IMG/VR virus record: IMGVR_UViG_3300045988_174509
DNA length: 64,000 nucleotides
Reading direction: 5' to 3' (one strand)
Source of the DNA: a virus
Shown piece by piece: positions 1-64,000 of the stretch. Positions within the stretch are counted from its first letter, which is position 1. Every line of letters starts with the position of its first letter. A model generated the notes under the pieces. It did not search any database. It was not told the DNA's origin and saw nothing but the letters and a program-made list of their open reading frames with translations. Made by a program: the position numbers and the translations under genes.

Positions 1-343
1 AAGCACTATCCGGCAAATCGGTACGTACTGCTTCAGCCTACCTCTCCCCTCCGCCAGCCGGGACTTCTCTCCCAGATTCTGAAAATCCCTCGCTCCTGTG
101 TATTCACTGCGGAGCGGGTCAAAGTAGTAGGGGTTCTGGACGGGGAGGGAACAGTGTTTCAGGGGCCCAGGGAATCAGCTTCCCGCTTCCTTTGGAGGTT
201 TGACGGGAACATGCTGACCGGGACCCGCGATTTGATAGGTCAGGGAATCCTTTTACCGGATGACGCATATCCGGTAGAGCAAAGGCTTCCCTATACTCTC
301 CAGATTGATTATCTGGAAGATTTAAACATTGTGAGAAAAATTT

Positions 344-862
344 ATGAAAGTATGTATTATTGGAAATAAGGAAAATCTTGACGAGGATTATTCTTCTCAA
401 GTAGCTTCTGCTGACATTGTGGTTCGCATCTCCAAGATGTGCAACTATGACTCCGGGCTTGTCGGGTCCCATACCGACATCCTGTACTTGGAGCCTAACT
501 GGCAGTGGGCTTGGTATTCGGAAAAACGCAGGCATATCCACCTGTTTAAAGACATCCCTGTAATCATGATCAGGGAATCCTGGTGGGCCCGAGTAGGGTG
601 CTTTCTTCTTGAGAATGGTTATGTGGAAGAAAGTCAGGTAGTAGTAATCCCGCAGGAGGTCGAATCGGCTTACCCTAATTTTTCAACCCTCGCGCTAGCA
701 GTGGCTGATATGCACCAACGCTATCCAGGTGCGCAAATCAGTCTGGTTGCCGCTGATGTGGGCGATGCCCGGCTGGAATTCCTGAAGGAGTCCCACCCCT
801 TTTCCAAGGAGGTGCAGTATATAGAAGACCTTGCTGAAAAGGGAATTCTTGAAGCCCTATGA
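344..862 (+). CDS. hypothetical protein (possible glycosyltransferase-like)
   Basis: 172-aa ORF with ATG start. It ends in an ATGA overlap with the next gene. Only weak resemblance to a nucleotide-sugar transferase fold, no firm motif. Confidence 0.4.
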   Translation: MKVCIIGNKENLDEDYSSQVASADIVVRISKMCNYDSGLVGSHTDILYLEPNWQWAWYSEKRRHIHLFKDIPVIMIRESWWARVGCFLLENGYVEESQVVVIPQEVESAYPNFSTLALAVADMHQRYPGAQISLVAADVGDARLEFLKESHPFSKEVQYIEDLAEKGILEAL

Positions 863-1182
863 TTGAAGAGGCGCATTTGTTCAATGAACTGAGAGAGAGC
901 AATCTCAATGTAAATAAGGCTTTGGTGCTTATGGCCGTAGCCGCTGGAAAGACTACGACGACAGCCATCAGGGAGGAGTTCGGTATTCTTCCCTCCAATT
1001 CCCAGTATTGGCTTAAATCCCTGGTAGGCTTGGGGCTCCTGGTCCGCCATGTGCCTCAGCTTCCTCCTGGACAATGTAATTATTTCTGGAATTATTCATT
1101 GACGAAAAAGGGTGAGAAGGTAGTAGCCCTGCTAAAGGAGCGTCTCAGAAAAATAGCACTTGACGCGATCTCCAACTCCTGA
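859..1182 (+). CDS. winged-helix DNA-binding protein (MarR/PadR-like), paralog family 1 of 3
   Basis: 107 aa. The YSLTKKGEKVVALLKERL C-terminus and the preceding helix pattern are shared with ORFs 49397..49690 and 26071..26412. Confidence 0.45.
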   Translation: MIEEAHLFNELRESNLNVNKALVLMAVAAGKTTTTAIREEFGILPSNSQYWLKSLVGLGLLVRHVPQLPPGQCNYFWNYSLTKKGEKVVALLKERLRKIALDAISNS

Positions 1183-1194
1183 TACCTTTGACGC

Positions 1195-1617
1195 ATGGCT
1201 GATGATGAAAAAATTCTTGAGAACGCCAAGGCCCTCTACGGGCTTTCCGGGCAGGCGACTGCCTGGGACAAGCTGACCAAGGCCAAGCAAACTCCCTATG
1301 TCAACATTGCCCGCGGGCTGGCCGACAATAAGGATGCTATTTTAGCTGATCTTGTTTCCGACTATGCCGGATGCTTCGGGGCCTCCACCAAGACCCAGAA
1401 GATCATTCATACGGTTATCGGGATTATCCTTGGAGCCGCGGGTGCCCTTGGGCTCATGGGCACTTCTGGTTGCGGCCACACGGTTGACGTTACGCCAGAC
1501 CAGACCACTATCTGCAAGGACGGTTCCTGCCTCGTCATTGAGCAGGGCCATGTGTCCTTCAGGCAGAACGCGCCGGAGAACACCGCGCCTCCCATTATCG
1601 TACAAGATAAGAAGTAA
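1195..1617 (+). CDS. hypothetical membrane-associated protein
   Basis: 140 aa with one hydrophobic Gly/Ala-rich segment (IIHTVIGIILGAAGALGLMG) and Cys pairs. Confidence 0.4.
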   Translation: MADDEKILENAKALYGLSGQATAWDKLTKAKQTPYVNIARGLADNKDAILADLVSDYAGCFGASTKTQKIIHTVIGIILGAAGALGLMGTSGCGHTVDVTPDQTTICKDGSCLVIEQGHVSFRQNAPENTAPPIIVQDKK

Positions 1618-1628
1618 TAGCTACGAAC

Positions 1629-2600
1629 ATGGCTGAAGGTACAGCATCAAGTCTCCCGCCGGAAATGCCTCCGCAGATGCCCTCTGGATTTGATGCCCCC
1701 GGATTTCCTGGGGGCATCTCTTCTACGGAGAATGAGATCAACCGTCTCTCTGTACAGTTCCCGGAACCCGAGATTCCGGTTCCCCAGTACCATTCATCCG
1801 TGAACCAGTTCGCCGCGGCGGAGATGGTACCCGGGGAGGACTACCTGCGCCGCCCCAATTTCGGGCGCATGTTCTCCGTGGTGTATGATGTGAATGCGCA
1901 ACGCGGGCCCGCCGTAAAATACACGGCGGGAATATTGATTGAAGGATCTACCATCCAGAATGTTCCGCCCGGCACTACTCCGGGAGAGCTTATTTCCATG
2001 ACGCCCCGCCAGTCGGCACCGCTGGACAGCGATATAACTTGGTACCTGAATGTGGAACCCGTCCGGGATCTTTCCAAGGTGTCGGCTACAAAAAGCACTA
2101 CTGCGGATTTAAGCATCCCCGTAGCCAGGATGACAAAGGGACGCAATGGATTTATCCAGCAGTTGCATAGCGGGGCAGTATTTCTGGACGGCCTCTCTTT
2201 CGGATTTGAGGTGCAGATCAAAAGGGGTCCGGACGGGAGTCAGACCGGGATCAAGGTCCGTCCCGGAATGGTCATGCTCAACGGCTCCTATGTGGGAACC
2301 TATCCTGAGCCTAATGACACTACAGGCCAATGGCATGAGGTGGCGTTCGCCCAGGACGGAGACGTGTATATCGCATTTACTTTCAATGACCATTCCGCCA
2401 TTACCCGGGCCGCTATCGAATTTGAGCCGGGCCCTGTTGAGCCTTACTTCCTGGTAAAGGCACATCCGGAACCCGGGAAAACATTTTTCTACTCTTTCAA
2501 GCTGGCAATGCTCCGGAGCGAGCGCGTCACTCAATATATTCTTGGCACCATCCAAATCCCGGTGGCGGGCGGAACCTTCTTCCCTTATGGTCCATCATGA
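1629..2600 (+). CDS. hypothetical protein
   Basis: 323-aa ORF with ATG start. It is tightly packed with its neighbours, and its stop overlaps the next start (ATGA). Confidence 0.45.
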   Translation: MAEGTASSLPPEMPPQMPSGFDAPGFPGGISSTENEINRLSVQFPEPEIPVPQYHSSVNQFAAAEMVPGEDYLRRPNFGRMFSVVYDVNAQRGPAVKYTAGILIEGSTIQNVPPGTTPGELISMTPRQSAPLDSDITWYLNVEPVRDLSKVSATKSTTADLSIPVARMTKGRNGFIQQLHSGAVFLDGLSFGFEVQIKRGPDGSQTGIKVRPGMVMLNGSYVGTYPEPNDTTGQWHEVAFAQDGDVYIAFTFNDHSAITRAAIEFEPGPVEPYFLVKAHPEPGKTFFYSFKLAMLRSERVTQYILGTIQIPVAGGTFFPYGPS

Positions 2601-3340
2601 TTAGAATTTATATTTTCACTTATGCCGGGGATCATCAGGAAGGCCTGGAATGCGTGCGCTGTGCGCGCCGGGCGTTGCCCGGGTCCCTTATCACAGTGGT
2701 GGATGACAAGCACCACCCGTGCCCGGACAATCCATGTATGCAGTTCATTGACGCCGGGGCTACGGGCTATGCTCAAAGCTCTTTTCCCCGCAATGGGAAC
2801 CTCAATGGCCGCGACTGTGTTTTAGGCGTAGTCTCAACGCTGGCGAGGAATGCAAGGAAAAACGACATTGTGGTGAAGCTGGATTCCGATACCTGCCTTC
2901 TGGATGGAGGGTGGATTAAACGGATGCAGAGGAACCATTTGGCCCTGCATGCCTCGGGCTTCAAGATTCCTTCGGGTCATCTTAGACGGCAGATGTACGG
3001 TCTTTGCTACGCCTTGAAAGGTGAAGCACTGACGGACATATACAACCGCCTCCTGTCTGATGCCCATTTGATCCCGGAGAATGCGCCGGAAGACATAGCT
3101 ATTTCCGAATGCGCCTTGGAGAATTTCCAACCCAGCTCCATTCAGCTGGACGAACCCTGGAGTAAGGAGTGCCCTTCTTCCAAGTGGACTGCCTGGAACT
3201 GGTGGAGCTGTAGAGTATCCCTGGAAAAATATAAGGATTTTTCCGTAGTCACCTTTGGCTCACCGATGCCCACCAACCTGAGCCGTAGTCTCCGTGCCCT
3301 GAAGATGAGGGAGTTAAGACTTTGTAAATTTTCCTCTTGA
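2597..3340 (+). CDS. glycosyltransferase family 2-like protein
   Basis: 247 aa. N-terminal IYIFTYAGD...VVDDKHHP and a LDSDTCL DxD-type motif are typical of the GT-A fold. Confidence 0.45.
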   Translation: MIRIYIFTYAGDHQEGLECVRCARRALPGSLITVVDDKHHPCPDNPCMQFIDAGATGYAQSSFPRNGNLNGRDCVLGVVSTLARNARKNDIVVKLDSDTCLLDGGWIKRMQRNHLALHASGFKIPSGHLRRQMYGLCYALKGEALTDIYNRLLSDAHLIPENAPEDIAISECALENFQPSSIQLDEPWSKECPSSKWTAWNWWSCRVSLEKYKDFSVVTFGSPMPTNLSRSLRALKMRELRLCKFSS

Positions 3341-3370
3341 CTTTTCCACGCCAGAGTTGAAACTACGGGC

Positions 3371-3871
3371 ATGTTTGAAGACGATGTATTAACATATCCG
3401 CCCGATGTGGACTCATGGAAGAATCGGGCTGAAGAGCTACTTGAACTCTTGTCTAGACTTCCATTGGAAGTAGAGAAAGCTAATAGGAGGTATGGAAGAG
3501 ATTCTATCAGTTTGTTATTGCGTACTGGAATTCTTATAACTACTAGAATACAAGGTACTAAGAACCTTACTTATTTTTTGTGCAGTACTGATAAAACAGC
3601 TCAACTGCTTTCTCAGCTTACCAAGGAAGTGGCAAAGATGAAGGCGGAAGAGGAGAAGCTGAAAAAAGAAATAGTGCTTGGAGAAAAGCTTAATCAGGAG
3701 CTTAGAGAATCTGAAACCCTCCAAGAGATTTATAATTTCATGAACTATCTCAAGACTTCCGGCTACCCTGTTGTAGGGGTCTCCCTTACCGAGAGAGAGA
3801 AAGAAAGCTGGAAAAACTCAGCTATGAATGGGGCTGGACTACTCGCATTAACTTTGGTAGAAGTGTTTTAA
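3371..3871 (+). CDS. hypothetical coiled-coil protein
   Basis: 166 aa with a K/E-rich heptad region (KMKAEEEKLKKEIVLGEKLNQELRE). Confidence 0.4.
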   Translation: MFEDDVLTYPPDVDSWKNRAEELLELLSRLPLEVEKANRRYGRDSISLLLRTGILITTRIQGTKNLTYFLCSTDKTAQLLSQLTKEVAKMKAEEEKLKKEIVLGEKLNQELRESETLQEIYNFMNYLKTSGYPVVGVSLTEREKESWKNSAMNGAGLLALTLVEVF

Positions 3872-3953
3872 AGAACACTGGTTACGTAGGTATTTGCATT
3901 ACCCTGCAAGGAGCCCTCATGCTTGAAAATTTTTTAAAGACGCCAGAAAATAA

Positions 3954-4658
3954 ATGAAAACAAATATCCCGCATTACTGCATTGTAGTGGCCACGGTCAA
4001 CCAGGACGGCCTTTTCCCGGACAAGACTCCGACTCTTTTTCATTATACACTGAACTACCTGAAGAATGTCGGTGTGAAAAAAGAGGACATCCTGGTTCTT
4101 GGAGACGATGTTTCCTGCATTGCCTACGCGTCCTCCCTGGGACTTGCCTGCTCTCAGGTGGAATCCAAAGACATTATCAAGAAGTGTATTGAATCCGCGA
4201 GTCAGAGACTCAAGGAATCAGGGAATCCCTTTTCCCTGGTCCTTCTTCAACTTGACAATCCTGCCCGGGAGCACGATCTGCTGGAGCAGGTCATCATTAC
4301 CTCCAAGGCCAAGCCGGAGCAGGATATTGAGGTAGCCCATAAAAATCTTTATTCCGACGGCGAGCATGCTGATTGGAGGGCCCGTACGAGCGTGTCCCTG
4401 TACGCTGTCTGGTACACTCAGGACCTGGATGAATACTACAAAACTCAAGACGAAATCATTGGCTTCCCAGCTCCTGCTTATTATGTATTTCAAAATACGT
4501 TTTGCGGAAGCTCCTACGTCCAGTCCGAGTACCATTTCAACAAGGCAGTGACGGATACGATTGTGGAAGAAGCCTACAAAATGTCCGTCGTCACCGCCCT
4601 GGGGGATGAAAAGTATCCCCGAGTTGTTTTGATTGACACGGTTGAAAAATCCAACTAA
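3954..4658 (+). CDS. hypothetical protein
   Basis: 234-aa ORF, ATG start. Confidence 0.45.
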   Translation: MKTNIPHYCIVVATVNQDGLFPDKTPTLFHYTLNYLKNVGVKKEDILVLGDDVSCIAYASSLGLACSQVESKDIIKKCIESASQRLKESGNPFSLVLLQLDNPAREHDLLEQVIITSKAKPEQDIEVAHKNLYSDGEHADWRARTSVSLYAVWYTQDLDEYYKTQDEIIGFPAPAYYVFQNTFCGSSYVQSEYHFNKAVTDTIVEEAYKMSVVTALGDEKYPRVVLIDTVEKSN

Positions 4659-4666
4659 GCTCTCTT

Positions 4667-5191
4667 ATGCTTTTTCCTGTATCGCTATCAAATTTAACCT
4701 GGGACTGCAAGCAGAACGGGTGGGTGGATTCCGGTTTGGTTTCCAGCTACGCCCAGCAGTATCCCGAAGTTCCTTTCCCCACAGCGGTTTCTTCCCTCCC
4801 CCCGGTTGTTGTTGATCCCATGTCTTCCAACCTTCTGGGGTTGACGGTATATAATCCGGATTTTGTATTCAATGACTTGGGGAAGAGTGTCTCCATTACT
4901 GCGGGAACCTACAAGCTCAATTCATTAGGGGTTCGGGGAGAAAAGCTTGCCGTGGCTCCCGGAATCACGGCGGCAGGGACTCTGGGTCAAGGGAACACCT
5001 TGAGCACAGTCTATAAGAACGTGGACATTTCTTCCGCGTTCTTCATGCGGGACTCCTCTTCCGTCAATCCGGGTCCGGGCACTACCCGGGATTTATCCCT
5101 GTATATCAGGCTTACTGAAAACTCTTCCGGCCAGCGCGTGCTGGAACTTCCACCCCTGATCTGCCGAGTTCTTTTTTCTGCCGAATTTTAA
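4667..5191 (+). CDS. hypothetical protein
   Basis: 174-aa ORF. The Ser/Gly/Asn-rich composition is reminiscent of a beta-rich structural protein. Confidence 0.4.
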   Translation: MLFPVSLSNLTWDCKQNGWVDSGLVSSYAQQYPEVPFPTAVSSLPPVVVDPMSSNLLGLTVYNPDFVFNDLGKSVSITAGTYKLNSLGVRGEKLAVAPGITAAGTLGQGNTLSTVYKNVDISSAFFMRDSSSVNPGPGTTRDLSLYIRLTENSSGQRVLELPPLICRVLFSAEF

Positions 5192-5196
5192 AAACA

Positions 5197-5571
5197 ATGA
5201 ATACATTAAATCTGATTGCACTATTGAGACCTTATGAAGTCTGCAAGCAATGCCATTATCAAACTAAACGAGGCTTCCGTCATGGGCAATATGATGTTCT
5301 TGCCAAAGTTGTTCGTAAATATGGGGATGCTTTTATTGAGACCTTTATGTATTATGAAGGAAAAACTGGGCTGGTTCCTCGTGATGTTCCCACACCTTTT
5401 CTCTATGGACAGGATGATGCCCAGGCGTGGAAAATAGCAGATGAATCTATTTCTGTAATGTACAATACAATGGCTAAGATAGCCAAAGGAAAGATTGACC
5501 TGGAAAAGCTGGTGCAGGATTTCATTCAGGAAGCCCATCAGATTCTAGCTCTCATCAAAGAATACGAATAA
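5197..5571 (+). CDS. hypothetical protein
   Basis: 124-aa ORF, ATG start. Confidence 0.4.
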   Translation: MNTLNLIALLRPYEVCKQCHYQTKRGFRHGQYDVLAKVVRKYGDAFIETFMYYEGKTGLVPRDVPTPFLYGQDDAQAWKIADESISVMYNTMAKIAKGKIDLEKLVQDFIQEAHQILALIKEYE

Positions 5572-5575
5572 AGCC

Positions 5576-6034
5576 ATGCCACTCGCCTATCAAGAACCTC
5601 ATTTCTTTTTGTGCCTGGATGAAGTTTCTCGTCATAAGAAAATTCTCCAGAATGTTTTCCCGTTCTTGGAAAAAACTTTAAAAGAATGTCCAGACCTTCA
5701 ATGGGGACAGATTGCATTTTGCAGGACCACGAAAATTCTTCCCTTCAGCAGTGCCATCGAAGCCATGCGCATAGGCGGGGCGGCCCGCTTCGTAGCCAAG
5801 GATGGCACTGCTACTCCCTGGCATGTGCTGGTGGTTACGCCGTATGATGAAACAGACCCGGAGTTGGGGATGGAATTTTCTTTTCACCATTTGGTCCCCC
5901 AGCTTCACCCTACCGAAGATTCTACCCAGATTATGGGAGTCCCCTATGTTTTAGAGGAGTCCCCCGTAACTATCCCAACCGACCTGATTGCTGGCTTTGG
6001 CTGGCAAGTATGGCTACCAAAAAATGAAAAGTAA
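5576..6034 (+). CDS. hypothetical protein
   Basis: 152-aa ORF. Its stop overlaps the next gene's start (ATGAAAAGTAA). Confidence 0.4.
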   Translation: MPLAYQEPHFFLCLDEVSRHKKILQNVFPFLEKTLKECPDLQWGQIAFCRTTKILPFSSAIEAMRIGGAARFVAKDGTATPWHVLVVTPYDETDPELGMEFSFHHLVPQLHPTEDSTQIMGVPYVLEESPVTIPTDLIAGFGWQVWLPKNEK

Positions 6035-6740
6035 AATTATTGAAATACAACGACTTGTAGGAGTAACGCCTGACGGTGTTATTGGAGACAAAACTCTGAA
6101 CGCTATTCTGGAAAAATTGCGCCCGGCCAGCTCTCAGGGAGAAACAGCCCCTGATCAGGTGCGTTTCGACATGATGGCAACAATGTTGAACTTTGAGGAT
6201 GACCGGATTACCGGGCCAGCTTCCCTCCGAGTGATGCGCTTGCCGGAAGGTGACGGAGGCGGGACCTACGAGATTGCTGGAATCTGTGATGGCATTGAGC
6301 CCAAGGTATTTAATTCCATCAAGGTTGAATTGGAAGCCGGGAACCGGGACAAAGCCTGGGACATGTGCATTGACTACGTGGAAAAGAAAACCCGAAACGG
6401 CCAAGTCTGGTCCCCAGAAAACCTCGCTATTGAATTCTTCTTGCGGGACATCATCTTCAATATGGGTGATGGCGGGTGCGTCAACGTGATGCAGAGGACT
6501 ATCAATTATTATGGAGAGACCAAAGTAGTTGTGGACGGAGCCTGGGGGCCTAAAACCAAGAAGGCTTGGGAAGAGCTTCTTTCTATTATCGTTCCTGTTA
6601 ATCTTCTTTTGGCTCTTGCGCGATGCCGAGACCAACGCTACAAGGCTATCGCTACTGCGAATTCCAAGAAGGAGAAATTCCTAGCTGGCTGGTATTCCCG
6701 TACTTTAAAAGCAAAAACTTACGCAAAGAAGCTACTGTAG
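6024..6740 (+). CDS. endolysin-like peptidoglycan-binding protein (GH108/PG_binding-like)
   Basis: Two DGxxGxxT peptidoglycan-binding motifs (VTPDGVIGDKTLNAI; VVDGAWGPKTKKAW) and an EGDGGGTYEIAGI segment resembling the GH108 EGGY..DPGG..YGI block. Start taken at the internal ATG 6024, because the track start lies inside the upstream gene. Confidence 0.55.
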   Translation: MKSKIIEIQRLVGVTPDGVIGDKTLNAILEKLRPASSQGETAPDQVRFDMMATMLNFEDDRITGPASLRVMRLPEGDGGGTYEIAGICDGIEPKVFNSIKVELEAGNRDKAWDMCIDYVEKKTRNGQVWSPENLAIEFFLRDIIFNMGDGGCVNVMQRTINYYGETKVVVDGAWGPKTKKAWEELLSIIVPVNLLLALARCRDQRYKAIATANSKKEKFLAGWYSRTLKAKTYAKKLL

Positions 6741-6838
6741 GATTGACAGAACTTTTGTGTTGTGATAGTATCGCCACCAGAAGGGGCTAGGGGTTTATCT
6801 CCTAGCCCTTCCTCTTTCATGCGAGATACGTTAAACCT

Positions 6839-7198
6839 ATGTTCTTTTCTTCTTTCAACATTGCCTCAATCCTGGCTAGTGTCTACGGCTGTCTCGCAGT
6901 GGTGGATTGGACACGAGCTGTGGACCGCATCATTGACGAGATGTCCCCGGCCTATCTCTTCGTCGTGCTTTTGATTGGCACCGGAGCTCGATTGGCCTAT
7001 AGATATTTTGTCAAGAAAATTGATAGCATGGCTGACAAGGATGAGGCTTTTTTGACGATCATTCAGGACTCTCTGAGCACCATTTCCCAGTTGGAGGATA
7101 TGTTCAAATCCATCAATAAAAAACTTGACAAGTTGCTCAGGGAATTGGAAACTGGAAAGGAACGGAAGAACTCAGATAAAGATGATACTAGCAATTAA
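6839..7198 (+). CDS. holin-like small membrane protein
   Basis: 119 aa with two hydrophobic helices followed by a charged coiled-coil tail. It sits directly after the endolysin-like gene. Confidence 0.4.
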   Translation: MFFSSFNIASILASVYGCLAVVDWTRAVDRIIDEMSPAYLFVVLLIGTGARLAYRYFVKKIDSMADKDEAFLTIIQDSLSTISQLEDMFKSINKKLDKLLRELETGKERKNSDKDDTSN

Positions 7199-7637
7199 AG
7201 GAAGAAATAACGCGCTCAGGGCCAAGGCTACGAGCCTTCTCACCATGATGAAGGAGGCTCAGGAGCGGCTTAAAAATGTGTATAACTTCTACACTGAAAT
7301 TCCTTTGTGGTCTCATGAGCCCCTTGAAAAACTCCCGCTCCATGAATGGTTTTATGTGCTGGATGGGAAGGTTGGAATTTATTTTCTGGGCAATACTGTA
7401 TATAGTACAATATGTCTTCTCCGTGCCGACGGGGATTTGCCTGAGAATTCCGATGCTTCCCGTTCACGGACAGTTCAAGTTTGCCAGGGCTATGTAGTAG
7501 ATAAATCCACAGGCCAGAAATATTTCTACGGCGAAAGCTTTGGAGCGCGCCCGAATGAATCCCTGTCCCTCTCCGTTCATGGGCTGGTTAAAATCTTCTG
7601 GGTTCCTTCTCTTCCGATTCAATCTTCTCTCAAATAA
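7182..7637 (+). CDS. hypothetical protein (lysis accessory?)
   Basis: The track ORF 7125..7637 begins with TTG. The first ATG is at 7182 and overlaps the holin-like gene's stop. Confidence 0.3.
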   Translation: MILAIKGRNNALRAKATSLLTMMKEAQERLKNVYNFYTEIPLWSHEPLEKLPLHEWFYVLDGKVGIYFLGNTVYSTICLLRADGDLPENSDASRSRTVQVCQGYVVDKSTGQKYFYGESFGARPNESLSLSVHGLVKIFWVPSLPIQSSLK

Positions 7638-7643
7638 TCCTTC

Positions 7644-10160
7644 ATGGCTTTTAACTTCAATTCTCCGGCAGTTAATTTCGGAGGTTCCAGCATGCCCATC
7701 GGGCAGAGCTTGAACTCCGACAGACCTTTTGATCCGGACGTTCTTCTGGGGGTTCATCCGGTACTGAACTGGGCAACCCCGATTGTGCGCAATGTCATGT
7801 TCTACATTGACCGCAGGCTCAAAGGAAACCATGAGCTGGACCAGTTTCCTATTGGTTCTCCCTGCAAATTCATTACGGGAACCCTGGTAACTGATGCCAT
7901 GAAAGAGGCGGTGCTTACCCACATTGAACCCCTGCCTCAGTACGCCAAGGACAACGTGTATCGGTTTTTCTATGTCGTGCCTCCCACGCTTCAGCACCTG
8001 TACAACATCCAGGACATGAAGAAGAATACGGACGGCTACACGCTGGAAAGCACCAAGGGTACCGGGAGGATGAATGAGCCTCCCAGTCCACCCGAGGACC
8101 GATTCAAGCAGTTCTACGAGATTCAACGGGTGTTTGTGTACCTGCGGGAGCGCGGGTATGCGCCCGCGGAAATCGGAAGCTTTGACCCCAGCAACGAGGA
8201 CGTAACACCCGTGTTTGCAGAGGACCATGCTTACACTGGCTATGATGCCCAGCTTGTCAATGAGGAGGTAGTCCCCTTTGAGGAGGACTACATGAACAAG
8301 GTTTTTGTGCGGGTCATCCGGATTTACAAGACTCTCCCCGGCCCAGTAATCAAGGAGCTTCTTACCTATAATTCCTACGTCAACGGCCAGACTGTCTGGA
8401 TTCAGGGAGCCCCGGATTCCGGGATTCAGGGAATCGCTGAAGTAGGGCAACGCTGGAGCCGTGAAGTGTGGGGGTTCCCCACCCCGACTGGGACTTCTAA
8501 TACCTCGGCCGAAATTCCTACAATGCCCAAGGAGGCTCTTGAGGCTACGAGAATAAACAAAGGCTGGGACAAGGGGAGCTTTCCCTGCTTGCAGATGTAC
8601 GTCATTACATCCATGTACAAGTCCAACAGCAATATCCCTCTGGATGAAAAAACGGACAGCCTGTCCGGGAATTGCTGTAACCCGCCCCCGGCTTTTGTCC
8701 GGTGCGTCAATACCTCAACCACCAGAAGCGAGACTATTGACTGGTCTTCTTCCAGCACCCTCCCCCCGCTCAACCCCCCAGACCCCAGTGAAAACTGTAG
8801 CCAATGGCGCGTGGATGCGAGCGTCGTCGTGCGTGAAGGATACTCTCATAAGGAAACGCGCAAAACTTGCACGACTTATGACATGGTAGAACACTACTTT
8901 GAGACTGAGATTGACAGCAAGACCGGGAATGAGATTGTGGTTCAATACACCCGGATTGACAATCCTGCCCAGGACCCGGAAGGACCGGAATGGGTTGAAG
9001 TGACCGATAGCATTACCGGAGTTAAAACCTGGGTGCGGGATAATACGGCGAGTACTAAAACAGACATTATGAATTGCGAGTCCCCGGAACTTATCCCGGG
9101 ACTAGATGATAGGCGTTTTTTTGTTTTTGCCTGGGGGGACGACTCCCTTCTCACCCGGATTCAAACTACAGACCCCAAGTTCTACTCCAAAGGTTCTTGC
9201 AGGATTACTTCCGTCACACTCTACCTTGAGGACCCCAATTGGATTACAAGCTCTCCCGACAACATTGTCCGTCTATCCATGTTTATTTACAGGGCGGATG
9301 GAACCTTTCTTAGAAATTTTACTAGCAGTGAGGTAACTGTAGCCGAGAATGGTTATGTCTCTTTTAATGGGCCTGCTAGCGGCTTTGAAGTAAATCCGGG
9401 AGAGCGAGTCTGTTTCTGTCTAATAGGGAGTACCTCGCAGGGCAGTACCAAAATCAGTAAGGGGCTTTGTGGTATTAACGGGAACCCTAATTCAGGCTGG
9501 TGTGATAGTGCCAAAGGGGCTCCAGACTATCCCAATTCTACTACAGCCCCCTACATTTTTTTTAGAGTAACAAGCACCCTGTCGGAAACTCCAATTCCAA
9601 CGGGCTACTTGAAATACAGGAAGTGGATCAATCCGTGCCATGCGGTAGAGATTCTTCGCCCGGTTCCCGGGCTTGGCTGGTACAAGAAATATACTACGGT
9701 TCAAAACTATTCCTTCCCGCCCATCCTGGGTAACTTCGGCTGGCAGGGATGGGACACGCGGCCAGACATTTCCGGGCGAGTGGGTGGACGCTACTTCCCC
9801 CAGATTTTCATGAACAAGGACGGCTACTCCGGCCCGTGCCAAGCACTCGTTGAGGAAATATTCTCACCTGACGGGACACTGCCCTCGGGCTGGAATTTGG
9901 GTGTGGACGTGCAATATGTGACAGCCTCCGCCTCTATCTCTACTCCCTTGGTCTCTTTCAACCTTCCTGCCTGCCTGCATACGTCCATAAACATTGTTGT
10001 CACGATCGGCACCAATGATGGCGTATGGCAATCGGGAAGTACTTCTTACAACCTTCCGGCTACCAAGCATACCACTTGGAAGAACGTAACGATGGTGCAT
10101 GTCTTCCCATACCAGAAAGGGGCTTACATACGCAAGACAATCATCTACCCGCCCTCGTAA
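7644..10160 (+). CDS. large virion structural protein (tail/adsorption apparatus candidate)
   Basis: 838-aa ORF in the late + operon with Ser/Thr/Gly/Asn-rich beta-like composition. The 328-aa ORF on the opposite strand here is an antisense artefact. Confidence 0.5.
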   Translation: MAFNFNSPAVNFGGSSMPIGQSLNSDRPFDPDVLLGVHPVLNWATPIVRNVMFYIDRRLKGNHELDQFPIGSPCKFITGTLVTDAMKEAVLTHIEPLPQYAKDNVYRFFYVVPPTLQHLYNIQDMKKNTDGYTLESTKGTGRMNEPPSPPEDRFKQFYEIQRVFVYLRERGYAPAEIGSFDPSNEDVTPVFAEDHAYTGYDAQLVNEEVVPFEEDYMNKVFVRVIRIYKTLPGPVIKELLTYNSYVNGQTVWIQGAPDSGIQGIAEVGQRWSREVWGFPTPTGTSNTSAEIPTMPKEALEATRINKGWDKGSFPCLQMYVITSMYKSNSNIPLDEKTDSLSGNCCNPPPAFVRCVNTSTTRSETIDWSSSSTLPPLNPPDPSENCSQWRVDASVVVREGYSHKETRKTCTTYDMVEHYFETEIDSKTGNEIVVQYTRIDNPAQDPEGPEWVEVTDSITGVKTWVRDNTASTKTDIMNCESPELIPGLDDRRFFVFAWGDDSLLTRIQTTDPKFYSKGSCRITSVTLYLEDPNWITSSPDNIVRLSMFIYRADGTFLRNFTSSEVTVAENGYVSFNGPASGFEVNPGERVCFCLIGSTSQGSTKISKGLCGINGNPNSGWCDSAKGAPDYPNSTTAPYIFFRVTSTLSETPIPTGYLKYRKWINPCHAVEILRPVPGLGWYKKYTTVQNYSFPPILGNFGWQGWDTRPDISGRVGGRYFPQIFMNKDGYSGPCQALVEEIFSPDGTLPSGWNLGVDVQYVTASASISTPLVSFNLPACLHTSINIVVTIGTNDGVWQSGSTSYNLPATKHTTWKNVTMVHVFPYQKGAYIRKTIIYPPS

Positions 10161-10208
10161 TTTCCAAGATTTATTTCCATATAATAATTTACTAATACTA
10201 AAGCTTTT

Positions 10209-10958
10209 ATGACTTTTACCACAACACCTTACCTGATCTACGGAAATCTCCGTGACGAGCTCTCCATGCTCATCATGGGCAGGCCGCCCAAGGACAACGA
10301 GCCGGAGTTCCGACGTATCCTGAAAGAGGCCATATCCCAGCTGTTGAATGAAGCCGCCGCGTCCCCTGATTCTTTGACCGCATTGCAGTACAATGACCTG
10401 GACATTGGTGCCGTCATTTCCCTGCCGCCCCAGTATGGAAGCATCATTGACGCGTGGGCCGGAAACACCAGCAGGAAATACACCATCATTGACGCCCGGA
10501 CTTTTGAAACCCTGTACCCCCGATCCCTGGATGCCACGACATACCAATTCCAGGCCCAGCCCCTTATGATTGATCTTGGCCTGAACCAGGAATCCGGGAG
10601 CCGGGAATACAAGGTAATCAGCGGGAATGGAAACCTTCCGCCCCAGGGCTCTCTTTCTCCCAAGATCACTGTGCAATGCCGGGTCAACCTTCGTCCGATC
10701 TATCAGAATATTTACGACGATGCGTCATGGCCGGACACGCTCCGCATTTATCCGGATTGCCAGCCCGCTATCAAGGAGATGATGCTCTCCATTGTCTATG
10801 GGGAGACCGGGAATACGAACGCCCAGATTGACAAGTACACGCTGGCCGTCAAATATCTCAATGACTACCTGCGCCGCTACAGGCAGGGCACCTTTACGGC
10901 TCCTAACTTCATTCATCAGGGCGGACTGAACATTGCCCCCAATCCGAACATTCTTTAA
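10209..10958 (+). CDS. hypothetical virion protein
   Basis: 249-aa ORF, ATG start, in the late operon. Confidence 0.45.
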   Translation: MTFTTTPYLIYGNLRDELSMLIMGRPPKDNEPEFRRILKEAISQLLNEAAASPDSLTALQYNDLDIGAVISLPPQYGSIIDAWAGNTSRKYTIIDARTFETLYPRSLDATTYQFQAQPLMIDLGLNQESGSREYKVISGNGNLPPQGSLSPKITVQCRVNLRPIYQNIYDDASWPDTLRIYPDCQPAIKEMMLSIVYGETGNTNAQIDKYTLAVKYLNDYLRRYRQGTFTAPNFIHQGGLNIAPNPNIL

Positions 10959-10961
10959 TAC

Positions 10962-12224
10962 ATGGCACAAAAACCTATTGACAAAGCAAGGAACCAGGGA
11001 ACCGAGCGGGGGACAGCCCAGCAGAAAGTCCTGGATGAATTGAACACGGGGACCCCGGCGGGGATTCCCCAGCGCGTGGCCACCAATACTGACCCGACCA
11101 AGCCCGTTACCCCCCAGCAACTGGAACCGATTGCGGCGGCCAACAGCAATGAAGCCGTGAAGCCCCTGAACCAGGGAGCCCCAGCTACCCCCGCCAGCCA
11201 GCCCCAGGGCCTGCCCAACATTGCCGCAGGGAGGGTTGCTGATGGAGTAGTAGCCGCAACCTTCGATACGGCTGTAGCTCCTAATCCGGCAGAGATGACG
11301 AGAAGCGAGCTTGACGCCTACCGCCAGCAAAGAGGATTGACTCCCGAGCAGAAGAAGGAAGCGGATGCCATCGCCTTTAAATGGATGGAAGGAAGCATGC
11401 CCCAGCAGAAGGGGCAGTTCCCCGGAGCCGTGGACCCGAACAGCGCGCAGTACGCCCAGAACCAGCAGAGCACCTATCAAGCTCTTACCCAGCGGGCCGC
11501 AACCCAGGGGCTGACCACCTCGGAAAAAGCCAGCATGCTTGGGGGAGACTTTGCCTACAGGATCAGCCAGGGTACCCCCGGAATGCCTGGAGCAGTAGCT
11601 CCTGGGGCGTCTATCGCCTCCCGGCTGGCGGCCAGCTCTGCGGGTGCGGGGACCAAGGCGGCCACGGCCCTGGATACTCAGTTTCAAGAATACCTGGGGA
11701 ACAACCTGGAAAAATTCAACCAGCTACCAGCGGAGAAACAGCAGGCTCTCAAATCCGCCTGGATGAAATCCGCAACCCAAGCCGGACTCCTGAATCAGGG
11801 AGCCCCGGATTCGGCTCCAGCCGTCGGTGGTTCCGGGCTTCAGGGACTCCCGGGATCAGGGGCTCCTGCTCCGGCCAAAACCGTAAGTGGCGCGGCGGCG
11901 CGAGATGAGCAAATGCTGAAGCTTGCCCAGGATACCACAGCCTCCCCTCAAGCCAGGGAGCAGGCGGCGGCCTACGTCAATGTGAAGAGAATGTACGCCA
12001 ATCCCAAATTCGCTGACGAAAGGAAAGCCTTCCAGCAAGCTGAACGGAACTGGGTTAAATCGGAAGCCAACTTCTTTAAAAATCATTTGAACAGGAAAGA
12101 CCCCCGCTACAAGGATCGCTACCGGGACTACAAGAACTTCCAGAAGGGAGATGCCCGCACCAAGCTGATGGTCTATACCGAACTGCTGAAGCATCCGCGC
12201 TTCGCTTCTCTCGGGTACAAATAA
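10962..12224 (+). CDS. low-complexity Ala/Gln/Pro-rich protein (internal virion/ejection protein candidate)
   Basis: 420 aa, extremely A/Q/P/G-rich, with a C-terminal basic region. It lies immediately upstream of the giant gene. Confidence 0.45.
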   Translation: MAQKPIDKARNQGTERGTAQQKVLDELNTGTPAGIPQRVATNTDPTKPVTPQQLEPIAAANSNEAVKPLNQGAPATPASQPQGLPNIAAGRVADGVVAATFDTAVAPNPAEMTRSELDAYRQQRGLTPEQKKEADAIAFKWMEGSMPQQKGQFPGAVDPNSAQYAQNQQSTYQALTQRAATQGLTTSEKASMLGGDFAYRISQGTPGMPGAVAPGASIASRLAASSAGAGTKAATALDTQFQEYLGNNLEKFNQLPAEKQQALKSAWMKSATQAGLLNQGAPDSAPAVGGSGLQGLPGSGAPAPAKTVSGAAARDEQMLKLAQDTTASPQAREQAAAYVNVKRMYANPKFADERKAFQQAERNWVKSEANFFKNHLNRKDPRYKDRYRDYKNFQKGDARTKLMVYTELLKHPRFASLGYK

Positions 12225-12246
12225 AAAAGCTTGAGAATTTACTCTT

Positions 12247-12283
12247 GCCTACCATGCCTCGGTGTGGTAGGCTTTCTTGTATT
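12247..12283 (+). terminator. hairpin (GCCTACCA/TGGTAGGC) followed by TTTCTTGTATT
   Basis: 8-bp stem with a 10-nt loop and a U-rich tail, between 10962..12224 and the giant gene. Confidence 0.4.
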
Positions 12284-12330
12284 CGGAGCGCAACACAGCT
12301 CCAACCTGTTTACATACCTCATATTACATT

Positions 12331-15300
12331 ATGGCTATTGATTTTTCAACCTTGGGACCCATCCAGCCTGGGCTGGATGCGCGGCAGGAAAGCCAAGCAC
12401 GAGCCCGTACCAATTTCGCCCAGCGTCAGGAAGACCGCGGCAGGACAAAAGCTGTAGAGCCTTTGAAAGCGATGGCGGATTTTGATTCCCTTCTTGCCAA
12501 GGAGCTTGGCTCTCTGGAAAAAACCCAGAAGACTGAAGCCCGGCAGGAGAAAACCGAAGCCCGGGCTGAGCGAAGCGAGGCTCGTGCCGAGCGGAGTGCC
12601 GAACGTGCGGAAACCTCCTTTGAGCAGGGACAGAAGAAATGGGACTGGGCACTGAATGACCGTGCCCGGGAAGAAGCCAACCGCGATCTTGCCAAGATTA
12701 CCAAGAGTTCTACCTCAGGCATTAACGCTCAAAGCATTGAGGAGCTGGAGGATTGGGTGAAAACCCCGGAGACCGAGCTCTATGATCTGAAGACGGCAAG
12801 CTCCGATGAGAATGCACTGGGGATTATTGCCAGCCGCCTGGGGGTTGAAAAAATTGAAGGAGCTCTCCCGACCCCGACCACCAGTGAGGATGTTGAAACT
12901 CCTCCCTACTTCCTTTCCCGGCAGGGTCTGGCCCTGCGGCCCGATGGTTCCTACATTGTCACCAACAAATTCATTGATTCGGTAGCCCGGAGCAAAGCCG
13001 ATTCTTCCAAGCTTGCCTCTGCCGTTTCCAAGCAGTTGAATGCTGGCGTCAAAGCCTCCAACCGTGATGGCCTGTCCTCTACTCCCATTACCGCCACGGC
13101 TACAGAAGAAGAAATTAAGGAGATGATCGACACTATTCGTAGTGGTGACAAGAAGGTCCATGCGGCAGTAAAAGCTATCTATGATAAGCACATACCAGAA
13201 GACAAGAAGACTCAAGCGTCTGAAGCTCAAACAGAGACTGAAACCCCTGAAGCCCAGGAAGGAAAGACCCCGGTGGGGGAGCCTGGAAGTGGCGGTTCCT
13301 CAGCCGATGAAACCCCTGGTAATTTTACCTCTACGGTTTTAGATGAAGCTGAGTGGCTTGCCACGAACCCGGCCAAGTTTACCGAGCTGACCCAGCAATA
13401 TCTGAACTCCCTGGTAGAGCAGGGCATGAACGCCCCGGAAGTCCAGCGGGCCGAGCTTGCAGGCCAGCGGGCGGTAGCCAGGGAGAACTATATCCGTGGC
13501 GTTGAGACTCTGCTGGAGCGCACCTTCCAGGATGTGGACCCAAAGGAAGCAGGGGAAGCTCTCCGAAATGAGGCCCGCGTGGCTGAGAAAGTGCTTGACA
13601 TGTACGGCGGCGCACCCGCAGAGGCTCTGGCCCAGATTGAACGCAGGACCGAGGAGCTGGCCAAGGCACACCCCGGCAATGAAAGCCTAAGAAATCAGGA
13701 CAAGGCCAAGGCTATTTACGAATACCTTGACTCCGTGATTCCCGGATTCAATGCTTCAGGGGCAGAGGCCGACGCGCTTCAGCAAATCGTGGAGGAGAAT
13801 ATCGTCGGGGCTACGAAAACCCCCAGCCTTAACGATGCCGCGACGGCGGCCATGCGCCACTACCGCAGTAGCCTGGGGCAGGTATCCGACATGACGGGCA
13901 CCGTGATGGAAGGAGCCACGCGCTTCAACATCCCCGGGCTCCGCTATGAAAACAAATCCGATGACGAAGCTACCCGGAATCCCCTGGAAAAAATGACCTG
14001 GGAACCCGGGAAGGGGGGCTGGAAGTTTGGCTTCAAGCGCAGTAACGGGAGCATGGAGGATTCTTTTTCCATCAGCTATGAAGGCCTGCGCTCCTACATG
14101 GCCGAGCACAAGCTCAACCAGCAGGACGCACTGAACTCCATTGCCTTCCCCACTACCCTGGGGGATGTGGCCTACGCCAAGGACGGGCTCCTCTTTGCCA
14201 GGAACCCCTACACCGGGGAGGTGGAAGAGAATGCCACGCTGGCGATGAACCCGACGGCTCTGTATGATAACTCCCTGTACCAGAAAAGCCTGGAGGGCCT
14301 GCGCTCTTCGGGAATGAGCGATGAAGAGATCGCGGCTGTTGACAAGAAGTATCAGGATGCCAAGGCGCGATCCGCCGCTGAGACCGTACAGGGCCTGCTC
14401 CAGACCTATTCTGAAATGCAGAGCATGGCGGAACTGACTGGCAGTGAAACGCTTGGAAAGATTCTGGAACCTGATTCCAGCGTGGACTTCCGCATTTTCC
14501 ATGCCCGCATGAAGCGGGACAGGATGAGCGACACTTTTATCCTGGAGCAATGGAACGACAAGGAAGAGCAATGGGACAGACAGGTCCAGCGTGTCATCCA
14601 GGGAACCCAGCGCAAGGCCGTTGACATGGGGGTCACTGCCGGGCTGGCGATTGCCCAGCAACTCAATGGGGTTCTGGGCCCCAGGGATTCCGCCGCGACT
14701 CTGAGCAACCAATGGAAGATTGTAAATGAATCGCGCGAAGCCGCAACCCGGGTAACGCAAAGCAACCTGTTTACCGAATGGGGTACCGAGCTGGCATTCC
14801 TGGCTGTCCAAATGGCGGGCACCGGAGCGGCGGGTATTGCTGGCCGCACCGCAGGGGAGGCTCTTGCTACCCAGGGAATCCGCCGGGTAGCCGCGGGGAT
14901 GGCCCTGCGCTCCCAGGCCGCCGCTACAGTAGCCCGCCCCGGCATTGCGCAAAGTGCGGAAGTTGCTTTCTCCCGCACGATGGAGGGGATTGTCCATGGG
15001 GCCACGCGCTCCTGGGGTGCCACTGCCGGGACCCAGGCGGCTATCTTTTCCCAGGTAGCCCCCTATGCCTATGGTGATATTTTCTCCACCCAGCTGGACC
15101 GGGCTATCAAGCACGCGGAAACCCTGCCACAAGATCAACGCGGCGCATACCTCAGTGATGCCCAGAACCTTGCCAACCTTCGCGCCACGGCGGGTGCCGT
15201 CATCGTAGGGATGGCCTCTATGGCAATCAACTCCCGCGCTGGTATGAACACATTCATTACCAAGAGCGTAGGAGGTAAGACCTGGGTGCCTGAAAGCATT

Positions 15301-18300
15301 AAGAAATTCCGGCAGGGGAGCTCCACGATTGCCAGCAAGGTGACGGGGAACACCACGCGGGAAAGGCTTTCCAGTTTTGGCGCGCTCTCTACCAAGGAGA
15401 AAGTGCTCTACATGGGCAACAAGCTCTACCAGGGCGGGAAGCTGGCCGTGGAAGGCGCGGCTGAAGAACTGACGGATGAATTTTCCGAATGGCTCTGGAC
15501 CTCGCTGGTGAAGGATGGCTACATTGCCGAGGACCAGATCGGGACTACTGCCGAGATTGCCGCCGCCGCCGTCAAGATTGCCGTGCTTGGTGCCATCGGT
15601 GAAGTCACGGCATCCCGGCTTCCGGGAGCCAGGGAATCCGTGCCTCCGGAAATCCTGGCACAGGCACAGCGGGCGGATGTAGGCATCAAGCCCGAAGAAA
15701 CCCTGCATGCGCTCAATGCAATCTCCATAGACATGCGGACGGAACTGGAAACCAAGCAGGGTACGCTGGCCCAGACCATCGCCACTGCGGGGGACAGCGC
15801 AGTAGAAGTGCTCAATACCAACCTCTCCGAGCCAGTGAAAGCTGAATACGTGGAGGGCAACAAAGCCGTAGCCGCCAAGGCCGGGGAGATCGTGGACAAC
15901 ATCAGCAATGCTCCGGTTTATGTCAACGAGCTGGCCGCTGAGGTGGGAGGGGAAGCCCTGACTCCCGGAGTCCTGGAAGCATGGACTCAAAACAGCATCG
16001 TCCTCGGAGCCCAGAACGTAACCCTGCTGAGAAGCTTTGCCCAGAATCTCAAGGAAGAGATAGCCACGGCGAGCCCGGAAGGGAGGGCCCGGCTGGTAGA
16101 GAACGCCCTCTCCAACATCACGGAGCGGATGATCAACCCCACCCCGGAGAAGAAGGAAATCATGCGAAGCATGGTGGACCAGATTGCGGAGATTTACAAC
16201 GAGGCTCCGGTAGAGCTTACGCAAGTGGATGACTCTCTTAACTTTATGCCCACTGGCAATGAGACGGTGGACGTAATTGGGGAAGTAGCCAGCATGGCTG
16301 GACCTGCCGCGGTGACTACTGGAGTAGCTACCGAAGCTCCGGCTCCTCCCATTCAGATTCCCCAGCTTCCCGGAGCTTCTGCCCTGGATACAAATGCCGA
16401 GGTAGAAGTATTGGGAACCCGGATGCCTGTGCGAGACATCGCCCCCGTCAAGCCGGAGCCCCTGGAATCTCCTACGGCTCCGCCTCTTGCCGAGCTGACT
16501 GATGCCTCCCTTTCCGGTCCCCTTGATTCCGCCAGCCCGGAAGCCAGGGAGTGGGCAACCCAGGTAATCACTGGCCTGGAATCCTTCGACCCGGAAACCG
16601 CGCAATGGATTACCAAGGGGCGGGAAGCCACGACCTTGACGGATGCCGAGGTTGCCCGCATGGTGACGCTGAACCAGCTTACCGGGCCTGCGGCCCCCCT
16701 TACTGTAGATGATACAGGAAGAACGCTTGTCACAGAACCTAATGCTATCCGGTATAACAATCGCGCGCCTGCCGAAATCGCAGGTGAGCTGAACGATTAC
16801 CAAAGTCAAGTTCTTTCTTTCATGCCGGAGAAATCCGGAGACGGTCTTGCCCTGGTGGATCGGTTCCTCAGCACCCAGGAAATCACGCCCCAGGAGCGCA
16901 GAGTCCTTGAGTCCGTGAGGGAGTATCTGAGAAAAAACAATCTGGGATTCGGGGTTTCACGGATTCATACCGACATGATTGAAAGCTGGAATGCTCCGGC
17001 CCTGGTTGACTTTGCCGACCCGGACTCTCCGCTCATGGTTGTCAACACTTTATTTGCCCCGGTTGCCGGGGACTTCAAAAACACCTTCATCCATGAGGCC
17101 GTGCATTTGGTGGACCAGCACCAGCGGATGACCAACCCTGACTACGGGAACCAGCTTCGCAGTATGAAGCTGGCTCTCCGGGAAAACTGGAACGAGCTGG
17201 TGGGCATCCTGGAAAAGGAAAGCCAACAGGCCCCGGATAATGAGAGCAGGCTGGCGATAGAAACAGCGATCGAAGACATGGCCTATGGCCTTGACATCAG
17301 TGAGGCCCAGGCCGTGGCGAACAACGACAATGAATTCGCCTCCGTGCTTCTGAGCAACCCGGTGTTCCGCCATCTTGCAAGTCAGATGAAAGAAGGAGGA
17401 GAATCAATTACATTTGAAGACCTTTCCTCCCCGGCTACCCTGGCGGCCCTGGCGGAGTCAGTAACCCCTCCGTCTTCTTTCCTTGGCCGGGTATTTGAAA
17501 GCCTGAAGAATGTCTTCAATAAAATCCTTGGCCGCTACAAGAACCTGGAAAAGGATAACTTCTCCCTGCTGAAAGACATGGGCGAAGAGTGGACGGCATG
17601 GAAGGAGCGGCATTCCGAGGCCGCGCGCAAGCTGGATGAGGCGGCACCCTTGGATGGGAGCCGCTGGCTGATACCGGATGATCCCACAGCCATGAAGAAC
17701 ACCGGGTATCAAGATGCCGGATTGATCCTTCGCACGCAGGGCCAGCAAATCCCCACTCCTACCGCAGACACAGGAACCGCCTTCTCCCCTACCCGCTACG
17801 GATTCATGGGGGAAGTGGGAGGCAACCTGGGTGAGAACTGGTTTAACCTCACCATGGCTGGGGCGCGGCAAGCCGCTACATGGTTCAACATGGGCGCGGC
17901 CAAGTTCGGCTATCAGAAAGCGATCAACAAGCTGGACTCCCAGCAGGTGCCTGTCTTTACTGAGCAGGATTCCCTGCGGGTGCGGGAGCAGATGACGGCC
18001 CAGGACATGGGCCAGCGTTATGTCATCCAGCAGGTGCACCAGATTGCCAACTGGGTCAATGCCATGAAGCTCAAGCCTGAAGAGCAGAAGTCCCTGGCTA
18101 TTGCTATCCGGGACTACGTGGGCAACACGGACAACCTTGCTCGGCCCAAGGAAATCCAGCGCATTTATGCGGACACCCAGACCCAGCTTCAGCAGGCCGC
18201 CGTGGACCGGGACCGGGCCGTGGCCGCCGCCAAGGAGGGGGTTGTCAGGACCAAGGCCGCCTATGAGAAAGAGCTTGCCGCCATTGTGGGGCGCATCCGT

Positions 18301-21300
18301 GAGAGCACCAGCGAAGGAGTGATCCTTGGCCTGCGCTCTGGGCTGGACACTGCGCGGAGATTCATCCGCGACAAGTCCATGCCGCCCAAGAACGATGCGC
18401 TGGCCCAGATGCAGGCTCTGATGATAGCACGCCAGCAGGAAGTGAACCAGATCAACGAGCAGGTCAAGGCATTCAAGGCCGCTTCACCCGAGTTTGCCGA
18501 TGGAGTGGACTTGCTCCGCCGCGAAGTAATTGCGAACCTTAACGAGGCTCTGGCCGGGGAGCTTGACCTTGCCGCTCGCCAGATTTCCCGTGACCTTGCC
18601 GAGGGGGAAACCTCTCCGGTAGAACTCCTGAAGGAAATCCGCAACAGCCTCGGGCTCAAGGATATAGGGAAGCTCGGAGACATGGGTTCCGCCATAGAAA
18701 AGGCCGTGAAGAATTACCGCAAGCTGGCCCTGGCCTCCGCTCCTGAAGCGGCGAATGCTTTGCACAATATAGCACTGGCCCAGGAACGCGCAGGCCGGGA
18801 GATCGCCCAGGCGAACGCCGTCTATGAGGGACGCACCCGCCGTGCTGGCTATGACAGCAAGGGGATTTACCATCCTGCCGGGACCATCTACCAGAACCGG
18901 GACTTCCGCATTGAGCAGGAACAGCGGCACATGCAGGCCGAGTACCTCAAGAGGAGGGAGCGCGCCAGCGAATTGCTGAACCAGTATCCGGCCATCAAGC
19001 AGAGGCTCACCCGCGCCCGCAAGCAGATTGCCCAGAACCAGTATGACATCTACAGCTTCCTGGGGAGCGAAGCCGGAAGGCTGAGCGCGGCGGACATGAA
19101 CTGGCTCCATCGCACCTACCTTGCCGTAGGCGCGGGGAATGCTGACGCTTACCGAAAGGCCATGATGGAAGCCCTGGAAAATCCTCAAGGCAAGAAGGTT
19201 TCCGAGTACCAGCTTGCCCGGATTTACAGTGCCACCCGTGCCTACATTGAAGAAAATAATTCCAAGGTGAACGGGTATATCAGCACCGTGGTGGACCGGA
19301 TGAAGAACTATGCCGCCCTGTATGACCGACTCACTGATTCCGGGATTCAGGTTGACGGGAAGCCCTCCACCTACTCCGACCTGTTTAAGGGAATCCCCGG
19401 CGTGGAATCCTTACAGCAGGGAATCCTGAAATTCCTGAATGAGAATTACAGTGAAATGCAAATCTTGTCGGACCTGAAGCACGGGGACAACATGGTGGAA
19501 ATCGTGGACAAAGCCCTGGCGGTATCCCGGTATCTGGGAGACCAGCATCCCGGGGAAAGAAAGAAGCTGAGGGACCAGCTCAACCAGATCAAAAGGCATC
19601 AGGCCGACTACGCCAGGGACGCCTTCCTGCTGGAGAGCATGGGGGTAGAAGAGCATGACCTCCGGGGGTTTATCACCAGTGCCGAAGACACAGCGGAGCT
19701 TGCCGCCCGGCTGGAACAAACCGGATGGGTGGATTCCCGGACGGTCAAGACAATCATGGATGCTCCCGAGGCTACCATGAGCCAGCGGGTGACAGCGTTG
19801 ATAGACTACCTTCGCGCCAAGGCGGACCTTCAGATGCAACGCCTGGGTCTTGGCTATACCATTGACCCTGAAAAGCTTACGTCGATGAACCGGACAAGCC
19901 TCCGAAAAGGGATGGTAGAACTGGCAAACCAAGCCTTCGCCTCCACCCTCAGCAAGAAGAGGAGCACGGAGAACCCGCTGGCCCTTCGGAAAAACCTGCC
20001 GCTCTCCGAGCGCATCATCCTGGGTGAGCTGGGTGATGCCAGCGTGTCGGAAGCTACCGGATTGATTGAAGCATCCCTGTCCTACCAGAAGGATACGCTG
20101 GTCAACACCGTCATGAGCGATGAAGCGGCCAACACCTTCCTGAAGCTGGGACTGGTGACGGCCCGGCCCAAAGGTGATGAGGATGTCCTTCTCTCCTTCA
20201 AGAATTCCCACAGCAAGCTCAATGGGACGTATGCCAGCCATGAACTGGCGGACTCCCTTTACCGAATCTTCAGGCCTACAGATGACGTGATGGCAAACGA
20301 AAGCACATGGCCCGGCATCAAGAAATACTGGAGCACCAACTCGGTGGGCACGATCCAGAAGCTGGGAGGCATGGCGAACATCGCCGTGCTGATCAAGTCC
20401 CCGGCTTCCACGCTTCGCAACCTCTATGGTACAGCGATGCAGGGGATCAACTCCGGCATTTGGTTCCCGGCTTATGGGCTCAAAGAGGTAAGCGGGATGG
20501 CCGTTGATCTGGTCCGCATGTGGAAACTGGAAAGGGCGGCCAAGGATAATACGCTGGCCGGAAGGGAAGCCCAGGAAAAACTCCTGGAAGCTGAAGAACG
20601 GTGGTCAAAAAAAATCAAGCACTACTATGACCTTGGCTTGCTGGACAATGATACCATGCAGGTGTTCCGCAATCTCTGGAAGAGTGAAGAATTCCAAAAG
20701 GCCATAGAAGGAAAGATTGATCTGACCCTGGATGAATCCGATGGGCTTACAGACATTGTGGTAGGGGACCGGAAAGAAAGGACGCTGGCAAACCGGACGT
20801 TCCGGTTCCTCACTACAGGGATCATGAAGGGGGCGACCGTGGCCTACAGCATCCCGGATGCCATGGCAAAGATTGCCAACTACACCCATGAGGTACGCAA
20901 CAGCAGGAACCTGATGGCCGTGCAACTTGAGCGCGCCAAGCTGACGGAAGAAAGCAAGCGCACCCCATGGCAGAAGGAGCTGGTAGAAGCCAGCGCGGAC
21001 GAGAATAAATGGAACGCACTGGTGGAACACACCGCGGCGGACCGGACGAAGAACCTGTTCCCTACGGGGACGCGCACTCCGAAATGGGTGAAGACCGTGG
21101 GGCTTGTCGCCCTTCCCTTCTTCATGTTCCAGTATCACACCGCCAACTCGGTGGCCTACAACCTGGGCTACATGGTGCAGGAATTGCAGGAAGGAACCTG
21201 GGCTCTCCGAAATGGGATGACCAAGGAGGGGAGCAAGCTGATGGCCAAGGCTTTGAGCCGGGCGGCGGGGACTGCCGCCGCCGTGGTAGCCCAGGAAGAA

Positions 21301-22500
21301 ATCCTCCGCTTCCTCTTCCAGTTCATGGCCCAGGGTGCCCTCAAGCTTCTGGATAAGGACGATCAGGTCCAGCTGATTACCAACGCAGAAGTCATGAAGA
21401 CCGCATCCAGGCTCGGACTGATCCCGGACTACGACAAGTTCGGCACCAACCTGGGGTTCTTCAACAAGGGCACGGGGCGGTGGAGCTACATGAACCTGGA
21501 GTATGCCGCTCCGTTTAAGAACGTAGCCTCCCTGGTCAGCAGTGCCTGGAAGATGGCAACGGCGGAAGATGAAGGAAAGAAAGAAGGCTGGGATGAAATG
21601 GAGAACCTGATGGAGAGCACCATAGGGAGCCCCTCCATGCTCCTGTCTCTGATGAACACCTACCTATTCGACCCGAACGACAAGTTCAACTACAAGGCCG
21701 CGCCGGAAAAATCAGGGAACATCAGCCTTGCGGATGCCGTGGGGAATGCCGCCCTGATTTCCTTCGGGTTCCAGCCAAGCCTGGGACATGGCTACACCTA
21801 CAAGCCCCTGGAGCGGATCGCTACGGCGATCAACAAGGAGACTCCCGTCTGGTCTGCGGTTTCTTCCATCCTCCACCAGAGCTTTGAGGATGATCCCAAC
21901 AACGTGTGGTATGAAACAGCCCTGAAGCATGCGGGGTTTGGCATGCGCCATGGCAAGTCCTTTGTGGATGCCGCCGCCAACGGGGTGAAGACCGCCAAGG
22001 TTTCCGACAACCACGCCAAGCGGCTCCGTGTTCTCAGTGAAAGGTATCTGGATATTCCTATTGACACCCTGAAAGAGTTCACTACCTTTGACATAGCCCA
22101 GAGGAAGGAAGCCTATGCAGACCTGGGGAGTACGCTTAACGGGATCAAGGCCCTGACTGAAACACTGTACGGAACCACCGCCGGGCGCACTGCCTTCCGG
22201 GATATTCTTGACCGGAGCAATGTCAGCCTGAAGACTGCGCGCTGGGCCATGCGCGGAGTCATGCCGGAGGTGATCACCAAGGACGCAGTAGTGAGTGCCT
22301 TTGAACGGCTGGACCGTGAAGCCCGGAAGCCGGGAACCAGTGAAGCCCGGAAGCCGGGAACCAGTGAAGCCCGGAAGCAGAGAATCCAGGAGCAGAAGAA
22401 ACTCATCCGCCGGGTTTACCGGGAACGGGGAGTCAAGGTAACAGACCAGATGGAATCTGCAAGTACGTATAAAACGTTATTTAAAAATCTGGAGCAATAA
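12331..22500 (+). CDS. giant multidomain virion protein (~3,390 aa) with HExxH zincin motif; possible ejected/virion-packaged enzyme
   Basis: A single uninterrupted 10.2 kb ORF. It has an N-terminal EARAERS-type repeat, a Gly/Ala-rich hydrophobic stretch, FIHEAVHLVDQ (HExxH), and a C-terminal 8-aa tandem repeat (EARKPGTS x2.5). Start moved to ATG 12331, because the track start 12277 lies inside the upstream terminator hairpin. Confidence 0.7.
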   Translation: MAIDFSTLGPIQPGLDARQESQARARTNFAQRQEDRGRTKAVEPLKAMADFDSLLAKELGSLEKTQKTEARQEKTEARAERSEARAERSAERAETSFEQGQKKWDWALNDRAREEANRDLAKITKSSTSGINAQSIEELEDWVKTPETELYDLKTASSDENALGIIASRLGVEKIEGALPTPTTSEDVETPPYFLSRQGLALRPDGSYIVTNKFIDSVARSKADSSKLASAVSKQLNAGVKASNRDGLSSTPITATATEEEIKEMIDTIRSGDKKVHAAVKAIYDKHIPEDKKTQASEAQTETETPEAQEGKTPVGEPGSGGSSADETPGNFTSTVLDEAEWLATNPAKFTELTQQYLNSLVEQGMNAPEVQRAELAGQRAVARENYIRGVETLLERTFQDVDPKEAGEALRNEARVAEKVLDMYGGAPAEALAQIERRTEELAKAHPGNESLRNQDKAKAIYEYLDSVIPGFNASGAEADALQQIVEENIVGATKTPSLNDAATAAMRHYRSSLGQVSDMTGTVMEGATRFNIPGLRYENKSDDEATRNPLEKMTWEPGKGGWKFGFKRSNGSMEDSFSISYEGLRSYMAEHKLNQQDALNSIAFPTTLGDVAYAKDGLLFARNPYTGEVEENATLAMNPTALYDNSLYQKSLEGLRSSGMSDEEIAAVDKKYQDAKARSAAETVQGLLQTYSEMQSMAELTGSETLGKILEPDSSVDFRIFHARMKRDRMSDTFILEQWNDKEEQWDRQVQRVIQGTQRKAVDMGVTAGLAIAQQLNGVLGPRDSAATLSNQWKIVNESREAATRVTQSNLFTEWGTELAFLAVQMAGTGAAGIAGRTAGEALATQGIRRVAAGMALRSQAAATVARPGIAQSAEVAFSRTMEGIVHGATRSWGATAGTQAAIFSQVAPYAYGDIFSTQLDRAIKHAETLPQDQRGAYLSDAQNLANLRATAGAVIVGMASMAINSRAGMNTFITKSVGGKTWVPESIKKFRQGSSTIASKVTGNTTRERLSSFGALSTKEKVLYMGNKLYQGGKLAVEGAAEELTDEFSEWLWTSLVKDGYIAEDQIGTTAEIAAAAVKIAVLGAIGEVTASRLPGARESVPPEILAQAQRADVGIKPEETLHALNAISIDMRTELETKQGTLAQTIATAGDSAVEVLNTNLSEPVKAEYVEGNKAVAAKAGEIVDNISNAPVYVNELAAEVGGEALTPGVLEAWTQNSIVLGAQNVTLLRSFAQNLKEEIATASPEGRARLVENALSNITERMINPTPEKKEIMRSMVDQIAEIYNEAPVELTQVDDSLNFMPTGNETVDVIGEVASMAGPAAVTTGVATEAPAPPIQIPQLPGASALDTNAEVEVLGTRMPVRDIAPVKPEPLESPTAPPLAELTDASLSGPLDSASPEAREWATQVITGLESFDPETAQWITKGREATTLTDAEVARMVTLNQLTGPAAPLTVDDTGRTLVTEPNAIRYNNRAPAEIAGELNDYQSQVLSFMPEKSGDGLALVDRFLSTQEITPQERRVLESVREYLRKNNLGFGVSRIHTDMIESWNAPALVDFADPDSPLMVVNTLFAPVAGDFKNTFIHEAVHLVDQHQRMTNPDYGNQLRSMKLALRENWNELVGILEKESQQAPDNESRLAIETAIEDMAYGLDISEAQAVANNDNEFASVLLSNPVFRHLASQMKEGGESITFEDLSSPATLAALAESVTPPSSFLGRVFESLKNVFNKILGRYKNLEKDNFSLLKDMGEEWTAWKERHSEAARKLDEAAPLDGSRWLIPDDPTAMKNTGYQDAGLILRTQGQQIPTPTADTGTAFSPTRYGFMGEVGGNLGENWFNLTMAGARQAATWFNMGAAKFGYQKAINKLDSQQVPVFTEQDSLRVREQMTAQDMGQRYVIQQVHQIANWVNAMKLKPEEQKSLAIAIRDYVGNTDNLARPKEIQRIYADTQTQLQQAAVDRDRAVAAAKEGVVRTKAAYEKELAAIVGRIRESTSEGVILGLRSGLDTARRFIRDKSMPPKNDALAQMQALMIARQQEVNQINEQVKAFKAASPEFADGVDLLRREVIANLNEALAGELDLAARQISRDLAEGETSPVELLKEIRNSLGLKDIGKLGDMGSAIEKAVKNYRKLALASAPEAANALHNIALAQERAGREIAQANAVYEGRTRRAGYDSKGIYHPAGTIYQNRDFRIEQEQRHMQAEYLKRRERASELLNQYPAIKQRLTRARKQIAQNQYDIYSFLGSEAGRLSAADMNWLHRTYLAVGAGNADAYRKAMMEALENPQGKKVSEYQLARIYSATRAYIEENNSKVNGYISTVVDRMKNYAALYDRLTDSGIQVDGKPSTYSDLFKGIPGVESLQQGILKFLNENYSEMQILSDLKHGDNMVEIVDKALAVSRYLGDQHPGERKKLRDQLNQIKRHQADYARDAFLLESMGVEEHDLRGFITSAEDTAELAARLEQTGWVDSRTVKTIMDAPEATMSQRVTALIDYLRAKADLQMQRLGLGYTIDPEKLTSMNRTSLRKGMVELANQAFASTLSKKRSTENPLALRKNLPLSERIILGELGDASVSEATGLIEASLSYQKDTLVNTVMSDEAANTFLKLGLVTARPKGDEDVLLSFKNSHSKLNGTYASHELADSLYRIFRPTDDVMANESTWPGIKKYWSTNSVGTIQKLGGMANIAVLIKSPASTLRNLYGTAMQGINSGIWFPAYGLKEVSGMAVDLVRMWKLERAAKDNTLAGREAQEKLLEAEERWSKKIKHYYDLGLLDNDTMQVFRNLWKSEEFQKAIEGKIDLTLDESDGLTDIVVGDRKERTLANRTFRFLTTGIMKGATVAYSIPDAMAKIANYTHEVRNSRNLMAVQLERAKLTEESKRTPWQKELVEASADENKWNALVEHTAADRTKNLFPTGTRTPKWVKTVGLVALPFFMFQYHTANSVAYNLGYMVQELQEGTWALRNGMTKEGSKLMAKALSRAAGTAAAVVAQEEILRFLFQFMAQGALKLLDKDDQVQLITNAEVMKTASRLGLIPDYDKFGTNLGFFNKGTGRWSYMNLEYAAPFKNVASLVSSAWKMATAEDEGKKEGWDEMENLMESTIGSPSMLLSLMNTYLFDPNDKFNYKAAPEKSGNISLADAVGNAALISFGFQPSLGHGYTYKPLERIATAINKETPVWSAVSSILHQSFEDDPNNVWYETALKHAGFGMRHGKSFVDAAANGVKTAKVSDNHAKRLRVLSERYLDIPIDTLKEFTTFDIAQRKEAYADLGSTLNGIKALTETLYGTTAGRTAFRDILDRSNVSLKTARWAMRGVMPEVITKDAVVSAFERLDREARKPGTSEARKPGTSEARKQRIQEQKKLIRRVYRERGVKVTDQMESASTYKTLFKNLEQ
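22318..22380 (+). repeat. 24-bp tandem repeat x2.6 inside the giant ORF C-terminus (EARKPGTS)
   Basis: gaagcccggaagccgggaaccagt repeated, in frame. Confidence 0.7.
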
Positions 22501-22518
22501 ATCCTTTACAAGGACAGG

Positions 22519-22556
22519 CGGCTTGGTATCCTTCGGGGTATCAAGCCGTTTTTATT
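22519..22556 (+). terminator. rho-independent terminator, 13-bp stem with UUCG tetraloop and T5
   Basis: cggcttggtatcc-ttcg-gggtatcaagccg, then ttttt, immediately after the giant ORF stop. Confidence 0.6.
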
Positions 22557-23072
22557 ATGCACGAACGAGAAGTAATCCAGGAAATTGTTGAGGCACAGAA
22601 CCGACCAGGGTTCAGGGACGTGGAAAGCATCCTGAGTCAGGAAGAAAAAAAAACCGAGGATGTAGTCAACCATCCTTCCCACTACACCAGCCATCCCTCT
22701 GGCATTGAATGCCTGGAGATTACCCGGCACCTTCCCTTCTCTCTGGGAAATGCCGTCAAGTATTTATGGCGCGCGGGATTAAAAGGGGGAGAGGAAAAAA
22801 GAATAGAGGACTGGAAGAAAGCCGGATTCTATTTGCAGGATCATCAGAATAATATCGGCAAGGTCTTTGAAACATTCAACCTGCACCTGATCATAGCCCG
22901 CTTTCATTCCTGGGTGAAGACCGCAAGGGAGGGAGTAACCTGGGAGGATCGCGTTATCGACTTGGTTCTCTCCCTCTATGATGGAAGTGATCTGGTAACC
23001 ATTCGCAGAGACCTGATCCTCATCAAGGCAATTGGAATTGTCAACGAAAAAATTGTTGACGCTGAGAAATAA
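22557..23072 (+). CDS. DUF3310-like phage protein
   Basis: 171 aa. The NHPSHY...GIECLEI...GNAVKYLWRAGLKG...IEDWKKAGFYL pattern matches my recollection of the DUF3310 family common in phages. Confidence 0.4.
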   Translation: MHEREVIQEIVEAQNRPGFRDVESILSQEEKKTEDVVNHPSHYTSHPSGIECLEITRHLPFSLGNAVKYLWRAGLKGGEEKRIEDWKKAGFYLQDHQNNIGKVFETFNLHLIIARFHSWVKTAREGVTWEDRVIDLVLSLYDGSDLVTIRRDLILIKAIGIVNEKIVDAEK

Positions 23073-23164
23073 ATAAGGTATATACAATGCAGGGAGACCT
23101 AAAGCCTCCCTGATGAAAGAAAAGGTATGAGGGCCGGGAAGAATTTCTTCCTGGCTCTCCCTTT

Positions 23165-23641
23165 TTACAGGAATGATCCCTCAGCAAAAAGCTGGTAGGC
23201 CCGGGCATACTTCCCGCCCCACCCAATTTCGATATGGGATTTCCCATATCGGTAGAGCTCTTCCTTCTCCATGCCAGTGAAAAGGATTTTATATTTCAGC
23301 AGGTCATCCCGAAGATAAAGCTTGACAGGCTTCCCATTGGCCGGGGAAATTCCCGGGAGGTGGAAGGAACCAATGGGGCTCCGGGCAATGAGCCTGCGCC
23401 AGAGCTGGCGGTCAATGCCGGATTGAAGAAAATCTTCCTCATGCTCCATGAAAAAAGTGTAAAGGGAAACATGGGTTCCCTCATAGTCCCCGCAATACCT
23501 GGGCTTATAGGAAAAAATTCTTGCATGAATTGATCCGCGTTTGCAGGGAATGCACTGAGCGCGGGCTATGCGATAGACCTGGGAGCGGGAAAGCTTCAGC
23601 CGGGAGGCCGCTTCAGATACCAACACAAATTCTTCCTTCAT
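23165..23641 (-). CDS. HTH DNA-binding protein (Xis/AlpA-like N-terminus)
   Basis: VSEAASRLKLSRSQVYRIARAQ helix-turn-helix motif. The track start is GTG at 23650; the first ATG is at 23641. Confidence 0.4.
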   Translation of the reverse strand: MKEEFVLVSEAASRLKLSRSQVYRIARAQCIPCKRGSIHARIFSYKPRYCGDYEGTHVSLYTFFMEHEEDFLQSGIDRQLWRRLIARSPIGSFHLPGISPANGKPVKLYLRDDLLKYKILFTGMEKEELYRYGKSHIEIGWGGKYARAYQLFAEGSFL

Positions 23642-24237
23642 TTCCAGCACGCGGATTTAATATCAAAGTGGCACTTGACGGAGAGATCACATCCGCATAA
23701 TGTGCAATACAAAACAGGGCGACCTTCAGCCAGACTTCCCCGTTCCTTCACCAGCTCATGCAAAAACTTGCGGGCCGAGCCCCCGGCTCCGCATGATTCG
23801 CATCCCTCCTTCTCCATGTCCGGCGGAGGTACAGGCGTGGACTTGGGGCACCGGGAGCAAATCTCATAGCGGCGGCGGGCTTCGGATATATCTACGAACC
23901 TGTGCCCTCTGCGGTACCAAAGGATCATGGTGAGAAAAAAGCCCAGCACTTTCCTGGCTGTCATCGGCTGGTGCTCCGGCCAGGAGATTCCTTCATCCCC
24001 GCAGGATTCACAGTATCCTTCCGGGAGCTGGAGACACAGGGCCTGATGGAAAGCATCTTCGTCATAGGTCTCATCGTTGTTGCGGAGAATGGAAGCCATT
24101 TGATTCCGCAGTTCCACCAGCGTGGGTGCCGTAATCAAGGTTCCCTGGAGTCTGGGGCTCAGGGCTTCAGGGATTCGGAACTTCCACCCGCCCGGGGGCG
24201 TGACATGCAGATTGGGATGAGCTAAAATTTTAGGCAT
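23638..24237 (-). CDS. Cys-rich zinc-finger protein
   Basis: 199 aa with several CxxC pairs (CESCGDEG, CSRCPK, CESCGAGG, CTLCGC). Confidence 0.45.
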   Translation of the reverse strand: MPKILAHPNLHVTPPGGWKFRIPEALSPRLQGTLITAPTLVELRNQMASILRNNDETYDEDAFHQALCLQLPEGYCESCGDEGISWPEHQPMTARKVLGFFLTMILWYRRGHRFVDISEARRRYEICSRCPKSTPVPPPDMEKEGCESCGAGGSARKFLHELVKERGSLAEGRPVLYCTLCGCDLSVKCHFDIKSACWK

Positions 24238-24292
24238 GCCCTGATGATAGAGGCATGCCTAAAGAAAAGCAAGACGGAAAATGGGAAGCCTT

Positions 24293-24571
24293 CTACTTCA
24301 GATAAAGATCAGCATCCTTTTCCGAGATGGGGTAAGCACAGGCATCATTCAGACCAGCACTTATATCATAGAGACAGGAAGTCAGCTCCTGGTTTTCAGC
24401 GGCAACAATGCCCAGCCTGTATTGTATAAATTCCTTTTTTTTCTGAAGAGTCTTGAACCAGTTGCGCCATGCCTCCAACTCCTTTGCTACTGCATAAGAA
24501 TCAGAAAGCAAGGTATCCAAAGAAGGAGGGGTGTCCTCTAAATTTTTTATGTACTTTTCTAATGTTGACAT
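24293..24571 (-). CDS. hypothetical protein
   Basis: 92-aa ORF with ATG start, overlapping the upstream gene's end by 13 nt. Confidence 0.35.
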   Translation of the reverse strand: MSTLEKYIKNLEDTPPSLDTLLSDSYAVAKELEAWRNWFKTLQKKKEFIQYRLGIVAAENQELTSCLYDISAGLNDACAYPISEKDADLYLK

Positions 24572-25110
24572 GTTTTTGAACGGTAAACTTGAGCCCAGTA
24601 GAACCGGGCTATTTTGTTTTTAATATCCACCACAACAAATTCAGAAAGGGTGAAGGGAGAATTCCATCGGAAGAAAAACCGAAGACATCTTATCGTGTAT
24701 TGGGCCACCTTCAAGGCAACCTGATAGGCTTCCTCCGGGGAACGGAAGTCTTGAATGTATATGGTTCTGTAAAACGTCTGGGACTTTAAGGGAGTCCTAA
24801 CAAGCACATTGAAATTATTATCACTGAATGCTACCAGACTTGACGGGTCTTTAAACTTTTCCCGGTAGGATTCTTCCCGAACCCTCTTGGCATCATCCCC
24901 GAATACATATCTTGTCCTGCTTACAATAAGAGAAGCCTCCTCATAATTAAACTGGCTCTCCAGTTCAGGGTTATGCTTCTTTGGATTCTGAAGCCGGGGG
25001 ATAACTTCCCCCGGCTCTCCTCCATCCAGAGTGCTGACATCATACCGGATGCCCCTCCGTGGCATGCGGAGGCTCCGGTATGAGGGACTAAATCTTTTCT
25101 TCTTGATCAT
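24559..25110 (-). CDS. hypothetical protein
   Basis: 183-aa ORF, ATG start. Confidence 0.4.
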   Translation of the reverse strand: MIKKKRFSPSYRSLRMPRRGIRYDVSTLDGGEPGEVIPRLQNPKKHNPELESQFNYEEASLIVSRTRYVFGDDAKRVREESYREKFKDPSSLVAFSDNNFNVLVRTPLKSQTFYRTIYIQDFRSPEEAYQVALKVAQYTIRCLRFFFRWNSPFTLSEFVVVDIKNKIARFYWAQVYRSKTCQH

Positions 25111-25669
25111 CTATTTTAACAGCCTCAAAAAATTCATAGTCAAGCAGTTCAGATAGAGGAAGGCTCCCACATTCTAAAGGTTCGTCAAATCCATTGATAT
25201 TCTTCCAGTAATAGTGGCCTGAAACTTTTAGAAGTTTAAGAAGCGAAGTAGTTCCAGTCTGGGGGTTTTTTAGTTTGACAAACTTGCCAGACATCATCAA
25301 GTCAATAGCTTTTCCTATTGTGATGGACCTCTCATATTGAATCTCTGCTTTTAAATGGAATCCATTTTTAATAGTTTCAGGAGCCCAGTTAAGAAAGGTT
25401 TGTAATTCTGAAAAATATACTGGGTTTTCCTCTGAATCTTTCATGACGCTGACTATGACCTGTACAAACTGGTTCTTACAGTTGCGTTTTATTTTTCTTA
25501 GCTTCCCATTAAAGAACTGATACAGAAATTGATCCCCAGGCTTATGAGTAAACAGGATTTCCAGACCCTCCTTAAATGAAACAGGGTTGGACAAGTAAAC
25601 TCCAAAATTTTTACATTGAAAATATTCTTTAAGAGAATTCATAAAAATTATAGTTGTTAAATTTCTCAC
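25088..25669 (-). CDS. hypothetical protein
   Basis: 193-aa ORF. The track start is GTG; an in-frame ATG lies at 25642. Confidence 0.35.
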   Translation of the reverse strand: MRNLTTIIFMNSLKEYFQCKNFGVYLSNPVSFKEGLEILFTHKPGDQFLYQFFNGKLRKIKRNCKNQFVQVIVSVMKDSEENPVYFSELQTFLNWAPETIKNGFHLKAEIQYERSITIGKAIDLMMSGKFVKLKNPQTGTTSLLKLLKVSGHYYWKNINGFDEPLECGSLPLSELLDYEFFEAVKIDDQEEKI

Positions 25670-26081
25670 GAGTTGCCATTATATCATAGGAGTCAGTTTC
25701 TATAATGAGTCCTTTCAAGGCATCACAAATTCTAATATCTTTGAACCTATGAGAATAGATTGCCAGCCTCTTCCCTGTCACTAGCTTTTCAACAGCCGCG
25801 TCAAAGGCAAGAGCCTTGGCCAATGGAAGGACAGTATCCAAAACAAATCCTTCTTCCTTTAGTTGAGGATCAAACTTGGCCGGGGCTACCTGAGAATAGA
25901 GAACCGAACCATTAGGGAGTCTTGCACACTTTCTTTCCATGAGGGCCCCTTCATCGTAATCAAAAATGTAGCGGACCGCATAGGAATCTTTTTCCGCGAC
26001 ATGTCGATAAAGGCAATGCACGCCGTTCGGGTTAGTCAGGGCGCAAAGACCCTCTTTAAATGTATAATGTTTAGTGTCCAT
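25629..26081 (-). CDS. hypothetical protein
   Basis: 150-aa ORF, ATG start. Confidence 0.4.
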   Translation of the reverse strand: MDTKHYTFKEGLCALTNPNGVHCLYRHVAEKDSYAVRYIFDYDEGALMERKCARLPNGSVLYSQVAPAKFDPQLKEEGFVLDTVLPLAKALAFDAAVEKLVTGKRLAIYSHRFKDIRICDALKGLIIETDSYDIMATREKFNNYNFYEFS

Positions 26082-26412
26082 CAGGGTTACGGGTTAGGTT
26101 GTCAAAGTATTTTATTCCATCATCAGAAATTATGTAGGCTTTAGGAAAGGTATCAGGAACTAAAAGGACAAGACCAATGCGCCTCAATGAGCTCAGATAC
26201 TTTCCAATGCTTGCCCGGTCAACCAGATTGGCCGCGGCAATTTCTTTTACAGTCACAGCGGCAGGCTGGAGAAGGATAAAGCAAAGCAGTTTCACTTCCT
26301 TGTGCCGGAGTATGCAGTTACGGTCGTAATGGGCAAAGTAATTAAACAGCAGGCGAGCCTTCGGTTTCACCCGCTCCATTAGGTCCTTCTTTTTTCTCTT
26401 CCAGTTTAGCAT
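26071..26412 (-). CDS. winged-helix DNA-binding protein, paralog family 3 of 3
   Basis: The helix pattern LLCFILLQPAAVTVKEIAAANLVDRASIGKYLSSLRRIGLV...DDGIKYF is shared with 859..1182 and 49397..49690. The track start is TTG 26421; the ATG is at 26412. Confidence 0.4.
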   Translation of the reverse strand: MLNWKRKKKDLMERVKPKARLLFNYFAHYDRNCILRHKEVKLLCFILLQPAAVTVKEIAAANLVDRASIGKYLSSLRRIGLVLLVPDTFPKAYIISDDGIKYFDNLTRNPDGH

Positions 26413-26899
26413 ATGTTTCAATAATTTTTTGTTTAGATATGACCCCCTTCATCAGCAGGAGAGGAATGGCGTAATTTGTGCATTCAGTAATGTGCTTCTT
26501 CTTCTCTTCCGGATTCCCGGTCAGCTTGTATAGCTGACATCCGAGGAGCAGAACGATTGCGTTGACGAGGATATTAGGGGGACAGATTAAATCAGTTTTC
26601 CCCCAGTCCTCTTCCAGCACCTTGACAGATTGCTCTACCAAATCACACCCGGCATTCAGGCAGGCATTCAGGAGTCCGTTCACTTCCTCCTCATGGAAGA
26701 CTTCCCCCTCCCCAAAACTGTAGAGAGCCATGGCATTTTTCTTAATGCCCTCTATGTCCTCGGGCCCCTGGATAGGAGGAAGGGAGTTGACCAGGGTGCT
26801 GAGGAGCAGAGCCTGATCATTCACTTTCTTTTTTCTGTCCGCTTCCATTTTTTCACAGGTGTGATCCAACTTCTTCTGGAGTTTTGTTTTCTTTTTCAT
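26342..26899 (-). CDS. hypothetical protein
   Basis: 185-aa ORF, ATG start. Confidence 0.4.
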   Translation of the reverse strand: MKKKTKLQKKLDHTCEKMEADRKKKVNDQALLLSTLVNSLPPIQGPEDIEGIKKNAMALYSFGEGEVFHEEEVNGLLNACLNAGCDLVEQSVKVLEEDWGKTDLICPPNILVNAIVLLLGCQLYKLTGNPEEKKKHITECTNYAIPLLLMKGVISKQKIIETYAKLEEKKEGPNGAGETEGSPAV

Positions 26900-27540
26900 T
26901 TAATAGGTCTTTGAAAATGAGCGCATAGACGTTCCGCCAGGAACATGGGGATTCTAAAAAGAACCTCCACCAAACCTTTGGTAAATTCCTTAACCCTTTC
27001 TTCCTTTCCTTCCTGGTCATTGCCCTCCGTATCAAACAAATTTTCGACATGGCAGGTATTAACAAAACCAACATGGATCAAATAAATTGAAAGAAGAAGA
27101 GTCATCTTTATCACTTTGGGAGGTATTGAACCCTCCCCTCTACTCATGGTCTGATGAAGTTCAATAAGAGACATAAGCTGGGAAATTTTAGGAAGCCTGA
27201 GAATAAACTCAAGCAAATCTATGCTCGCCATGAAAACTTTTTCCCTCATGTAATCAGGTCCGAGAACCTTGACTTCAAGATCGTATTCCTCAAGGATCGA
27301 ATTCAAAGTAGAACACCAGACTTCCTCTATCTTGATCTGGTTTTCTTTGACCCTTAGATCAAAGTCCTTCTCAGTGCAATTCTCTTTTGACTCCCTTAAA
27401 GATTTTATATCTTTGAAAAACTTTCCGAATCCGGAATTAAAATCTTCCATGCTGAAAGCCAGACCTTTACGGAAGACCAGATTAAGCAGATCATCATTGA
27501 TCTCGCCCCATGTAATAGCAGTTTTTTCTGTTGTATTCAT
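26896..27540 (-). CDS. hypothetical protein
   Basis: 214-aa ORF, ATG start. A possible 31-aa upstream ORF (27642..27547) lies between the conserved motif and this gene. Confidence 0.4.
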   Translation of the reverse strand: MNTTEKTAITWGEINDDLLNLVFRKGLAFSMEDFNSGFGKFFKDIKSLRESKENCTEKDFDLRVKENQIKIEEVWCSTLNSILEEYDLEVKVLGPDYMREKVFMASIDLLEFILRLPKISQLMSLIELHQTMSRGEGSIPPKVIKMTLLLSIYLIHVGFVNTCHVENLFDTEGNDQEGKEERVKEFTKGLVEVLFRIPMFLAERLCAHFQRPIK

Positions 27541-27653
27541 ATTGTACTAATGGTTAATAACGTCAAGGAATCCGGGAATCTGGAATTCACGGAACCAGGA
27601 GGTCAAAAACTCCTTGGCTTGCATTAAGGTAAGTAACTTCATGATGATTTATG

Positions 27654-27666
27654 TTGAGGTTCTAAC
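27654..27666 (-). promoter_or_regulatory. conserved leftward motif instance (GTTAGAACCTCAA)
   Basis: Member of the recurring motif with consensus TTTAGAATCTCAAC (minus-strand sense). It lies 11 nt upstream of a possible 31-aa ORF start at 27642. Confidence 0.4.
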
Positions 27667-27679
27667 AAGTTCTAGTGGT

Positions 27680-28252
27680 TTATCGCAAGAAGTAGATAGT
27701 ACATGGGGAACCCGGAATCAGGGAATCAGGGCGCGTCCAGACCTTCAAAGGCTTTAATACCGAATAGGCGGACCGGACATCGTAAAGCATTTGAGAAAGA
27801 TACAGGAGCACCTTTTCAAAACTGCTCACTTGAGCGGCCCCGATTACAACATTGCGGTTCTGGCTTGAGACTTCAATGAAATAACATCCCCGCTCTTCCA
27901 TCTTGTACACGTCCGCTTTGATCACTTCCTTGAGAGGGAGAGCCAGCTCATTCTTCTGGGGCTTCCCCGCCCATCTAAGGCCAAGGATATGGGAGGCATG
28001 CGGACCAAGAACCTTATCAACCTCCTTCTTTATAAGCTTTGACACTGCATCCATCACGATCGTAAGGTCTTCATCCGTGTCAGATGGGGCCGGAGTAATG
28101 AATTGATCTATGGCAAGATAATTGGTAGGGGCCTGAAAGGTGCCGGAGAAATGAATCCTCGCTTCATATCCCGGCAGGTCTTTGGTGATCTTCTTCCATG
28201 CCCCCAAAGCTGCCCGAAGGAATTTCCAATCGGCATCATTAAATTTAATCAT
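27680..28252 (-). CDS. hypothetical protein
   Basis: 190-aa ORF with ATG start, overlapping the upstream gene in ATGATTAA. Confidence 0.45.
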   Translation of the reverse strand: MIKFNDADWKFLRAALGAWKKITKDLPGYEARIHFSGTFQAPTNYLAIDQFITPAPSDTDEDLTIVMDAVSKLIKKEVDKVLGPHASHILGLRWAGKPQKNELALPLKEVIKADVYKMEERGCYFIEVSSQNRNVVIGAAQVSSFEKVLLYLSQMLYDVRSAYSVLKPLKVWTRPDSLIPGSPCTIYFLR

Positions 28253-28643
28253 GATTTTTAATGGCTGTTTTACGTTGAGATTCTAAAGACAGCATTTCTT
28301 TTACAAGTTGCCAGCAAGAAAACAGGTATTGAACTACCCTGTCCATCATCTTGACTGCTGATAAAAGAAGATGGCTTACAGATACATAAACGAAGAACAC
28401 GGCAAGCACATTTAAAAGCAGGGCCATTAGCTTGTCTTCGTTGATCAGGTGATGAATGCTAAACCCAAAAACACTTCCTTCAATGGCGGCTAGAATCCAG
28501 CACCATGATATCCATAATTCAAGAGTCTTGTGAAGGAAATCTCTGAGTTTCCCTGCCTTCAGGTACAGGCCAAGACAAGCGTTCGCCCGTTCGGGCAATG
28601 GAAATCTCAGAAGATACTTGCTCAGAAGTTTATGCGGTTTCAT
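28245..28643 (-). CDS. hypothetical membrane protein
   Basis: 132 aa with 2-3 hydrophobic helices. Its ATG is directly abutted by the conserved TTTAGAATCTCAAC motif. Confidence 0.4.
   Translation of the reverse strand: MKPHKLLSKYLLRFPLPERANACLGLYLKAGKLRDFLHKTLELWISWCWILAAIEGSVFGFSIHHLINEDKLMALLLNVLAVFFVYVSVSHLLLSAVKMMDRVVQYLFSCWQLVKEMLSLESQRKTAIKNHD
28275..28288 (-). promoter_or_regulatory. conserved leftward motif instance (CTTTAGAATCTCAA)
   Basis: Inside the 3' end of 28245..28643, 22 nt upstream of the ATG of 27680..28252. Confidence 0.4.
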
Positions 28644-28905
28644 GTTGAGATTCTAAAGGGGTTAAGCACACGTGGATATGCCGGGCGGTTCCCGGGGCTT
28701 TGAGCTCCAGCTCAAAGCCCCCTGCCAGTAGCTTGCGGTTTGCTTTCCGCAAGTCGGCAAGAAGGAACCTGCTGTTTTCTACCAGGATTTTTCTTCTCCC
28801 ATCAGAAAAAATTTCAATGGCCCCCATGGTGTGATGCGCCTGAAAGAATTCGTTTAGGATTTCTTTCACTTCCTGTTCTGTCAGTTTATTTGAATGGTAA
28901 AGCAT
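28630..28905 (-). CDS. hypothetical protein
   Basis: 91-aa ORF, ATG start. Confidence 0.35.
   Translation of the reverse strand: MLYHSNKLTEQEVKEILNEFFQAHHTMGAIEIFSDGRRKILVENSRFLLADLRKANRKLLAGGFELELKAPGTARHIHVCLTPLESQHETA
28645..28659 (-). promoter_or_regulatory. conserved leftward motif instance (CCTTTAGAATCTCAA-C-ATG)
   Basis: It abuts the ATG of 28245..28643. Confidence 0.45.
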
Positions 28906-29240
28906 GACTCTTTGATCATCTGTAGGGTTGGAATAATTTACAGGGGCTCATAGTGGTCCCTAAAATAGAACCGCCTGCCCTGAAAGAATCATTCAAAAGA
29001 TTATCCATGATCTGCTGGCTCTTGATAAAATTGATATGACTCCTTATCAACTTTTGGGACTCCATTGAAAGGATTCTTGAGCGTAGAATGTGGAAGTTCC
29101 CGGCTTAAATGGGTTTTTGGTATTCATGATTATGATTTCTTTCTATTTAGTATTGGTTAGCGCGGCGATCTTGCCGCATGTCTTCACTGTAGTAAACTGA
29201 TCTGTTTTTACAAGATATTTTTCAAAAAAATTTTCTTACG

Positions 29241-29255
29241 TTGAGCTTCTATAAG
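29241..29255 (-). promoter_or_regulatory. conserved leftward motif instance (CTTATAGAAGCTCAA)
   Basis: It lies 10 nt after the stop of 29266..30252, and begins a ~330 nt stretch containing only very small ORFs. Confidence 0.35.
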
Positions 29256-29265
29256 TTATGCAATT

Positions 29266-30252
29266 CTATTTCATGTAGAATTTGAATTTTGTCTCACCCT
29301 TTTCAGAATCTTCCGTCACTCGGATGCGCTTCAGAAGGAACGGGAAAACTTCGTTGCACTTGGCTTCCACCTTGTCGAGAATTTCCGTTGGAACTTCAGG
29401 CATTTCAGGACTGGGAGATTTCCAGACAAGATAGCCGTAATATTGTGTGAAGGGAACAAAGGAAGCACTTGCTCCAACTTCCTTTCCGAGCTCCTCGAAT
29501 ATTGCATTCACGTCCTGACTAAGCACAGAATAAAATTCCTGCATTTTTTCAAGGGCGTCATCCAAGCAAAGATTCTCTACTTTATGGAACACGTACTGGG
29601 AAAGGTTCCCCTTCTCATTTACCACAAGATTTTTATTCAGGGATCGCCACACACACACCTTATATTTTCCCGGTGCACTGTCTTCCATGTGCTGAACCGT
29701 AAGGAAGAAGGGAGCGGAAGGAATCCTGATTGCCAAGTCACTTTCCAGAATCCGGGAAGCATGAAGCCTTTCAATGGGAATCCGGGGAACAGAAGTCAGG
29801 GGACCAAGGGAGAGAACAATAGAAAGGTTCCGTTTATAATTGTTAAACTTCTCTCTTGGAGAATTTTCTTGGTAGAACTCTTCTATTTTTTCAATCTCTC
29901 CTTCCCGGGAGAAGAACGCAAGCACTCTTTCATGGTCATTTGTTATTTGAGCATGCGCCTTGCGTGTCTCGAGAGTTGGATTGAAACAATGCGATTCAAC
30001 CCATACCGAATATTCTCTTGGCTTTTTTAGCCGGAGAATGAGACGGATAGCTCTTTCATTAGGTTCAAACAAGCCATAGTAGCGAAGTGACAAGGTTTTC
30101 ATTTCTCCTTCCCGCGGATTTTTCCGCTTAAAGGTGACGCGGAACAACTTTCTAGGATTGGCTTCAGGGATTCCATAAGGCTTTACGCCGTTCTTCTCCC
30201 ATTTAACGCTGAAAGAAATATCCATGCCTTCGAGTAATGATTCAGTTTCCAT
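29266..30252 (-). CDS. hypothetical protein
   Basis: 328-aa ORF, ATG start. Confidence 0.45.
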   Translation of the reverse strand: METESLLEGMDISFSVKWEKNGVKPYGIPEANPRKLFRVTFKRKNPREGEMKTLSLRYYGLFEPNERAIRLILRLKKPREYSVWVESHCFNPTLETRKAHAQITNDHERVLAFFSREGEIEKIEEFYQENSPREKFNNYKRNLSIVLSLGPLTSVPRIPIERLHASRILESDLAIRIPSAPFFLTVQHMEDSAPGKYKVCVWRSLNKNLVVNEKGNLSQYVFHKVENLCLDDALEKMQEFYSVLSQDVNAIFEELGKEVGASASFVPFTQYYGYLVWKSPSPEMPEVPTEILDKVEAKCNEVFPFLLKRIRVTEDSEKGETKFKFYMK

Positions 30253-30292
30253 ATTATTTTTAGGTTCTATATATTAGAGGTTCTTTTATTTA

Positions 30293-30742
30293 TTAGCGTT
30301 CTTCTCTTTCAGTTTTGATCTTTATGCTACCTTCGGAAGGAATTTTAGCGATTCTAAACGCAAAATAATAGCCTTTATCCGCATCATGGTAAGAAAAGTA
30401 ATCCTCCAAGCTACTGGTGAAGACCTTTTCCATATTCTCCGTATGTAGCAGGGGGAGAATGCCCTCTCCTATATAAAACTGAAGAGATTGAACGCCTGCC
30501 ATTAAATCCGTTTCAGCTATCACCTGATCTTCAATCACTTTCCCGGTTCGTTCTTCAACAATTTTCCTTAAATTGCATTCAAGAAGATAGCCAAACCATT
30601 CCAAAGGATCAGTAAAATATTCATCCGTAGCCGTTTCATTGGCAAGCTTCAAGCAATAATCTCTTACATGCTCCGATTTGCTTTGCCTTGCCATGTCAAT
30701 CAGCTTCCTAATGGCGGCAAGCCTGTATTCATTTATGTTCAT
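30293..30742 (-). CDS. hypothetical protein
   Basis: 149-aa ORF with ATG start. It is preceded by the conserved leader and a 24-bp perfect palindrome. Confidence 0.4.
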   Translation of the reverse strand: MNINEYRLAAIRKLIDMARQSKSEHVRDYCLKLANETATDEYFTDPLEWFGYLLECNLRKIVEERTGKVIEDQVIAETDLMAGVQSLQFYIGEGILPLLHTENMEKVFTSSLEDYFSYHDADKGYYFAFRIAKIPSEGSIKIKTEREER

Positions 30743-30778
30743 TATATTTAGTCCCTTTCTACTTGTTTTTTGATTCCG

Positions 30779-30802
30779 GCGGGCAGGAAATTTCCTGCCC
30801 GC
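30779..30802. promoter_or_regulatory. 24-bp perfect palindrome GCGGGCAGGAAATTTCCTGCCCGC in 5' region of 30293..30742
   Basis: Seen directly in the sequence. It is flanked (minus sense) by the conserved leader ATCAAAAAACAAGTAGAAAG. Confidence 0.5.
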
Positions 30803-30804
30803 AT

Positions 30805-30819
30805 AGAGATTCTAAAAGG
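30805..30819 (-). promoter_or_regulatory. conserved leftward motif instance (CCTTTTAGAATCTCT)
   Basis: Immediately followed (minus sense) by the 24-bp palindrome 30779-30802, then the conserved leader and the ATG at 30742. Confidence 0.4.
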
Positions 30820-30856
30820 AAATGCGTGAGAAAATGCACTGAACTTAAAAACTCCT

Positions 30857-31036
30857 TCACAAAAGGCGGGCGTTATGCTCTACATACCATTCGGCAGGAT
30901 AAAGGTCCACACCTCCCCTGACTCCCGGATTCTGTGACTCCCGGAATCCCTGAAGCAGGGATACAAACATTTCTGGATCACTCATTTCGTGAGTCAATAC
31001 GGCGGGCGCGGCTTTTTCTTCTATACTAGTGTTCAT
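30857..31036 (-). CDS. hypothetical small protein
   Basis: The track ORF runs to 31081. The internal ATG 31036 reproduces the leader architecture (GTAGAAAG-N12-ATG) seen upstream of 30293..30742. Confidence 0.3.
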   Translation of the reverse strand: MNTSIEEKAAPAVLTHEMSDPEMFVSLLQGFRESQNPGVRGGVDLYPAEWYVEHNARLL

Positions 31037-31073
31037 TTTATGTCTTCTTTCTACTTGTTTTTTGTTTTTTGAT

Positions 31074-31089
31074 CCGCCCATGGGGGCGG
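31074..31089. promoter_or_regulatory. GC hairpin CCGCCC-ATGG-GGGCGG with the same conserved downstream leader
   Basis: Second copy of the hairpin plus (A)TCAAAAAACAAGTAGAAAG module, upstream of ATG 31036. Confidence 0.45.
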
Positions 31090-31160
31090 GGGCATGAATT
31101 TAGATTAGCTTAGTGATTGTATTGTACAATAAAAATAGTAAAGATTTTTGTCATACACGT

Positions 31161-31622
31161 TTACAAGTCATCGAACATGGCGGAAAGGCAGGCGTAATTC
31201 CTTGAGGGATAAAGGCATTCAAACCCTTGCAAGGGGTAGGTGATTTTGATTCCTTTGCAATATATGTTTGCACTGCACGACGGAATGTTCAGCATGCGCA
31301 ACTCCGAAAGAACGGAATTTTTAGCTTGCCTTGCGGCCATTTGCAAGGATGAATCTGAAAAACTGAAAGGGAACTCCCTGATAAATGACGTTTTGTATCC
31401 GGAGTTCTCCAATTCAATGATGATCACCAGCCGGAATTGCGCGCCTTTGGCGTCATGATACTCTAGCGGAAGAAACTCCCGGCAATTTTGTGTCATGTTC
31501 CACACGTCCAATGCTCCTCTATTCATAAGACTTTGAATCACGGAGGAAGGGGAACAGGAAGCAGGGAAAGACTTGGAACGGTGCTTTTCCTTTGTAATGT
31601 ATGCGTATTCAATAAGTTCCAT
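31161..31622 (-). CDS. hypothetical protein
   Basis: The track start is TTG 31643. The ATG at 31622 is directly abutted by the conserved motif. Confidence 0.4.
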   Translation of the reverse strand: MELIEYAYITKEKHRSKSFPASCSPSSVIQSLMNRGALDVWNMTQNCREFLPLEYHDAKGAQFRLVIIIELENSGYKTSFIREFPFSFSDSSLQMAARQAKNSVLSELRMLNIPSCSANIYCKGIKITYPLQGFECLYPSRNYACLSAMFDDL

Positions 31623-31625
31623 ATA

Positions 31626-31640
31626 TTGAGATTCTATAAT
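31626..31640 (-). promoter_or_regulatory. conserved leftward motif instance (ATTATAGAATCTCAA-TAT-ATG)
   Basis: It abuts ATG 31622 of 31161..31622. Confidence 0.45.
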
Positions 31641-32935
31641 CAAGATTGTTTCTTTGTAGACCGCCCCCTTGTATCAAACGCCGGGATATTTAATTTTCTC
31701 CTTGCTTTTCCGATAACTTGTATTGATTTGCCTGTTTTATTAGCGACTTCTTTATCAGTCATTGTGCCCAGCAGGGATTTAATGTATTCGTCCCCTTCTA
31801 TTGTTTCTTGCAAGCTTTTTTCCTCACGTAATGCCGGAACATTCAATTTCTGTCTAATTCTTCTTACTGCCTCGTCATCAATATTAAATTTTTCGGCTAT
31901 TACTCTATCATAAACTTTCCCAAGCATAGATAAGAGTTTTTTACGTTGGTCCGGTGAAAATCTTTCTAAAATGCTTTTACTGAAAGGCTTAATTTTGTTC
32001 TGTTCTCTAAATTTTTTAATTACATATACGCTGTACCCTGTTTTTTTTGCAATTTTTAAATCTGATACTCTTCCCAATAAATTAAGAATTATATCCTTGT
32101 CCGCATCCTTAATGGGAGCTGGAGCAATTTTTAATTTTCTACGGTTCCGCGCTACAACATTAAGCGATATTCCAAGCCTTTCAGCAATTTCGCTATCAGG
32201 AATTTTCCCAAGCATGGATAGCATTTCTTCGCGTTTCTCTTCGGGGATTTTAGTATCAGATAATGATAGAATGCCCATCTTTTTTCTAATAAGCGCAATT
32301 CCTGCCTTGGAATAACCGAATTTTTTAGCAATTTCATCATCCGGGGTCTTTCCAAGCATGTTAATTAACTCTTCGGGATACTCTTTTTTCTTGTGTGGTT
32401 TATTTGGGTCTCGTGGCTGACGGGGTTTACGCGGCCCCCTATATGACTTAATCCCTAATTTCTTTCTAAGGTAGGCTACTCTGGAATTTGAGTATCCAAA
32501 CTTCTTGGCACACTCCGAGTCAGGAATTTTTCCGAGCACTGCAATAAGCTCTTCATCGTGTTGGATGCGGATTGCTTCAGGGCTGCAATACTTTTTGATA
32601 CCTAATTTATAGCGTTCAGTCTGGACCGTGACGCGCGCTATTCCGAGTAGCTCGGCGATTTCCAGGTCAGGTTTTTTGCCCAACATGGACCGCATTTCTT
32701 CACGCTGTTCGTGAGAAAGAATGCGGTGAAACCTCTTTTCTCGGTATTTTTCATGCAATAACTCCATGAGCAATTGCATGTATTCAGGCGTGGGATGTGG
32801 TTTTTTAGTATTTAGCCACTTCCAAACAGCATCTTCCGTCACCCGCATCATCTGCGCGGCCCTTTTTACAGCTTGGGTAGGACTTGGGAGATTGTTGGCC
32901 GTTTGAAGCCAGTCGATAAATTCTTGTGCGGTCAT
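31640..32935 (-). CDS. tandem helix-turn-helix repeat DNA-binding protein (8 sigma-70 region 4/LuxR-like HTH modules)
   Basis: 431 aa. About 8 repeats of ~36-40 aa fit the pattern LxxLGKxPDxEIAxKxGxSxxxVxxxRxKLGI. Confidence 0.55.
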   Translation of the reverse strand: MTAQEFIDWLQTANNLPSPTQAVKRAAQMMRVTEDAVWKWLNTKKPHPTPEYMQLLMELLHEKYREKRFHRILSHEQREEMRSMLGKKPDLEIAELLGIARVTVQTERYKLGIKKYCSPEAIRIQHDEELIAVLGKIPDSECAKKFGYSNSRVAYLRKKLGIKSYRGPRKPRQPRDPNKPHKKKEYPEELINMLGKTPDDEIAKKFGYSKAGIALIRKKMGILSLSDTKIPEEKREEMLSMLGKIPDSEIAERLGISLNVVARNRRKLKIAPAPIKDADKDIILNLLGRVSDLKIAKKTGYSVYVIKKFREQNKIKPFSKSILERFSPDQRKKLLSMLGKVYDRVIAEKFNIDDEAVRRIRQKLNVPALREEKSLQETIEGDEYIKSLLGTMTDKEVANKTGKSIQVIGKARRKLNIPAFDTRGRSTKKQS

Positions 32936-32947
32936 GGTGAGAAAGGA

Positions 32948-32966
32948 GGGGCGGCAATGCCGCCCC
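32948..32966. promoter_or_regulatory. GC-rich 9-bp stem/3-nt loop hairpin between the acidic gene and the multi-HTH gene
   Basis: ggggcggca-atg-ccgcccc, 12 nt upstream of ATG 32935 on the minus strand. Confidence 0.4.
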
Positions 32967-32976
32967 TGGGGGTTAT

Positions 32977-33303
32977 TTAGTGAGCTTCAACGCGGGAAGC
33001 GTCCTGCGTCCAGTTGAGGTTTTCTCCTTCAATTTCTTCGCCCGTCATTTGTTCAAAGACCATGTAGATTTCAACCTTGTTCCCTTCTGCATCATAGCCG
33101 GGAGCAGACCATTCTTCCATATAACTGCCGTCTTCGTATTTGTCCGCATAGGAGCCAGGGAAAACCCTGTTGGTGTATTCCATCTGGCGCGCTGCATAGT
33201 AGGTCTTGCCTTCGAACTTGTAGCTGCCAAATTCACGTTCAAGAGCGGTCAGGTTGATTTCTTCTCCGTCTTCCGTGGTGATGATTTTGTTATCGTTCAT
33301 CAT
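32977..33303 (-). CDS. highly acidic small protein (first gene of leftward block)
   Basis: 108 aa with ~24 Asp/Glu against ~9 Lys/Arg. It is the first ORF after the origin-like region. Confidence 0.4.
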   Translation of the reverse strand: MMNDNKIITTEDGEEINLTALEREFGSYKFEGKTYYAARQMEYTNRVFPGSYADKYEDGSYMEEWSAPGYDAEGNKVEIYMVFEQMTGEEIEGENLNWTQDASRVEAH

Positions 33304-33339
33304 TTTTGTAATTCCTTTCTTTCAGGTTTTATTCTTGGC

Positions 33340-33356
33340 AGGGCGTTGCGCCCTTG
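33340..33356. promoter_or_regulatory. 6-bp stem/3-nt loop hairpin AGGGCG-TTG-CGCCCT upstream of first leftward gene
   Basis: It lies ~40 nt upstream of ATG 33303 and is followed (minus sense) by GAAAGAAAGG-N13-ATG. Confidence 0.35.
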
Positions 33357-34377
33357 CATGATTTTTTGATAGCATTACGGAGGGTTCCGTTCAACCGATT
33401 TTTTGCAGGGAGCCGGCAAGTGATTTAAAATGAAAGGATTATAATTGTGTCATACAAGGTGTAAAAAAGTGTGAAAAGGTGCTTGCAATGTAAAAATCCG
33501 GCATTTGCGGCACAAAAATCCAGCGTCAAAATCAGGCATGGGGGAGTATCGTAAAAAGTACAATAAGCCATGAAGCCGGGAAACCCGGGTTCCGGGTTCC
33601 GGGTTTGGAGGATTAGGCAATAATTGAGGCAGGTGCAAAAGCAGGAATGATTCATAAAATTTTATGGCTGGTGTCCCATATTTGAGCCGGATTCCATAAA
33701 ATTTTATGGAACTTTGGACAGTTTCAGGGTGTCAGGTATAAAATTTTGTAAAAGCAGGGAGAGGCGGGTGCAGGGCGTCAGGGTAACTTAGAATCAGGGA
33801 GTCAGGGGATCAGTTTGGAGGATTAGGCAAGAATTTGAGAAGAAAGGAAGGCCCTTCTTTTCTTCTCATATCATCAACGTATCATGATATGTTGATATGT
33901 TATGATTCACAAGCAAGCCCGCAATTTATACAGGCGTATAAATATGCACCCCTGAACCCCTGATTCCGCCCTTCCCTGCACCCCGCTTCACACGTCAAAA
34001 AATACAATAACCCCCCTATTTCCGGCTATGGAAAAATTCAAACGTAACATAATGGATTGAATCTTAACGTCTAGCACGTTCATACTTCGCATAATATGTG
34101 TAATGCAAAATCGGAAGCACGATTCAGGCATAACAAGAAAATACATAAGAAGTTATGAAGGAAATTACCCTGAAATTGGAAGCCGATTTCCGCCATACGG
34201 GAGGTTTACAGGGCCAGGGGTTCAAGGTTAGAGTGGCTCAAAGGTTCAGGGTTCGAGCAACTCTAACCCGGAATCAGGAAACATACCACCACGGTTGAGG
34301 GGGCTCACGGGTTCAGCGAGTGGAGGTATAAATCTTTGGGTCGGGAATGCCCTGGAGGAACCATTTTTGGAGAAAGG

Positions 34378-34510
34378 GGGATGTATGGACCTAGAAGGCG
34401 GGTTTACCCCCAGTTGGGTACTCTGTACCGGACCTACCCCAAAACACAGTTTTAGGCGACCACCCTACATGAAAAAACCGTATTCTGGCATGAGCATGGT
34501 TCCCAGGCAT
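34378..34510. repeat. ~130-bp direct repeat, copy 1
   Basis: The last ~85 bp are near-identical to 34666-34750. Each copy contains AAAACaCAGTTTT and begins with ATGGACCTAGAAGGCGGGTTTACCC. Confidence 0.6.
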
Positions 34511-34617
34511 GCGTAAAGGGCGGATACCACCACGGGGGAAGGGGTGGAACTTGGGAACCGGAAAGGGCGGGATCAGGGGTTCAGGGGGTCGGAAAAAATC
34601 GGTGAAAACGGAAAAAT

Positions 34618-34750
34618 GGGAGGTATGGACCTAGAAGGCGGGTTTACCCTCTTTCCGCTACAGAGTACTGGACCGACCCCAAAACGCAGTTTTAGGCGAC
34701 CACCCTACATGAAAAAACCGTATTCTGGCATGAGCATGGTTCCCAGGCAT
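34618..34750. repeat. ~130-bp direct repeat, copy 2
   Basis: As copy 1. The middle ~30 bp segment is replaced while the flanks are identical. Confidence 0.6.
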
Positions 34751-34839
34751 CCTCGCGTGCGCATGCGCGTAGGCATGGGCATGGGCTGGCAGGGGTCGGC
34801 ATACATGTCGGAAGAAAGGTCGGAAAAAGGGTCGGCATG

Positions 34840-34930
34840 AGCGGGGCTCGCCTACGCATACGCGTACGTACGCGCACATGGCCCGCGTCACCCGCGCATG
34901 TGTGGGCATGTGCAGGCGTATGCGCTCGCC
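34840..34930. repeat. GC-rich alternating purine/pyrimidine tract (CGCATACGCGTACGTACGCGCACATG...)
   Basis: Seen directly in the sequence: CG/CA/TG dinucleotide alternation with imperfect inverted repeats. It immediately precedes the AT-rich block. Confidence 0.5.
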
Positions 34931-34959
34931 CGCCTCAGCGCGCCCAGGAAACTTTTATA

Positions 34960-35050
34960 ATTCAATATTATAATAAAACCCATATATATATATATAGTAT
35001 TTTTTAACTTTTTTATTTTTAGGGTTCTTGTATTGATTTTTAACGAGTTA
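34960..35050. repeat. AT-rich block with (AT)7 at 34982-34996 (DNA-unwinding-element-like)
   Basis: Seen directly in the sequence. Confidence 0.5.
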
Positions 35051-35152
35051 TGAAGACGGATTTTGTGAAGTGAAAAGTCAGAGCCCCTTTTCACATGCCT
35101 TGACAAAAATGGAAATATGTATGAATTTGGTCTTTTTTATACTTTAGAAATT

Positions 35153-35168
35153 AGAATGATTCTAAAAA
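35153..35168 (-). promoter_or_regulatory. degenerate motif instance (GTTTTTAGAATCATTC) pointing leftward into the origin-like region
   Basis: No convincing downstream ORF. It would direct transcription into the AT-rich/(AT)7 tract. Confidence 0.25.
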
Positions 35169-35187
35169 CTTTTACATACTTTTTTTA

Positions 35188-35324
35188 TCGACATTTTTAC
35201 GACATTTTTACGACGTTTTTTTGACCCCATTTTTGACCCCATTTTTGACCCCATTTTTGACCCCATTTTTGACCCCATTTTTGACCCCATTTTTGACCCC
35301 ATTTTTGACCCCATTTTTGACCCC
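35188..35324. repeat. phased A/T-tract tandem repeats: CGACATTTTTA x3 (11 bp) then TTGACCCCATTT x8.7 (12 bp)
   Basis: Perfect copies counted in sequence from 35221. The antisense 82-aa MGSK-repeat ORF is an artefact of this array. Confidence 0.7.
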
Positions 35325-35388
35325 CTGAATCCGTGATTCCGCCCTCCCGTTCCACCTCCATTTTTGACCCCCTGAATCCGTGATTCCG
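35314..35388. repeat. direct repeat TTTGACCCCCTGAATCCGTGATTCCG x2
   Basis: Two copies ~48 bp apart, just upstream of the primase-helicase start. Confidence 0.5.
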
Positions 35389-35483
35389 GATACCTCCGGA
35401 CCCCCGTCACCGGAAACCCCTTTTTATTTTTCTCTTGACAGGATTTCCGTCCGGATTATCCTGGCTCCACATTAATACATCCC

Positions 35484-38400
35484 ATGACACCCCTATATAT
35501 CGACGACATTCATATCTCTATTGCCGCCCCATCCGCCCCGCAGTGGCTCACTGCCATGGACGTAAACAAAAGGTTCTACCATGTCGGTCATTGCAATAAT
35601 GCCTTTAATGCGGGGCTGAAGGCTATTGCCCTTGGCTGGATGAAATTTGAGGACGCAGAAGGCTTTCCGCTCACTCCCGATTTGCGCAGATGCGGCTATA
35701 TGTGCGACGCCTATGCAATGGACAAGGGCGTGAAACTTCCCGCCCTCCTGCCTGATGCCTATATAGATAGTATTTCCAAATGGCGGGAAATCTCCCCCGA
35801 GGCGGGCATCCCCAAATCCGTGCTCCCAGCCTTCGTGCCGTCAGTCTCCTTCAATTACAAGTTCATTCGCAAATGGCAGAAGGACAACCAGGATGACCGG
35901 AAGAAGTACCTGAGCGCGAAAGCCTTGGCCGGACGCGATCCCCGGGCGTGGAGCCATACGGGCCTGTTCTGCATTGACATTGACGCCGGGCACGACGGAA
36001 ACCCTGAAGCCCCTGACGCCCTGTACGCCCAGGCCCATGCCAATGGCGCCTTCTCCCTGATGCCCGGATTCCTTTTTTCCTTTGCATCCCCGAATCAGGG
36101 AATCAAGCTGATGTTTAAAGTGGACCCGGTTCTGCTCGCGCTTCTCAATACCCCGGAAGGATGCGGAGATGCGGACCTGGAATCCCCGGAAGTATCGGGG
36201 GAAGCCCTCGCCCGGGTGCAGTCTTTGCGCGAGAAGAACCACGCCATATGCTTTTACGCTATCGCCGCGATGGTTTCCCGCCATACCGGGCTTGCCGTGG
36301 ATTTATCCTGCTCCGATCCCTGCCGCCTCCAGTTCATGTTCCGGGCCCATGCCTCCCGGTATGAGCTCAATCCCTGTCTCCTTGATTCCGAAGTCCCGGA
36401 TTCCCTGCTTCCTGGGTTCAGCATCGACGGAGCCGATGCATGGAGGGAGTATGAGGAGACAGCCGCCCGCCGCGGAGCCGGAGGCTCCGCTGTGCAACCC
36501 CGGAATTTTGAGCCCGGAAAAGACAATAAGCCCGACAGTATTTTGAGGTTTGCCGACTGGCTCAAATCCAGGGGGTGGCTGAAGGAAGCCCAGCACGTTT
36601 TGGACATGACTCCCGGACCCCGGGGCTATTATTCGTTCTGCCTCCAGTGCCGGGATGTAAGCAGTACGCCTTCCGGACCTCGTGACTTGCTCCTGTGGCT
36701 TGACAGGGATTCCCCCGGGAGGTTCGGCTTCAAGTGCCTGCATGAATCCTGCCAGAGCCGGGCCAAGGTCAAGTACCCGTTCTGGTATCTGGCAAAGCTC
36801 TACCATGAGGAGCAGGAGGCGTTGAAGATTGCCCATGAGGCATCCAATTCCTATCAGGTGCCTGAGCCCATCCGCAAGTTCATCCGCACCAGAAGCGAGC
36901 TCTCCGAGCACAAGATCATCATTGGGAACATCGGGATGGTCCAGTCCTCCTTCAAGACTCCCGATGCCCTGCCGAACCTGTTCGAGTGGGATGAGAAGAC
37001 CGGAGCCCTGCTTACTACGGCCCTGAATGTGTCGGGCTATGTGCGCCACTGCATGGGATTGTATCCCGTATATAACAAGGACCTGTGCTGTAACGAGTTC
37101 ATTTCTCCGGATACGGGCATGTGCTTCCCGTTTGACGCGGTGCGCAAGGCCGTCCTCGGCTACTTCATGACCCGGTGCAACAAGGACGTGTCCAAGCAGT
37201 TTCTTTTTACCTCCCTGCATGAGGCCCAGGGCCTTTCCTATTCGCCGCTGTTTGCGCTGGGGTACTGGGAGGAGTGGGACGGAGTTCCCCGGGTGGACCA
37301 GTATATCGACCTGCTGGAGTGGGACCCGGCCCACCAGCCGCCTAAAATCTTAAAGGAGGATGGCACGCCCATGTCGGGGCAGGAGTGGAAGCGGCATGCC
37401 CTGCGCTCCTGGCTGGTGAATTGCTGGGAGCGCACCGTCTGCTCGGTGATCGGCTCGGACAAGGTGCCGACCTTCGGTGGCCGCCCCTCGCACCTGATGC
37501 CGGAAAACAAGATGATCATCCTCTGCTCGGAGACCCAGGGGGTGGGCAAGACCCAGTGGGTGAAGGGGCTGGTGGGGAGCAAGGCCCAGGAGTCGCTGGT
37601 CATTGCCGATAAGCTGGAGCAGAGCAAGGACCATGACAAGATTTCGGCCATCAAGCCGATCTTTTTCCTTGACGAGATGGAGAAGACTACGAAGAACGAG
37701 GAGATGAACTCGCATCTCAAGATGGTGCTGACCCGGAGCCACATTGACATTCGTGATCCCTATGAGAAGGACATCATGCACAGGAAGGTGGTGACTTCCT
37801 TCATCGGGGCGACCAACGAGCCAAAGCCTTTGAGTGATGCCGATGGAAGCCGCAGGCTTGTGTTGCTTTATGTGAGGAGGCCCGCCGATAAGATGGGCAG
37901 TGTAGGCAATTGCCCCGAGCATGTGAAGGAGATGCAGTCGCTCAATGTCGCCCAGTTCTGGGCCGAGATCAAGTACCTGTCCGAAACGGCCAAGCCCGGG
38001 GAGTATGCGCTGACGCCCCAGGAGACCAATCTTGTGCATTACAACCAGACCACGGCTTTGGAGAACGGGGAGTTCAACCACCTCGTATCCTACCTCCGCT
38101 TCATTCCCTCAAACTACCCGGCGGCGGACGGGAAACAGCTCCGCAAGATGATCAACGGGGCGTACAACGATCCGGCCAATATCATCAATTCGGTCCGCAG
38201 GTATCTCGGGGAGCGGGAGATCAAGGTCTCCTGGCGCGGGAGCAAGCAGTTCCGCCAGCATCTTCTGGCCCAGGTGCCCGAGGGGTGCTCTCCCACCTAC
38301 TATACAGGCAAGCGCGGGTCTCCCCGTGTCGCCCTGTACCCGGTTATGCTTGAATCCGAGTTCGAGCTTCTGGCCTCCGATACAGCCAGGAAATCCTGGG

Positions 38401-38570
38401 CTCGGGACAACCCGGAGGAGGCGGCGAAGTATTACAAGCGGATCAAGTTCGGCCTGGGAGATGGTTCCCTGGTTGACGTGGACCCGGCGCAGGCCGAGAA
38501 GCTGGACATCTACAAGCCCTACTATGACCAGTATATGGAGGACAGTCTGGAAAATGAGGACGAGGAGTAA
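35484..38570 (+). CDS. primase-helicase (AEP-type primase/polymerase fused to D5-like SF3 helicase)
   Basis: N-terminal LFCIDIDAGHDG (AEP hhhDhD motif), Cys/His cluster CLQCRD...CLHESC, Walker A ETQGVGKT and Walker B-like VTSFIGATNE. 1,028 aa. Confidence 0.7.
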   Translation: MTPLYIDDIHISIAAPSAPQWLTAMDVNKRFYHVGHCNNAFNAGLKAIALGWMKFEDAEGFPLTPDLRRCGYMCDAYAMDKGVKLPALLPDAYIDSISKWREISPEAGIPKSVLPAFVPSVSFNYKFIRKWQKDNQDDRKKYLSAKALAGRDPRAWSHTGLFCIDIDAGHDGNPEAPDALYAQAHANGAFSLMPGFLFSFASPNQGIKLMFKVDPVLLALLNTPEGCGDADLESPEVSGEALARVQSLREKNHAICFYAIAAMVSRHTGLAVDLSCSDPCRLQFMFRAHASRYELNPCLLDSEVPDSLLPGFSIDGADAWREYEETAARRGAGGSAVQPRNFEPGKDNKPDSILRFADWLKSRGWLKEAQHVLDMTPGPRGYYSFCLQCRDVSSTPSGPRDLLLWLDRDSPGRFGFKCLHESCQSRAKVKYPFWYLAKLYHEEQEALKIAHEASNSYQVPEPIRKFIRTRSELSEHKIIIGNIGMVQSSFKTPDALPNLFEWDEKTGALLTTALNVSGYVRHCMGLYPVYNKDLCCNEFISPDTGMCFPFDAVRKAVLGYFMTRCNKDVSKQFLFTSLHEAQGLSYSPLFALGYWEEWDGVPRVDQYIDLLEWDPAHQPPKILKEDGTPMSGQEWKRHALRSWLVNCWERTVCSVIGSDKVPTFGGRPSHLMPENKMIILCSETQGVGKTQWVKGLVGSKAQESLVIADKLEQSKDHDKISAIKPIFFLDEMEKTTKNEEMNSHLKMVLTRSHIDIRDPYEKDIMHRKVVTSFIGATNEPKPLSDADGSRRLVLLYVRRPADKMGSVGNCPEHVKEMQSLNVAQFWAEIKYLSETAKPGEYALTPQETNLVHYNQTTALENGEFNHLVSYLRFIPSNYPAADGKQLRKMINGAYNDPANIINSVRRYLGEREIKVSWRGSKQFRQHLLAQVPEGCSPTYYTGKRGSPRVALYPVMLESEFELLASDTARKSWARDNPEEAAKYYKRIKFGLGDGSLVDVDPAQAEKLDIYKPYYDQYMEDSLENEDEE

Positions 38571-38578
38571 AAAATCTC

Positions 38579-38606
38579 TTGACATTTTCCCCTGATATTG
38601 TAGGAT
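38579..38606 (+). promoter_or_regulatory. sigma70-like promoter TTGACA-N16-TAGGAT
   Basis: It starts 9 nt after the primase-helicase stop. It drives a short ORF-less transcript that ends at terminator 38666-38706. Confidence 0.4.
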
Positions 38607-38611
38607 TCTCC

Positions 38612-38706
38612 TGATTTGAGGCTTTTCGGTGTCGGCTTCATGTCTTCATTCTATGTATTGGGAAAGCCCCGGAGCAGAAAGATTTGCTCCGGGGCTTTTT
38701 TTTTTT
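38612..38706 (+). ncRNA. candidate small RNA 1 (promoter 38579-38606 to terminator 38666-38706), ~95 nt
   Basis: A promoter-terminator unit with no ORF of 60 aa or more. Confidence 0.3.
38666..38706 (+). terminator. rho-independent terminator (perfect 11-bp GC stem, T11)
   Basis: gccccggagca-gaaagattt-gctccggggc followed by 11 T. Confidence 0.7.
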
Positions 38707-38707
38707 G

Positions 38708-38737
38708 TTGACAATCTCCCTCCCCTGATGCTATGTT
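38708..38737 (+). promoter_or_regulatory. sigma70-like promoter TTGACA-N15-TGcTATGTT
   Basis: It starts 2 nt after the T-run of the preceding terminator. Confidence 0.45.
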
Positions 38738-38742
38738 TCACG

Positions 38743-38889
38743 TTGTCGGGGCTCCGGGATGCAGGGAATCATGGACGATGAAAGACTCGTAGGAACTTGG
38801 ATTCCCTTTCCCACCCGCCCCCAGCCCAAATCGCTCCCATGGTAGAGAACCCGCATGGTTAAACGCGCCATGCGGGTTCTTTTTATTTT
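38743..38889 (+). ncRNA. candidate small RNA 2 (~145 nt)
   Basis: Promoter 38708-38737 to terminator 38847-38889. Only a possible 24-aa micro-ORF inside. Confidence 0.3.
38847..38889 (+). terminator. rho-independent terminator (12-bp stem, T-run)
   Basis: gaacccgcatgg-ttaaacgcg-ccatgcgggttc then ttttatttt. Confidence 0.65.
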
Positions 38890-38895
38890 CTTCTC

Positions 38896-38924
38896 TTGAC
38901 ATTCCGCCCCAAATGTGATAGATA
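38896..38924 (+). promoter_or_regulatory. sigma70-like promoter TTGACA-N14-TGaTAGATA
   Basis: It follows terminator 38847-38889. Confidence 0.4.
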
Positions 38925-38930
38925 TGGCGC

Positions 38931-39147
38931 ATGCAGTTGGGGGAAGTCCTTCCCGGGCTTCCGTCCGAGCACGCCTTCAGGTGTGCCGCCCAAAGGCTAG
39001 GAACCTGATACAGTAATGGCACTGTGGATGTTTATTCATTTCAGGTTTCGTCTCCTTTCTACTCCCGACATTTGCTGTACTGCTCAATCAGTTTTTGTTG
39101 TATTAGCATAAGAATCTCCCCTGGTTCATTCCGGGGGAGATTTTTTT
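38931..39147 (+). ncRNA. candidate small RNA 3 (~215 nt)
   Basis: Promoter 38896-38924 to terminator 39115-39147. The 73-aa track ORF that crosses the terminator is unlikely to be real. Confidence 0.25.
39115..39147 (+). terminator. rho-independent terminator (7-8 bp stem, T7)
   Basis: tctcccc-tggttcattcc-ggggaga then ttttttt. Confidence 0.55.
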
Positions 39148-39183
39148 CTTTACTTATTAGCTCCATTTGGCATATTCCAGCAC

Positions 39184-39579
39184 ATGAAGTATTTAAAAAC
39201 TGGATCTACTCGCAGGGTTTTTCTCATAGGGAGGCATGCTTTTAAGGTTCCCTTTGCATGGCCTGGAACCGGGAATGCTTTTTGTGGAATCTTCAGGCGG
39301 CTTCGTGATGGCCTCTTTGCAAATTGTTGTGAGATGGTTTACTCCGGAACTAGTTTCTCAGGAAATGGCGCAGGTTTTGTTTGCAATCCCGTTGTGTTTG
39401 CTCTCCCCTGGGGCCTTCTTGTAGTTCAGCGCAGGGCATTGCCTATTGATAATGATACCTTTGATACTCTTGAGGAAGCTTGTGCGTGGAGCCCTGTGGA
39501 GTATAAGCCGGATAGTTTTGGCTTTGTGGATGGAGAGCTTGTGGCTGTAGATTATGGGGCTGGAAGTTTTTATGATTGA
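39184..39579 (+). CDS. hypothetical protein
   Basis: 131-aa ORF with ATG start, directly after terminator 39115-39147. Confidence 0.35.
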   Translation: MKYLKTGSTRRVFLIGRHAFKVPFAWPGTGNAFCGIFRRLRDGLFANCCEMVYSGTSFSGNGAGFVCNPVVFALPWGLLVVQRRALPIDNDTFDTLEEACAWSPVEYKPDSFGFVDGELVAVDYGAGSFYD

Positions 39580-39612
39580 CATCCCGCTTCCGGATGGTAG
39601 GTTTCCTTTGCT

Positions 39613-39918
39613 ATGAAGACACGCGACATACGCTGGGAAAGGACTATGGAGCGGATTATCGCCCGATGGCTTAAAAGAGCCATGCAGTCATTAACAAGCC
39701 AGAGGGGGCAAATGTATGAAACTGTTTATATTATACATGATAAAATTCCTCTTTTCATCAATGTCAACAAGTATGATTACCAAAATTCTCTTCGGTATTT
39801 CGACTTGCTTGATTCAGCATTTTTAGTGGACGGCAAGCTTGTAGCCTGCACCCACGTATCCCAGACCATACCTCAAACCATTTACATGTCATGCACCTCG
39901 AACACGATAACTCAATAG
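39613..39918 (+). CDS. hypothetical protein
   Basis: 101-aa ORF, ATG start. Confidence 0.3.
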   Translation: MKTRDIRWERTMERIIARWLKRAMQSLTSQRGQMYETVYIIHDKIPLFINVNKYDYQNSLRYFDLLDSAFLVDGKLVACTHVSQTIPQTIYMSCTSNTITQ

Positions 39919-40484
39919 CCCGGGACCCGGAAAGAGTCCAGCAGGCCAGCCTTCTGCTGAGGGAGATTCTTAAAAGGAAGCATGTCAAGATTGAAGAAGT
40001 ACCAATTTATTACGGAGAGGAGTCAAGATTTGAAATAAGGTTCGGCTGGTTTTATTCCAGGAGAATTCTCTTGAGGATAGAGAAGCGTCGGGGAACCGAA
40101 GATGGTCCCGATCTGGATCGTATCTATGCGGGAGAACCAAATGACCTTGATGTTTTTATGTACGTTGGCTGGCGGGAGGCTTTTTATTGCCGGGTTCCTA
40201 ATTTTTTGCTCCAGCGTTTCCTGAATAGGATGGCCTATGAGGCAGATAAAGGATTGAAAAAAGAGGACGAAAAAGAGATAAAGGTCGCTAAAAGGGTTTT
40301 TGGAATTTATTCCAGGAAGCTTCGCTTGCCTGATTTGTATTTTGCAGAGAACACAGAGGCCGCATGGGATTTTATTTTTAAAAATAATTACGATACCAGC
40401 AAGCTTTCCAAATGGGATATAAAAAAGATGCACCAGGAATATCTTGAATTGAAAAAATTCAAAAAAGAACATACTAATGACTAA
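39891..40484 (+). CDS. hypothetical protein
   Basis: 197-aa ORF, ATG start. It ends 8 nt into the polymerase gene. Confidence 0.4.
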   Translation: MHLEHDNSIARDPERVQQASLLLREILKRKHVKIEEVPIYYGEESRFEIRFGWFYSRRILLRIEKRRGTEDGPDLDRIYAGEPNDLDVFMYVGWREAFYCRVPNFLLQRFLNRMAYEADKGLKKEDEKEIKVAKRVFGIYSRKLRLPDLYFAENTEAAWDFIFKNNYDTSKLSKWDIKKMHQEYLELKKFKKEHTND

Positions 40485-42339
40485 TACAAGAGAGACGATT
40501 GAGACAATTCCGGGTCTCTGCATGGAGATTGTGGAAGATTGTCACGAGATTGATGGAGACGTTATTTTCTGGGACACGGAAACTTTCTACAGCAAGGAAT
40601 ATTCCGTCGAGAATACCGATGCCCGGACTTACTGTGCGGACCCCCGCGGCTATTGCTACATTATTTCCGTGACGGATGGCAAGCGGGTCTGGTCCGGAAC
40701 TCCGAAGGATTTTGACTGGGAGATTGTCCGGGGCAAGAAGCTCTGCGCCTTCAACCAGAACTTCGACGCCGCTGTTTATTACTTCATGCTGGGAGCCCCC
40801 GGGGATTCTCCCATGAGTGGCTGGCTCTGCGCCAAGGCCGCCTGCAATTACCTGGGACTTTACGGTTCCCTGGCCGAGCTCATTGAGAAATGCTTTGGAG
40901 TTCAGGTCAGCAAGGATGTCCGTGATGCCGCCGAGGGCGTGGACTTCAGCAAGCTGGACAGCATTCCGGTTGACATGATCCGCTATGTGTGCATGGACTC
41001 CTATTATGGCTGGGCTCTGTGGGACCGTTTCGGCAAGTATTGGCCGGAGGACGAGAGGGAGCTCTGGTGGGCTACGGTAGAGATGTCCTGGAAGGGCTCT
41101 CCTACCTCCCTGGAGTTCCTGGACAAGGGGCTTGCGGTGATGGAGAAGGCGCGTGATGCCTACAAGGAATCCATCCCGCTGGAGGAGACTCTTTCCCTTC
41201 CCCAGCTTAAAGCCAAGTGCGTGGAAGCTGGAGTCCCTGCTCCTGAGTCCACGGCCAAGACCAGCAAGGTCTGGCAGGATTGGCTGGATGAATATGGAGA
41301 GCAGGTTCCCTGGGTCCGCAATATTGCCCGGTACCGGAGTGCCAACCGTCTCCTTTCCCAGTTCCATCAGATTCGCCCCCGGGTGTACATGAGCGACGAA
41401 GGGTTTGAGCGGCTTCCGGCTACACTCACCTATTGTGGGGCCACTACGGGACGTTGGACGAGCGGTGGGGATCATTTCAATGTCCAGCAGTTGAACCGCA
41501 ATGAGGTTGAAGGGTTTGACATTCGCGGCATCATCCGGGCCCCGGAAGGTTATTCCCTGGTGTTCTGTGACTGGGCCCAGATTGAGGCGCGCATCATTGC
41601 GTGGTATGTGGGCCAGGACGAGATTCTGGTCCCACTTCGTGAGGGGGCTTCCGACCTCTACGCCCTGTATGCGAAAGCCTGGAACCTTCTCCCCCAGGAG
41701 GTGGAGCACTTTGAAGAGTGGTGCAAGCTTCCCGGCAATGATCCCATGCTCCGGCAAGTGGTGAAGGCTGGTGCCCTGGCTTGCGGATTCGGCCAGCGGG
41801 CTGCGGGGCTCCATGCTAAAAATCCCCATATGACCATGGAGCAGTGTGAGTTTATTGTGGATACATACCATCAGAAGAATCCCAAGGTGCTGGCTTGGTG
41901 GGAAACCCTGAAGGAAAAAATCCGCAGGGGGGCCCTCTCTTCCAGCAAGTCCTTCTCCATTCAGCTTCCCTCGGGGCGCACCCTGTATTACCGGGGCCTG
42001 TTCAAAAAGCTCTGCCAGTCCTCCAAGGGCAAGCCCTACTGGGCCTGGGCCTACAAGCCAAACAAGTTTTCTACCCGGGTTGTCAATGTCTCCCTGCTGT
42101 CAAACAATGTCGTCCAGGGCATTGCCCGCGACCTGATGAAGAATACGGTGCTTGAAATGCGCAGGCAGGGATGCCCTGCATTCGTGATCATCCATGACGA
42201 AGGCGGCTTCCTGGTGAAGGACGAAGACCTGGATCACATGGTCCCCCTGATTAAGGGAGTCATGGAATCCGTGCCTCCGTGGGCCGAAGGTCTCCCTCTT
42301 CTGGCTGAACCTAAAGTGCTCAAAGTGTACAAGAAATGA
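40477..42339 (+). CDS. DNA polymerase, family A, with 3'-5' exonuclease domain
   Basis: Exo I FWDTET, Exo II NQNFDAAVY, Exo III YVCMDSYY. Pol motif A FCDWAQIEARIIAW, motif B RQVVKAGALACGFGQ, motif C VIIHDEGGF. Confidence 0.8.
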   Translation: MTNTRETIETIPGLCMEIVEDCHEIDGDVIFWDTETFYSKEYSVENTDARTYCADPRGYCYIISVTDGKRVWSGTPKDFDWEIVRGKKLCAFNQNFDAAVYYFMLGAPGDSPMSGWLCAKAACNYLGLYGSLAELIEKCFGVQVSKDVRDAAEGVDFSKLDSIPVDMIRYVCMDSYYGWALWDRFGKYWPEDERELWWATVEMSWKGSPTSLEFLDKGLAVMEKARDAYKESIPLEETLSLPQLKAKCVEAGVPAPESTAKTSKVWQDWLDEYGEQVPWVRNIARYRSANRLLSQFHQIRPRVYMSDEGFERLPATLTYCGATTGRWTSGGDHFNVQQLNRNEVEGFDIRGIIRAPEGYSLVFCDWAQIEARIIAWYVGQDEILVPLREGASDLYALYAKAWNLLPQEVEHFEEWCKLPGNDPMLRQVVKAGALACGFGQRAAGLHAKNPHMTMEQCEFIVDTYHQKNPKVLAWWETLKEKIRRGALSSSKSFSIQLPSGRTLYYRGLFKKLCQSSKGKPYWAWAYKPNKFSTRVVNVSLLSNNVVQGIARDLMKNTVLEMRRQGCPAFVIIHDEGGFLVKDEDLDHMVPLIKGVMESVPPWAEGLPLLAEPKVLKVYKK

Positions 42340-43682
42340 GACTGGTTCCTTTCAAATCCCAGCAGGATTGCATCTCCCGGATGGTATCCGCCATCCGGGA
42401 GAACGGGGCCGTGCTGAACAATTCGGGGACCGGAGCCGGGAAAACGCTTCAGGCGATTGAGGCGTGTCGGGAGCTTGGACTACATCCCATAGTGGTCACG
42501 ACGGCTACGACCACAGTCTCTTGGACACGCGCCATGCTTCAGCAGGAGCTGGACTGGTATGATGTTTTAAGCTGGGAAAAGATCAAGAACGGCTCTACGG
42601 AGTGGTATCAGGTCCGCAAGTCCGGCAGGTATGCCTACAGGAATTGGAAGGCACCCAAGGATGCCATTCTGATTTTTGACGAGTCCCAGAAGTGCATGAA
42701 GCTGGATACTCAGAATGCCAAGATGGTCCTCCAGGCCCTCTCTCAGAAGATTCCGCTCATGTTCCTTTCCGCCACCCCCTTCATTGACCCCCTGACGATG
42801 GGAGTCTATGCCGTGGCTTTCCGGCTTATTCCCTCCTCGCTCCAGTTTATCCGCTGGGCCAAGTCCATGGGAGCCCAGAAAAACTTCTGGGGGAGCTATG
42901 AGTACAAGGATACGCCGGAGAACATGGCCCGGATTGCGGCTTTGAACGCGGCTCTGACGGAAAAGAATCTTCTGGTCAAGGCCGACCCGGTAGAGATTGC
43001 CTCCCACTTCCCGGAGAATGCCGTGCATACCAAGCTGATTGAGGTGGACAAGAAGACAGCCGCCCAGGTCAATGCCGTGGCCGCCCTGTTCGTCAAGCAG
43101 GAGGGACTGCGCGAAGACGACATCAAGCGCGCCCAGCTGAAGAAGCGCGACATCCAGGCCATCACCGACATGCTTCGGGCCCGTCAGATGGTGGAGGCCA
43201 TGAAGATTCCCTATATTGTTGAAACTGCCAGGAATATGCTTGACAGCGGCAATAGCGTGGTGGTATTCGTTTCGTTTACTGACACGATTGATGCCATCCG
43301 GGAGCTCTTTTCCGGCACTCCTTGCTGTGAAATCAGTGGGAGAGTGACTGGGAAGAAGCGGCAGGAAGCCATTGACAGGTTCCAGAATGACGAGGCCCAT
43401 CTCTGTATTGTGCAAATTGCAAGCGGAGGAGCCGGGATTTCTCTTCACGACACCCGGGGGGTCCGCCCCCGCGTAGCCTTGCTCAATGTCACCTACAGCT
43501 TTGTAGAAATGGAGCAGGCCCTGGGCCGGATTCACCGCCTGGGAGGGAAGACGCCCGCCATCCAGTACCTGCTGGTGGCCGCCAATACGATTGAGGAAAC
43601 CGTGGCGGACCAGCTCCGCAAGAAATATAAAACAGCAACCACATTATTGAACGGTGAAGAAGATACCACAAGAATACAGTAG
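42336..43682 (+). CDS. SF2 helicase (SNF2/DEAD-like)
   Basis: Walker A SGTGAGKT, DExx box ILIFDESQKC, and a C-terminal helicase block VQIASGGAGISLHD. Confidence 0.65.
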   Translation: MRLVPFKSQQDCISRMVSAIRENGAVLNNSGTGAGKTLQAIEACRELGLHPIVVTTATTTVSWTRAMLQQELDWYDVLSWEKIKNGSTEWYQVRKSGRYAYRNWKAPKDAILIFDESQKCMKLDTQNAKMVLQALSQKIPLMFLSATPFIDPLTMGVYAVAFRLIPSSLQFIRWAKSMGAQKNFWGSYEYKDTPENMARIAALNAALTEKNLLVKADPVEIASHFPENAVHTKLIEVDKKTAAQVNAVAALFVKQEGLREDDIKRAQLKKRDIQAITDMLRARQMVEAMKIPYIVETARNMLDSGNSVVVFVSFTDTIDAIRELFSGTPCCEISGRVTGKKRQEAIDRFQNDEAHLCIVQIASGGAGISLHDTRGVRPRVALLNVTYSFVEMEQALGRIHRLGGKTPAIQYLLVAANTIEETVADQLRKKYKTATTLLNGEEDTTRIQ

Positions 43683-43947
43683 GACCGGATTTGAATATAA
43701 GCTGGTGGAACGGGATGGCGATTTTGCCATTTATTCTGTCATGAAAGACTCTTTTAAGAATTATGAGCTTGTCTTGGTCCGGAGATATAAGGAGGATAAT
43801 GATTTTGTCAAGGTGAAAGCCGGGGATGAATACCTCCCGGGGTCTTCGGAATGGGGGTCCTACGGCTGGACCCTTCCCACATTGGCCGCCTGCCATTCTA
43901 AAATTAAGACCCTTAAAGAAAAATATGAAGCCCAAAACCAAAACTGA
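43654..43947 (+). CDS. hypothetical small protein
   Basis: The track ORF starts with GTG. The first ATG at 43741 would give 68 aa. Confidence 0.25.
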   Translation: MKKIPQEYSRTGFEYKLVERDGDFAIYSVMKDSFKNYELVLVRRYKEDNDFVKVKAGDEYLPGSSEWGSYGWTLPTLAACHSKIKTLKEKYEAQNQN

Positions 43948-45157
43948 CAACAGCACGGGAACTCATTCCAAGTACAGCCCTTCGGGGCTGGCAATGTTTG
44001 CAACCTGCCCCGGCTATGTAGCCGCCCAGGATCAGCAGGATGAAGAGGAAGTGGAGGATGAGTTCTCCCCCTCGTCCATTGGCACCCGGATTCACGCCGC
44101 CCTGGAAGCGGGAGACCCCCGGTCCCTGCTCTCTGCCCACGAGCTATCTATCTACGACAGTGCCCAGAAGATGCTGGATGATGCGTGGACGGAGTTTACC
44201 ATGAAGACAGAGATAGAACGAGCGTACCAGGAGTTCCTTCCAGAACACAAGTTCCGTGGGATTGTGTTTGACCCTGCTGAAGAGGCCCAGACGGGGACTG
44301 CCGACGTGCTCATCCGGGCAAATTGCTTTTCTTTGATTGCCGACTATAAGACGGGGATCAACGCTGTGACTCATCCGAAAGACAATGCCCAGTTTATTTC
44401 CTATGGGCTTCTGGAGATGGAAGAGAATCCTGATTGTGAAGCGGTTGTTTTGGTTCTTATCCAGCCAACAGTGGCCGATGGGTTCAAGATGGCGGTGATG
44501 TATCGGAACGAAAAGGCCCCTCGTTTGGACTATGCTGAGAAAGTTGAAGGTGATTTCAAGTACAATTTGAACCGGGTAGCTTCTATCATTCTTTCCCATA
44601 AAGCCAACAGGGACAATCCGTATGCCTACCATGCAAGTCCGTTTACCTGTGCTTATTGTACCAAGTCCAATAAGTGCTCACGTATTTTTGAGCTGGCCCG
44701 GACTCTTGGAAAGCGGACATTGGATGCAGACGTGTTGACAGTCAATCCGGTGAATGAAGTGATGGATGGATTTGATTCCCCGGAGACGGTTTCCCAGGTC
44801 CTTGACTTCTGTTTCATCATGGAAAAGGTCCAGGCTCGTGTGAAGGAGATTGCCAAGACAATGTTCTCAGCCGGAGTGGAAGTTCCCGGGTACAAGTTTG
44901 CTTCCCGCGGCACTACGGTCCATGTCAATGCAAGCCAGTTCCGCGAGTATATTCTCTCCCGAATGAGCCTTGAAGAGATTGTCGGTTCCCTCACGACCTT
45001 CCCTGCTTCCAAGCTTTTGAAGTTTGTCATGGCCCGAGAGACCGAGGGGATGAGCCAAGAAGAAGAAGAAGAATTCCGTTTGGGATTTTTAGAAGACCTT
45101 GAGGATATGGGGGTTATTAAAGAGGTGAAAGCCAGAGTCGCACTTTTGAAAAAATAA
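43925..45157 (+). CDS. PD-(D/E)xK exonuclease, Cas4/RecB-like
   Basis: ADVLIRANCFSLIADYKTG carries the hallmark DYKTG motif, and a C-terminal Cys cluster CAYCTKSNKC is typical of Cas4-like nucleases. Start moved to ATG 43925. Confidence 0.55.
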   Translation: MKPKTKTDNSTGTHSKYSPSGLAMFATCPGYVAAQDQQDEEEVEDEFSPSSIGTRIHAALEAGDPRSLLSAHELSIYDSAQKMLDDAWTEFTMKTEIERAYQEFLPEHKFRGIVFDPAEEAQTGTADVLIRANCFSLIADYKTGINAVTHPKDNAQFISYGLLEMEENPDCEAVVLVLIQPTVADGFKMAVMYRNEKAPRLDYAEKVEGDFKYNLNRVASIILSHKANRDNPYAYHASPFTCAYCTKSNKCSRIFELARTLGKRTLDADVLTVNPVNEVMDGFDSPETVSQVLDFCFIMEKVQARVKEIAKTMFSAGVEVPGYKFASRGTTVHVNASQFREYILSRMSLEEIVGSLTTFPASKLLKFVMARETEGMSQEEEEEFRLGFLEDLEDMGVIKEVKARVALLKK

Positions 45158-45160
45158 TGG

Positions 45161-45188
45161 TTGACGATGGCGTCTGTTTTTCTATAGT
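45161..45188 (+). promoter_or_regulatory. sigma70-like promoter TTGACG-N16-TATAGT
   Basis: Upstream of 45237..45977. Confidence 0.4.
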
Positions 45189-45236
45189 GAGGTCCACTTC
45201 GGGGGAGTAAATCCCCTTACAAACTGAATTAAGATT

Positions 45237-45977
45237 ATGGCTGAAATTGAAAAAAGTGAAGACAAGAATGTGCAAGATGATTTGCTGAATGTCGGTACTG
45301 ACCCCAATGCGCTTGCGAAACCGGACCAGTATTGCGCTGTTGACGGTGATGTTGATTCCTCTGACTTGAGGATGCCTGTCATGAACGCCTGGAGTGCTTC
45401 CAGTCAGGCATTCATCAATGACGGAGTAGGAGCCCAGGGGGATATTCTCTTCCGCGGTTTTGTTGTAGGGAACGTAAGCAATCCGGTTGAAATCATCGTG
45501 CTGAAGGTGAAGAAATACTTCAAGGAGAATCTTCCTTACGGCAGTGATGAACGTCCCCAGATTTTCAACTCTGTTCAGGAGTATGTCAATGCCGGATTTG
45601 TCAAGAAGGATATTGTCCGTGTGGCCGACATCCTGTTTTTGGCGAAGCGTCCTGAGAAACCTTGCTCTGCTTCTACGACGGATGAAGACCTGGATATGCT
45701 TTTCGGAATTGACTTCATGGGCGGCAAGTGGGCCGCTGGCAAGATTATTGCCCAGAAGTCCAATTACAATTCCTGTGCAATTCCTCTCTTTACTTTTTAT
45801 GGGATTGCCAATCCTCCTAACGGATTCCTGGAACACAGGATCAGGATTGGTTCTGATGTCCTGACGAACCAGAAGAACAAGTACACAGTCCTTAAATCCA
45901 TGGTTCAGTCCAAGAAGGTTGAAGGTCAGCTTGAAGAATTGAAGAGTTCCGGTCTTCTGAGCCTGATCCAAGGCTAA
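45237..45977 (+). CDS. hypothetical protein
   Basis: 246-aa ORF with ATG start. Promoter-like TTGACG-N16-TATAGT lies upstream. Confidence 0.45.
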   Translation: MAEIEKSEDKNVQDDLLNVGTDPNALAKPDQYCAVDGDVDSSDLRMPVMNAWSASSQAFINDGVGAQGDILFRGFVVGNVSNPVEIIVLKVKKYFKENLPYGSDERPQIFNSVQEYVNAGFVKKDIVRVADILFLAKRPEKPCSASTTDEDLDMLFGIDFMGGKWAAGKIIAQKSNYNSCAIPLFTFYGIANPPNGFLEHRIRIGSDVLTNQKNKYTVLKSMVQSKKVEGQLEELKSSGLLSLIQG

Positions 45978-45982
45978 TTTTC

Positions 45983-46011
45983 TTGACGGTATAAAACATA
46001 AACGATATAGT
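45983..46011 (+). promoter_or_regulatory. sigma70-like promoter TTGACG-N17-TATAGT
   Basis: Upstream of the RuvC-like gene. Its -10 box sits at the foot of hairpin 46014-46048. Confidence 0.4.
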
Positions 46012-46013
46012 GT

Positions 46014-46048
46014 GGGAGTCCTCTTTGGGTGAGAGGACTCCCTTTTTT
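46014..46048 (+). terminator. terminator-like hairpin ending 1 nt before the RuvC-like start codon
   Basis: gggagtcctc-tttgggt-gagaggactccc, then tttttt, then ATG. It overlaps a TTGACG-N17-TATAGT promoter. Confidence 0.5.
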
Positions 46049-46606
46049 ATGAAAAAACTGCCTGCGACTGTGATACTTGGTGTGGACCCTGGTGTGAGTG
46101 GAGGACTCGCTCTGGCGGACACAAAAAAAAAGGTGGTGTATTATACCAATATGCCTAAGAAGATGGAGAACTTCGGGTACTTTTGCAATGCGTTGTGCAC
46201 CATAAAGAACCGGAAGATGTTCATTGAGCACATGAGCTATGCTCAGGGGGGACGGAAAGATGAGTCCGGGAAGTTCATCCGCATCAGCAATCCCAGGTCC
46301 ATGGGTATTCTTGGTCAGAATGCCGGGTATTTGATGGGAAGTGCGGAAGCGATGGGGTACAAGATTGAAGAAGTCTGGCCCCAGCAATGGATGGGAAGGA
46401 TGGGAGTCCATGACACCGGGTTGTCTTGTAACGATAAAGGCTGGAAGAACAACCTCAAGCGGCTGGCTTCCGAAGCTTTCCCGAAAGCCAAAGTCACATT
46501 GAAGACGGCGGATGCCCTCCTCATTCTTCTGGATGCCTACCGCCGTCTTACGGAGGACCCGGAAGCCTCGCTGGCTGACTGGGATATGTACCAGATCAAG
46601 TTCTAA
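46049..46606 (+). CDS. RuvC-like Holliday junction resolvase
   Basis: MKKLPATVILGVDPGVSGGLAL is the classic RuvC ILGxDPG motif. The track start GTG 46010 lies inside an upstream hairpin. Confidence 0.55.
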   Translation: MKKLPATVILGVDPGVSGGLALADTKKKVVYYTNMPKKMENFGYFCNALCTIKNRKMFIEHMSYAQGGRKDESGKFIRISNPRSMGILGQNAGYLMGSAEAMGYKIEEVWPQQWMGRMGVHDTGLSCNDKGWKNNLKRLASEAFPKAKVTLKTADALLILLDAYRRLTEDPEASLADWDMYQIKF

Positions 46607-48444
46607 TGGCTGTTTCTCGACAGTTTATACGCTATGGCCGGAAGTGGCCGATGGATGCCTCAGAGATCGACATCGAACTCTGGTGCTTCAAGTATGCGTG
46701 GCCTAAGGAAAAGGGGGGCCTTGGCCGCTATGGTCATGCAGTCAAATGTATTGATCTCCTTTGGAATTATAAGGGCAGTCCCTCCCCGGTAATTTGGACT
46801 CCCTGGGTGGAGTATGGCCTGAGGCATGCCTGTGAGAACAATGTCTGCATCATGGGCGGCGGTTCTTCCTGCGGGAAGTCCATGATCATGGCCTTGATGG
46901 CCCTTCTTTTCTATTTGTCTGACCCCAGGCATACCATGTGCCTTATCACTTCGACCACGATTGAAGGTGCCAAGAAGCGTATCTTCAAGGATGTCAAGAG
47001 ATTTTGGCGTTCATATTTTCCTGGGAAGCTGGTGGATGGCCAGGGTAAGATCAAGGGTATCAATGAGGAGGATGAGATTGATGATTCCCAGGGCATTGTC
47101 ATTATTCCCTGCGCCAATGTAGGAGACCCTACAAGCCGATTCATCGGGATCAAGGCCCCCAACATGCACGTTTTCTATGATGAGCTTTCCGAGCTTCCCA
47201 TTGAGCTTGTTGATGTTTGGAGGACCAACCTGAACACGAACGCTATTGATACTCCTCCGACACTCATGGCGGCTTCCAACCCCAAGAGCCGGACTGATGC
47301 GTTCGGTATTATGGCGATGCCCAAGGACGGTTGGAATAGCGTGGACATTTTCACCGAGGAGACCTGGAGGACCCAGGATGGGATTTATATCCGGTTTGAC
47401 AATACCAAGAATCCTCGTATTGCTTTAAACCGGGAAGACTGGTCCTTCTACGTCAGCCGACCCATTATTGAAGAAGCCATTCGTCAGTATGGGGCAGACT
47501 CCGCTTTCATCCAGCGATTCCATAAAGCCACGTTTTCTGACGACATCGAAGAGGGAGCCCTGCTTTCTGAAGCCGAAATTTATGCGGCAGGGGCGGACGG
47601 CATGCCCGTATTTGGCCCCAAGCCCATCATTAAGATTGCGAGTCTTGACCCGGCCTATACCAATGGCGGGGACCAGTCTGTCGTCCGTTGCGCCAAGGTG
47701 GGCTATGATCTGAATGACAATCTGTGCATGTTCGTTTATGCACGCTTTGCTCTCAAGTCCACCAAGAACAAGGAGGATTTAAAATCACGCAACTTCGATA
47801 TTGCCAAGCAGGTTTATGATATTCTTCAGCAGGAAGAGATTTCTCCGGACAACTTTGTTGTGGATATTACTGGCGGCGCGGCGTTTGCCGACATTCTGGC
47901 CTCGTATCTAGGCCCAAAATTTGAGGCGATCAGTTTTTCCGGGAACGCCAGTAGCACGCCCATTTCAGCCTCTACTCCTGAACTGGCTTGCAAGATGTAT
48001 GCCAACAAGGTCTCCGAGCTCTGGGGCGTGATGAAGCTGGCGATTGCTTCCCAGCAGTTGTATGGCCTGGATTCCAAGGACATCCTGGAAATGAAGTCCA
48101 GGCTTTACACCTCGGAAAACGGAAAGATCAAGGTAGAGCCAAAGAGATTGATGAAGAAGAGAATTCGTCATTCTCCCGACGATGCTGACGCTATCGCTCT
48201 TCTGGTGCATATGGTGAGAAAGAAGTTCGGCATGGCTTTTGCCAGGATGCCGGACAAGGCCCCTACGGCCCAGAATAGGCCCAGATATAAATTTGAGCTT
48301 GACAGCAAAGGGAACCCCATTCTACACTCCCGGGATATTAAGGCTTACCTGCATGATCCCGATCAGGCGGCCAAACAGCCGCCGCCTGAGGTTCGTACTT
48401 TTCAACGTCAGGTACAGAAGCTGGGGTCGTTGCTCTGGAAGTAA
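46606..48444 (+). CDS. terminase large subunit
   Basis: Walker A IMGGGSSCGKS, Walker B VFYDELSEL, and C-terminal nuclease-like acidic residues (ASLDPAY, VVDITGG, SPDDADA). 612 aa. The TAATG overlap with RuvC is visible in sequence. Confidence 0.7.
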   Translation: MAVSRQFIRYGRKWPMDASEIDIELWCFKYAWPKEKGGLGRYGHAVKCIDLLWNYKGSPSPVIWTPWVEYGLRHACENNVCIMGGGSSCGKSMIMALMALLFYLSDPRHTMCLITSTTIEGAKKRIFKDVKRFWRSYFPGKLVDGQGKIKGINEEDEIDDSQGIVIIPCANVGDPTSRFIGIKAPNMHVFYDELSELPIELVDVWRTNLNTNAIDTPPTLMAASNPKSRTDAFGIMAMPKDGWNSVDIFTEETWRTQDGIYIRFDNTKNPRIALNREDWSFYVSRPIIEEAIRQYGADSAFIQRFHKATFSDDIEEGALLSEAEIYAAGADGMPVFGPKPIIKIASLDPAYTNGGDQSVVRCAKVGYDLNDNLCMFVYARFALKSTKNKEDLKSRNFDIAKQVYDILQQEEISPDNFVVDITGGAAFADILASYLGPKFEAISFSGNASSTPISASTPELACKMYANKVSELWGVMKLAIASQQLYGLDSKDILEMKSRLYTSENGKIKVEPKRLMKKRIRHSPDDADAIALLVHMVRKKFGMAFARMPDKAPTAQNRPRYKFELDSKGNPILHSRDIKAYLHDPDQAAKQPPPEVRTFQRQVQKLGSLLWK

Positions 48445-48476
48445 GAATAAAATCAGTAGCGTAACTTATTGATACT

Positions 48477-49064
48477 ATGGCATATGTGGATAAAGAGCTT
48501 GTAAAGAAAGCTATCAAGTTTTATCGGGATGGACTCCCGATTGAAGTGATTGAAAACCTCACCCGGATTCCCAAACCCCGTTTGGAATCTATTCTTGGTG
48601 AAGTAGAGCTGACGAAAGACGAACTGCTGGCCCGCAAGGAGTCTCTTGAAATTTTTTCCCAGTCCATCCAGGAGAAAGTCATTGAGAGAAGGACCAGGAG
48701 AACCGAAGTGGAATCCGAGATTCTTGGAAGCATTGAATCCAATTTTTCTACTTTCATGAAGCAATCTTTTGAGAGGCTTTGCAGGGCTTCCGGCACGTTG
48801 CCTTTGGATAGCTTCAAGGATGTCGCATCCCTTGTAGGAGCTATGGGGAAAGCCAGTGAAATCTGGGAGCGGTTCAACGATGCCGTAGCCAAGCGAGACC
48901 TCAAAGCCATGCAGGACATCATGGCAACGATGGAGCTTGAGGTGACGAATATTACAGTGCAGACAGCGGTTGATTCCGAGGGGCGTATTAAGCTTGATGC
49001 TGATGGGAAACGAGTTGTGACGGAAGAGGCCCAGGCCAGGAAAATTACTTTGAAGCCTCTTTAA
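48477..49064 (+). CDS. hypothetical coiled-coil protein (small terminase candidate?)
   Basis: 195 aa, helical and charged. It sits next to TerL, but no motif is diagnostic. Confidence 0.35.
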   Translation: MAYVDKELVKKAIKFYRDGLPIEVIENLTRIPKPRLESILGEVELTKDELLARKESLEIFSQSIQEKVIERRTRRTEVESEILGSIESNFSTFMKQSFERLCRASGTLPLDSFKDVASLVGAMGKASEIWERFNDAVAKRDLKAMQDIMATMELEVTNITVQTAVDSEGRIKLDADGKRVVTEEAQARKITLKPL

Positions 49065-49072
49065 TTTTTTCC

Positions 49073-49100
49073 TTGACGTGAACGTGCCAAATGTTATGTT
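49073..49100 (+). promoter_or_regulatory. sigma70-like promoter TTGACG-N13-TGtTATGTT
   Basis: Upstream of 49110..49400. Confidence 0.4.
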
Positions 49101-49109
49101 CATGTCGCT

Positions 49110-49400
49110 ATGAGCAACAAAGATATTATTAACTGGATTTCCCTAGAAAAGCTATCGTTGATAGTCTCTCTGGGATCAATAGGGTTCCTTTATTTAACAG
49201 CCTGTAGTCAGTTGGCCGAATTTCTTAATCAGGATCATAGGGTTCCTTTACTCATGAGCTGGGGAATTGCCCTTTTCACAGGTCTTCTTGTTTTAACAAT
49301 TCCTTTGGGAGTACTTTTTTGTTTGCTTAGAGGAACTTTCATGTACGTTTTTTATCCTTTTTATTGGATTGCGGGCCATTTTAATACCAAAAATAAATGA
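49110..49400 (+). CDS. hypothetical membrane protein
   Basis: 96 aa with 2-3 hydrophobic helices. Confidence 0.35.
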   Translation: MSNKDIINWISLEKLSLIVSLGSIGFLYLTACSQLAEFLNQDHRVPLLMSWGIALFTGLLVLTIPLGVLFCLLRGTFMYVFYPFYWIAGHFNTKNK

Positions 49401-49690
49401 AAGTCCTTGATGTTATAAGCAGATTTACGAGAAACCTTAGAGGATGCTTTCTTCATTTAAGTAGTGCTCAGGTTCTTATTTCGGTTGCAAAGGGGAAAGT
49501 ATTCCATAAGGACATTGTTGAGGACACCAATCTTCACTGCAATACTGTCACCAATATCTTGAGAGATTTGGTTGAGCAGGGATTGGTTTCCTGCACGGAG
49601 TTCAAACGTCCCAGGAAATATTCCCTCACAAAAGATGGAGAAATAGTGGTAAAGCGACTTTTAACTATGAAGGATAACGATGAGGACTGA
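49397..49690 (+). CDS. winged-helix DNA-binding protein, paralog family 2 of 3
   Basis: YSLTKDGEIVVKRLL and the preceding helices align with 859..1182. Confidence 0.45.
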   Translation: MKVLDVISRFTRNLRGCFLHLSSAQVLISVAKGKVFHKDIVEDTNLHCNTVTNILRDLVEQGLVSCTEFKRPRKYSLTKDGEIVVKRLLTMKDNDED

Positions 49691-50462
49691 AGAATGCGAA
49701 AAGTTTTTTGACCTCTTGAAGAGGTGGATGCCTGCTACCTTCACTAATTCGGAGCTTCATGAGGAATATGAATTCTCTGAGGTTTTTGTTGGACGTGAAA
49801 AGAATCCGCTTCCTGTTGGGTTCACTCATGGCGGCCTGACTATCGAAGGCTACTCAAAAGCTGTCGATGCTCCTTACATTGTCTCCTGTCTCTGCGGGCA
49901 TACGCTTCAATCCGAACGATCCCGGATTGAGAATAACATGACTTGCGGATGCTGGGACCGTGCTGTCCGGACTGCCTATCTGATTCGCATGCGAATTGAA
50001 GCTCTTCGCGTCTGGATGGGGCATATGAAGGAGTGGCTGAAGGACCTGGAAAGCATTAAGCAGTTTTCCATGGACTACCTTTCCAAGGTCGGTGCTCCGA
50101 GCACCTATGAAAAGAGCCTTGTCCAGATAGAGACCGGACCTTTCCATCCAGCATTGAAGCGGAATGGTACTCCTCCTGAGCAGTTGGAATTCCTGGACTT
50201 CTTTTATGTGGTTCTCCCCCCTCCTTTCTATATGGATTGGCTCCGGGACCTTGCAACCCATGCCCTGGAAGACCATCCCTTATGGGAGGCCATGCCGATG
50301 AATTCGCTTGCTGGCTATGAGGATGCAAAAACGGAACTGCCCGAGTTCGATGCGAATTGTTTCATTTCTCTGGTAAACTTCTTGACAGAGAATGAAAAAA
50401 GGTTTTATGATGGGAAGAACAGGCTTAAAAAGCCTCTGGATGGTGAGCCCGTTAATAGATAG
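49680..50462 (+). CDS. hypothetical protein with Cys motif
   Basis: 260 aa, with CLCGH...MTCGCWD. Confidence 0.4.
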   Translation: MRTEECEKFFDLLKRWMPATFTNSELHEEYEFSEVFVGREKNPLPVGFTHGGLTIEGYSKAVDAPYIVSCLCGHTLQSERSRIENNMTCGCWDRAVRTAYLIRMRIEALRVWMGHMKEWLKDLESIKQFSMDYLSKVGAPSTYEKSLVQIETGPFHPALKRNGTPPEQLEFLDFFYVVLPPPFYMDWLRDLATHALEDHPLWEAMPMNSLAGYEDAKTELPEFDANCFISLVNFLTENEKRFYDGKNRLKKPLDGEPVNR

Positions 50463-50464
50463 CC

Positions 50465-50929
50465 ATGTCCGTTATTCCTAAACCTCCTCGCCGTTCCAAA
50501 GCCCTTTGGGGATCGGCATTTGATTTCGGGGATGCTTTTGATTTTATTCGAGGGCATCAAAGGCCGAAGTCTTATGTTTCCCCCCTTCCGGGAGAGATAC
50601 TACGTTCAAATCCCGAGGTGAGGAACATCCGGTATTTCTTTTCACTGAAGACCCAGCACTTTCACCCCTTTGTGTATTCTTATGCTTTGCATCATACACA
50701 ACCTCATCGTCGAACAAAATCTCCTAATTTCAATTCACTGGGGGGAGTTGTTCCTATTATAACTCTTTACCATACAACGGTTTCTTCTCAATTTTTCTGG
50801 CGGTATTATATGTTTTTCTACCTAATGACCGATCGGGCTTTTTGCTTCTCCCCTTTCCAGGCGGTGTATGCAGATCAAAGATTGTACTTCAGGAATGTAG
50901 ATAAACGATATACCGGAAGACTCATATAA
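50465..50929 (+). CDS. hypothetical protein
   Basis: 154-aa ORF, ATG start. Confidence 0.3.
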   Translation: MSVIPKPPRRSKALWGSAFDFGDAFDFIRGHQRPKSYVSPLPGEILRSNPEVRNIRYFFSLKTQHFHPFVYSYALHHTQPHRRTKSPNFNSLGGVVPIITLYHTTVSSQFFWRYYMFFYLMTDRAFCFSPFQAVYADQRLYFRNVDKRYTGRLI

Positions 50930-50944
50930 CAACCAAAAAATACT

Positions 50945-52096
50945 ATGCTGTTAGTTATTCCATGTGAACCCCGAGTTCAAAAAAATGCCAGGGCTATTGC
51001 CACCTCCCTTGTAGAGAACACTGCTCCTGAAGACCTTCTGACGGTTGATCTTCTCTGCATCACTCCTTATCAAAATCTTACCGCGGCCAATGATTTCATT
51101 GAAGTCCTCAAGGGCCGTTGCAATTCGTTCAATGTCAAGTGCATTGATACTCCCTCCGCGTCTTTGTACGACATGGTGAACAAGATGTGGGCCAAGTGCC
51201 TTCAAATCCTTGCGATTGAAGCGGCTCCGAACGGTCTGGATATTCCTGTTCTCTGGTATTCAGAACGCGGGAACCAGTTCTTCAAGCAGGATGCCATTGC
51301 TACTTTGGACGGGTACTACACCAAGCGGAAGGCCAAGGTCATCTTTGGACCGCGGTTCCACATTCCGGCCCGTACTATTACGGCAGACCATGTGGACCCG
51401 GCCCGCGATACCGTCGAAGGTTCCTTCGTGTTCTCTTCTCAGATTTCTGCGGCCTATCCTCAAACGGTTCCTCTGTCTGTTTCCCTTCAGCCTGCCGACC
51501 ATTTCCGGGTATTCCTTTCTGGAGTATTCATTGGAGACCAGAGTGAAGAGTATGCCAAGTGGGACAACCTGTTTTCTACGGAGGTTGAACCCAAAGTAGA
51601 AGCGACAGTCGTCGCTACTCAGGTTTTCTCCCAGGCTGTCAATACCCCCCAGTCTCTTCCTGTGGCCGCCTTCGGGGCCTCCGGGGCCTCCCCCGATGGG
51701 CAGACCCTTGATGTGGACGGAGGAATGACGCTGGCACAGAAACGCGCAATGCTTGCCATGTGCAGTACGCGATCCCCCTTGAAGCCTGAGGAAGTCACTT
51801 ACTCTGCCCCCAGCGTTGCTGGCGTGACCAGTGAGGTCGATGTTCAGGCTCAAGTCTCGGGCTTCCATATCCAGGCCAGTGAAGGTACGGTTATGGGAAA
51901 TCCTGAGGCCATAGAGGAGCACAATAAAAGAGTGGTCGGGAAAAAGAAGAAAAAGTCCGCTCCGGAGTCCGAGGATTCAGAATTAGAAACTGCTTCGGAA
52001 ACTTTAGAGGTTGACAAAGAGCCGAAGGAAGGCGATATTGAACCAGCCTCTGGGGTTGAATTTCCGGAGGACGGCAAAGACCCTGATTTCGTATGA
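50945..52096 (+). CDS. hypothetical protein, acidic C-terminus
   Basis: 383-aa ORF with ATG start. The ATGA overlap with the portal gene is visible in sequence. Confidence 0.45.
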   Translation: MLLVIPCEPRVQKNARAIATSLVENTAPEDLLTVDLLCITPYQNLTAANDFIEVLKGRCNSFNVKCIDTPSASLYDMVNKMWAKCLQILAIEAAPNGLDIPVLWYSERGNQFFKQDAIATLDGYYTKRKAKVIFGPRFHIPARTITADHVDPARDTVEGSFVFSSQISAAYPQTVPLSVSLQPADHFRVFLSGVFIGDQSEEYAKWDNLFSTEVEPKVEATVVATQVFSQAVNTPQSLPVAAFGASGASPDGQTLDVDGGMTLAQKRAMLAMCSTRSPLKPEEVTYSAPSVAGVTSEVDVQAQVSGFHIQASEGTVMGNPEAIEEHNKRVVGKKKKKSAPESEDSELETASETLEVDKEPKEGDIEPASGVEFPEDGKDPDFV

Positions 52097-54387
52097 TTAA
52101 GACTCCTCCCAAGTCCTTTACCTCTTCTCCCAACACTACGGCAGGTTCGCTTGCCGTAGTGGACGGGGACGGAGAGTTCCTGAAAGACCGCGTGCCTGAT
52201 GTGTTCACGGCGCGCAGTCTCCTTTTTCTTGCCCTTCAAGCGGACATGGGCTCCGCTATTGCCCGTGTAGAAGCCCAGCGTGAGCTGGACGGGATTGAAC
52301 CCTTCAACCCTGATTCCCTGTCTCAGGCAGGCCAAGCTTACCGGACGAACAGCAACTTCCGTTTCATGACGGTGGCCCATCTTAAAACGATGGCGAGCCT
52401 TCGTGACGCCATTTCTTCCAATCCGTTCCTGGTCTCGGTGGAAACCAAGTATGGGTCTTCGCAACAGCAGGCTCTTTCCTCGGTTCTTCTCTCCCAGCTC
52501 ATGACGGACATGGTGAAGAGCATGCCCGGGTATCAGTCCACGATGGACGATCTCCTGCATAACTTTGCTTTCCACGGCTTTGGCCTGACCTATTTTGACG
52601 ACACGGAATCCTGGTTCTTTAATTCCGGGGGCCTGGATGACTTTGCCTTTGAACGCTATACCAAGGCGGACCCCAGGAACCTGGAGCTTGTGTTCGCTAC
52701 CCGCATGCTCCGGGCGCATGAACTCATGGCCTATATCAAGGATGAAGAGATTGCCCGGATCGCCGGATGGGATGTTGAAGCGGTAAAAGCTGTAGTGAAG
52801 TATGCGTCCTACAACATGCCTAATCCCTATAAGGCTCCGGAGAATATCACTCGGATGGAGAAGAACCATGACTTCACGATTGGTGATGTGGTTGGTACGG
52901 CCATTCCGATTTCTCACGTCTGGATCAAGCAGTTGGATGGAACGGTCTCTCATAAGATTTTCTTTGTAGATAATCAGAGCAAGACTGCCGAGGGCGGAGA
53001 TTTCCGGCTGGATAATCCGGAGTTCAACGAGTTCCTGTTTGTCAAGGAAAAAGCCTATGACTCCATGGAGCAGGCTTTCACGATGTTCCCCTTCGGGGTT
53101 TCCTCTTCCGGGGACATTCATGCCCTGCGTGGCTTTGGCAACACGTTGCTGGCCCACGTTCAGCAACTTAACCGCTTTACTAACTCGGCTCTTGACATTG
53201 CCAAAATTGGGATGTCGGTTACAGTCCAGCCTAAAAATGAAATGGACAGGCTGGAATCTTCCGTCAACCCCCTGGGCCCCTACACCATTATTGCCCCCGG
53301 GATTGATGTTACTCCGGTCAAGGTTCCTGATTTGAATGCTGTGTCCGCTCCTATCGGTGCTCTTCAGGGCATCATGAACTCGGTTCTCGGTGAGCTGGAT
53401 GTGACTACGGATGGGTCCATGGGCCGAACCCAGTTTGAAGCTGAAGTGCGCCTGAGCAATGCTTCTCGTCTTTCCACCCATGTGATTGACCGCTTGATGG
53501 AATGCCTTTCCCGTCTCTTCAAGGAGATTGTAAGGCGTGTTTCTGTCCGGAATTACGATGAGAATCTTGCAGGGTACAAGGAACGCCAGCGACTCCTGGA
53601 GAAGATGCAGGAGTACGGGATTCCGGAAGAAGCCTTGTATGAACTTGACGTGGATGCTACGGTGGCTACCCCGCCTATTGGCAATGGTTCCCCTGTGAAG
53701 AGGACGCTTGCTCTCCGGGCGTGCATGAACTACATTCAGTTCTACAGTGAAAAAGGCCAGAAGGCTCTCATACGTGCCCTCACTATCAATGAGGTAGGAA
53801 AGAAGTGGGCTGACATGTTCATCCCGGAAACCAATCAGGAGTACGCAAACGCCAATGCTCAGAGCGTTGCGGCCCTTCAGAACCTGTGGCTGATGCAGGG
53901 GATGGACGTTCCTGTTCTTCCGGATGAGGATCACCGCGCCCATGCCGAGATTCATGCCAATTACATTATCCAGCTCATTCCTTCTGAAAAGCTTGAGAAG
54001 GAGCAGATGGCCCGGCTCGCCCCTGGCTTGCAGAAGCTGGTGGCCCAGCTCGCCGGGCACCTTCAGTATCTCCAGGCCCGCAAGGAATTTATTCCTGCTT
54101 TCTCTCAATGGGAGAAGCTTATCGCCAGATGCAATGAAATTATTGTCAACGGCATGCGCGCCCTTGAAAAGATGCAACAGGAAACCCAGGCCCAGCAGGA
54201 GGCTCAAGGAGCCGCCCAAGGCGGCGAGCAGGTGGACCCTGAAGTTCTCAAGGTCCAGCAAGAGATGGCCTTGAAGGAGCAGGAAACGCAGGCCCGGATT
54301 GCTATTGAACAGCAGAAGGCGGAAGCAGAGATTGCCAGAAAGGCTCTTGAAGCTAATACAAAGGCAGTAGAAGCCGCAAACTCTTAA
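52093..54387 (+). CDS. portal protein (candidate)
   Basis: 764 aa in the terminase-scaffold-capsid syntenic position, with a C-terminal Q/E/A-rich coiled tail. Assigned by position and size only. Confidence 0.5.
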   Translation: MIKTPPKSFTSSPNTTAGSLAVVDGDGEFLKDRVPDVFTARSLLFLALQADMGSAIARVEAQRELDGIEPFNPDSLSQAGQAYRTNSNFRFMTVAHLKTMASLRDAISSNPFLVSVETKYGSSQQQALSSVLLSQLMTDMVKSMPGYQSTMDDLLHNFAFHGFGLTYFDDTESWFFNSGGLDDFAFERYTKADPRNLELVFATRMLRAHELMAYIKDEEIARIAGWDVEAVKAVVKYASYNMPNPYKAPENITRMEKNHDFTIGDVVGTAIPISHVWIKQLDGTVSHKIFFVDNQSKTAEGGDFRLDNPEFNEFLFVKEKAYDSMEQAFTMFPFGVSSSGDIHALRGFGNTLLAHVQQLNRFTNSALDIAKIGMSVTVQPKNEMDRLESSVNPLGPYTIIAPGIDVTPVKVPDLNAVSAPIGALQGIMNSVLGELDVTTDGSMGRTQFEAEVRLSNASRLSTHVIDRLMECLSRLFKEIVRRVSVRNYDENLAGYKERQRLLEKMQEYGIPEEALYELDVDATVATPPIGNGSPVKRTLALRACMNYIQFYSEKGQKALIRALTINEVGKKWADMFIPETNQEYANANAQSVAALQNLWLMQGMDVPVLPDEDHRAHAEIHANYIIQLIPSEKLEKEQMARLAPGLQKLVAQLAGHLQYLQARKEFIPAFSQWEKLIARCNEIIVNGMRALEKMQQETQAQQEAQGAAQGGEQVDPEVLKVQQEMALKEQETQARIAIEQQKAEAEIARKALEANTKAVEAANS

Positions 54388-54393
54388 TACATT

Positions 54394-54711
54394 ATGAATA
54401 AACTTACTGTTGATGAATTCATTGCTCAAGAGAGAAATCGTGTTCGTCTCTATGAAATCCTCAATGACCCCGTGTTTCAGGAAGCCGCTGAAATCGTACT
54501 CACGCCTTTGAACGCCGTGCCTCCTACGACCACTGAAGCGGCGGCGATCTCCGGAGCCTTTGCTTCCGGAGCCCGCCATTTGGTGGCTGGGCTTCACCTG
54601 CTTACCAAGGCACCCAAGAAACAGGAAATCAAAGACACCCCCAAGCCCCTTCCTTCGGCTCATGATATTTTCCTGAGCCGTCTGGACAACCCGAATAATA
54701 CAGCTATTTAA
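54394..54711 (+). CDS. hypothetical protein
   Basis: 105-aa ORF, ATG start. Confidence 0.35.
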   Translation: MNKLTVDEFIAQERNRVRLYEILNDPVFQEAAEIVLTPLNAVPPTTTEAAAISGAFASGARHLVAGLHLLTKAPKKQEIKDTPKPLPSAHDIFLSRLDNPNNTAI

Positions 54712-54714
54712 TTT

Positions 54715-55914
54715 ATGCTTAACGATATTGCGTTAACACCTACTCCTTCTGATCCGGCTATTTCTAATCTGGTCCAGGGCATCTTTACCTCTACGGAGCA
54801 AATTGTCCAGGACCAGATGCCTCAGTCTAGCGAGGTACCCCAGGGAGTGATTCCTGAAAATCAGAACTATGTCCCGAATGATTCTACTCCTAGTCCAACG
54901 CCAGTTGAAGATGAAAACTCGGAGCCCGAGAATGAAAACCCGAATCCTGATGAGGATGGAAAAAAGGATGACGAGGAGGAAACGAAGGGGGATGTAGAGA
55001 AGGAAAAAGAAAAGGAGAAGAACGACTCCGAGCAGAAGCAGACTCTGGCCATGGCCAAGAAGTTTGCCCAGATGCGGAAAGACCTCTCCTCCTACAAGAC
55101 GACTGTCAAGGAGCTCCAGGAAAAGATTGCCCAGCTGGAAGCTGATGGAGCTGGAGCCGAAGGTCTTGACGAACTGAAGGCCCAGAACGAAAAGCTCTCT
55201 GCGGTGGTCAATTCCTTTGCCTTTACCCAGACGGAAGAATACCAGAAGGAAGTAACTAACCCGTACAACAAGGCTCAGGACAAGCTGATGAAGCTGGCTG
55301 AAGCCAACGGGATGGAGCTCACCTATGACTCCCTGAACCAGATAGCCACGAATCCGGATTTCGATGAAATGGATCGCCAGGAAGCCTACGAAGACCTTGC
55401 CCGGGATGCCGGGATGGGTGATCTGGATGTCTCCCGGTTTTCCAACTACGCGATGCTTCGGGACCGCGCTGTCCAGAAGCACCTTGCCATGTCGGTCAAA
55501 GCCGAGGAGTACAAGAAGGAATTCCTGGAGAAGCTCGGTGATGGAAAAGTCAAGCCGTATGAGGTCAATCTGGATAACTACACCCAGAAGCACATCCAGG
55601 ATCGGGCAAAGGAGCTGGGACTCTCCGGCGAGGTGACGGAAGAGACGGTGAAAGCCGCCCGCCATTTGGCTCATAAGATAGACAATAGTGCGTTTATGGA
55701 CGCAGTTCTGCTGTCTAAGGCCCTGGAAGAGATGGCCGAGCTGAAGGAGCAGAACAAGAGTCTTCATGCCAAGATCACCAAGCTTCGCGGTGCCAATCCT
55801 TCTCCGGGAACGGGCAATCCGAAGGGGGCTCCTCCCCCCAGCAAGCCCAAGCTTGAAGAGACGTTGAAGACAGCTGGCGATGTCGTTGACGCTTTTCTTA
55901 GCGGGCAAATTTAA
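54715..55914 (+). CDS. scaffolding protein (candidate)
   Basis: 399 aa with an acidic N-terminal half and long K/E coiled coils. It lies immediately upstream of the capsid gene and is followed by a strong terminator. Confidence 0.5.
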   Translation: MLNDIALTPTPSDPAISNLVQGIFTSTEQIVQDQMPQSSEVPQGVIPENQNYVPNDSTPSPTPVEDENSEPENENPNPDEDGKKDDEEETKGDVEKEKEKEKNDSEQKQTLAMAKKFAQMRKDLSSYKTTVKELQEKIAQLEADGAGAEGLDELKAQNEKLSAVVNSFAFTQTEEYQKEVTNPYNKAQDKLMKLAEANGMELTYDSLNQIATNPDFDEMDRQEAYEDLARDAGMGDLDVSRFSNYAMLRDRAVQKHLAMSVKAEEYKKEFLEKLGDGKVKPYEVNLDNYTQKHIQDRAKELGLSGEVTEETVKAARHLAHKIDNSAFMDAVLLSKALEEMAELKEQNKSLHAKITKLRGANPSPGTGNPKGAPPPSKPKLEETLKTAGDVVDAFLSGQI

Positions 55915-55940
55915 AAAGTGTTGACAGCACTCTAAAAAAA

Positions 55941-55985
55941 GGGTACAACCGTTTTATCAAATAGCGGTTGTACCCTTTTGCTTTT
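55941..55985 (+). terminator. rho-independent terminator after scaffold gene
   Basis: gggtacaaccg-ttttatcaaata-gcggttgtaccc then ttttgctttt. Confidence 0.65.
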
Positions 55986-56112
55986 CCTCCGCGAGCCCCC
56001 TTTTTTATTTGGATGTGTATAGAGGTCTTCCATCCTGGCCGAAAAACCTTTTCTTTTTCTTTCCGTCGGGACCTTTTCTTTCCTCTTTAACTTTCATTTT
56101 ACATTCAAATCT

Positions 56113-57378
56113 ATGGCTCAAAATCCCAGTGAATTGGACGCAATCAATCTGCGTCTGACTACGATGACCAACCTCATCCAGGAAAAGATGTATGCGAATT
56201 TTATTCGCCGCTCTCCCTGGAACGTGGCAATGCTGAACTCCGCTGAATGGGTTGATGGTATCGGTGATACGGGGCGTACCAACGTCTTCCAGCCGACCTA
56301 CATGAACCCGGACTGGCAGAACGTCCAGCTTAGTTCTCTGTCCACCGATCCTGCCCTGAACGTCAATGCTACTGGCGGCCAGGAATATTCCTTCTCCCGC
56401 CAGATTGTCCGTCTGAGCTCCGAGCTCATTGACGTGACTCGTCTGCGTCAGGCTTGGCAGTATGGCGATCAGCTCAAGAACATTGTTGAACAGCTTATCC
56501 GCAACGTCGGCAATGTCTGGTCCGAACGGTATCGTAAGCAGTACCTTGACTGTGCTTCCTACAAGATCATCCCCACGGCTAACGGTCTCTTCGGTATGGA
56601 CCTGACCAATGGGGATATTACGACCATGCCGGAAATCCGTCCGGCGGCGGCTCTGAACTCTGCCATTATGGACCAGATGTACGAACTGCTTGAGTTTGAA
56701 TCCGCGCAGGAATCCTCCGCAGGCTCTGCCAACGGTGCTCCGGTTTACCTCTGCATTACGTCCCGCAACACGATTGACTTCATCCTTCAGGGTGATGGCA
56801 ATATCCGTCAGGACTACCGCTTCGCGGAAGCTACCTGGGGCCAGAAGGAATCCACCCTGATGAACCAGTATGGTCTTCAGAAGGTTTATCGTGGGTTCTC
56901 CTACCTGATGGACCCGATGAACCCGCGCTACGACTTTGTGGAATCCAATCCGGCAGGCCAGAAGTGGGTGCGCATCGAACCCTATATCAAACAGCCTGCG
57001 ACCACGGGCTTCCGCTATGTGCAGAATCCGGCTTACACGAACGCACCCTATGAAGATACCTATATCTTCGTCAAGGACGTGTACCGCAACTTGGTTCCCC
57101 GTCCGGTGTCTTCCGTCGGTCAGGCCAAGTTCAACCCGGAAACCTTCGGTGGTGAAGTGCGCTGGATCAACAACGCGGACATGAACGCGAACTTCCTGGG
57201 AACCCAGGGCTTCTTTGTGGCTTCCCTGTCCAACGGTGCCCAGCCCATTCAGCCCCGTCACGGTATTGTGATCCGTCACATTCGTACCCGGTTCAACGTG
57301 GCCCTGGTGGGTGCTGACGGCAAGCCTGTCGGCTCTCTGCTGACGACTCCGGCCAACGTGGCTGTTGCTGGTCTGTAA
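56113..57378 (+). CDS. major capsid protein (candidate, HK97-like size)
   Basis: 421 aa, bracketed by terminators 55941-55985 and 57400-57440, which suggests a monocistronic, highly expressed gene after the scaffold. Confidence 0.55.
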   Translation: MAQNPSELDAINLRLTTMTNLIQEKMYANFIRRSPWNVAMLNSAEWVDGIGDTGRTNVFQPTYMNPDWQNVQLSSLSTDPALNVNATGGQEYSFSRQIVRLSSELIDVTRLRQAWQYGDQLKNIVEQLIRNVGNVWSERYRKQYLDCASYKIIPTANGLFGMDLTNGDITTMPEIRPAAALNSAIMDQMYELLEFESAQESSAGSANGAPVYLCITSRNTIDFILQGDGNIRQDYRFAEATWGQKESTLMNQYGLQKVYRGFSYLMDPMNPRYDFVESNPAGQKWVRIEPYIKQPATTGFRYVQNPAYTNAPYEDTYIFVKDVYRNLVPRPVSSVGQAKFNPETFGGEVRWINNADMNANFLGTQGFFVASLSNGAQPIQPRHGIVIRHIRTRFNVALVGADGKPVGSLLTTPANVAVAGL

Positions 57379-57399
57379 CCCTCACAAACAATCAACCCA

Positions 57400-57440
57400 G
57401 GGGCAGGTAGGGCAAATCCTGCCTGCCCCATTTTTATTAT
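57400..57440 (+). terminator. rho-independent terminator after capsid gene
   Basis: ggggcagg...cctgcccc with a 14-nt loop, then atttttatt. Confidence 0.55.
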
Positions 57441-57753
57441 GAAATTTTCTATTCCATTTGATACTGAAACCTTTGGCAATGTAGCCCCTGGTGAAACCGT
57501 AACCGTGACGGGTGAAGCCGTGCTTTCTGATGACGGAAATGTTCTTGAGCTTGTCTCTGTTGAGGGAGTCCCCTTTGAGGAGGACGACCACGATGATGAC
57601 GAGGATGAGGATGATGACGAAAAGAAGAAAGAGAAAAAGAAGGAGAAGAAGGAAGAAAAGGAAGAGCGGAAAGAAGAACGCACCCTGGAAAAGGACGTAG
57701 CCAGAGCTGAAGAAGCGACGGACGCGATGGGGGTGCTTAACGCCATGCTTTAA
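57439..57753 (+). CDS. highly charged low-complexity protein (acidic DE-run followed by KE-run)
   Basis: 104 aa with a DDHDDDEDEDDDEKKKEKKKEKKEEKEERKEER segment. Confidence 0.4.
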   Translation: MKFSIPFDTETFGNVAPGETVTVTGEAVLSDDGNVLELVSVEGVPFEEDDHDDDEDEDDDEKKKEKKKEKKEEKEERKEERTLEKDVARAEEATDAMGVLNAML

Positions 57754-57759
57754 ACGACC

Positions 57760-58317
57760 ATGCCTCAGACCATTACTTTTCCCACTACTTCCCCTGTCTC
57801 CGTGATTCCCGGAGATGTTGTAACCGTATCCACGGCTACCGGGTCTTTCCTTGTGCATATCTCTTGCGACAAGCCTTCCAGTATTCTGTTCCAGGATGCT
57901 GATGCTGGTGTGCTGGCCCATGGCGATATTGCCAATGGCGACTTCATTGTCACTCTTCCCAAGGCCAACTCCAACGTGGTTGTCGATAGCTATACCTCTG
58001 CTACCATCACCCTTGCGGCAGTGGCTGTTCCGGATTCCGGGATTAAGGATGTCCCTATTTTAGGGCCTACTGGAGAATTGGGAGCCTTTTCTCCGGGTTC
58101 ACTGTATCAAGTGAACATTCAGTCCAAGTCTCCCTACACCTGCATCCTCTACAGCATGCCGAACACCGGGGATGAGCCTCTGGGTACCTTCCCCGTAGTG
58201 CATGGAGATGTTATTTCCTTGCCTGCTCCGAAAGTTACGGGCAGACTTGTTTCCGCTGATGCGGACGCTACTGTCTGTCTCCAGCTCGTTATTACCAACC
58301 CTAAAGCTGTTTCCTAA
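57760..58317 (+). CDS. hypothetical virion protein
   Basis: 185-aa ORF, beta-rich composition. Confidence 0.4.
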   Translation: MPQTITFPTTSPVSVIPGDVVTVSTATGSFLVHISCDKPSSILFQDADAGVLAHGDIANGDFIVTLPKANSNVVVDSYTSATITLAAVAVPDSGIKDVPILGPTGELGAFSPGSLYQVNIQSKSPYTCILYSMPNTGDEPLGTFPVVHGDVISLPAPKVTGRLVSADADATVCLQLVITNPKAVS

Positions 58318-58320
58318 TTT

Positions 58321-59298
58321 ATGGCTATTCAAATTCCTATTGCAACTCTTGCTAATCCGGTCCTCCTTCAAACGGACACGATCTATCAGGTCACTGACCT
58401 CACGGCTAGTACCTCCTATGACTTCGTGCTGACCGAAGACTCCGGCAAGTTCCTTCATGTCACCATCGCCAAGGAAGAAGCGATGACTACTATCCTGTTT
58501 GACCATGATCCGGCCAACGGGACTGTGCTTGACTTCCTCAATCCTGCGGGTTCCACCTCGGTCTTCCTCAAGGTCACCGCAGTAACGGGTGCCAGCCCGT
58601 ATCTAGTGATGAAGGCTACCGCCGCTGTCACGGATACTCCCCTTGTTGTCCCCGCCTTTCCGGGCAAATGGTACAAGAAGGATGGCCTGACGGCTGGCAA
58701 GGTGTACGAAGTCAAGGTTTCCTCTGAGGTTCCCGTCACGATCTTCTCCGGTTTCAGTGCGGCATTTAACCTGAATGCCCTCCAATACAATCCGGTGCAG
58801 ACCTTGCAGACTGGCTCCTTCCTGGTAACCGCTACTGCGGCCAACATGTGGCTGTACGTCGATGGTGCTGATCCTGCCAACATTTCTGTGACGGAAGCTG
58901 TCCCGGTTGTGGGTATGCAACCTGTCCAGGTTACTCTGTTCACTCAGACAGGTGCCACCGTCAACATTCCGGCAGGTTCCCCTGCGGGTATCTACCGATT
59001 GGACTTTGTGGCAAACGATCCTGCCGATGCTACTACGTTTGATGCCAAGGTAGAACTGCAAATGGTTCCTCTGATGTCAGAAGGGACTGGAAAGCTGGCC
59101 GCAGGTTTTGGGCCGGTTCAGCCTGCGAATGGTCGAATCTTTACGGGCAACAGCCTGCGAGGCATGGCCATCTTCCGAGTCCCGGATAAACAAACCTCTC
59201 CTCTTGCGGTAGCTTCCTACACCAAGGGCACTACGGGTACTGGCACTCAGATTAACGGGGCCTTTGCGGTTTCCTACATTGGTAACCTCTCCGCCTAA
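58321..59298 (+). CDS. hypothetical virion protein
   Basis: 325-aa ORF, Thr/Val/Ala-rich beta composition. Confidence 0.45.
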   Translation: MAIQIPIATLANPVLLQTDTIYQVTDLTASTSYDFVLTEDSGKFLHVTIAKEEAMTTILFDHDPANGTVLDFLNPAGSTSVFLKVTAVTGASPYLVMKATAAVTDTPLVVPAFPGKWYKKDGLTAGKVYEVKVSSEVPVTIFSGFSAAFNLNALQYNPVQTLQTGSFLVTATAANMWLYVDGADPANISVTEAVPVVGMQPVQVTLFTQTGATVNIPAGSPAGIYRLDFVANDPADATTFDAKVELQMVPLMSEGTGKLAAGFGPVQPANGRIFTGNSLRGMAIFRVPDKQTSPLAVASYTKGTTGTGTQINGAFAVSYIGNLSA

Positions 59299-59350
59299 CT
59301 TACCGGGGCCAGGGTAACTCCTGGCCCCCTATCCCTTTCCTTTACTGAAT

Positions 59351-61444
59351 ATGGCTCTTTCTTTTACAGACTATACGTTGGGGACTCCCATCACGCCTAA
59401 TGTTAATTACAAGGTGGCCCTGTCCAAAGCTGGCGACCATGCTTACCTTCTTACCAGTGCCATTGCGGAGGCTACTCTTCAACTGACGCTGACGGCTCCT
59501 ACTGATGAGGAGTGGAGCAATGTTGAAACCTATGTGGCTAATGGTCCCATTGCTGGCCGCATCTTCCCGCTCAGTGCCAATACCTATTATTTCCGTGTGG
59601 TTGGGCCACCTTCCCTGGCCTATGATTCTACGCTGGCTATTAAGGATTTGGATTTAGAATGGCCTACGGACATTACTCCGACGGCAATTCCTACGGATGG
59701 AACTCCGATTACTTCCGGTTTCTATTCTCTGGATGCTCTTTCTCTTGAGGTTGGAAAGTTCCATTCCTTTTCCATTGTCCCGGCCAAGTCGGGGAATCTG
59801 GTAGGGAAGCATGAGACCAGCGACCAGCATCGGTTTGTGGCGACGATTTTTGGCGTGGATGCCCAGGGTTTCCCGGTAAGCCACATGACCAGCTTTGCCA
59901 ATATGGAGCAGAGCATTTTCAACTTTGATACGGCCAAGGCCATTCTGCACTTGTCTGCGCCGGAGAGTGCCGAGTTCAATTATACCTGCTCTATCGCGTC
60001 TTTTAGCTCAGGCTCCGGAGATTCACTTACGCCCTCTTCGGATGCCAACATTACGGGGGCGTGGAGCTTTACCAACATCACTGTTCCCACTCCTACCCAG
60101 GCCGGGGAGGCGGCGAACAAATCGTATGTGGACAATGCGGTTTCCGGTATAGGAGCCAATTTTGTTACTCTGGATACGGAGCAAACGATTTCTGGTAACA
60201 AGACCTTTACTGGGAGAGTTATGAAAACGGGAAGCCCTTTAGTCTCTAGTGACCTTACGAACAAACTATACGTGGATGGCCAGATTGCTCCTACGGTAAA
60301 GAATGTTGGAAACCAGAATGTTGCCGGGGTTAAAACTTTTACCAACGGCGTTACCATGGCTGATGAAGCTCCGCTGACTTTTGGCGTTGGTGCCGATGCC
60401 GTTAAGTTCCATGGCACGGGTGCCGGGATGTCGGTAATTGAAGGAGGGACCGGAGCACACCTGGATGTGGCGGTTTCTACTACCTTTCAGGAGCCGACTG
60501 TGTTTCAGGATGCCACTTCTTTCTCTACAATGATTAAAGCAGAGAAAGGCATATCCTTTGGAATCACATCCGGAAGCTCAGCGATGGAAACTCTTATGGA
60601 GCAGAACCATCCGACTGTGCCCTCATATGGCTGTAAGTGGACCTATACTGCCAACAACGGTTACTACCAGCTTGTTCAGAGAAACAATATTGTTTGGGTG
60701 ACTTTTGACCCTACTGGGAATGTCTGGTTCCGAAAGAATTTTGAAGTTCAAGGACCTGCGACTTTCACTCAAGGTGTTACCATGGGTCAGACTTTGAATG
60801 TGGCAGGACTGGTTACTTTTACTGGGGACTTAGCGATGGCTGAGGATAAGCTCATTTATTTGAGTGCCCTGGTTAATATGGGAGCAATTTCTGGTGGTTC
60901 CGTATCCTTAAACGGAGGTCCTACAGGAAAGTTCAATACTAATCTGGCGATAGAAACGTCGCAGGGCATTAAAGCTTCAGGTAAAATATCCGCCAATGGA
61001 GGTCTTGAAACTACTGGGACGACTTCTCTTGGAGGCGGTTTGTCAGACCTAACTACCATAAATGGGACTTTGACGGTAACAGGAAGGATAACAGCCAGTG
61101 AGGGTATTACACTTCCTGAAGGGCTTGATATTATGTTCGGGAGTTCTGCAAGCATTTATTCGGACTCTTCTTCAAATATCATGATTGAAGGTTCTGCCGC
61201 AGGAAGAACTTTATTGAATCAAGCTCTCCGGTTTCCAACTGATTCGGTTTTTGACCCCACCACTGGGGTGAACATTGCAACGGGTGATGCAAGGTACCTG
61301 AAGTTCATCTCTACAACCAAGGCGGCTTATGACGCTTTGACTCCCAAGGATTCCGGGACTGTTTATTTCCTCTCGGATACGACTCCCCCATCCTGGGCCA
61401 TTGGAGACAAGAACATAGTAACCGCAGATTTTCCAGCCTCTTAA
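59351..61444 (+). CDS. tail fibre-like protein
   Basis: 697 aa. The C-terminal half has short repeats of GxxTFTGxxxxxG beta-helix-like segments (TFTGRVMKTG, TFTNGVTMAD, TFTQGVTMGQ, TFTGDLAMAE, TLTVTGRITA). Confidence 0.5.
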   Translation: MALSFTDYTLGTPITPNVNYKVALSKAGDHAYLLTSAIAEATLQLTLTAPTDEEWSNVETYVANGPIAGRIFPLSANTYYFRVVGPPSLAYDSTLAIKDLDLEWPTDITPTAIPTDGTPITSGFYSLDALSLEVGKFHSFSIVPAKSGNLVGKHETSDQHRFVATIFGVDAQGFPVSHMTSFANMEQSIFNFDTAKAILHLSAPESAEFNYTCSIASFSSGSGDSLTPSSDANITGAWSFTNITVPTPTQAGEAANKSYVDNAVSGIGANFVTLDTEQTISGNKTFTGRVMKTGSPLVSSDLTNKLYVDGQIAPTVKNVGNQNVAGVKTFTNGVTMADEAPLTFGVGADAVKFHGTGAGMSVIEGGTGAHLDVAVSTTFQEPTVFQDATSFSTMIKAEKGISFGITSGSSAMETLMEQNHPTVPSYGCKWTYTANNGYYQLVQRNNIVWVTFDPTGNVWFRKNFEVQGPATFTQGVTMGQTLNVAGLVTFTGDLAMAEDKLIYLSALVNMGAISGGSVSLNGGPTGKFNTNLAIETSQGIKASGKISANGGLETTGTTSLGGGLSDLTTINGTLTVTGRITASEGITLPEGLDIMFGSSASIYSDSSSNIMIEGSAAGRTLLNQALRFPTDSVFDPTTGVNIATGDARYLKFISTTKAAYDALTPKDSGTVYFLSDTTPPSWAIGDKNIVTADFPAS

Positions 61445-61535
61445 TTAGTCATGCTATCCGATGATTTATTATTGACTTTAAAAGGACTAGGCGTTAGGCT
61501 GAGTCCTATAGCCCCCCCCTGATAACGAAGAAACT

Positions 61536-61967
61536 ATGTACTTTCAAACTGCAACTTTACTAGCGGATTCCGCTAATTCCACTCCGATTCTCACCCTGCC
61601 CGCCGATGCTCCTACGGGAGTTTATGAGGTAGCTTTTGGCATGGCTAATCTGCCTGGAACCATTACGGCTTATAACCAGGGAACAGGTTCCACTAGACCG
61701 GAAACCATTCTCTTTTTAGAGCAGGCCAACATGCCTATGCTGGACCAATCCTTGGGGTTGGGCTTTGAAATAGTTCCCTGGGTTTATTCCAAGGCTACGG
61801 GAACAAGTACCTTTACTCTTGGTTCCGGAGCCAAAGTAGGCAGGCTTTCTGCATTTTTCCTCCATACCAAGGGCGAAGAAACCCAGCTTGTAAGCCGCGC
61901 TTCCAGCGCAGGACAGTTTGTTGCAGGCGGTTTAACTTCAAGAGTCGTCATCAAACAGATTGCTTGA
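61536..61967 (+). CDS. small protein, paralog A (ends VIKQIA)
   Basis: 143 aa. It is paralogous to 62326..62838: both begin MY(F/L).. and end V(V)I(K/Q)QIA. Confidence 0.45.
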   Translation: MYFQTATLLADSANSTPILTLPADAPTGVYEVAFGMANLPGTITAYNQGTGSTRPETILFLEQANMPMLDQSLGLGFEIVPWVYSKATGTSTFTLGSGAKVGRLSAFFLHTKGEETQLVSRASSAGQFVAGGLTSRVVIKQIA

Positions 61968-61969
61968 GT

Positions 61970-62329
61970 ATGTTCCTCCGTGTAGTATTTAACGACCCAG
62001 GAGATTTTACCCGGGCTTCCATTAGAGTCCTGGGTCCTAAGCCCGATAACTGGAGCAAGCCGGATGCAATAGAGGTTTCCGAGCTTACGGCCACCCAGAA
62101 GAAGGCTTTTAATTCCCTGGTGAACCTTTTCAAGGAAAAAGGAGAGCCCTGGGTAGCCTCCCAATGCTGGGTTTATCCCGCCACGGACCGTAGTGTGGAA
62201 CCCGAAGTCCCCGCTATTGAGCTCATTTTAGAAGCCAAGCATGATGAGACAGGAGCCATTACTACGTTTCCCGGAGTAATTCTGTCTGATTCAGCTTATG
62301 TCAAACTTTTCAACGCCCTCGTCAAATGA
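61970..62329 (+). CDS. hypothetical protein
   Basis: The track start is TTG 61964; the ATG is at 61970. Confidence 0.4.
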   Translation: MFLRVVFNDPGDFTRASIRVLGPKPDNWSKPDAIEVSELTATQKKAFNSLVNLFKEKGEPWVASQCWVYPATDRSVEPEVPAIELILEAKHDETGAITTFPGVILSDSAYVKLFNALVK

Positions 62330-62838
62330 ACCTGAATGAATGGATGCAAGCGCATCCTGATTTATTTTCTTCCTCCCCCCCCCCCCCCCCTTCACCTCTT
62401 CAAAATATGTACCTAATAACTAAAGATGTTATTGCAGAATCCAGTACCGCCTCTAAGAGAATTCAAATTCCCGCAGAGGCCCCCAGTGGTGTATACACTA
62501 CTTCGTTGATGTCCCTTTATAATTTAAACCCTATACAAATCCGGGCATACAACCAGGGTAAGAGTGGGACCTGGGATTTAACCCTCAGTATTTTACATCA
62601 GACCAACCTTCCAATATTACAAAGTAATGGAATGGTAAGTTTCAGTGTCTGGTTCTATGACCAGAATGATGATAGTATCTTTTTGGGCCTTGAAGGCGGC
62701 GCACAACTAGGGCGTTTCCCGATGTTTGTTAAGCATGTGACAGGAACTCCTACGGACTTCTTCAGACTCGAAAATGGGACTGAAGAATGGACACCTGAAG
62801 GAAATATTAACTCAGTTGTAATTCAACAGATTGCATAG
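62326..62838 (+). CDS. small protein, paralog B, with in-frame C16 tract encoding Pro5 near the N-terminus
   Basis: ATGA overlap with the previous gene. The C16 run at 62375-62390 is in frame (SSPPPPPSPL). The paralog-like core begins at the internal ATG 62406 (MYLITKDV). Confidence 0.45.
   Translation: MNLNEWMQAHPDLFSSSPPPPPSPLQNMYLITKDVIAESSTASKRIQIPAEAPSGVYTTSLMSLYNLNPIQIRAYNQGKSGTWDLTLSILHQTNLPILQSNGMVSFSVWFYDQNDDSIFLGLEGGAQLGRFPMFVKHVTGTPTDFFRLENGTEEWTPEGNINSVVIQQIA
62375..62390 (+). repeat. C16 homopolymer tract (in-frame Pro5 of ORF 62326..62838; 16 nt upstream of internal ATG 62406)
   Basis: Counted directly: 16 consecutive C. Confidence 0.8.
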
Positions 62839-62903
62839 ACTTATGGCTAAAAAAGGTAAAGGAAAAGGCCGCGGTTGCGGCAAGTAAGTAGGTAATCAAT
62901 TTC

Positions 62904-62942
62904 CGGAGGGCTCGCAAAAAAGTGCGGGCCCTCCGTTTTTTT
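62904..62942 (+). terminator. rho-independent terminator
   Basis: cggagggc-16 nt loop-gccctccg followed by T7. The next promoter starts 2 nt later. Confidence 0.6.
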
Positions 62943-62943
62943 G

Positions 62944-62971
62944 TTGACAATCCCGTTCAGTGTGGTCTTAT
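62944..62971 (+). promoter_or_regulatory. sigma70-like promoter TTGACA-N13-TGgTCTTAT
   Basis: Directly after terminator 62904-62942, upstream of ATG 62978. Confidence 0.4.
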
Positions 62972-62977
62972 GAGGCC

Positions 62978-63457
62978 ATGTCTGATACATGCAACAAAAA
63001 TATGACGGAATCATTTGAGTCGGTTAATATAGCAATTGCCCTTCATAAGGTATTAAGTGAAGAATGGTTGTTTGCAAAACACGTAAAAACCGGGTGGATT
63101 ATTGGGCTTAATAAATCTTTTAAGGAGATTCGGGATATGCTTTCCGATAGTCTTCCAAATAGTCTTCCAACTGGTCTTTGCGTTATGTCTAAGAGTCTAA
63201 CTGAAGGTTCTCTTAATACTGAATTTAAATTTTATCAGCAAGACTCCTGTGATGAAAACTGGGTTGGTTATAATGAGAATGTTTTCTATAGGTTGGACCC
63301 ATGTGATTGTCTCTATCTTCTTACTGCTGGTTCTGAGGTTGCTTATGAATACAAAACAGCCAATGGCGAAGTAGTCCGAGTAGATAAGAGAATTCTTGAT
63401 GAAAAGGGTCTTTCTCCTGGAGCCTTGAATACCAAATGGAGGAGAATCCAAGGATAA
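62978..63457 (+). CDS. hypothetical protein
   Basis: The track start is GTG 62960. The ATG at 62978 follows promoter 62944-62971. Confidence 0.35.
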   Translation: MSDTCNKNMTESFESVNIAIALHKVLSEEWLFAKHVKTGWIIGLNKSFKEIRDMLSDSLPNSLPTGLCVMSKSLTEGSLNTEFKFYQQDSCDENWVGYNENVFYRLDPCDCLYLLTAGSEVAYEYKTANGEVVRVDKRILDEKGLSPGALNTKWRRIQG

Positions 63458-63483
63458 GATAAAAATTTGAACCTAATACTAAT

Positions 63484-64000
63484 ATGAGCAAAACCAAAAT
63501 TAAGTTTGAGTTCACGGGAGAAACGATGGAGTTCTTTGGGCACACCCTTCGCCGCATCGTTTGTGTTACAGCCTTCGGCTCTATTGCCGCAGGACAGATT
63601 GGCGGATGGATTGAATCCGAGAAGAATTTGAAGCAGGTGTCCGGGAATGCCTGGGTGTCCGGTGATGCCAAGGTGTACGGGAATGCCAAGGTGTCCGGTG
63701 ATGCCGAGGTGTACGGTGATGCCGAGGTGTACGGGAATGCCAAGGTGTCCGGGAATGCCTGGGTGTACGGGAATGCCAAGGTGTACGGGAATGCCAAGGT
63801 GTCCGGTGATGCCGAGGTGTACGGTGATGCCGAGGTGTACGGGAATGCCAAGGTGTCCGGGAATGCCTGGGTGTACGGGAATGCCAAGGTGTACGGGAAT
63901 GCCAAGGTGTCCGGTGATGCCGAGGTGTACGGTGATGCCGAGGTGTACGGGAATGCCAAGGTGTCCGGGAATGCCTGGGTGTACGGGAATGCCAAGGTGT
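63484..64000 (+). CDS. hexapeptide-repeat (left-handed beta-helix-like) protein, 5' partial, built from perfect 108-bp tandem repeats
   Basis: ATG at 63484 with no stop before the window end (not in the track). N-terminus MSKTKIKFEFTGETMEFFGHTLRRI, then G(N/D)A(K/E/W)V(S/Y) hexapeptides. The long - strand ORF here is the antisense of the repeat. Confidence 0.5.
   Translation, partial: MSKTKIKFEFTGETMEFFGHTLRRIVCVTAFGSIAAGQIGGWIESEKNLKQVSGNAWVSGDAKVYGNAKVSGDAEVYGDAEVYGNAKVSGNAWVYGNAKVYGNAKVSGDAEVYGDAEVYGNAKVSGNAWVYGNAKVYGNAKVSGDAEVYGDAEVYGNAKVSGNAWVYGNAKV
63679..64000 (+). repeat. perfect 108-bp tandem repeat, ~3 copies to window end (each = 6 x 18-nt hexapeptide units)
   Basis: Units 63679-63786, 63787-63894, and 63895-64000 (partial) are identical. 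The unit encodes GNAKVS GDAEVY GDAEVY GNAKVS GNAWVY GNAKVY. Confidence 0.8.

Follow-up and report, generated by a model that had tools for sequence, protein, structure and literature searches.

The closest described relatives of the protein considered in this study are homing endonucleases of the GIY-YIG type. The arms of these enzymes share the motif LLGTxxDxxLAxxxGYSxxTIxxRRKxLGIP, and they are phage-encoded and arranged in tandem, like the helix-turn-helix (HTH) repeats of the protein that we refer to as the poly-HTH protein. The GIY-YIG protein NVP1170O_214 of Vibrio phage 1.170.O belongs to the same repeat family (hhalign 97%, E 9e-11, 41 of 46 columns), and further GIY-YIG homing endonucleases with such HTH repeats occur in phages helene 12B3 and eugene 12A10. 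Those endonucleases combine one to four repeats with a catalytic domain (GIY-YIG; TIGR01453, 55.2 bits), whereas the poly-HTH protein has seven repeats and an XRE-like head, and it is devoid of a catalytic domain. Mycobacteriophage DNA methyltransferase genes, too, overlie a module that matches the profile of this family.

Three other groups of proteins invite comparison. Phage T5 encodes D5 (T5.118), a small protein of tandem HTH-like tri-helical units that is annotated as binding dsDNA. The poly-HTH protein matches PHROG 323, "transcriptional regulator, D5-like" (E 1.1e-23, 85 bits), in a partial match at the level of the repeats, which comprises three stretches over profile positions 86-190 of 319. 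The likeness between T5 D5 itself and the poly-HTH repeats is generic HTH similarity only (hhalign 26%, BLASTP E 0.002), and while D5 is annotated as required and is located in the T5 replication module, the poly-HTH gene is accessory and mobile. Eukaryotic Myb/SANT arrays (c-Myb R1-R3, Reb1) and multi-homeodomain proteins likewise join tandem three-helix units by flexible linkers and read a composite site, and distant members of the poly-HTH family start their units with W-T-x-x-E, as Myb/SANT repeats do; but those proteins have 2-5 units as against 7-19 and give no significant match in sequence or global structure; we regard them as an analogy only. Finally, the sigma-54 RpoN box (2o8k) and the N-terminal part of FapR (4a0x) each align an HTH and an "R..LGIP" tail with a single poly-HTH repeat, although weakly (E 0.05-0.1).

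At the level of the gene, the relevant comparison is with morons, that is, accessory cassettes expressed during lysogeny, of which lambda rexAB and the sieB-type genes are examples. The poly-HTH cassette resembles morons in its presence/absence polymorphism, in its near-identical copies within unrelated backbones, and in its antisense or CI-linked placement. Unlike morons, it matches no known exclusion or defence family, and in the window it probably uses the promoter of the backbone instead of one of its own. By the window we mean the whole stretch of viral DNA that was analysed, 64,000 nucleotides of the IMG/VR record IMGVR_UViG_3300045988_174509.

The poly-HTH gene occupies 31640..32935 on the minus strand of the window, begins with ATG and encodes 431 aa with a pI of 9.9 and a net charge of about +35. 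Its description is based on the ORF call, on matches to Pfam HTH_23 (E 1.8e-10) and phrog_323 (E 1e-23), and on an AF2 model. An earlier, sequence-only reading of this DNA had described the same ORF and product exactly, and had correctly placed the gene second in a leftward block, after the 108-aa ORF at 32977..33303. Like beads on a string, the protein starts with one XRE/Cro-like HTH, after which come seven divergent modules of the homeodomain-like HTH kind, joined by flexible basic linkers. Comparison with homologues gives dN/dS values of 0.24-0.53, which indicate purifying selection, and the number of repeats among orthologues ranges from 6 to 9.

The seven repeats follow the consensus LLGxxxDxxIAxxxGxSxxxVxxxRxxLGI, with three helices each and a spacing of 45-60 aa; in the form LLG[KRT]xxD...R.KL.I, their anchor positions are aa 84, 133, 193, 241, 286, 337 and 388. 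Their cores share a mean pairwise identity of 42%, and five columns (L10, G11, D15, A19, R33) are invariant across 7/7 repeats. When each repeat is scored by an HMM from which it has been left out, it receives 35-64 bits, as compared with a maximum of 13 bits among 500 shuffles. Thus, the seven repeats are far beyond chance. All of them are read from the minus strand: repeat 1 at 32573..32710 (aa 76-121; 43 bits in the leave-one-out test), repeat 2 at 32426..32563 (aa 125-170; 55.5 bits), repeat 3 at 32246..32383 (aa 185-230; missing in the homologue P0022), repeat 4 at 32102..32239 (aa 233-278; 64 bits), and, by the same leave-one-out HMM, repeat 5 at 31967..32104 (aa 278-323), repeat 6 at 31814..31951 (aa 329-374) and repeat 7 at 31661..31798 (aa 380-425). 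Between repeats 2 and 3 lies a linker rich in Pro, Arg and Lys (PRKPRQPRDPNKPH; 32384..32425, minus strand; aa 171-184), whose length differs among aligned homologues and which is modelled as disordered, with low pLDDT at 173-175. This linker may act as a minor-groove or spacer element.

The N-terminal domain (aa 1-67; 32735..32935, minus strand) is an XRE/Cro-like HTH with helices at 3-13, 19-30 and 34-41, followed by a long invariant helix at 51-67 (MQLLMELLHEKY) of the pattern MxLLMxLLHEKY. It is the best conserved portion of the protein, and the homologue P0005 has three copies of it. The N-terminal 60 or so residues had been called unique; instead, the first 60-75 aa match Pfam YdaS_toxin (E 0.006) and phrog_409 (E 2e-5). 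Because this stretch is itself an HTH, beside the seven repeats, there are eight HTH units altogether. The earlier count of about eight therefore holds for HTH units in total and not for the repeat type, just as the earlier length of about 38 aa describes the conserved core (~31-38 aa) and not the period.

The label "sigma-70 region 4/LuxR-like" proved loose, since the best Pfam match is the homeodomain-like HTH_23 (40.8 bits, cut-off 24.6), followed by HTH_28 (30.8, cut-off 25), both scores being partly summed over repeats; HTH_23 has one individually significant stretch, at aa 244-266 within repeat 4. Sigma70_r4_2 reaches 26.1 against a threshold of 25.7 by the sum of weak matches, no stretch being individually significant, and both Sigma70_r4 (17.2 versus 24.1) and GerE (14.5 versus 23.5) stay under the Pfam threshold. 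The protein contains no sigma region 2/3, receiver or ligand-binding domain, and a sigma factor is ruled out by the missing region 2. The AF2 model has a pTM of 0.28, with pLDDT values of 70-90 in the repeats and disordered linkers, and it predicts three helices in each repeat. When PDB sequences were searched, the protein and the repeat profile alike returned weak generic HTH matches and nothing better. Foldseek found no PDB structure that matches the model significantly (best E 0.013-0.07), the weak matches being to Reb1-Ter, Myb, DUX4 and Tc3; structural matches in BFVD include several endonucleases and a Vibrio phage protein named "D5 protein". Because its HTH modules are arrayed in a single chain, the poly-HTH protein very probably binds DNA and touches an extended stretch of it, as had been proposed; fold and family point to binding, and the Pfam matches, the AF2 model and the repeat statistics are consistent with an extended contact.

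Such arrays had been described as unusual. This holds among studied proteins, since we found neither a characterised member of the repeat family nor a characterised protein with as many HTH units; but in sequence space they are common. The repeat profile retrieves 6,688 protein clusters (50% identity), in which a chain has as many as 19 repeats; among the top matches, the number per chain is 3-19. The copies of Pfam, NCBIfam, PHROGs and PADLOC that we searched contain no curated model for the family, and the literature on tandem-HTH phage proteins, Akkermansia prophages and T5 gene D5 yielded nothing usable. A family logo built from 1,052 repeats displays a near-invariant scaffold, in which G11, D15 and R33 are conserved to at least 99%, and the greatest variability at positions 26-28, 30-31 and 34-35, on helix 3, the presumed recognition helix. 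A tblastn search with the family member P0069 recovers homing endonucleases of Vibrio phages and methyltransferases of mycobacteriophages.

The poly-HTH gene does not travel alone. Together with orf108 (32977..33303, minus strand), whose 108-aa product is acidic (pI 4.2, charge about -15) and rich in beta structure, it forms a mobile two-gene cassette of 1.66 kb at 31639..33302 on the minus strand, delimited by blastn and by junction sequences. The cassette is bordered by the 5' end of orf108 on one side and exactly by the poly-HTH stop codon on the other. Directly downstream, at 31161..31622 on the minus strand, is a backbone gene of 153 aa from its ATG; homology to relatives starts again immediately behind the cassette's stop codon, and this resumption marks a variable slot. 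Upstream of orf108, by about 135 nt, is a sigma-70-like promoter (33438..33465, minus strand; TTTACA-16-TATAAT, 11/12). Because this promoter lies in backbone shared with a cassette-less relative, transcription of the cassette probably depends on a leftward promoter that belongs to the phage itself. The ORFs that flank the cassette in the leftward block are all ORFans by PHROG and Pfam annotation.

orf108 is a frequent but non-obligate partner of the poly-HTH gene: its homologues are also found without that gene, and the gene upstream of the poly-HTH homologue P0021 is unrelated. Because the pairing is non-obligate, the two genes do not make up a fixed two-component system. Among the orf108 homologues, some carry a fused pentapeptide-repeat domain. 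The orf108 product matches nothing in PADLOC or Pfam, and Foldseek against the PDB detects no significant match and no nuclease fold. More generally, PADLOC assigns the cassette and its neighbouring genes to no known defence family; orf108 and the neighbours are without any match, and the poly-HTH protein has a weak match to HEase (E 0.0011) and another to Csa3 (E 0.014).

The cassette is the sole part of the window that is common to unrelated Akkermansia phages, at 96-99% nucleotide identity. In at least 15 loci, representing two other phage backbones, homology is confined to 31639-33302 and stops exactly at the cassette borders, and these unrelated temperate backbones hold copies of the poly-HTH protein that are 97-98% identical. 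In two of the loci (L005, L006) the cassette is co-oriented with an S24 CI-like repressor and convergent on an endolysin gene, and in L006 a hairpin terminator follows the poly-HTH gene; in two others (L001, L028) it lies antisense, between TerS and a DnaC-like gene. A TerS-like packaging-specificity factor was considered and rejected, as the gene adjoins TerS on the opposite strand in L001 and is missing from relatives. With 29-39 kb as the query, megablast retrieved nothing from the GenBank phages, and because the GTDB representative genomes include no relative, the host call rests on the NCBI names Akkermansia massiliensis and Akkermansia sp.

Conversely, close relatives of the window can do without the cassette. 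It is absent from the near-complete 66.8-kb relative IMG/VR 3300045988_175860 (L008 and L021) and from L035, an independent assembly that is 99.98% identical to it; over the shared backbone, cassette-less relatives have ~85-96% nucleotide identity to the window. L021 and L035 carry an intact 183/204-aa gene in place of the cassette. L022 has the 3' end of the cassette, together with L001-type flank (19 nt) and what remains of the 183/204-aa gene (31 aa); its evidence for the cassette is a contig end of 55 nt, a length that is also common for assembler k-mers. In the window, the cassette junction is clean. Thus near-identical genomes differ in the presence of the cassette and unrelated backbones share copies of it, as in a mobile accessory cassette of the moron kind. 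Judged by these genome comparisons, the cassette moves between unrelated Akkermansia phages, and it is recently acquired and dispensable for the phage backbone. They further show that, in the lineage of the window, it came from a temperate L001-type phage and entered between the leftward promoter and the gene that originally stood first, and that this gene was later deleted.

On balance, we favor the view that the poly-HTH protein is an accessory, horizontally mobile binder of long composite DNA sites, which may serve in regulation or in competition between phages. Each module would read a few base pairs via its own recognition helix, so that the chain would recognize a single composite site, long and asymmetric, or else coat DNA, and would not have an array of identical iterons as its target. 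Where the phage is temperate, expression of the poly-HTH protein would come from the prophage; the orientation of the cassette, which either matches a CI-like repressor or opposes the lytic genes, is suggestive of this. In the phage of the window, by contrast, the protein would be produced at the very start of infection. In conflicts between phages or between phage and host, it may serve as a repressor or an occluder, for instance by excluding superinfection or by silencing a competitor or a host locus. Because PADLOC finds no known defence family, this role in conflict is conjectured from the position of the gene.

The alternative that survives best, although we think it distinctly less probable, is that the protein is an early transcriptional takeover or switch factor comparable to T5 D5, abundant, dsDNA-binding or RNAP-associated and the first to be produced after infection, which shuts off host or early transcription or activates later genes. 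In the window its gene belongs to the transcription unit that comes first after a strong, sigma-70-like leftward promoter. The match to the D5-like PHROG and the structural match to a Vibrio phage "D5 protein" agree with such a function, as do the similarity of single repeats to the HTHs of the sigma-54 RpoN box and sigma-70 region 4 and the annotation of T5 D5, which has 3-4 tandem HTH-like units, as needed for late transcription and early shut-off. But the hhalign probability between D5 and the repeat profile is low, as given above, the gene is dispensable in the closest relatives, and its position antisense to lytic operons or behind CI in temperate phages is unexpected for a lytic switch factor. 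Any takeover role must therefore be accessory.

A broader and more speculative interpretation, to which we assign a small probability, is that the poly-HTH arrays of prokaryotes and phages are modular, quasi-programmable DNA readers, retuned in target length and specificity by the gain or loss of repeats. Mobile elements would deploy them as fusions with nucleases or methyltransferases, or alone as long-site silencers in conflicts between phages. The scaffold LLG..D..A...G...V...R..LGI would then present the hypervariable positions of the recognition helix, in a bacterial counterpart of TALE and zinc-finger arrays that is built from HTH units.

The kinship with GIY-YIG arms raises the question of whether the protein could be the remnant of a homing endonuclease, that is, the binding arm of a free-standing GIY-YIG or HNH enzyme minus its nuclease, now serving as a site-specific binder in target protection or gene repression. 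Its PHROG matches include homing-endonuclease and HNH families, in line with the PADLOC match to HEase, and the insertion polymorphism of the cassette, with its exact borders inside a conserved operon, would suit such an origin. Nevertheless, we find it improbable, and equally improbable that the sharp borders are the trace of past homing. No nuclease domain (GIY-YIG, HNH, LAGLIDADG) is found in either cassette protein with Pfam, NCBIfam or PADLOC; the N-terminus is an XRE HTH rather than a degenerate GIY-YIG or HNH domain; and nuclease-free arrays number thousands, some of them in chromosomal contexts. Moreover, because the sites that the cassette occupies in different phages are non-homologous, there is no single homing site.

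The opposite charges of the two cassette proteins (+35 versus -15), the small acidic gene upstream and the joint movement of the pair would also fit a toxin-antitoxin-like arrangement, in which the acidic orf108 product, possibly a DNA mimic, neutralizes a basic poly-HTH protein whose action is to compact or block DNA. The pentapeptide-repeat fold, to which orf108 homologues are sometimes fused, is known in DNA mimics. We consider this arrangement quite unlikely, however, given the orf108 homologues that lack a poly-HTH gene, the unrelated upstream gene of P0021, and the lack of any PADLOC, Pfam or structural match for orf108.

The sequence-only reading had favored an iteron-binding initiator or organizer. 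In such a role, the HTH modules would bind the repeats at 33.3-35.5 kb and recruit the adjacent primase-helicase. The gene block does diverge from the primase-helicase gene across a repeat-rich non-coding region of 2.1 kb, seven modules of 12 bp each roughly equal the 108-bp length of the array of nine 12-bp units upstream of that gene (TTTTTGACCCCA; 35218..35325, plus strand), and the dsDNA-binding T5 D5, with its tandem HTHs, carries an annotation as a requirement for replication. The distance of ~400 bp that had been given holds only in part, as the closest short repeats and palindromes begin ~500-700 bp upstream of the start codon and the 12-bp array is ~2.3 kb away. This array was tested as a candidate target and no link was found. 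The flanks (8-10 kb per side) of the first seven loci searched, which represent three backbone types and encode a 78-97% identical poly-HTH protein, do not contain TTTTTGACCCCA, and the flanks of L001 and L006, over the same 8-10 kb per side, hold no multi-copy tandem array of any kind. Across the three phage backgrounds, shared 12-mers are about as many as chance predicts. The 138-nt repeats match nothing in Rfam and give a folding signal on neither strand.

A palindrome at 33873-33896 is the sole intriguing k-mer common to the three phage backgrounds; because the cassette-less relative has it too, it is no evidence regarding the poly-HTH protein.

Against an initiator, the cassette-less relative L021/L008 retains the intergenic region in homologous form (85% identity), the two 138-nt repeats, an array of 12 bp with a variant unit, and the same primase-helicase (93% aa identity); L035 likewise keeps the intergenic repeats and the primase-helicase. 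Near-identical poly-HTH proteins also occur in phages with other replication modules (RecT/YqaJ/DnaC-like). With, in addition, seven presumed recognition helices that all differ from one another as against array units that are identical, and a model that lacks the winged-helix Rep fold, an initiator is a highly improbable role, largely refuted by presence/absence across genomes.

These results thus remove a tempting but wrong annotation of the gene as an origin initiator. The window instead clearly illustrates that genes have recently passed from temperate phages of Akkermansia, a medically interesting gut bacterium, to replication-autonomous ones, and the slot that received the cassette is a hot-spot at the head of an early operon. 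The poly-HTH repeat defines a large family, whose module is reused in homing endonucleases and whose profile also has members under methyltransferase genes of phages. Should its modules read DNA additively, the family would constitute a new natural scaffold for the recognition of long DNA sites, and would explain how phage nucleases and accessory regulators gain long targets.

The 431-aa poly-HTH protein is encoded on the minus strand from an ATG start (31640-32935). As the sequence-only reading held, its gene is the second of the leftward block, the first being orf108, a 108-aa ORF (32977-33303, minus strand). Upstream of the two is a 2.1-kb non-coding region, which divides the leftward block from a rightward gene for a VapE-like primase-helicase (35484-38570). 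The protein contains seven repeat units with the anchor [LM]LG[KRT]xxD; they begin at residues 84, 133, 193, 241, 286, 337 and 388. When these are aligned as 46-residue windows, L10, G11, D15, A19 and R33 are invariant across all seven, and the pairwise identity of the 31-aa core averages 42%. In a leave-one-out HMM analysis each repeat scores 35-64 bits, compared with at most 13 bits for 500 shuffles of the same repeat. The N-terminal 75 residues, previously described as unique, instead comprise an XRE/Cro-like HTH and, after it, a long helix, MxLLMxLLHEKY, which is the best-conserved segment in the whole family. Thus, the earlier estimate of about eight repeats of about 38 aa is right for the number of HTH modules, but these comprise seven repeats and one HTH of a different type, with a period of 45-60 aa.

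Given an alignment of 16 homologues, AlphaFold2 models each repeat as three helices (pLDDT 70-90), with linkers of low confidence and a pTM of 0.28; as modelled, the protein's domains follow one another like beads on a string, in no fixed geometry. With a pI of 9.9 and a net charge of about +35 the protein is strongly basic, and its eight modules have distinct helix-3 sequences and are joined by flexible basic linkers. Orthologues carry 6 to 9 repeats, and one of them has the N-terminal domain three times. The dN/dS ratio of the gene is 0.24-0.53, and we therefore regard the gene as functional.

Among Pfam families, HTH_23 (homeodomain-like) scores above threshold, HTH_28 and Sigma70_r4_2 reach it solely through summed weak matches, and GerE/LuxR scores remain under it; neither NCBIfam nor PADLOC yields a match at cut-off. 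In PHROGs the protein matches phrog_323 ('transcriptional regulator, D5-like') with an E-value of 1e-23, as well as several homing-endonuclease and HNH families. Its sole cultured-phage tblastn match is to the C-terminal part of a Vibrio phage GIY-YIG protein, in which the GIY-YIG domain is followed by three units of the form W...LLGTxxDxxLAxxLGYSxxTIxxRRKSLGIPSY; the seven-repeat profile aligns with these units at 97% probability (hhalign, E 9e-11). P0069, a homologous protein and a more canonical family member, matches further Vibrio-phage homing endonucleases by tblastn, as well as one module that lies under DNA methyltransferase genes of mycobacteriophages. The same type of module brings phage homing endonucleases to their DNA targets. 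T5 D5 (T5.118), annotated as DNA-binding and as needed for replication and late transcription, likewise consists of three or four HTH-like units in tandem. Because the repeat profile reaches a probability of only 26% against D5 (hhalign; BLASTP E 0.002), these comparisons point to an architectural analogue and not to a demonstrable homologue.

The gene is under purifying selection, mobile between phage backbones, and dispensable for the backbone of the window. P0001, which is 97% identical to the poly-HTH protein, is encoded by a quite different temperate phage with an integrase, RecT, YqaJ, RuvC, a DnaC-like loader, an Sf6-type TerS and a Mu-type portal. The P0001 gene, together with an orf108 homologue, is flanked by the TerS and DnaC-like genes, and both run antisense to all those genes. 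The only DNA that this phage and the window have in common is the cassette of the two genes, 31639-33302 (blastn, 96.5% identity). Its limits are identical in ten further IMG/VR contigs (96-99% identity) and are kept in a third backbone, L005/L006 (83-86% identity), where the pair follows an S24 CI-like repressor gene in the same orientation and is convergent on an endolysin gene. A nine-repeat orthologue, 47% identical, occupies the same slot between TerS and DnaC together with an 80%-identical orf108. Directly after the poly-HTH stop codon, L001-type phages have a tandem 17-nt repeat inside a hairpin (TATACGAGATTCCAGGG twice; L001 11306-11360), and L006 has a classic bidirectional terminator hairpin (11345-11400). 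Such hairpins would suit a moron that forms an autonomous unit in the donor phages.

The partner orf108 is acidic (pI 4.2, charge about -15), and its pairing with the poly-HTH gene is frequent, not obligate. Homologues of orf108 are also found with other small downstream genes, and some, in some Akkermansia phages, sit behind a fused pentapeptide-repeat domain; conversely, the gene upstream of P0021, a 50%-identical poly-HTH gene, is unrelated to orf108. In L001-type phages orf108 follows, as a fusion, an unrelated N-terminal domain of 88 aa, which has other C-termini in P0060 and P0062. The orf108 family (107 aa; P0044/P0047; L025 6001-6804) is confidently modelled by AF2 as beta-rich (pLDDT 86, pTM 0.77), and no PDB match to this fold was found.

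Two IMG/VR contigs share the window's backbone, and the protein identities of their primase-helicases to that of the window are 93% and 97%. Contig 175860 (66.8 kb) has both ends within or beside a 12-bp array, and is therefore near-complete. It keeps the homologous intergenic region at 85% identity, with both copies of a 138-nt repeat and the leftward promoter region, but a different first gene of 183/204 aa replaces window 31640-33352, and homology restarts directly past the poly-HTH stop codon. Across the cassette-slot region this contig is matched at 99.98% identity by an independent assembly from human gut. Contig 169882 (64.6 kb) ends in 36 nt of the poly-HTH 3' end and 19 nt of L001-type downstream flank, followed by about 190 nt of other sequence and a 31-aa remnant of the 183/204-aa gene. 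Since this 55-nt terminal identity equals the usual assembler k-mer size, the contig most likely broke at a repeat common to L001-type phages, which occur in the same sample, 3300045988.

The cassette is inserted between the backbone's leftward promoter and its original first gene, and its donor was a temperate L001-type phage. Together, the three genomes form a series of three steps: no cassette (175860), a cassette accompanied by donor flank and by what is left of the displaced gene (169882, at its 55-nt contig end), and a cassette joined cleanly at the stop codon (the window). The promoter, a strong sigma-70-like backbone element, matches 11/12 consensus positions (33465-33438). The slot right behind it is a hot spot across assemblies, holding the 183/204-aa ORFan in contig 175860 (L021 1982-2596) and the independent assembly (L035 1555-2214), the 31-aa remnant in contig 169882 (L022 250-345), and, in the window, the cassette. 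At their starts the displaced gene and orf108 resemble each other (MKDNKNIV vs MNDNKII), which suggests recombination via micro-homology at the gene start.

The non-coding region has several features of its own. A perfect tandem array of nine 12-bp units, TTTTTGACCCCA, lies at 35218-35325, about 110 nt upstream of the promoter-like site of the primase-helicase (TTGACA at 35435); three TTTTTACGACA units precede it, a 31-nt exact duplicate follows it (35311-35341 / 35358-35388), and a lone copy of the unit is found at 61248. The unit in contig 175860 is a variant, TTTTTTGACCCC. The contigs of both relatives stop within or beside the array, which may mark an origin or a genome terminus, or merely the point where assemblies break. 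Mid-region, two direct copies of the 138-nt repeat (34373-34510 and 34613-34750, 89% identity), kept in cassette-less relatives (L021 548-685 and 788-920), match nothing in Rfam and give no folding signal on either strand. Read on the plus strand, they fall in separate ORFs (34295..34516 and 34544..34840) with the common peptide MDLEGGFT...FRRPPYMKKPYSGMSMVPRH, and in L021 a single 177-aa ORF spans both. The half-site GATATGTTGAT of a palindrome, ATCAACGTATCATGATATGTTGAT (33873-33896), occurs exactly once, with similar flanks, in each of several unrelated Akkermansia phages (L001 6523, in the TerL-portal intergenic region of L001-type phages; L028 4807; L006 17009), and it is also present in the cassette-less relative L021 (1394); the palindrome may be a common operator or host-factor site.

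Downstream of the cassette, the remaining 8.5 kb of the leftward block (23165-31643, minus strand) consists of ORFans throughout, with no significant match in Pfam or PHROGs apart from a weak HTH_17, as is typical of early or host-takeover regions. The relatives show more indels here: L022 retains 75 aa of a 328-aa gene, and an extra gene of 196 aa is present in L021. A 3,407-aa ORF (12277-22500, plus strand) has no Pfam match in this phage genome of roughly 65 kb; it is reminiscent in size of the N4-like phages' virion RNA polymerases. The divergence of ORFan and replication blocks at a contig-breaking repeat region would be in keeping with a linear genome whose early genes lie at one end.

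In multi-module homing-endonuclease arms and Myb-type repeats, each module contacts part of a long site. The poly-HTH chain would similarly bind double-stranded DNA along a long asymmetric site, each module adding a few base pairs; the proposed reader of extended DNA repeats survives as a probable DNA-binding array, though not as an origin protein. In temperate phages the prophage would express the gene, and in the window phage, which is replication-autonomous (own DNA polymerase, helicases and exonuclease), the protein would be made first upon infection. It would then serve as a repressor or occluder, against competing phages or for control of a host locus. A k-mer comparison of the three backgrounds for a shared target gave overlaps at chance level only. 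A takeover-type factor is possible, in which case it must be accessory: the leftward promoter is followed first by the cassette, and there is a precedent in T5 D5, but the antisense or CI-linked placement in temperate phages better fits a moron expressed in lysogens. An iteron-binding initiator or origin organiser is very unlikely on sequence grounds, because the repeat-rich region and replication genes are present without the protein in relatives, the protein persists without the repeats (TTTTTGACCCCA is not found in the first seven loci that carry it, covered with 8-10 kb of flank per side, nor are multi-copy tandem arrays in L001 or L006 flanks), its seven recognition helices all differ whereas the 12-bp units are identical, and the array is 2.3 kb from the gene, not about 400 bp as had been supposed.

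What we describe as a candidate repressor or occluder is a stand-alone, unusually long array of the homing-endonuclease-type HTH module on a mobile cassette. Such arrays are unusual among characterised proteins, as first proposed, but common in sequence space: when 1.84 billion representative proteins are searched, the profile of the seven repeats matches 6,688 clusters at E <= 1e-3, 2,830 at <= 1e-10 and 428 at <= 1e-30. The best 150 of the 6,688 have a median of 6 repeats and a maximum of 19. Members that carry a name include 'hypothetical protein' (Pseudomonas guariconensis; Thermoanaerobaculia) and 'CsgD family regulator' (IMG). The arrays occur in varied contexts: a Pseudomonas island whose genes include HNH, PLD, HEPN and integrase, an ORFan run on a phage-like 100-kb contig, and ordinary chromosomal surroundings. 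A logo of 1,052 repeats shows a near-invariant scaffold (L10 0.95, G11 0.99, D15 0.99, A19 0.87, V29 0.76, R33 1.00, I38 0.91) and the lowest conservation at positions 13, 16, 26-28, 30-31, 34-35 and 42-43, most of which fall on the presumed recognition helix. The libraries searched hold no curated family for these arrays, and the main value of the poly-HTH gene is that it points to a large uncharacterised family of poly-HTH arrays.

Follow-up and report, generated by a model that had tools for sequence, protein, structure and literature searches.

A repeat-dense divergent control region with a candidate replication origin beside the primase-helicase gene of an uncultivated human-gut phage

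The 2.2-kb gap described here comes from an uncultivated human-gut phage with a genome of about 68 kb, and was analysed within a window of 64,000 nucleotides (the whole stretch of DNA examined, hereafter the window or the 64 kb). It is bordered on the left by the minus-strand gene of a 108-aa protein (ATG at 33303) and on the right by the plus-strand gene of a 1028-aa protein (35484), at the divergence point recognized in the initial annotation. Between 33370 and 35483 (2114 nt) neither strand contains an ORF of at least 100 aa, against 622 nt for the next such gap of the window, in agreement with the earlier description of the region as the only long non-coding stretch in 64 kb. The features listed from that first reading all lie where they had been placed and are far above chance; they are collected in Table 1 together with those added by our analysis.

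Table 1. Features of the divergent region and of the adjacent gene (positions are those of the window)
Feature	Position	Strand	Remark
Whole ORF-poor divergent region	33304-35483		Longest part of the window lacking ORFs of at least 100 aa
Left module, conserved and palindrome-rich	33358-34342		88% identical to L026
Leftward sigma-70-like promoter TTTACA-16-TATAAT	33438-33465	-	11/12 matches; faces the leftward small-gene block
Operator-like palindromes CATAAAATTTTATG (33653-33666) and TCCATAAAATTTTATGGA (33693-33710)	33653-33710		
Inverted repeat, 19-nt arms, 89% complementary	33833-33871		Conserved in L014 and L026
24-bp palindrome ATCAACGTATCATGATATGTTGAT	33873-33896		Conserved in L014 and L026
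Palindrome TTTATAC-AGGC-GTATAAA	33925-33942		Conserved in L014 and L026
Core block with hairpin (34221-34273) and box ATACCACCACGG	34081-34342		Common to all four lineages
240-bp tandem duplication, units 34283-34522 and 34523-34762	34283-34762		Both copies also in 175860
GC-rich alternating purine/pyrimidine tracts, 18 + 28 + 12 nt	34754-34904		Z-DNA-prone by composition
Four GTCGG units, exact 12-bp spacing (starts 34795, 34807, 34819, 34831)	34795-34835	-	
AT-rich block, candidate DNA-unwinding element	34948-35250		Includes (AT)7.5
Palindrome TTAGAATGATTCTAA	35151-35165		In L026 as TTAGAATCATTCTAA
11-bp array TTTTTACGACA x3.5	35182-35220	+	
12-bp array TTTTTGACCCCA x8.9	35218-35324	+	100% matches, TRF score 214
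31-nt direct repeat x2, CCATTTTTGACCCCCTGAATCCGTGATTCCG	35311-35388	+	Inverted counterpart of 34564-34595
Promoter of the primase-helicase gene, TTGACA-16-TATCCT	35435-35462	+	
Gene of the 1028-aa protein, VapE/D5-type (SF3) helicase domain (residues 676-855)	35484-38570	+	Presumed initiator

The ORFs that can be drawn within the gap show no coding signature, judged by codon positions and by the conservation of stops and frames across relatives. Substitutions between the right module (about 34790-35400) and the close relative 175860 fall 13/14/13 on the three codon positions, indicating no third-position bias. Three candidates were rejected: an in-frame ORF crossing both 240-bp units (177 aa in 175860) is free of codon-position bias and ends at a stop codon that is not conserved; a 47-aa ORF predicted by a gene caller is frame-shifted in L026 and not kept between lineages; and the ORFs called on the minus strand of L026 and of L029 are mutually inconsistent. 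The scan for tRNA and tmRNA genes returned none. A diversity-generating retroelement was discarded on reading the alignment of the 138-nt repeat copies described below, whose differences are not adenine-specific, and domain scans of 30 window ORFs revealed no reverse transcriptase. A CRISPR-like array was likewise set aside, since spacers are absent from the 12-bp array.

We compared related phages whose primase-helicase is 62-98% identical to that of the window, four lineages of which span the gap. In the three others (L014, L026 and L029/L035; primase 62-94% identical) an ORF-poor gap of 1.5-2.4 kb occupies the same divergent position. An (AT)n run and an AT-rich block lie at the same place in L026, L028 and L029, and these keep the order of AT block, short repeats in both orientations and TTGAC promoter. 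With a primase-helicase of only 62-64% identity, the more distant lineages retain this layout but not the sequence. Beyond this group, an INPHARED search with the region gave no similar phage record, three IMG/VR pattern scans for homologues of the region returned only contig 175860, and a prophage and host search of GTDB (185,579 species genomes) by protein and DNA pattern found nothing. One contig retrieved with the array unit of L017 (L039) proved to be an unrelated phage, without similarity to the window. Among deposited phages, the best match of the phage PolA reaches 27% identity, and the terminase has no match.

The left 1 kb of the gap forms a separate, palindrome-rich module. This left module is 88% identical between the window and L026, of which the primase DNA is only 67% and PolA 76% identical, and in the close relative 175860 the module is only 75-80% identical, with indels. 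It has been swapped between lineages independently of the primase gene, which is why we read it as a probable transcription-control hub. The block that holds its leftward promoter is conserved in L014 and L026, both of which also retain the core ATAAAATTTTAT of the operator-like palindromes; a third, half-matching copy of the latter lies at 33734-33748. The conserved palindromes would serve as operators for dimeric regulators, and the module would govern the divergent early (leftward) and replication (rightward) operons. G-rich iterons had been described in this part of the gap. The short motif is indeed 5-7-fold enriched, with 5 of the 21 window copies of KTCAGGG and 4 of the 24 copies of CCCTGAM in the gap (3.4% of the sequence); its spacing is irregular and not that of a regular iteron array, and the copies at 33570-33830, which had been counted as part of an origin, belong to the separate left module. 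This modular behaviour offers a clean example of mosaic evolution in non-coding control DNA, the regulatory half moving between lineages without the half linked to the initiator.

At the centre of the gap, folding of the core block beats shuffles on both strands (z = -2.6 and -2.7), and the 13-pair stem of its hairpin contains one compensatory pair, G-C to A-U. To its right, the direct repeat noted as two copies of about 130 bp is real (34373-34510 and 34613-34750; 138 nt, 89% identity) and, as a correction, forms the conserved 3' part of the 240-bp tandem duplication, in each unit of which a segment of about 30 nt is hypervariable (34410-34446; 34650-34686). The positions 34081-34940 could in principle be a non-coding RNA locus, producing a replication primer, a regulator, or an RNA with guide-like variable loops. 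The conserved and better-than-shuffled hairpin, the variable segments set within conserved 138-nt units, and conservation at the nucleotide level without a codon signature or a maintained 47-aa frame are all consistent with such a locus. We nevertheless consider it improbable: no convincing promoter or terminator brackets the interval, the covariation term of the 138-nt units is about 0 on both strands, and the core is represented by only two effective sequence types. The Rfam 15 scan of the 64 kb gave no match at gathering score, and a looser scan gave chance-level microRNA and U6atac matches only (E = 0.5-8). Moreover, equal folding on both strands is expected for an inverted repeat at the DNA level, which counts against an RNA. 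We give similarly little credence to the broader proposal that the constrained centre (the core, the two 240-bp units and the alternating GC tract) acts via nucleic-acid structure, be it as a structured phage RNA of a new class, with variable loops that resemble guides, or as non-B DNA that responds to supercoiling and gates the opening of the adjacent AT block. For the latter, the alternating tracts are Z-DNA-prone by composition, G-quadruplexes or i-motifs could arise in the (C4 N8)n array of the right module, and 3/4 of the window's plus-strand G4 motifs fall in the gap.

The GC-rich alternating tract is borne out by perfect runs of 28 nt (34853-34880), 18 nt (34754-34771) and 12 nt (34893-34904) and by an alternation score of z = 4.85 over the 200 nt from 34725 to 34924. 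These three runs and the AT run account for 4 of the 6 alternating runs of at least 12 nt in the 64 kb, and the expected number of runs of at least 26 nt is 3e-5. The earlier description needs one correction, as the tract is interrupted by the GTCGG units, which are the reverse complement of the T5-N-CGAC units found on the right (alignment score 22; shuffles mean 11.4, maximum 21, with 0/500 reaching 22). The tract is present in the window lineage and in 175860 only. A hairpin was rejected for it, single-strand folding being no better than that of shuffles (z = 0.02).

The AT-rich block that follows has the lowest duplex stability of the 64 kb at the 100-, 200- and 300-bp scales (z = 3.6-4.3), and the (AT)7 noted earlier is an (AT)7.5 at 34982-34996. 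Its segment 34950-35199 is 98.4% identical in 175860; the right module altogether is 90-98% identical in this relative, as conserved as coding DNA, and the constrained non-coding DNA between the promoters amounts to about 1 kb (34200-35180). Short repeats in opposite orientation flank the block, GTCGG x4 on the left and the T5-N-CGAC units (35182-35220) on the right, with about 100 bp of the GC-rich tract also enclosed between them beside the AT block. The corresponding T4+..GAC motif has 12 of its 23 plus-strand window copies in the gap, and the inverse motif 4 of 6. The repeat cores are CGACAT and T5GACCCC in the window and GACAC, GGACAT or GGACAC elsewhere, a change with lineage that is expected if the repeats co-evolve with their initiator; the enrichment of the cores in distant lineages is marginal (4-5 copies, for a shuffle maximum of 4-5). 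AT-rich, repeat-rich intergenic DNA beside promoters can also be purely regulatory, a general counterpoint to an origin.

The 11-bp and 12-bp repeats, previously counted as x3 and x8.7, were found as 3.5 and 8.9 units. They had been thought to be phased at about one helical turn and to bend the DNA, which does not hold for the 12-bp array: the vector sum of its T-tracts is R = 0.16 at a 10.5-bp repeat, so that no planar bend is expected from an array out of helical phase. The 11-bp array, which has four units in L030 and L033, is moderately in phase only (R = 0.60 at 10.5 bp). The 12-bp unit varies among close relatives (TTTTTGACCCCA, TTTTTTGACCCC, TTTTTGCCCCTG), reading GACCCCA, GACCCC with an extra T, or, in a phage with an 88% identical primase, GCCCCTG; nothing but the T5 and C4 runs and the period stays constant. 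This variation argues against a strictly sequence-specific iteron, and on the sequences compared structural or slippage-driven DNA fits better. The copy number of the array is unreliable, a 99.7% identical contig having 4 units fewer. The first 11-bp unit contains TTATCGACA, a one-mismatch match to a DnaA box; no cluster of DnaA boxes was found, with a single one-mismatch box in the gap and no enrichment in the window. A candidate IHF site, WATCAANNNNTTR, recognized by eye in L026, L028 and L029, was dropped as it is not kept in the window.

In some phages (T7, SPP1) the genome ends or pac sites are bordered by short-repeat arrays and bent DNA, and short-read contigs of close relatives end in or near the 12-bp array in many independent assemblies. 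The gap might then be a genome terminus or packaging region, the arrays marking a terminal repeat or concatemer junction, or a pac or cos site for the small terminase. This appears very unlikely to us. The contigs begin with 4-5 array units, about one assembler k-mer, a 68,048-bp contig has both ends inside the array, one assembly passes through it with fewer units, and still others are interrupted within the 240-bp repeat or where the 12-bp array has its far end. Contig ends in the array are best explained by a tandem repeat that exceeds the assembler k-mer in a circular assembly graph, and we rejected a physical genome end as the cause of the breaks: ends of k-mer length and read-through mark them as probable assembly artefacts. 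In addition, the terminase gene lies 11 kb away, at 46606, and transcription diverges at the gap. It is at the 12-bp array, the 240-bp duplication and the other repeats of the gap that short-read assemblies from this family of phages break or collapse, with consequences for completeness calls and for the 'terminal repeat' flags of viral databases.

On the right edge of the gap, the primase-helicase gene begins 21 nt downstream of its promoter's -10 hexamer. L026, L028 and L029 all keep a -35 box CTTGAC(A/T), which reads CTCTTGAC in three of the four, and a TATnnT after it; the same box also heads two units downstream of the gene. The 1028-aa protein matches a VapE-like domain (E = 4e-18) as well as DUF5906 and PHROG helicase and primase families. 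Its N-terminal part is probably the primase. Searched in isolation, neither residues 1-587 nor the C-terminal 195 aa matched a Pfam family, neither sequence nor profile searches found a relative in the PDB, the P4 alpha domain 1KA8 included, and the AF2 model was unusable (mean pLDDT 36.8, from an alignment of 5 sequences). Further downstream lie the genes of PolA (40477-42339), an SNF2-type helicase and a DUF2800 nuclease. The neighbouring multi-HTH cassette was considered as a dedicated partner and rejected: in L003, the one other contig examined, it stands in a different context, with no repeat-dense gap.

Could the whole 2.2 kb be devoted to transcription control, with divergent promoters, operators, and upstream A-tract/T-tract arrays tuning the primase promoter, and with the origin elsewhere, for instance inside a gene? 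Strong promoter matches at both edges of the gap, 7 of the window's 28 perfect palindromes within 3.4% of the sequence, and a left module that moves independently of the primase gene are in keeping with this. So are the arrays, which lie about 45-250 bp upstream of the primase -35 box and whose 12-mers each carry TTGACC, a 5/6 match to the -35 hexamer; with their varying unit sequence and their constant T5/C4 character and 12-bp period, they could act in the manner of UP elements, as architectural DNA, or as serial TTGACC boxes resembling a -35 element. Left unexplained, however, are the weakest duplex of the 64 kb with its inverted short repeats, in a layout conserved across lineages beside the helicase gene, and the 1 kb of constrained non-coding DNA. 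The two roles can moreover coexist, as they do in iteron plasmids. We regard pure regulation as a doubtful reading that deserves consideration, and favour, with evenly balanced confidence, a composite control region in which a left transcription-control hub adjoins a right module that most likely contains the replication origin. The earlier proposal that the region as a whole is the origin is thereby narrowed to its right third, the left 1 kb being a separate regulatory module.

From left to right, the right module comprises the inverted GTCGG x4, the GC-rich alternating tract, a putative AT-rich unwinding element of about 250 bp and the direct-orientation T5-N-CGAC and T5-GACCCC arrays, up to the SF3 helicase gene with its promoter. 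By analogy with known systems, this neighbouring gene would supply the helicase protein in cis; the protein would bind the short repeats flanking the AT block, oppositely oriented hexamers would assemble, and the AT block would melt. Priming would be performed by the N-terminal part of the same protein and extension by the phage PolA. Binding to the arrays upstream of its own promoter may also autoregulate helicase synthesis, as in iteron plasmids. What the sequences establish is the anatomy, its statistical significance, the layout kept across lineages and the absence of a coding signal; initiator binding, melting and origin function are predicted. For a phage lineage without cultured relatives, the gap provides a concrete candidate origin fragment and its cognate protein for tests, and the candidate origin is a marker for read-depth analyses of replication activity in gut metagenomes.

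Known replicons share parts of this arrangement. The Rep helicases of the SaPIs act on 5-6-nt iterons that flank an AT-rich centre in opposite orientation (PMC9371898). A ring helicase is encoded beside the SaPI origin, as one is beside the candidate in the window, inverted short repeats surround the AT-rich centre in both, and in SaPI5 primase and helicase are fused in one polypeptide, as we presume for the window protein. The SaPI origin, however, is compact and directly downstream of rep, while the candidate is upstream and about 600 bp long, with the GC-rich alternating tract and the 9-unit 12-bp array in addition. In satellite phage P4, a single protein, alpha, unites primase and SF3 helicase with a winged-helix domain at its C-terminus that binds the origin (PMC2777425). 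The last 195 residues of the window protein, where such a SaPI/P4-type winged-helix domain would lie, have no Pfam match. Besides ori, P4 depends on crr, another cis element 4.5 kb away, in which the iterons lie within a pair of direct repeats of about 120 bp. The two repeats of crr recall the two 138-nt repeats of the window; in contrast, no sequence similarity was detected, the 138-nt repeats have no clear T5-N-CGAC core, and the window elements are contiguous.

In iteron plasmids (RK2 oriV, pSC101, pPS10), direct repeats adjoin an AT-rich unwinding element and a rep gene with an autoregulated promoter, and RK2 oriV has a GC-rich block as well. The order of AT block, arrays, promoter and initiator gene is the same in the window. 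Plasmid iterons measure 17-22 bp and are spaced by about two helical turns, whereas the window units are of 11-12 bp, variable in sequence and, in the long array, out of phase (R = 0.16), and no DnaA-box cluster accompanies them. The origins of lactococcal c2 and Streptococcus thermophilus Sfi21-type phages are repeat-rich, AT-rich non-coding DNA; that of c2 lies at the early/late divergence point and requires an untranslated transcript, and that of Sfi21 lies beside a VapE-type primase gene. These origins span 0.3-0.6 kb, compared with 2.2 kb for the gap, which resembles no INPHARED phage record.

Elsewhere in the window, a rival gap downstream of the helicase gene (38571-39183) contains promoters and terminators, with no iterons or AT block. 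Cumulative GC skew, put forward in the initial annotation as a check of the origin, dips to about -0.10 at 11-13 kb and again, to about -0.09, at 36-37 kb; it speaks neither for nor against an origin here because the skew tracks gene orientation.

The window covers nearly all of the ~68-kb genome of a human-gut phage that has not been cultivated, and ENA contig ERZ1689230 NODE_54 (68,154 bp) shares 99.7% identity with it across the 15 kb surrounding the ORF-poor region 33304-35483. An INPHARED search returned no DNA-level resemblance among deposited phages, the closest deposited match of its PolA is 27% identical, no match of its terminase was found among deposited phages, and no copy of the phage was present in the 185,579 bacterial and archaeal species genomes searched. 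The region is the divergence point between a minus-strand block of small genes (about 23165 to 33303), whose sampled proteins matched no phage protein family with the exception of a multi-HTH protein, and a plus-strand block carrying replication, then packaging and structural genes from 35484 onward. For an origin, a phage biologist would anticipate just such a repeat-rich, AT-rich gap adjoining replication genes. Elsewhere in the window, the structural-gene block includes a single ORF of 3407 aa (12277-22500; GC 55-62%, strong AT skew), and the leftward genes contain a 920-nt block (27555-28466) with 97.7% identity to L026, a distant relative in which the replication genes reach only 67-76% identity; this block looks like a recent module exchange.

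All the features listed by the initial annotation were present in the region (Table). No ORF of at least 100 aa occurs in 33370-35483, and the next largest gap of the window is 622 nt. The direct repeat, first put at ~130 bp, measured 138 nt with 89% identity and is the well-kept portion of a 240-bp tandem duplication. In the purine/pyrimidine tract, perfect alternation extends over 28, 18 and 12 nt; in the window as a whole, 3e-5 runs of at least 26 nt would be expected. Two descriptions had to be revised: the supposed G-rich iterons come down to a short motif, 5-7-fold enriched and irregularly spaced, and the 12-bp array, thought to be phased with the helix and hence bent, is out of phase (R = 0.16 at 10.5 bp). 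A simple planar bend is not expected from such an array, which by geometric inference should follow a superhelical axis path. Finally, the GC tract encloses GTCGG four times, at intervals of exactly 12 bp, in reverse complement to the T5-N-CGAC units across the AT block (alignment score 22; shuffle maximum 21, the score being reached in 0/500 shuffles).

Features of the non-coding region and of the gap after the primase-helicase gene
Feature	Position	Description
Leftward promoter	left module (33358-34342)	11/12 match
Palindromes	left module	CATAAAATTTTATG; TCCATAAAATTTTATGGA; a 24-bp palindrome; TTTATAC-AGGC-GTATAAA
Inverted repeat	left module	19-nt arms
Tandem duplication	34283-34522, 34523-34762	240-bp units
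Hypervariable segments	34410-34446, 34650-34686	~30 nt, within the 138-nt repeats, which elsewhere are highly similar
AT-rich block	34948-35250	least stable duplex of the entire window at three scales (z = 3.6-4.3)
(AT)7.5	34982-34996	Tandem Repeats Finder
11-bp array	35182-35220	unit TTTTTACGACA x3.5; Tandem Repeats Finder
12-bp array	35218-35324	unit TTTTTGACCCCA x8.9; 100% matches, Tandem Repeats Finder
Conserved promoter	immediately before the primase-helicase gene	CTCTTGAC(A/T)...TATnnT
-35-like boxes	38579, 38709, 38896	TTGACA; two within motif TCTCTTGACA
Hairpin-plus-T-run terminators	38663-38698, 38846-38880, 39110-39145	strong

The coding potential of the gap was evaluated against its relatives. 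In the comparison with the close relative 175860, the long ORF over both 240-bp units shows no codon signature (substitutions 13/14/13 by codon position) and its stop codon varies. The 47-aa ORF predicted by the gene caller changes frame in L026 over the most conserved bases, and the ORFs called in the gaps of other lineages are mutually inconsistent. Identity to 175860 is 90-98% over 34200-35200, comparable to the adjoining genes, and only 75-81%, with indels, over 33300-34200. Given the lack of a consistent codon or ORF signal, together with the high identity of 34200-35200, the gap is non-coding DNA under constraint. An RNA locus, a reading compatible with an origin, has in its favour the right end of the left module (34081-34342), which is conserved in 4/4 lineages and contains a hairpin of 13 pairs with one compensatory change (G-C to A-U); against it, the region matched no Rfam family or tRNA. 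We consider such a locus unlikely, and it seems similarly improbable that the constrained centre of the gap works by way of an RNA or non-B DNA structure.

The left module is 88% identical to that of L026, while the primase DNA is 67% and PolA 76% identical, and it shares only 75-80% identity with 175860, a phage otherwise 94% identical. Being alike in the distant relative and less alike in the close one, it moves from one lineage to another without being tied to the primase gene. The 2.2-kb gap, 3.4% of the sequence, holds 7 of the 28 perfect palindromes of the window. The left module is best read as a transcription-control hub. That the region as a whole is purely regulatory, a reading likewise compatible with an origin, is possible but doubtful. 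At the left edge of the region lies a 1671-bp two-gene cassette (31639-33300) encoding a 108-aa protein and the 431-aa multi-HTH protein, which matches homing-endonuclease-type DNA-binding families. It is 96-99% identical in 11 otherwise unrelated IMG/VR contigs (98.4-98.8% in nine of them) and missing from two close relatives, 175860 and 169882. The cassette looks mobile, inserted exactly at this edge, where each lineage has a different gene. In a 97.6% identical relative (L020 1-347, right end of IMGVR_UViG_3300045988_169882), the sequence is wholly different where the cassette and the non-coding region of the window begin; since it differs there and the contig ends, either another sequence has taken the place of the gap in that genome or the gap was left unassembled.

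The comparison drew on five additional lineages, whose primase-helicases are about 94%, 88% and 62-64% identical to that of the window. Every relative whose contig spans the site has an ORF-poor gap of 1.5-2.4 kb, with the leftward small-gene block on one side and the primase-helicase, PolA, SNF2-helicase and DUF2800-nuclease genes on the other. The sequence of the right module (34343-35483) is lineage-specific and the order of its elements is constant throughout the lineages: a G-rich stretch, an (AT)n run in an AT-rich block, then short repeats facing both ways, a promoter and the gene. The repeat core is CGACAT and T5GACCCC in the window, and GACAC, GGACAT or GGACAC in others. The 12-bp unit of the window becomes TTTTTTGACCCC in 175860 and TTTTTGCCCCTG in a relative 88% identical, with nothing but the T5 run, the C4 run and the period of 12 bp retained; so variable a unit is less like a specific iteron than like structural or slippage-homogenised DNA.

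The gene adjoining the region on its right encodes a VapE/D5-type (SF3) helicase domain. The P4 alpha protein unites primase and SF3 helicase with a winged helix that binds the origin (PMC2777425), and the helicase initiators of staphylococcal pathogenicity islands (SaPI), broadly of the same type as the window protein, load themselves at an AT-rich centre flanked by 5-6-nt iterons in opposite orientation (PMC9371898). The anatomy of 34790-35400, with an inverted GTCGG array, a GC tract, the AT block and direct arrays, agrees with flanking inverted iterons around an AT-rich centre. In iteron plasmids, an AT block is followed by arrays, a promoter and the initiator gene, and the window has the same order. 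From these precedents, the anatomy and the conserved layout, we take 34790-35400 as the probable origin, at about even confidence. The initial proposal that the region is an origin is supported for this right-hand segment and not for the left module. The arrays may double as autoregulatory sites of the adjacent primase-helicase promoter. Several results weaken the case: GC skew was uninformative on the origin, the 12-bp unit varies between relatives, repeat enrichment in distant lineages was marginal, a DnaA-box cluster was absent, and Pfam and PDB sequence/profile searches demonstrated no DNA-binding or primase domain in the helicase protein. The nearest counterparts of the region are P4 ori/crr and the origins described for SaPI, for iteron plasmids and, in non-coding DNA, for lactic-acid-bacteria phages; it would work like these, yet cannot be filed under any single one. 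The candidate origin lies upstream of its initiator gene, whereas that of SaPI lies downstream; its units measure 11-12 bp and are in part out of register with the helix, and it has in addition a Z-DNA-prone tract, a 9-unit array and the 240-bp duplication that contains the hypervariable segments.

The majority of short-read contigs break within the gap, most commonly at the 12-bp array. These contigs start with 4-5 units of the array, about one k-mer, one 68,048-bp contig has both its ends inside the array, and one assembly reads through it with four units fewer. Such breaks might point to a packaging or terminus site; they are what a tandem repeat left unresolved in a circular assembly graph produces and no evidence of a physical end, and we regard that function as very unlikely.

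Within each 12-bp array (window; L014 1-110; L017 1-55, both from relatives), all units share the lineage variant (GACCCCA, T-GACCCC or GCCCCTG), indicating concerted evolution, and copy number varies between near-identical assemblies. On its minus strand the array reads (G4 N8)n, a tract with predicted G-quadruplex potential. The hypervariable segments differ from 175860 at 10/32 bases, and their centre, which is GTAC-TCT-GTAC in the first copy and CTAC-AGA-GTAC in the second, resembles a hairpin loop that has been flipped. Among relatives, L026 carries an IS605 OrfB/TnpB-type gene (15837-17033; Cas12f1-like_TNB domain), absent from the window, between its SNF2-type helicase and DUF2800 nuclease genes. 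In lineages L028 (3759-4862) and L029/L035 (L035 8001-9107), a 367-368-aa paralogue, also lacking in the window, directly follows the primase-helicase and is 46% identical to its helicase plus C-terminal half. Finally, the gap after the primase-helicase gene (38571-39183) had no Rfam match, and its boxes and terminators delimit two or three units that are candidate small RNAs or micro-genes.

Follow-up and report, generated by a model that had tools for sequence, protein, structure and literature searches.

Does the interval between the primase-helicase gene, on its left, and the DNA-polymerase genes, on its right, carry genes for small RNAs in the genome of an uncultivated human-gut phage? 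A preliminary description of the 64,000-nt stretch of DNA analysed here (the window) had placed three consecutive promoter-terminator units in this interval, at 38571-39183, and had proposed that they specify independent non-coding RNAs. We recovered all three units at these coordinates, each made of a TTGACA-N16-18-TAnnnT promoter and a terminator 60-220 nt downstream (Table 1). As described, the promoters follow closely on the preceding terminator, the -35 hexamers of P2 and P3 starting 1-14 nt after its T-run, and the sole sense ORF of 60 aa or more (39024-39245, 73 aa) crosses T3. The predicted transcripts of about 94 nt (U1), 146 nt (U2) and 217 nt (U3) agree with the species of ~90, ~145 and ~215 nt anticipated earlier. 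The three RNA bodies have no repeats in common other than the promoter motif TCTCTTGACATT. No integrase was detected in the phage, which is probably virulent.

Table 1. Features of the cassette and of its borders, in window coordinates.
Feature	Coordinates	Strand	Description	Basis or remark
Primase-helicase gene	35484..38570	+	VapE/DUF5906 domain; left neighbour	no terminator between gene and T1
P1	38579..38606	+	TTGACA 38579-38584, 16-nt spacer, TAGGAT 38601-38606	motif and relatives
U1 RNA body	38613..38659	+	5' hairpin 38613-38644, then unpaired UCUUCAUUCUAUGUAUU	predicted fold
T1	38660..38706	+	19-pair stem and 11-T run; hairpin 38660-38701	putative terminator of U1 and of the primase mRNA
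P2	38708..38737	+	TTGACA 38708-38713, 18-nt spacer, TG-extended TGcTATGTT (TATGTT 38732-38737)	motif and relatives
U2 RNA body	38744..38843	+	long imperfect hairpin, apex UGGACGAUGAAAGAnUCGUAGGAAC at 38772-38796, unpaired tail with UCCAURG	six variants folded
T2	38844..38889	+	16-pair stem and T-run; hairpin 38844-38882	hairpin/T-run scan
P3	38896..38924	+	TTGACA 38896-38901, 17-nt spacer, TGaTAGATA (-10 38919-38924)	motif and relatives
U3 RNA body	38931..39109	+	multi-helix: 5' hairpin GGGGGAAGUCCUUCCCGGGCUUCC, second hairpin, variable hairpin ~39001-39045, CUCCUUUCUA at 39052-39061	predicted fold
T3	39110..39148	+	15-pair stem and T-run; hairpin 39110-39145	hairpin/T-run scan
131-aa ORF	39184..39579	+	phrog_4301, function unknown	outside cassette; variable insertion between T3 and next promoter
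P4	39576..39603	+	TTGACA, 16 nt, TAGGTT	serves downstream replication genes (39613 onward); right edge of cassette

The TTGACA hexamer occurs 40 times on the + strand of the window, mostly within genes, against about 15 expected, and a single hexamer is therefore weak evidence. What speaks for promoters is the combination: hexamer, -10 element, T-rich tract upstream, intergenic site and conservation in relatives. P1, whose -35 begins 8 nt past the primase stop codon, is present in all relatives of the window clade, with an invariant TTGACA and a nearly invariant -10. P2 and P3 carry TGn extended -10 elements, and their hexamers are invariant around differing spacers in L004, L041, L043, L044 and L047. 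P3, which a consensus scanner missed because its -10 hexamer has a final A, is kept in all window-clade relatives and is similar to the promoter of UB, a unit of the distant clade. Each terminator's T-run also provides the following promoter with its A/T-rich upstream tract. No promoter was found on the minus strand. In Bacteroidota, genes typically lack Shine-Dalgarno sequences and promoters differ from TTGACA/TATAAT. Shine-Dalgarno sequences are depleted in the phage as well, with GGAG or GAGG in a single one of 56 start regions, whereas 10% of random 15-mers contain one or the other; since its genes resemble those of Bacteroidota in this respect, host recognition of the predicted promoters is not certain.

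The search for terminators covered both strands of the whole 64-kb window and required a stem of 9 or more pairs with a T-run behind it. Three of the seven strong candidates lie within this 600-nt interval. Five pairs of T1 are altered on both sides among relatives and 97.6% of the cells are paired, a result equalled by 0 of 500 shuffles. Compensatory pairs are also seen in T2. Over the cassette as a whole, the covariation comes from at most six distinct sequences, and part of it is whole-segment replacement and not stepwise compensation. Terminator loops are flipped too, that of T1 in L004 and L014 and that of T2 in L003. With a T-run and a hairpin that is kept whatever its sequence, T1-T3 match intrinsic (Rho-independent) terminators as judged from sequence. 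T1 is the sole terminator of the primase-helicase mRNA, so that U1 could come both from P1 and from the 3' end of that mRNA. On the right, P4 is kept in all relatives. The 131-aa ORF that precedes it, for which no promoter of its own was recognised, is missing from L011, L014, L041 and L045-L047, in which T3 adjoins the next promoter.

The cassette is kept at the same site in about 10 distinct relatives from gut metagenomes. It lies directly 3' of the primase stop in L003, L004, L010, L011, L014 and L041-L047; different units occupy this place in L005/L006 and in L007, the latter with one additional unit and a 367-aa gene, and L008 has no cassette at all. U3 is present in every window-clade relative. 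U2 is missing from L042, and an unrelated promoter-hairpin-terminator unit replaces it in L011. At least four further unit types were seen in relatives. Intact promoter-to-terminator modules are gained, lost and swapped among related phages, as at an accessory hot spot.

Conservation is unevenly distributed within the units. Among window-clade relatives, the four-fold sites of the primase gene are 0.74-0.90 identical and the unit stems and terminators 0.64-0.87. The U1 body is 91-100% identical (primase four-fold sites there, 74-90%). In U2, the apex is 96-100% identical and the stems 64-85%; the stem has even been swapped wholesale between relatives, CGGGAG/CUCCCG against GCAGGCUCG/CGAGCCUGC, with hairpin and apex retained. 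The 5' part of U3 is 0.89-0.97 identical, its 5' hairpin GGGGGAAGUCCUUCCCGGGCUUCC being invariant and CUCCUUUCUA conserved. Substitutions in U3 are wobble-compatible or fall in loops, as do the insertions, including one of 10 nt in a hairpin loop. In the distant clade, L005 and L007 share 97.7% identity in UB, against 72% in nucleotides and 51% at four-fold sites in their primases. The identity of the cores could partly stem from recent recombination rather than from purifying selection.

RNA folding and covariance-model searches had been suggested in the preliminary description. Folded without its terminator, the U3 body reaches -62.3 kcal/mol on the + strand (z -4.0) against -46 kcal/mol on the - strand (z -0.57). 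The U1 and U2 bodies, also without terminators, are no more stable than shuffles (z -1.8 and 0.2). Rfam 15 gave zero matches over the whole window at gathering thresholds. Permissive thresholds gave just sub-threshold matches driven by the terminator hairpins, and no tRNA or tmRNA gene was found in the window. No DNA match to the query was obtained in INPHARED phages, PLSDB plasmids or E. coli genomes. Exact-pattern scans (cores of U1, U3 and U2 in IMG/VR, U2 core in GTDB) recovered only two known relatives; the 22 other matches to the U1 17-mer were dismissed as chance, their flanks not being similar, and GTDB genomes contain no exact copy of the U2 apex. These searches, as run, found no homologue of the units beyond this phage family. 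A prophage or host sought in GTDB genomes via the primase was not found either, and the proteins had only remote matches among cultured phages, from mixed hosts.

Between clades, the search from U3 to UB by nhmmer ranks the syntenic units top with E values of just 0.09-0.23, and the U1 covariance model reaches E ~0.02 against UA of L005 and L007, mainly via terminator and promoter and out of register in L005. Orthology of the units between clades is therefore plausible at most. The sole stretch common to U3 and UB is CUCCUUUCU.

The conserved segments, predicted to be unpaired, often contain UUCAU, which is complementary to AUGAA; TTCAT is the commonest 5-mer over eight unit families (8 against 2.3 expected, family-wise P ~0.03). 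Duplex energies against the 56 phage start regions were not different from those of shuffled RNAs, and blastn-short complementarity within the window gave matches of at most 10 nt, at chance level. A 9-nt match between U1 and the start of the gene at 39613 (AUGAAGACA) was rejected as a target, the match being weakened and uncompensated in L042 and L043. Type I toxin-antitoxin modules were also discarded: minus-strand micro-ORFs behind an AAGGAG-like motif give unrelated, non-hydrophobic peptides when the window is compared with L005. A 13-nt inverted repeat flanking the cassette proved to be an A-run/T-run coincidence.

Our preferred reading, that the units are transcribed independently into non-coding RNAs acting in trans, has a probability of about 0.6 in our estimate; that they are non-coding RNA genes with some function is distinctly likely. 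The reading as independent non-coding RNAs put forward earlier gains from the conserved hexamers with variable spacers, the compensated stems, the conserved cores, the broken ORFs described below, the strand-specificity of U3 and the exchange of whole modules. What the analysis shows directly is how the cassette is built, how conservation is distributed over it, that no coding capacity is conserved and that structure is strand-specific; accumulation of the RNAs and their action in trans we infer. The cassette would thus comprise three separate and mutually unrelated non-coding RNA genes, each probably transcribed by the host sigma-70-type RNA polymerase. Their promoters belong to the same class as those of the flanking primase and polymerase operons, and expression would therefore probably be early in infection. 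Each transcript would stop at its own strong intrinsic terminator. Most likely, conserved unpaired segments would then base-pair with host or phage mRNAs at their translation-initiation regions, the candidate segments being UCUUCAUUCUAUGUAUU in U1, the apical loop and the UCCAURG tail in U2, and CUCCUUUCUA in U3. Pairing specifically at start-codon regions is a tentative proposal, to which we give somewhat less than even odds.

Other explanations have to be weighed against this reading. If the units encoded micro-proteins, these would be the 28-aa ORF at 38759-38845, the 25-aa ORF at 38931-39008 or the invariant 4-codon ORF of the U2 apex (AUG AAA GAY UCG UAG). Such ORFs are present, the sole variable base of the apex is a third codon position, and a missing ribosome-binding site is no argument against translation in a phage that does not use Shine-Dalgarno sequences; the ATG of U3 is the predicted transcription start, so that its mRNA would be leaderless. 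However, the shorter sense ORFs of the interval (28, 25 and 31 aa) are not conserved, and the sense ORFs of the units are all broken in relatives by indels or start-codon loss, with peptides that diverge after a few residues. The U2 ATG is replaced by AGT, CTG or TTG and its frame diverges, the 25-aa and 31-aa ORFs of U3 are frameshifted by 1-, 2- and 10-nt indels with the RNA folds retained, U1 has no conserved ORF (its ORFs end after 4 codons in L011), and matching ORFs are absent from the distant-clade units; we regard a coding function as highly improbable. We hold the same view of a part in a replication origin, with the transcripts as primers or activators of replication, or the hairpins as single-strand initiation signals for the primase-helicase. 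Transcription-activated origins are known in other phages and the site between the primase-helicase and DNA polymerase genes would suit one, but 34950-35324, upstream of the primase gene, is a much better candidate, holding 8.9 copies of a 12-nt iteron together with a (TA)n tract and repeats of 11 nt. Neither iterons nor an A+T-rich stretch occurs in 38500-39250, the structure of U3 relies on G-U pairs and on one strand only, and L008 does without the cassette entirely; an origin within the cassette was rejected in favour of the iterons upstream. An action in cis, either by a terminator/promoter stack insulating the primase from the polymerase operon or by put-like bodies giving read-through, appears very unlikely. 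Insulation takes one terminator and one promoter, not three bodies of 50-180 nt conserved above coding DNA; in half of the relatives T3 lies within a few nt of P4, so that read-through would serve nothing; and the units are gained and lost as whole modules. On the other side, T1 is the only terminator available to the primase mRNA and P4 restarts transcription past T3, two stable hairpins open U3 right after the predicted start site, and the 131-aa ORF past T3, without a recognisable promoter, would need read-through.

The promoters and terminators could also be real and the transcripts functionless by-products, for example leftovers of module shuffling at the hot spot. The locus is indeed prone to indels (the 131-aa ORF, the 367-aa gene of L007, the loss or replacement of U2), terminator loops flip among near-identical relatives, and neither a known family in Rfam nor a target among the phage start regions was found. 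In two clades the cores are conserved much more strongly than four-fold sites, and this, with the compensated hairpins and the strand-specific structure of U3, makes a functionless by-product decidedly unlikely. A less remote but still unlikely explanation has the RNAs expressed but binding proteins, as decoys or mimics, instead of pairing with mRNAs: U3 and UB would be copies of the 16S rRNA 3' tail, and U2 would present its GGA motifs to a CsrA-like protein. The U2 apex is aptamer-like, a conserved 25-nt loop atop a freely covarying stem, and holds two GGA motifs 19 nt apart; however, these are the only two conserved GGA motifs in U2. With the 16S tail, which we take to be ...UCACCUCCUUUCUA-3', the match is 10/10 in the U3 of the window, 11/11 in L004 and 13/14 in L041 and L047, over just 10-14 nt and spotted post hoc (P 0.005-0.03 against shuffles). 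The 14-nt 16S-like string of L041 and L047 also occurs in the sequences of L043 and L044. The restriction of the U3-UB similarity to CUCCUUUCU also speaks for a decoy, as does the failure to find an mRNA target among the 56 start regions or by complementarity within the window. Against it, the Rfam SSU rRNA model has no match to the window, and part of the CUCCUUUCUA/CUCCUUUCU motif pairs with an upstream AAAGG in the consensus fold of U3. In one version, U3, and UB in the distant clade, would be anti-Shine-Dalgarno mimics, early abundant RNAs displaying (C)CUCCUUUCUA or, in several relatives, UCGCCUCCUUUCUA and soaking up Shine-Dalgarno-led host mRNAs; being depleted in Shine-Dalgarno sequences, the phage mRNAs would escape the mimic and keep their access to ribosomes. 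In a variant, U3/UB may be a decoy for a host factor or a defence nuclease with specificity for the 16S 3' end. We regard the anti-Shine-Dalgarno mimic as a long shot; if true, it would amount to an RNA-only shut-off of host translation, and a functional 16S-tail resemblance would point to a new phage way of biasing translation.

Under the preferred reading as trans-acting RNAs, how does the cassette compare with known systems? Phage small RNAs are known mostly in a few temperate phages of model bacteria, and to our knowledge very few have been described in virulent or uncultivated gut phages. The locus offers three well-delimited candidate RNA genes with comparative support, together with natural presence, absence and replacement variants for experiments. 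From the exchange of whole units beside replication genes it would seem that accessory "morons" can be non-coding RNAs as well as protein genes. Counter-defence genes typically come and go as modules, and the units resemble Racr RNA anti-CRISPRs and other RNA decoys in being small, promoter-driven non-coding units at a variable early accessory locus. Unlike with Racr, no resemblance to a CRISPR repeat was noticed in the units. Bacteria have tandem small RNA genes too, such as LhrC1-5 of Listeria, PrrF1/2 of Pseudomonas and OmrA/B of E. coli. The back-to-back arrangement with individual promoters and terminators is the same here; those genes are paralogous copies, whereas the present units share the promoter motif alone and are exchanged independently. 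As with the put RNAs of HK022 and other antiterminator RNAs that act in cis, structured RNA lies just past an early phage promoter and before terminators. Unlike in HK022, a terminator is at once followed by a new promoter, and downstream genes therefore need no read-through in most relatives.

Trans-acting small RNAs of phages and prophages include lambda PreS, OOP, P22 sar, DicF, StxS and AgvB/AsxR, of which PreS adjusts host replication genes to the benefit of the phage (PMC12197685). The present units share with them a length of 50-220 nt, an own promoter and intrinsic terminator, an intergenic position and the lack of an ORF, and we propose that they likewise pair by an unpaired segment. 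They differ in showing no sequence or Rfam relationship to them, in being three unrelated units stacked head to tail, and in belonging to an uncultivated gut phage without a detected integrase rather than, as in most of those cases, to temperate phages of Enterobacteria. Virulent phages also make abundant small RNAs of unknown function, sRNA1 and sRNA2 of PAK_P3 and the band C and D RNAs of T4 (PMC4933390). In both cases several small non-coding transcripts come from neighbouring intergenic regions, here of a probably virulent phage. The PAK_P3 and T4 RNAs were seen by RNA-seq or on gels and are late or tRNA-linked, whereas the present transcripts are predicted and have promoters of the early/replication class. 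An 11-nt stretch of PAK_P3 sRNA2 is also found in the T-psi-C loop of host tRNAs, and its authors proposed that it could bind and block bacterial ribosomes and so repress translation (PMC4933390). For PAK_P3 sRNA2 the resemblance is to tRNA, for U3 to the 16S 3' tail. As read here, the locus adds a further case to the regulatory RNAs encoded by phages, a kind of system that is already known.

Three promoter-terminator units (U1, U2 and U3, with predicted promoters P1-P3 and terminators T1-T3) lie on the + strand in the 613 nt that separate the primase-helicase gene from the next ORF, back to back as in the preliminary description. The -35 box of P1 begins 8 nt past the primase stop codon, so that the primase mRNA, too, would have T1 as its sole terminator. 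Those of P2 and P3 follow the preceding T-run after 1-14 nt, which bears out the tight promoter-behind-terminator spacing noticed earlier, and the predicted RNAs of ~94, ~146 and ~217 nt agree with the expected products of ~90, ~145 and ~215 nt. TTGACA alone is frequent in the window (40 copies on the + strand, most intragenic). Strong terminators are scarce: scanning both strands gave 7, of which 3 lie within the cassette. Promoters of the same class also stand ahead of the primase gene (at 35435) and, as P4, ahead of the replication genes downstream. The three bodies have no repeat in common except the promoter motif TCTCTTGACATT, indicating that the units are not paralogues.

Features of the cassette locus, the origin-like region and other parts of the window
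Feature	Position	Strand	Description
ORF-poor stretch	33370-35430		2 kb, directly upstream of primase-helicase gene
Direct repeat	34380-34505, 34620-34745		~120 nt
(TA)n tract	near 34980
11-nt repeats	35182-35220		x 3.5
12-nt iterons	35218-35324		TTTTTGACCCCA x 8.9
Primase-helicase gene	35484-38570	+	VapE/DUF5906 domains
P1	TTGACA at 38579	+	predicted promoter; spacer 16 nt, TAGGAT
U1 body	38613-38659	+
T1	38660-38701	+	19-pair stem, then long T-run
P2	TTGACA at 38708	+	predicted promoter; spacer 18 nt, TGcTATGTT
U2 body	38744-38843	+
T2	38844-38882	+	16-pair stem, then long T-run
P3	TTGACA at 38896	+	predicted promoter; spacer 17 nt, TGaTAGATA
U3 body	38931-39109	+
T3	39110-39145	+	15-pair stem, then long T-run
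131-aa ORF	39184-39579	+	phrog_4301, function unassigned
P4	39576-39603	+	TTGACA, 16 nt, TAGGTT
Other strong terminators	62904-62960, 46014-46042, 55937-55979, 22516-22551

Outside the cassette, the terminator at 62904-62935 is followed by TTTTTTTGTTGACAATC, a 16-nt identity with the T1/P2 junction; the terminator-then-promoter layout thus recurs there. At 46991-47005 (- strand), antisense within the terminase large-subunit gene, 15 nt repeat the P1 upstream/-35 motif (AAAATCTCTTGACAT); this copy could be an antisense promoter or due to chance.

The window comes from human-gut metagenomes and represents the ~64-70 kb genome of an uncultivated phage, whose relationship to cultured phages is remote. 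The window contains no tRNA genes, and searching it against Rfam matched no family. GGAG or GAGG occurs at -18 to -4 of only 1 of 56 gene starts, compared with 10% of random 15-mers, which argues that translation is independent of Shine-Dalgarno sequences; the leaders are A-rich and G-poor. The genes thus lack and even avoid this signal, yet the predicted promoters are TTGACA/TAnnnT-like. One 3407-aa ORF with a TTG start takes up 10 kb (12277-22500, +) and presumably encodes a very large structural or tail protein. A block of ~15 leftward genes lies at 23165-33303 (- strand), and a leftward operon is headed by a predicted near-consensus promoter, TTTACA-16-TATAAT (33465-33438, - strand). Ten proteins of this block were searched against Pfam without a match, and the one of them also compared with PHROGs (29266-30252) matched nothing there; another protein of the block, of 431 aa (31640-32935), has several helix-turn-helix matches. 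A virulent lifestyle is possible, since no integrase was seen.

Relatives (~10 distinct) were retrieved with the primase and a 197-aa protein encoded beside the polymerase gene. The spacer is indeed conserved: the cassette directly follows the primase stop codon in all members of the window clade. Its composition varies. U1, U2 and U3 are present in the window, L003, L004/L010, L014, L041 and L043-L047; L042 has U1 and U3 only, and L011 carries an unrelated promoter-hairpin-terminator unit between them. In the distant clade (primase 62-64% identical in amino acids), L005/L006 have other units, UA and UB, L007 has UA, a 367-aa gene, UC and UB, and L008 has no cassette. Between T3 and P4, the 131-aa ORF is an insertion that some phages have and others lack, and neither a promoter nor a ribosome-binding site could be recognised for it; roughly half of the relatives are without it, their T3 adjoining P4, and in L043 it appears disrupted (only a 76-aa product called). 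This makes the locus a hot spot at which whole promoter-to-terminator modules, and occasionally protein genes, are exchanged. The replication module of L005, one of the distant relatives, also holds a TnpB/IS605 OrfB-type gene (16594-17790; Cas12f-like TNB domain) that is absent from the others.

As a neutral yardstick we used the four-fold-degenerate sites of the primase gene, at which relatives are 74-90% identical to the window. Identity reaches 91-100% in the U1 body, 96-100% in the 25-nt U2 apex and 89-97% in the 5' part of U3, and is 64-87% in stems, terminators and one variable hairpin. Promoter hexamers are unchanged while spacers drift. Between L005 and L007, UB is 97.7% identical from promoter to terminator; for their primases the nucleotide identity is 72%, and that at four-fold sites 51%.

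Folds are retained as the sequence changes. In T1, 5 pairs have changed on both sides with 97.6% of cells paired, more than in any of the 500 shuffles or any slid control; T2 also shows compensatory pairs. Some phages have CGGGAG/CUCCCG as the middle U2 stem, others GCAGGCUCG/CGAGCCUGC, and all six U2 variants are predicted to form the same long hairpin with the invariant cap UGGACGAUGAAAGAnUCGUAGGAAC. In the U3 consensus fold, substitutions are wobble-compatible or in loops, the loop of a hairpin accommodates a 10-nt insertion, and one of the hairpin domains has been swapped with its closing stem retained. Without its terminator the U3 body reaches -62.3 kcal/mol when folded (z -4.0, 0/200 shuffles), against only -46 kcal/mol (z -0.57) for its reverse complement, which assigns the structure to the transcript of the + strand; taken by themselves, the bodies of U1 and U2 show no exceptional stability compared with shuffles (z -1.8 and 0.2). 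The loops of T1 (38677-38684; L004, L014) and T2 (38859-38867; L003) are exact reverse complements in relatives 94-99% identical elsewhere (AGAAAGATTT versus AAATCTTTCT; TTAAACGCG versus CGCGTTTAA). Judged by sequence, these are small hairpin flip inversions, and the terminator loop sequence is thus free.

Duplex energies of the units with all 56 phage start regions equalled those of shuffled RNAs, and complementary matches within the window did not exceed 10 nt, so that no target emerged. A pairing of U1 with the first codons of gene 39613 (9-nt match) was rejected, as the match weakens in L042 and L043 with no compensating change. Across the eight unit families, UUCAU ranks first among 5-mers (8 versus 2.3 expected; family-wise P ~0.03); it is complementary to AUGAA. 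The sole stretch common to U3 and UB, CUCCUUUCU(A), is identical to the 16S rRNA 3' tail of Bacillus-type sequences; several relatives carry CCUCCUUUCUA or UCGCCUCCUUUCUA, the latter matching this tail at 13/14 positions. Both features point tentatively to targets in translation-initiation regions. The 16S resemblance, short and noticed post hoc, is a lead only: the stretch is partly paired in the U3 consensus fold and the Rfam rRNA model did not support it. That U3 mimics an anti-Shine-Dalgarno sequence has a low probability and would be of high interest if true.

The units might instead encode micro-proteins. Since the phage does not use Shine-Dalgarno sequences, small ORFs were judged by conservation, which weakens this explanation: the 28-aa ORF of U2 loses its ATG in relatives (AGT, CTG, TTG) and its C-terminal half shifts frame, in U3, indels of 1, 2 and 10 nt disrupt the frame of the ORFs at the start site (25 aa) and farther along (31 aa), U1 ORFs meet a stop after four codons in L011, and the micro-ORFs on the minus strand show no conservation from one clade to the other. 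Four codons in the U2 apex, AUG AAA GAY UCG UAG, are invariant and may be translated. An origin role for the cassette is weakened too, as the likely replication origin is the ORF-poor stretch ahead of the primase gene, with its repeats and GC-rich GCATG-type tracts, and the cassette has neither iteron-type repeats nor a (TA)n tract. In several independent assemblies, the contigs of relatives break off inside the repeats of that stretch, 94-200 nt before the primase ATG. In both clades the origin-like region also contains CATGAAGCCGGGAA (33569-33583; L008 ~690-705, minus strand), whose 10-nt complementarity to the 3' arm of the hairpin that opens the U1 body (CGGCUUCAUG) is of chance length and is not maintained in L042 and L043.

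Conservation, compensation, broken ORFs and the strand-specific U3 fold support the small-RNA cassette proposed at the outset. We consider U1, U2 and U3 functional non-coding RNA genes with a probability of about 0.8; they would be three independent, early genes making up a modular cassette. Regulation in trans is the somewhat favoured mode of action, and specific pairing at start-codon regions is a tentative suggestion. Transcripts that are by-products, control of transcription in cis, and a protein or ribosome decoy are weakened alternatives. The suggested Rfam covariance search of the cassette matched no family, and exact-pattern scans of IMG/VR for the U1, U2 and U3 cores and of GTDB genomes for the U2 core, together with DNA comparisons with INPHARED, PLSDB and E. 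coli genomes, gave nothing beyond chance hits outside this phage lineage. The units match no known family and are lineage-restricted, yet phage-encoded small RNAs with their own promoter and terminator are an established kind of element (PMC12197685, PMC4933390); U1, U2 and U3 would thus be new RNAs of an already known kind.
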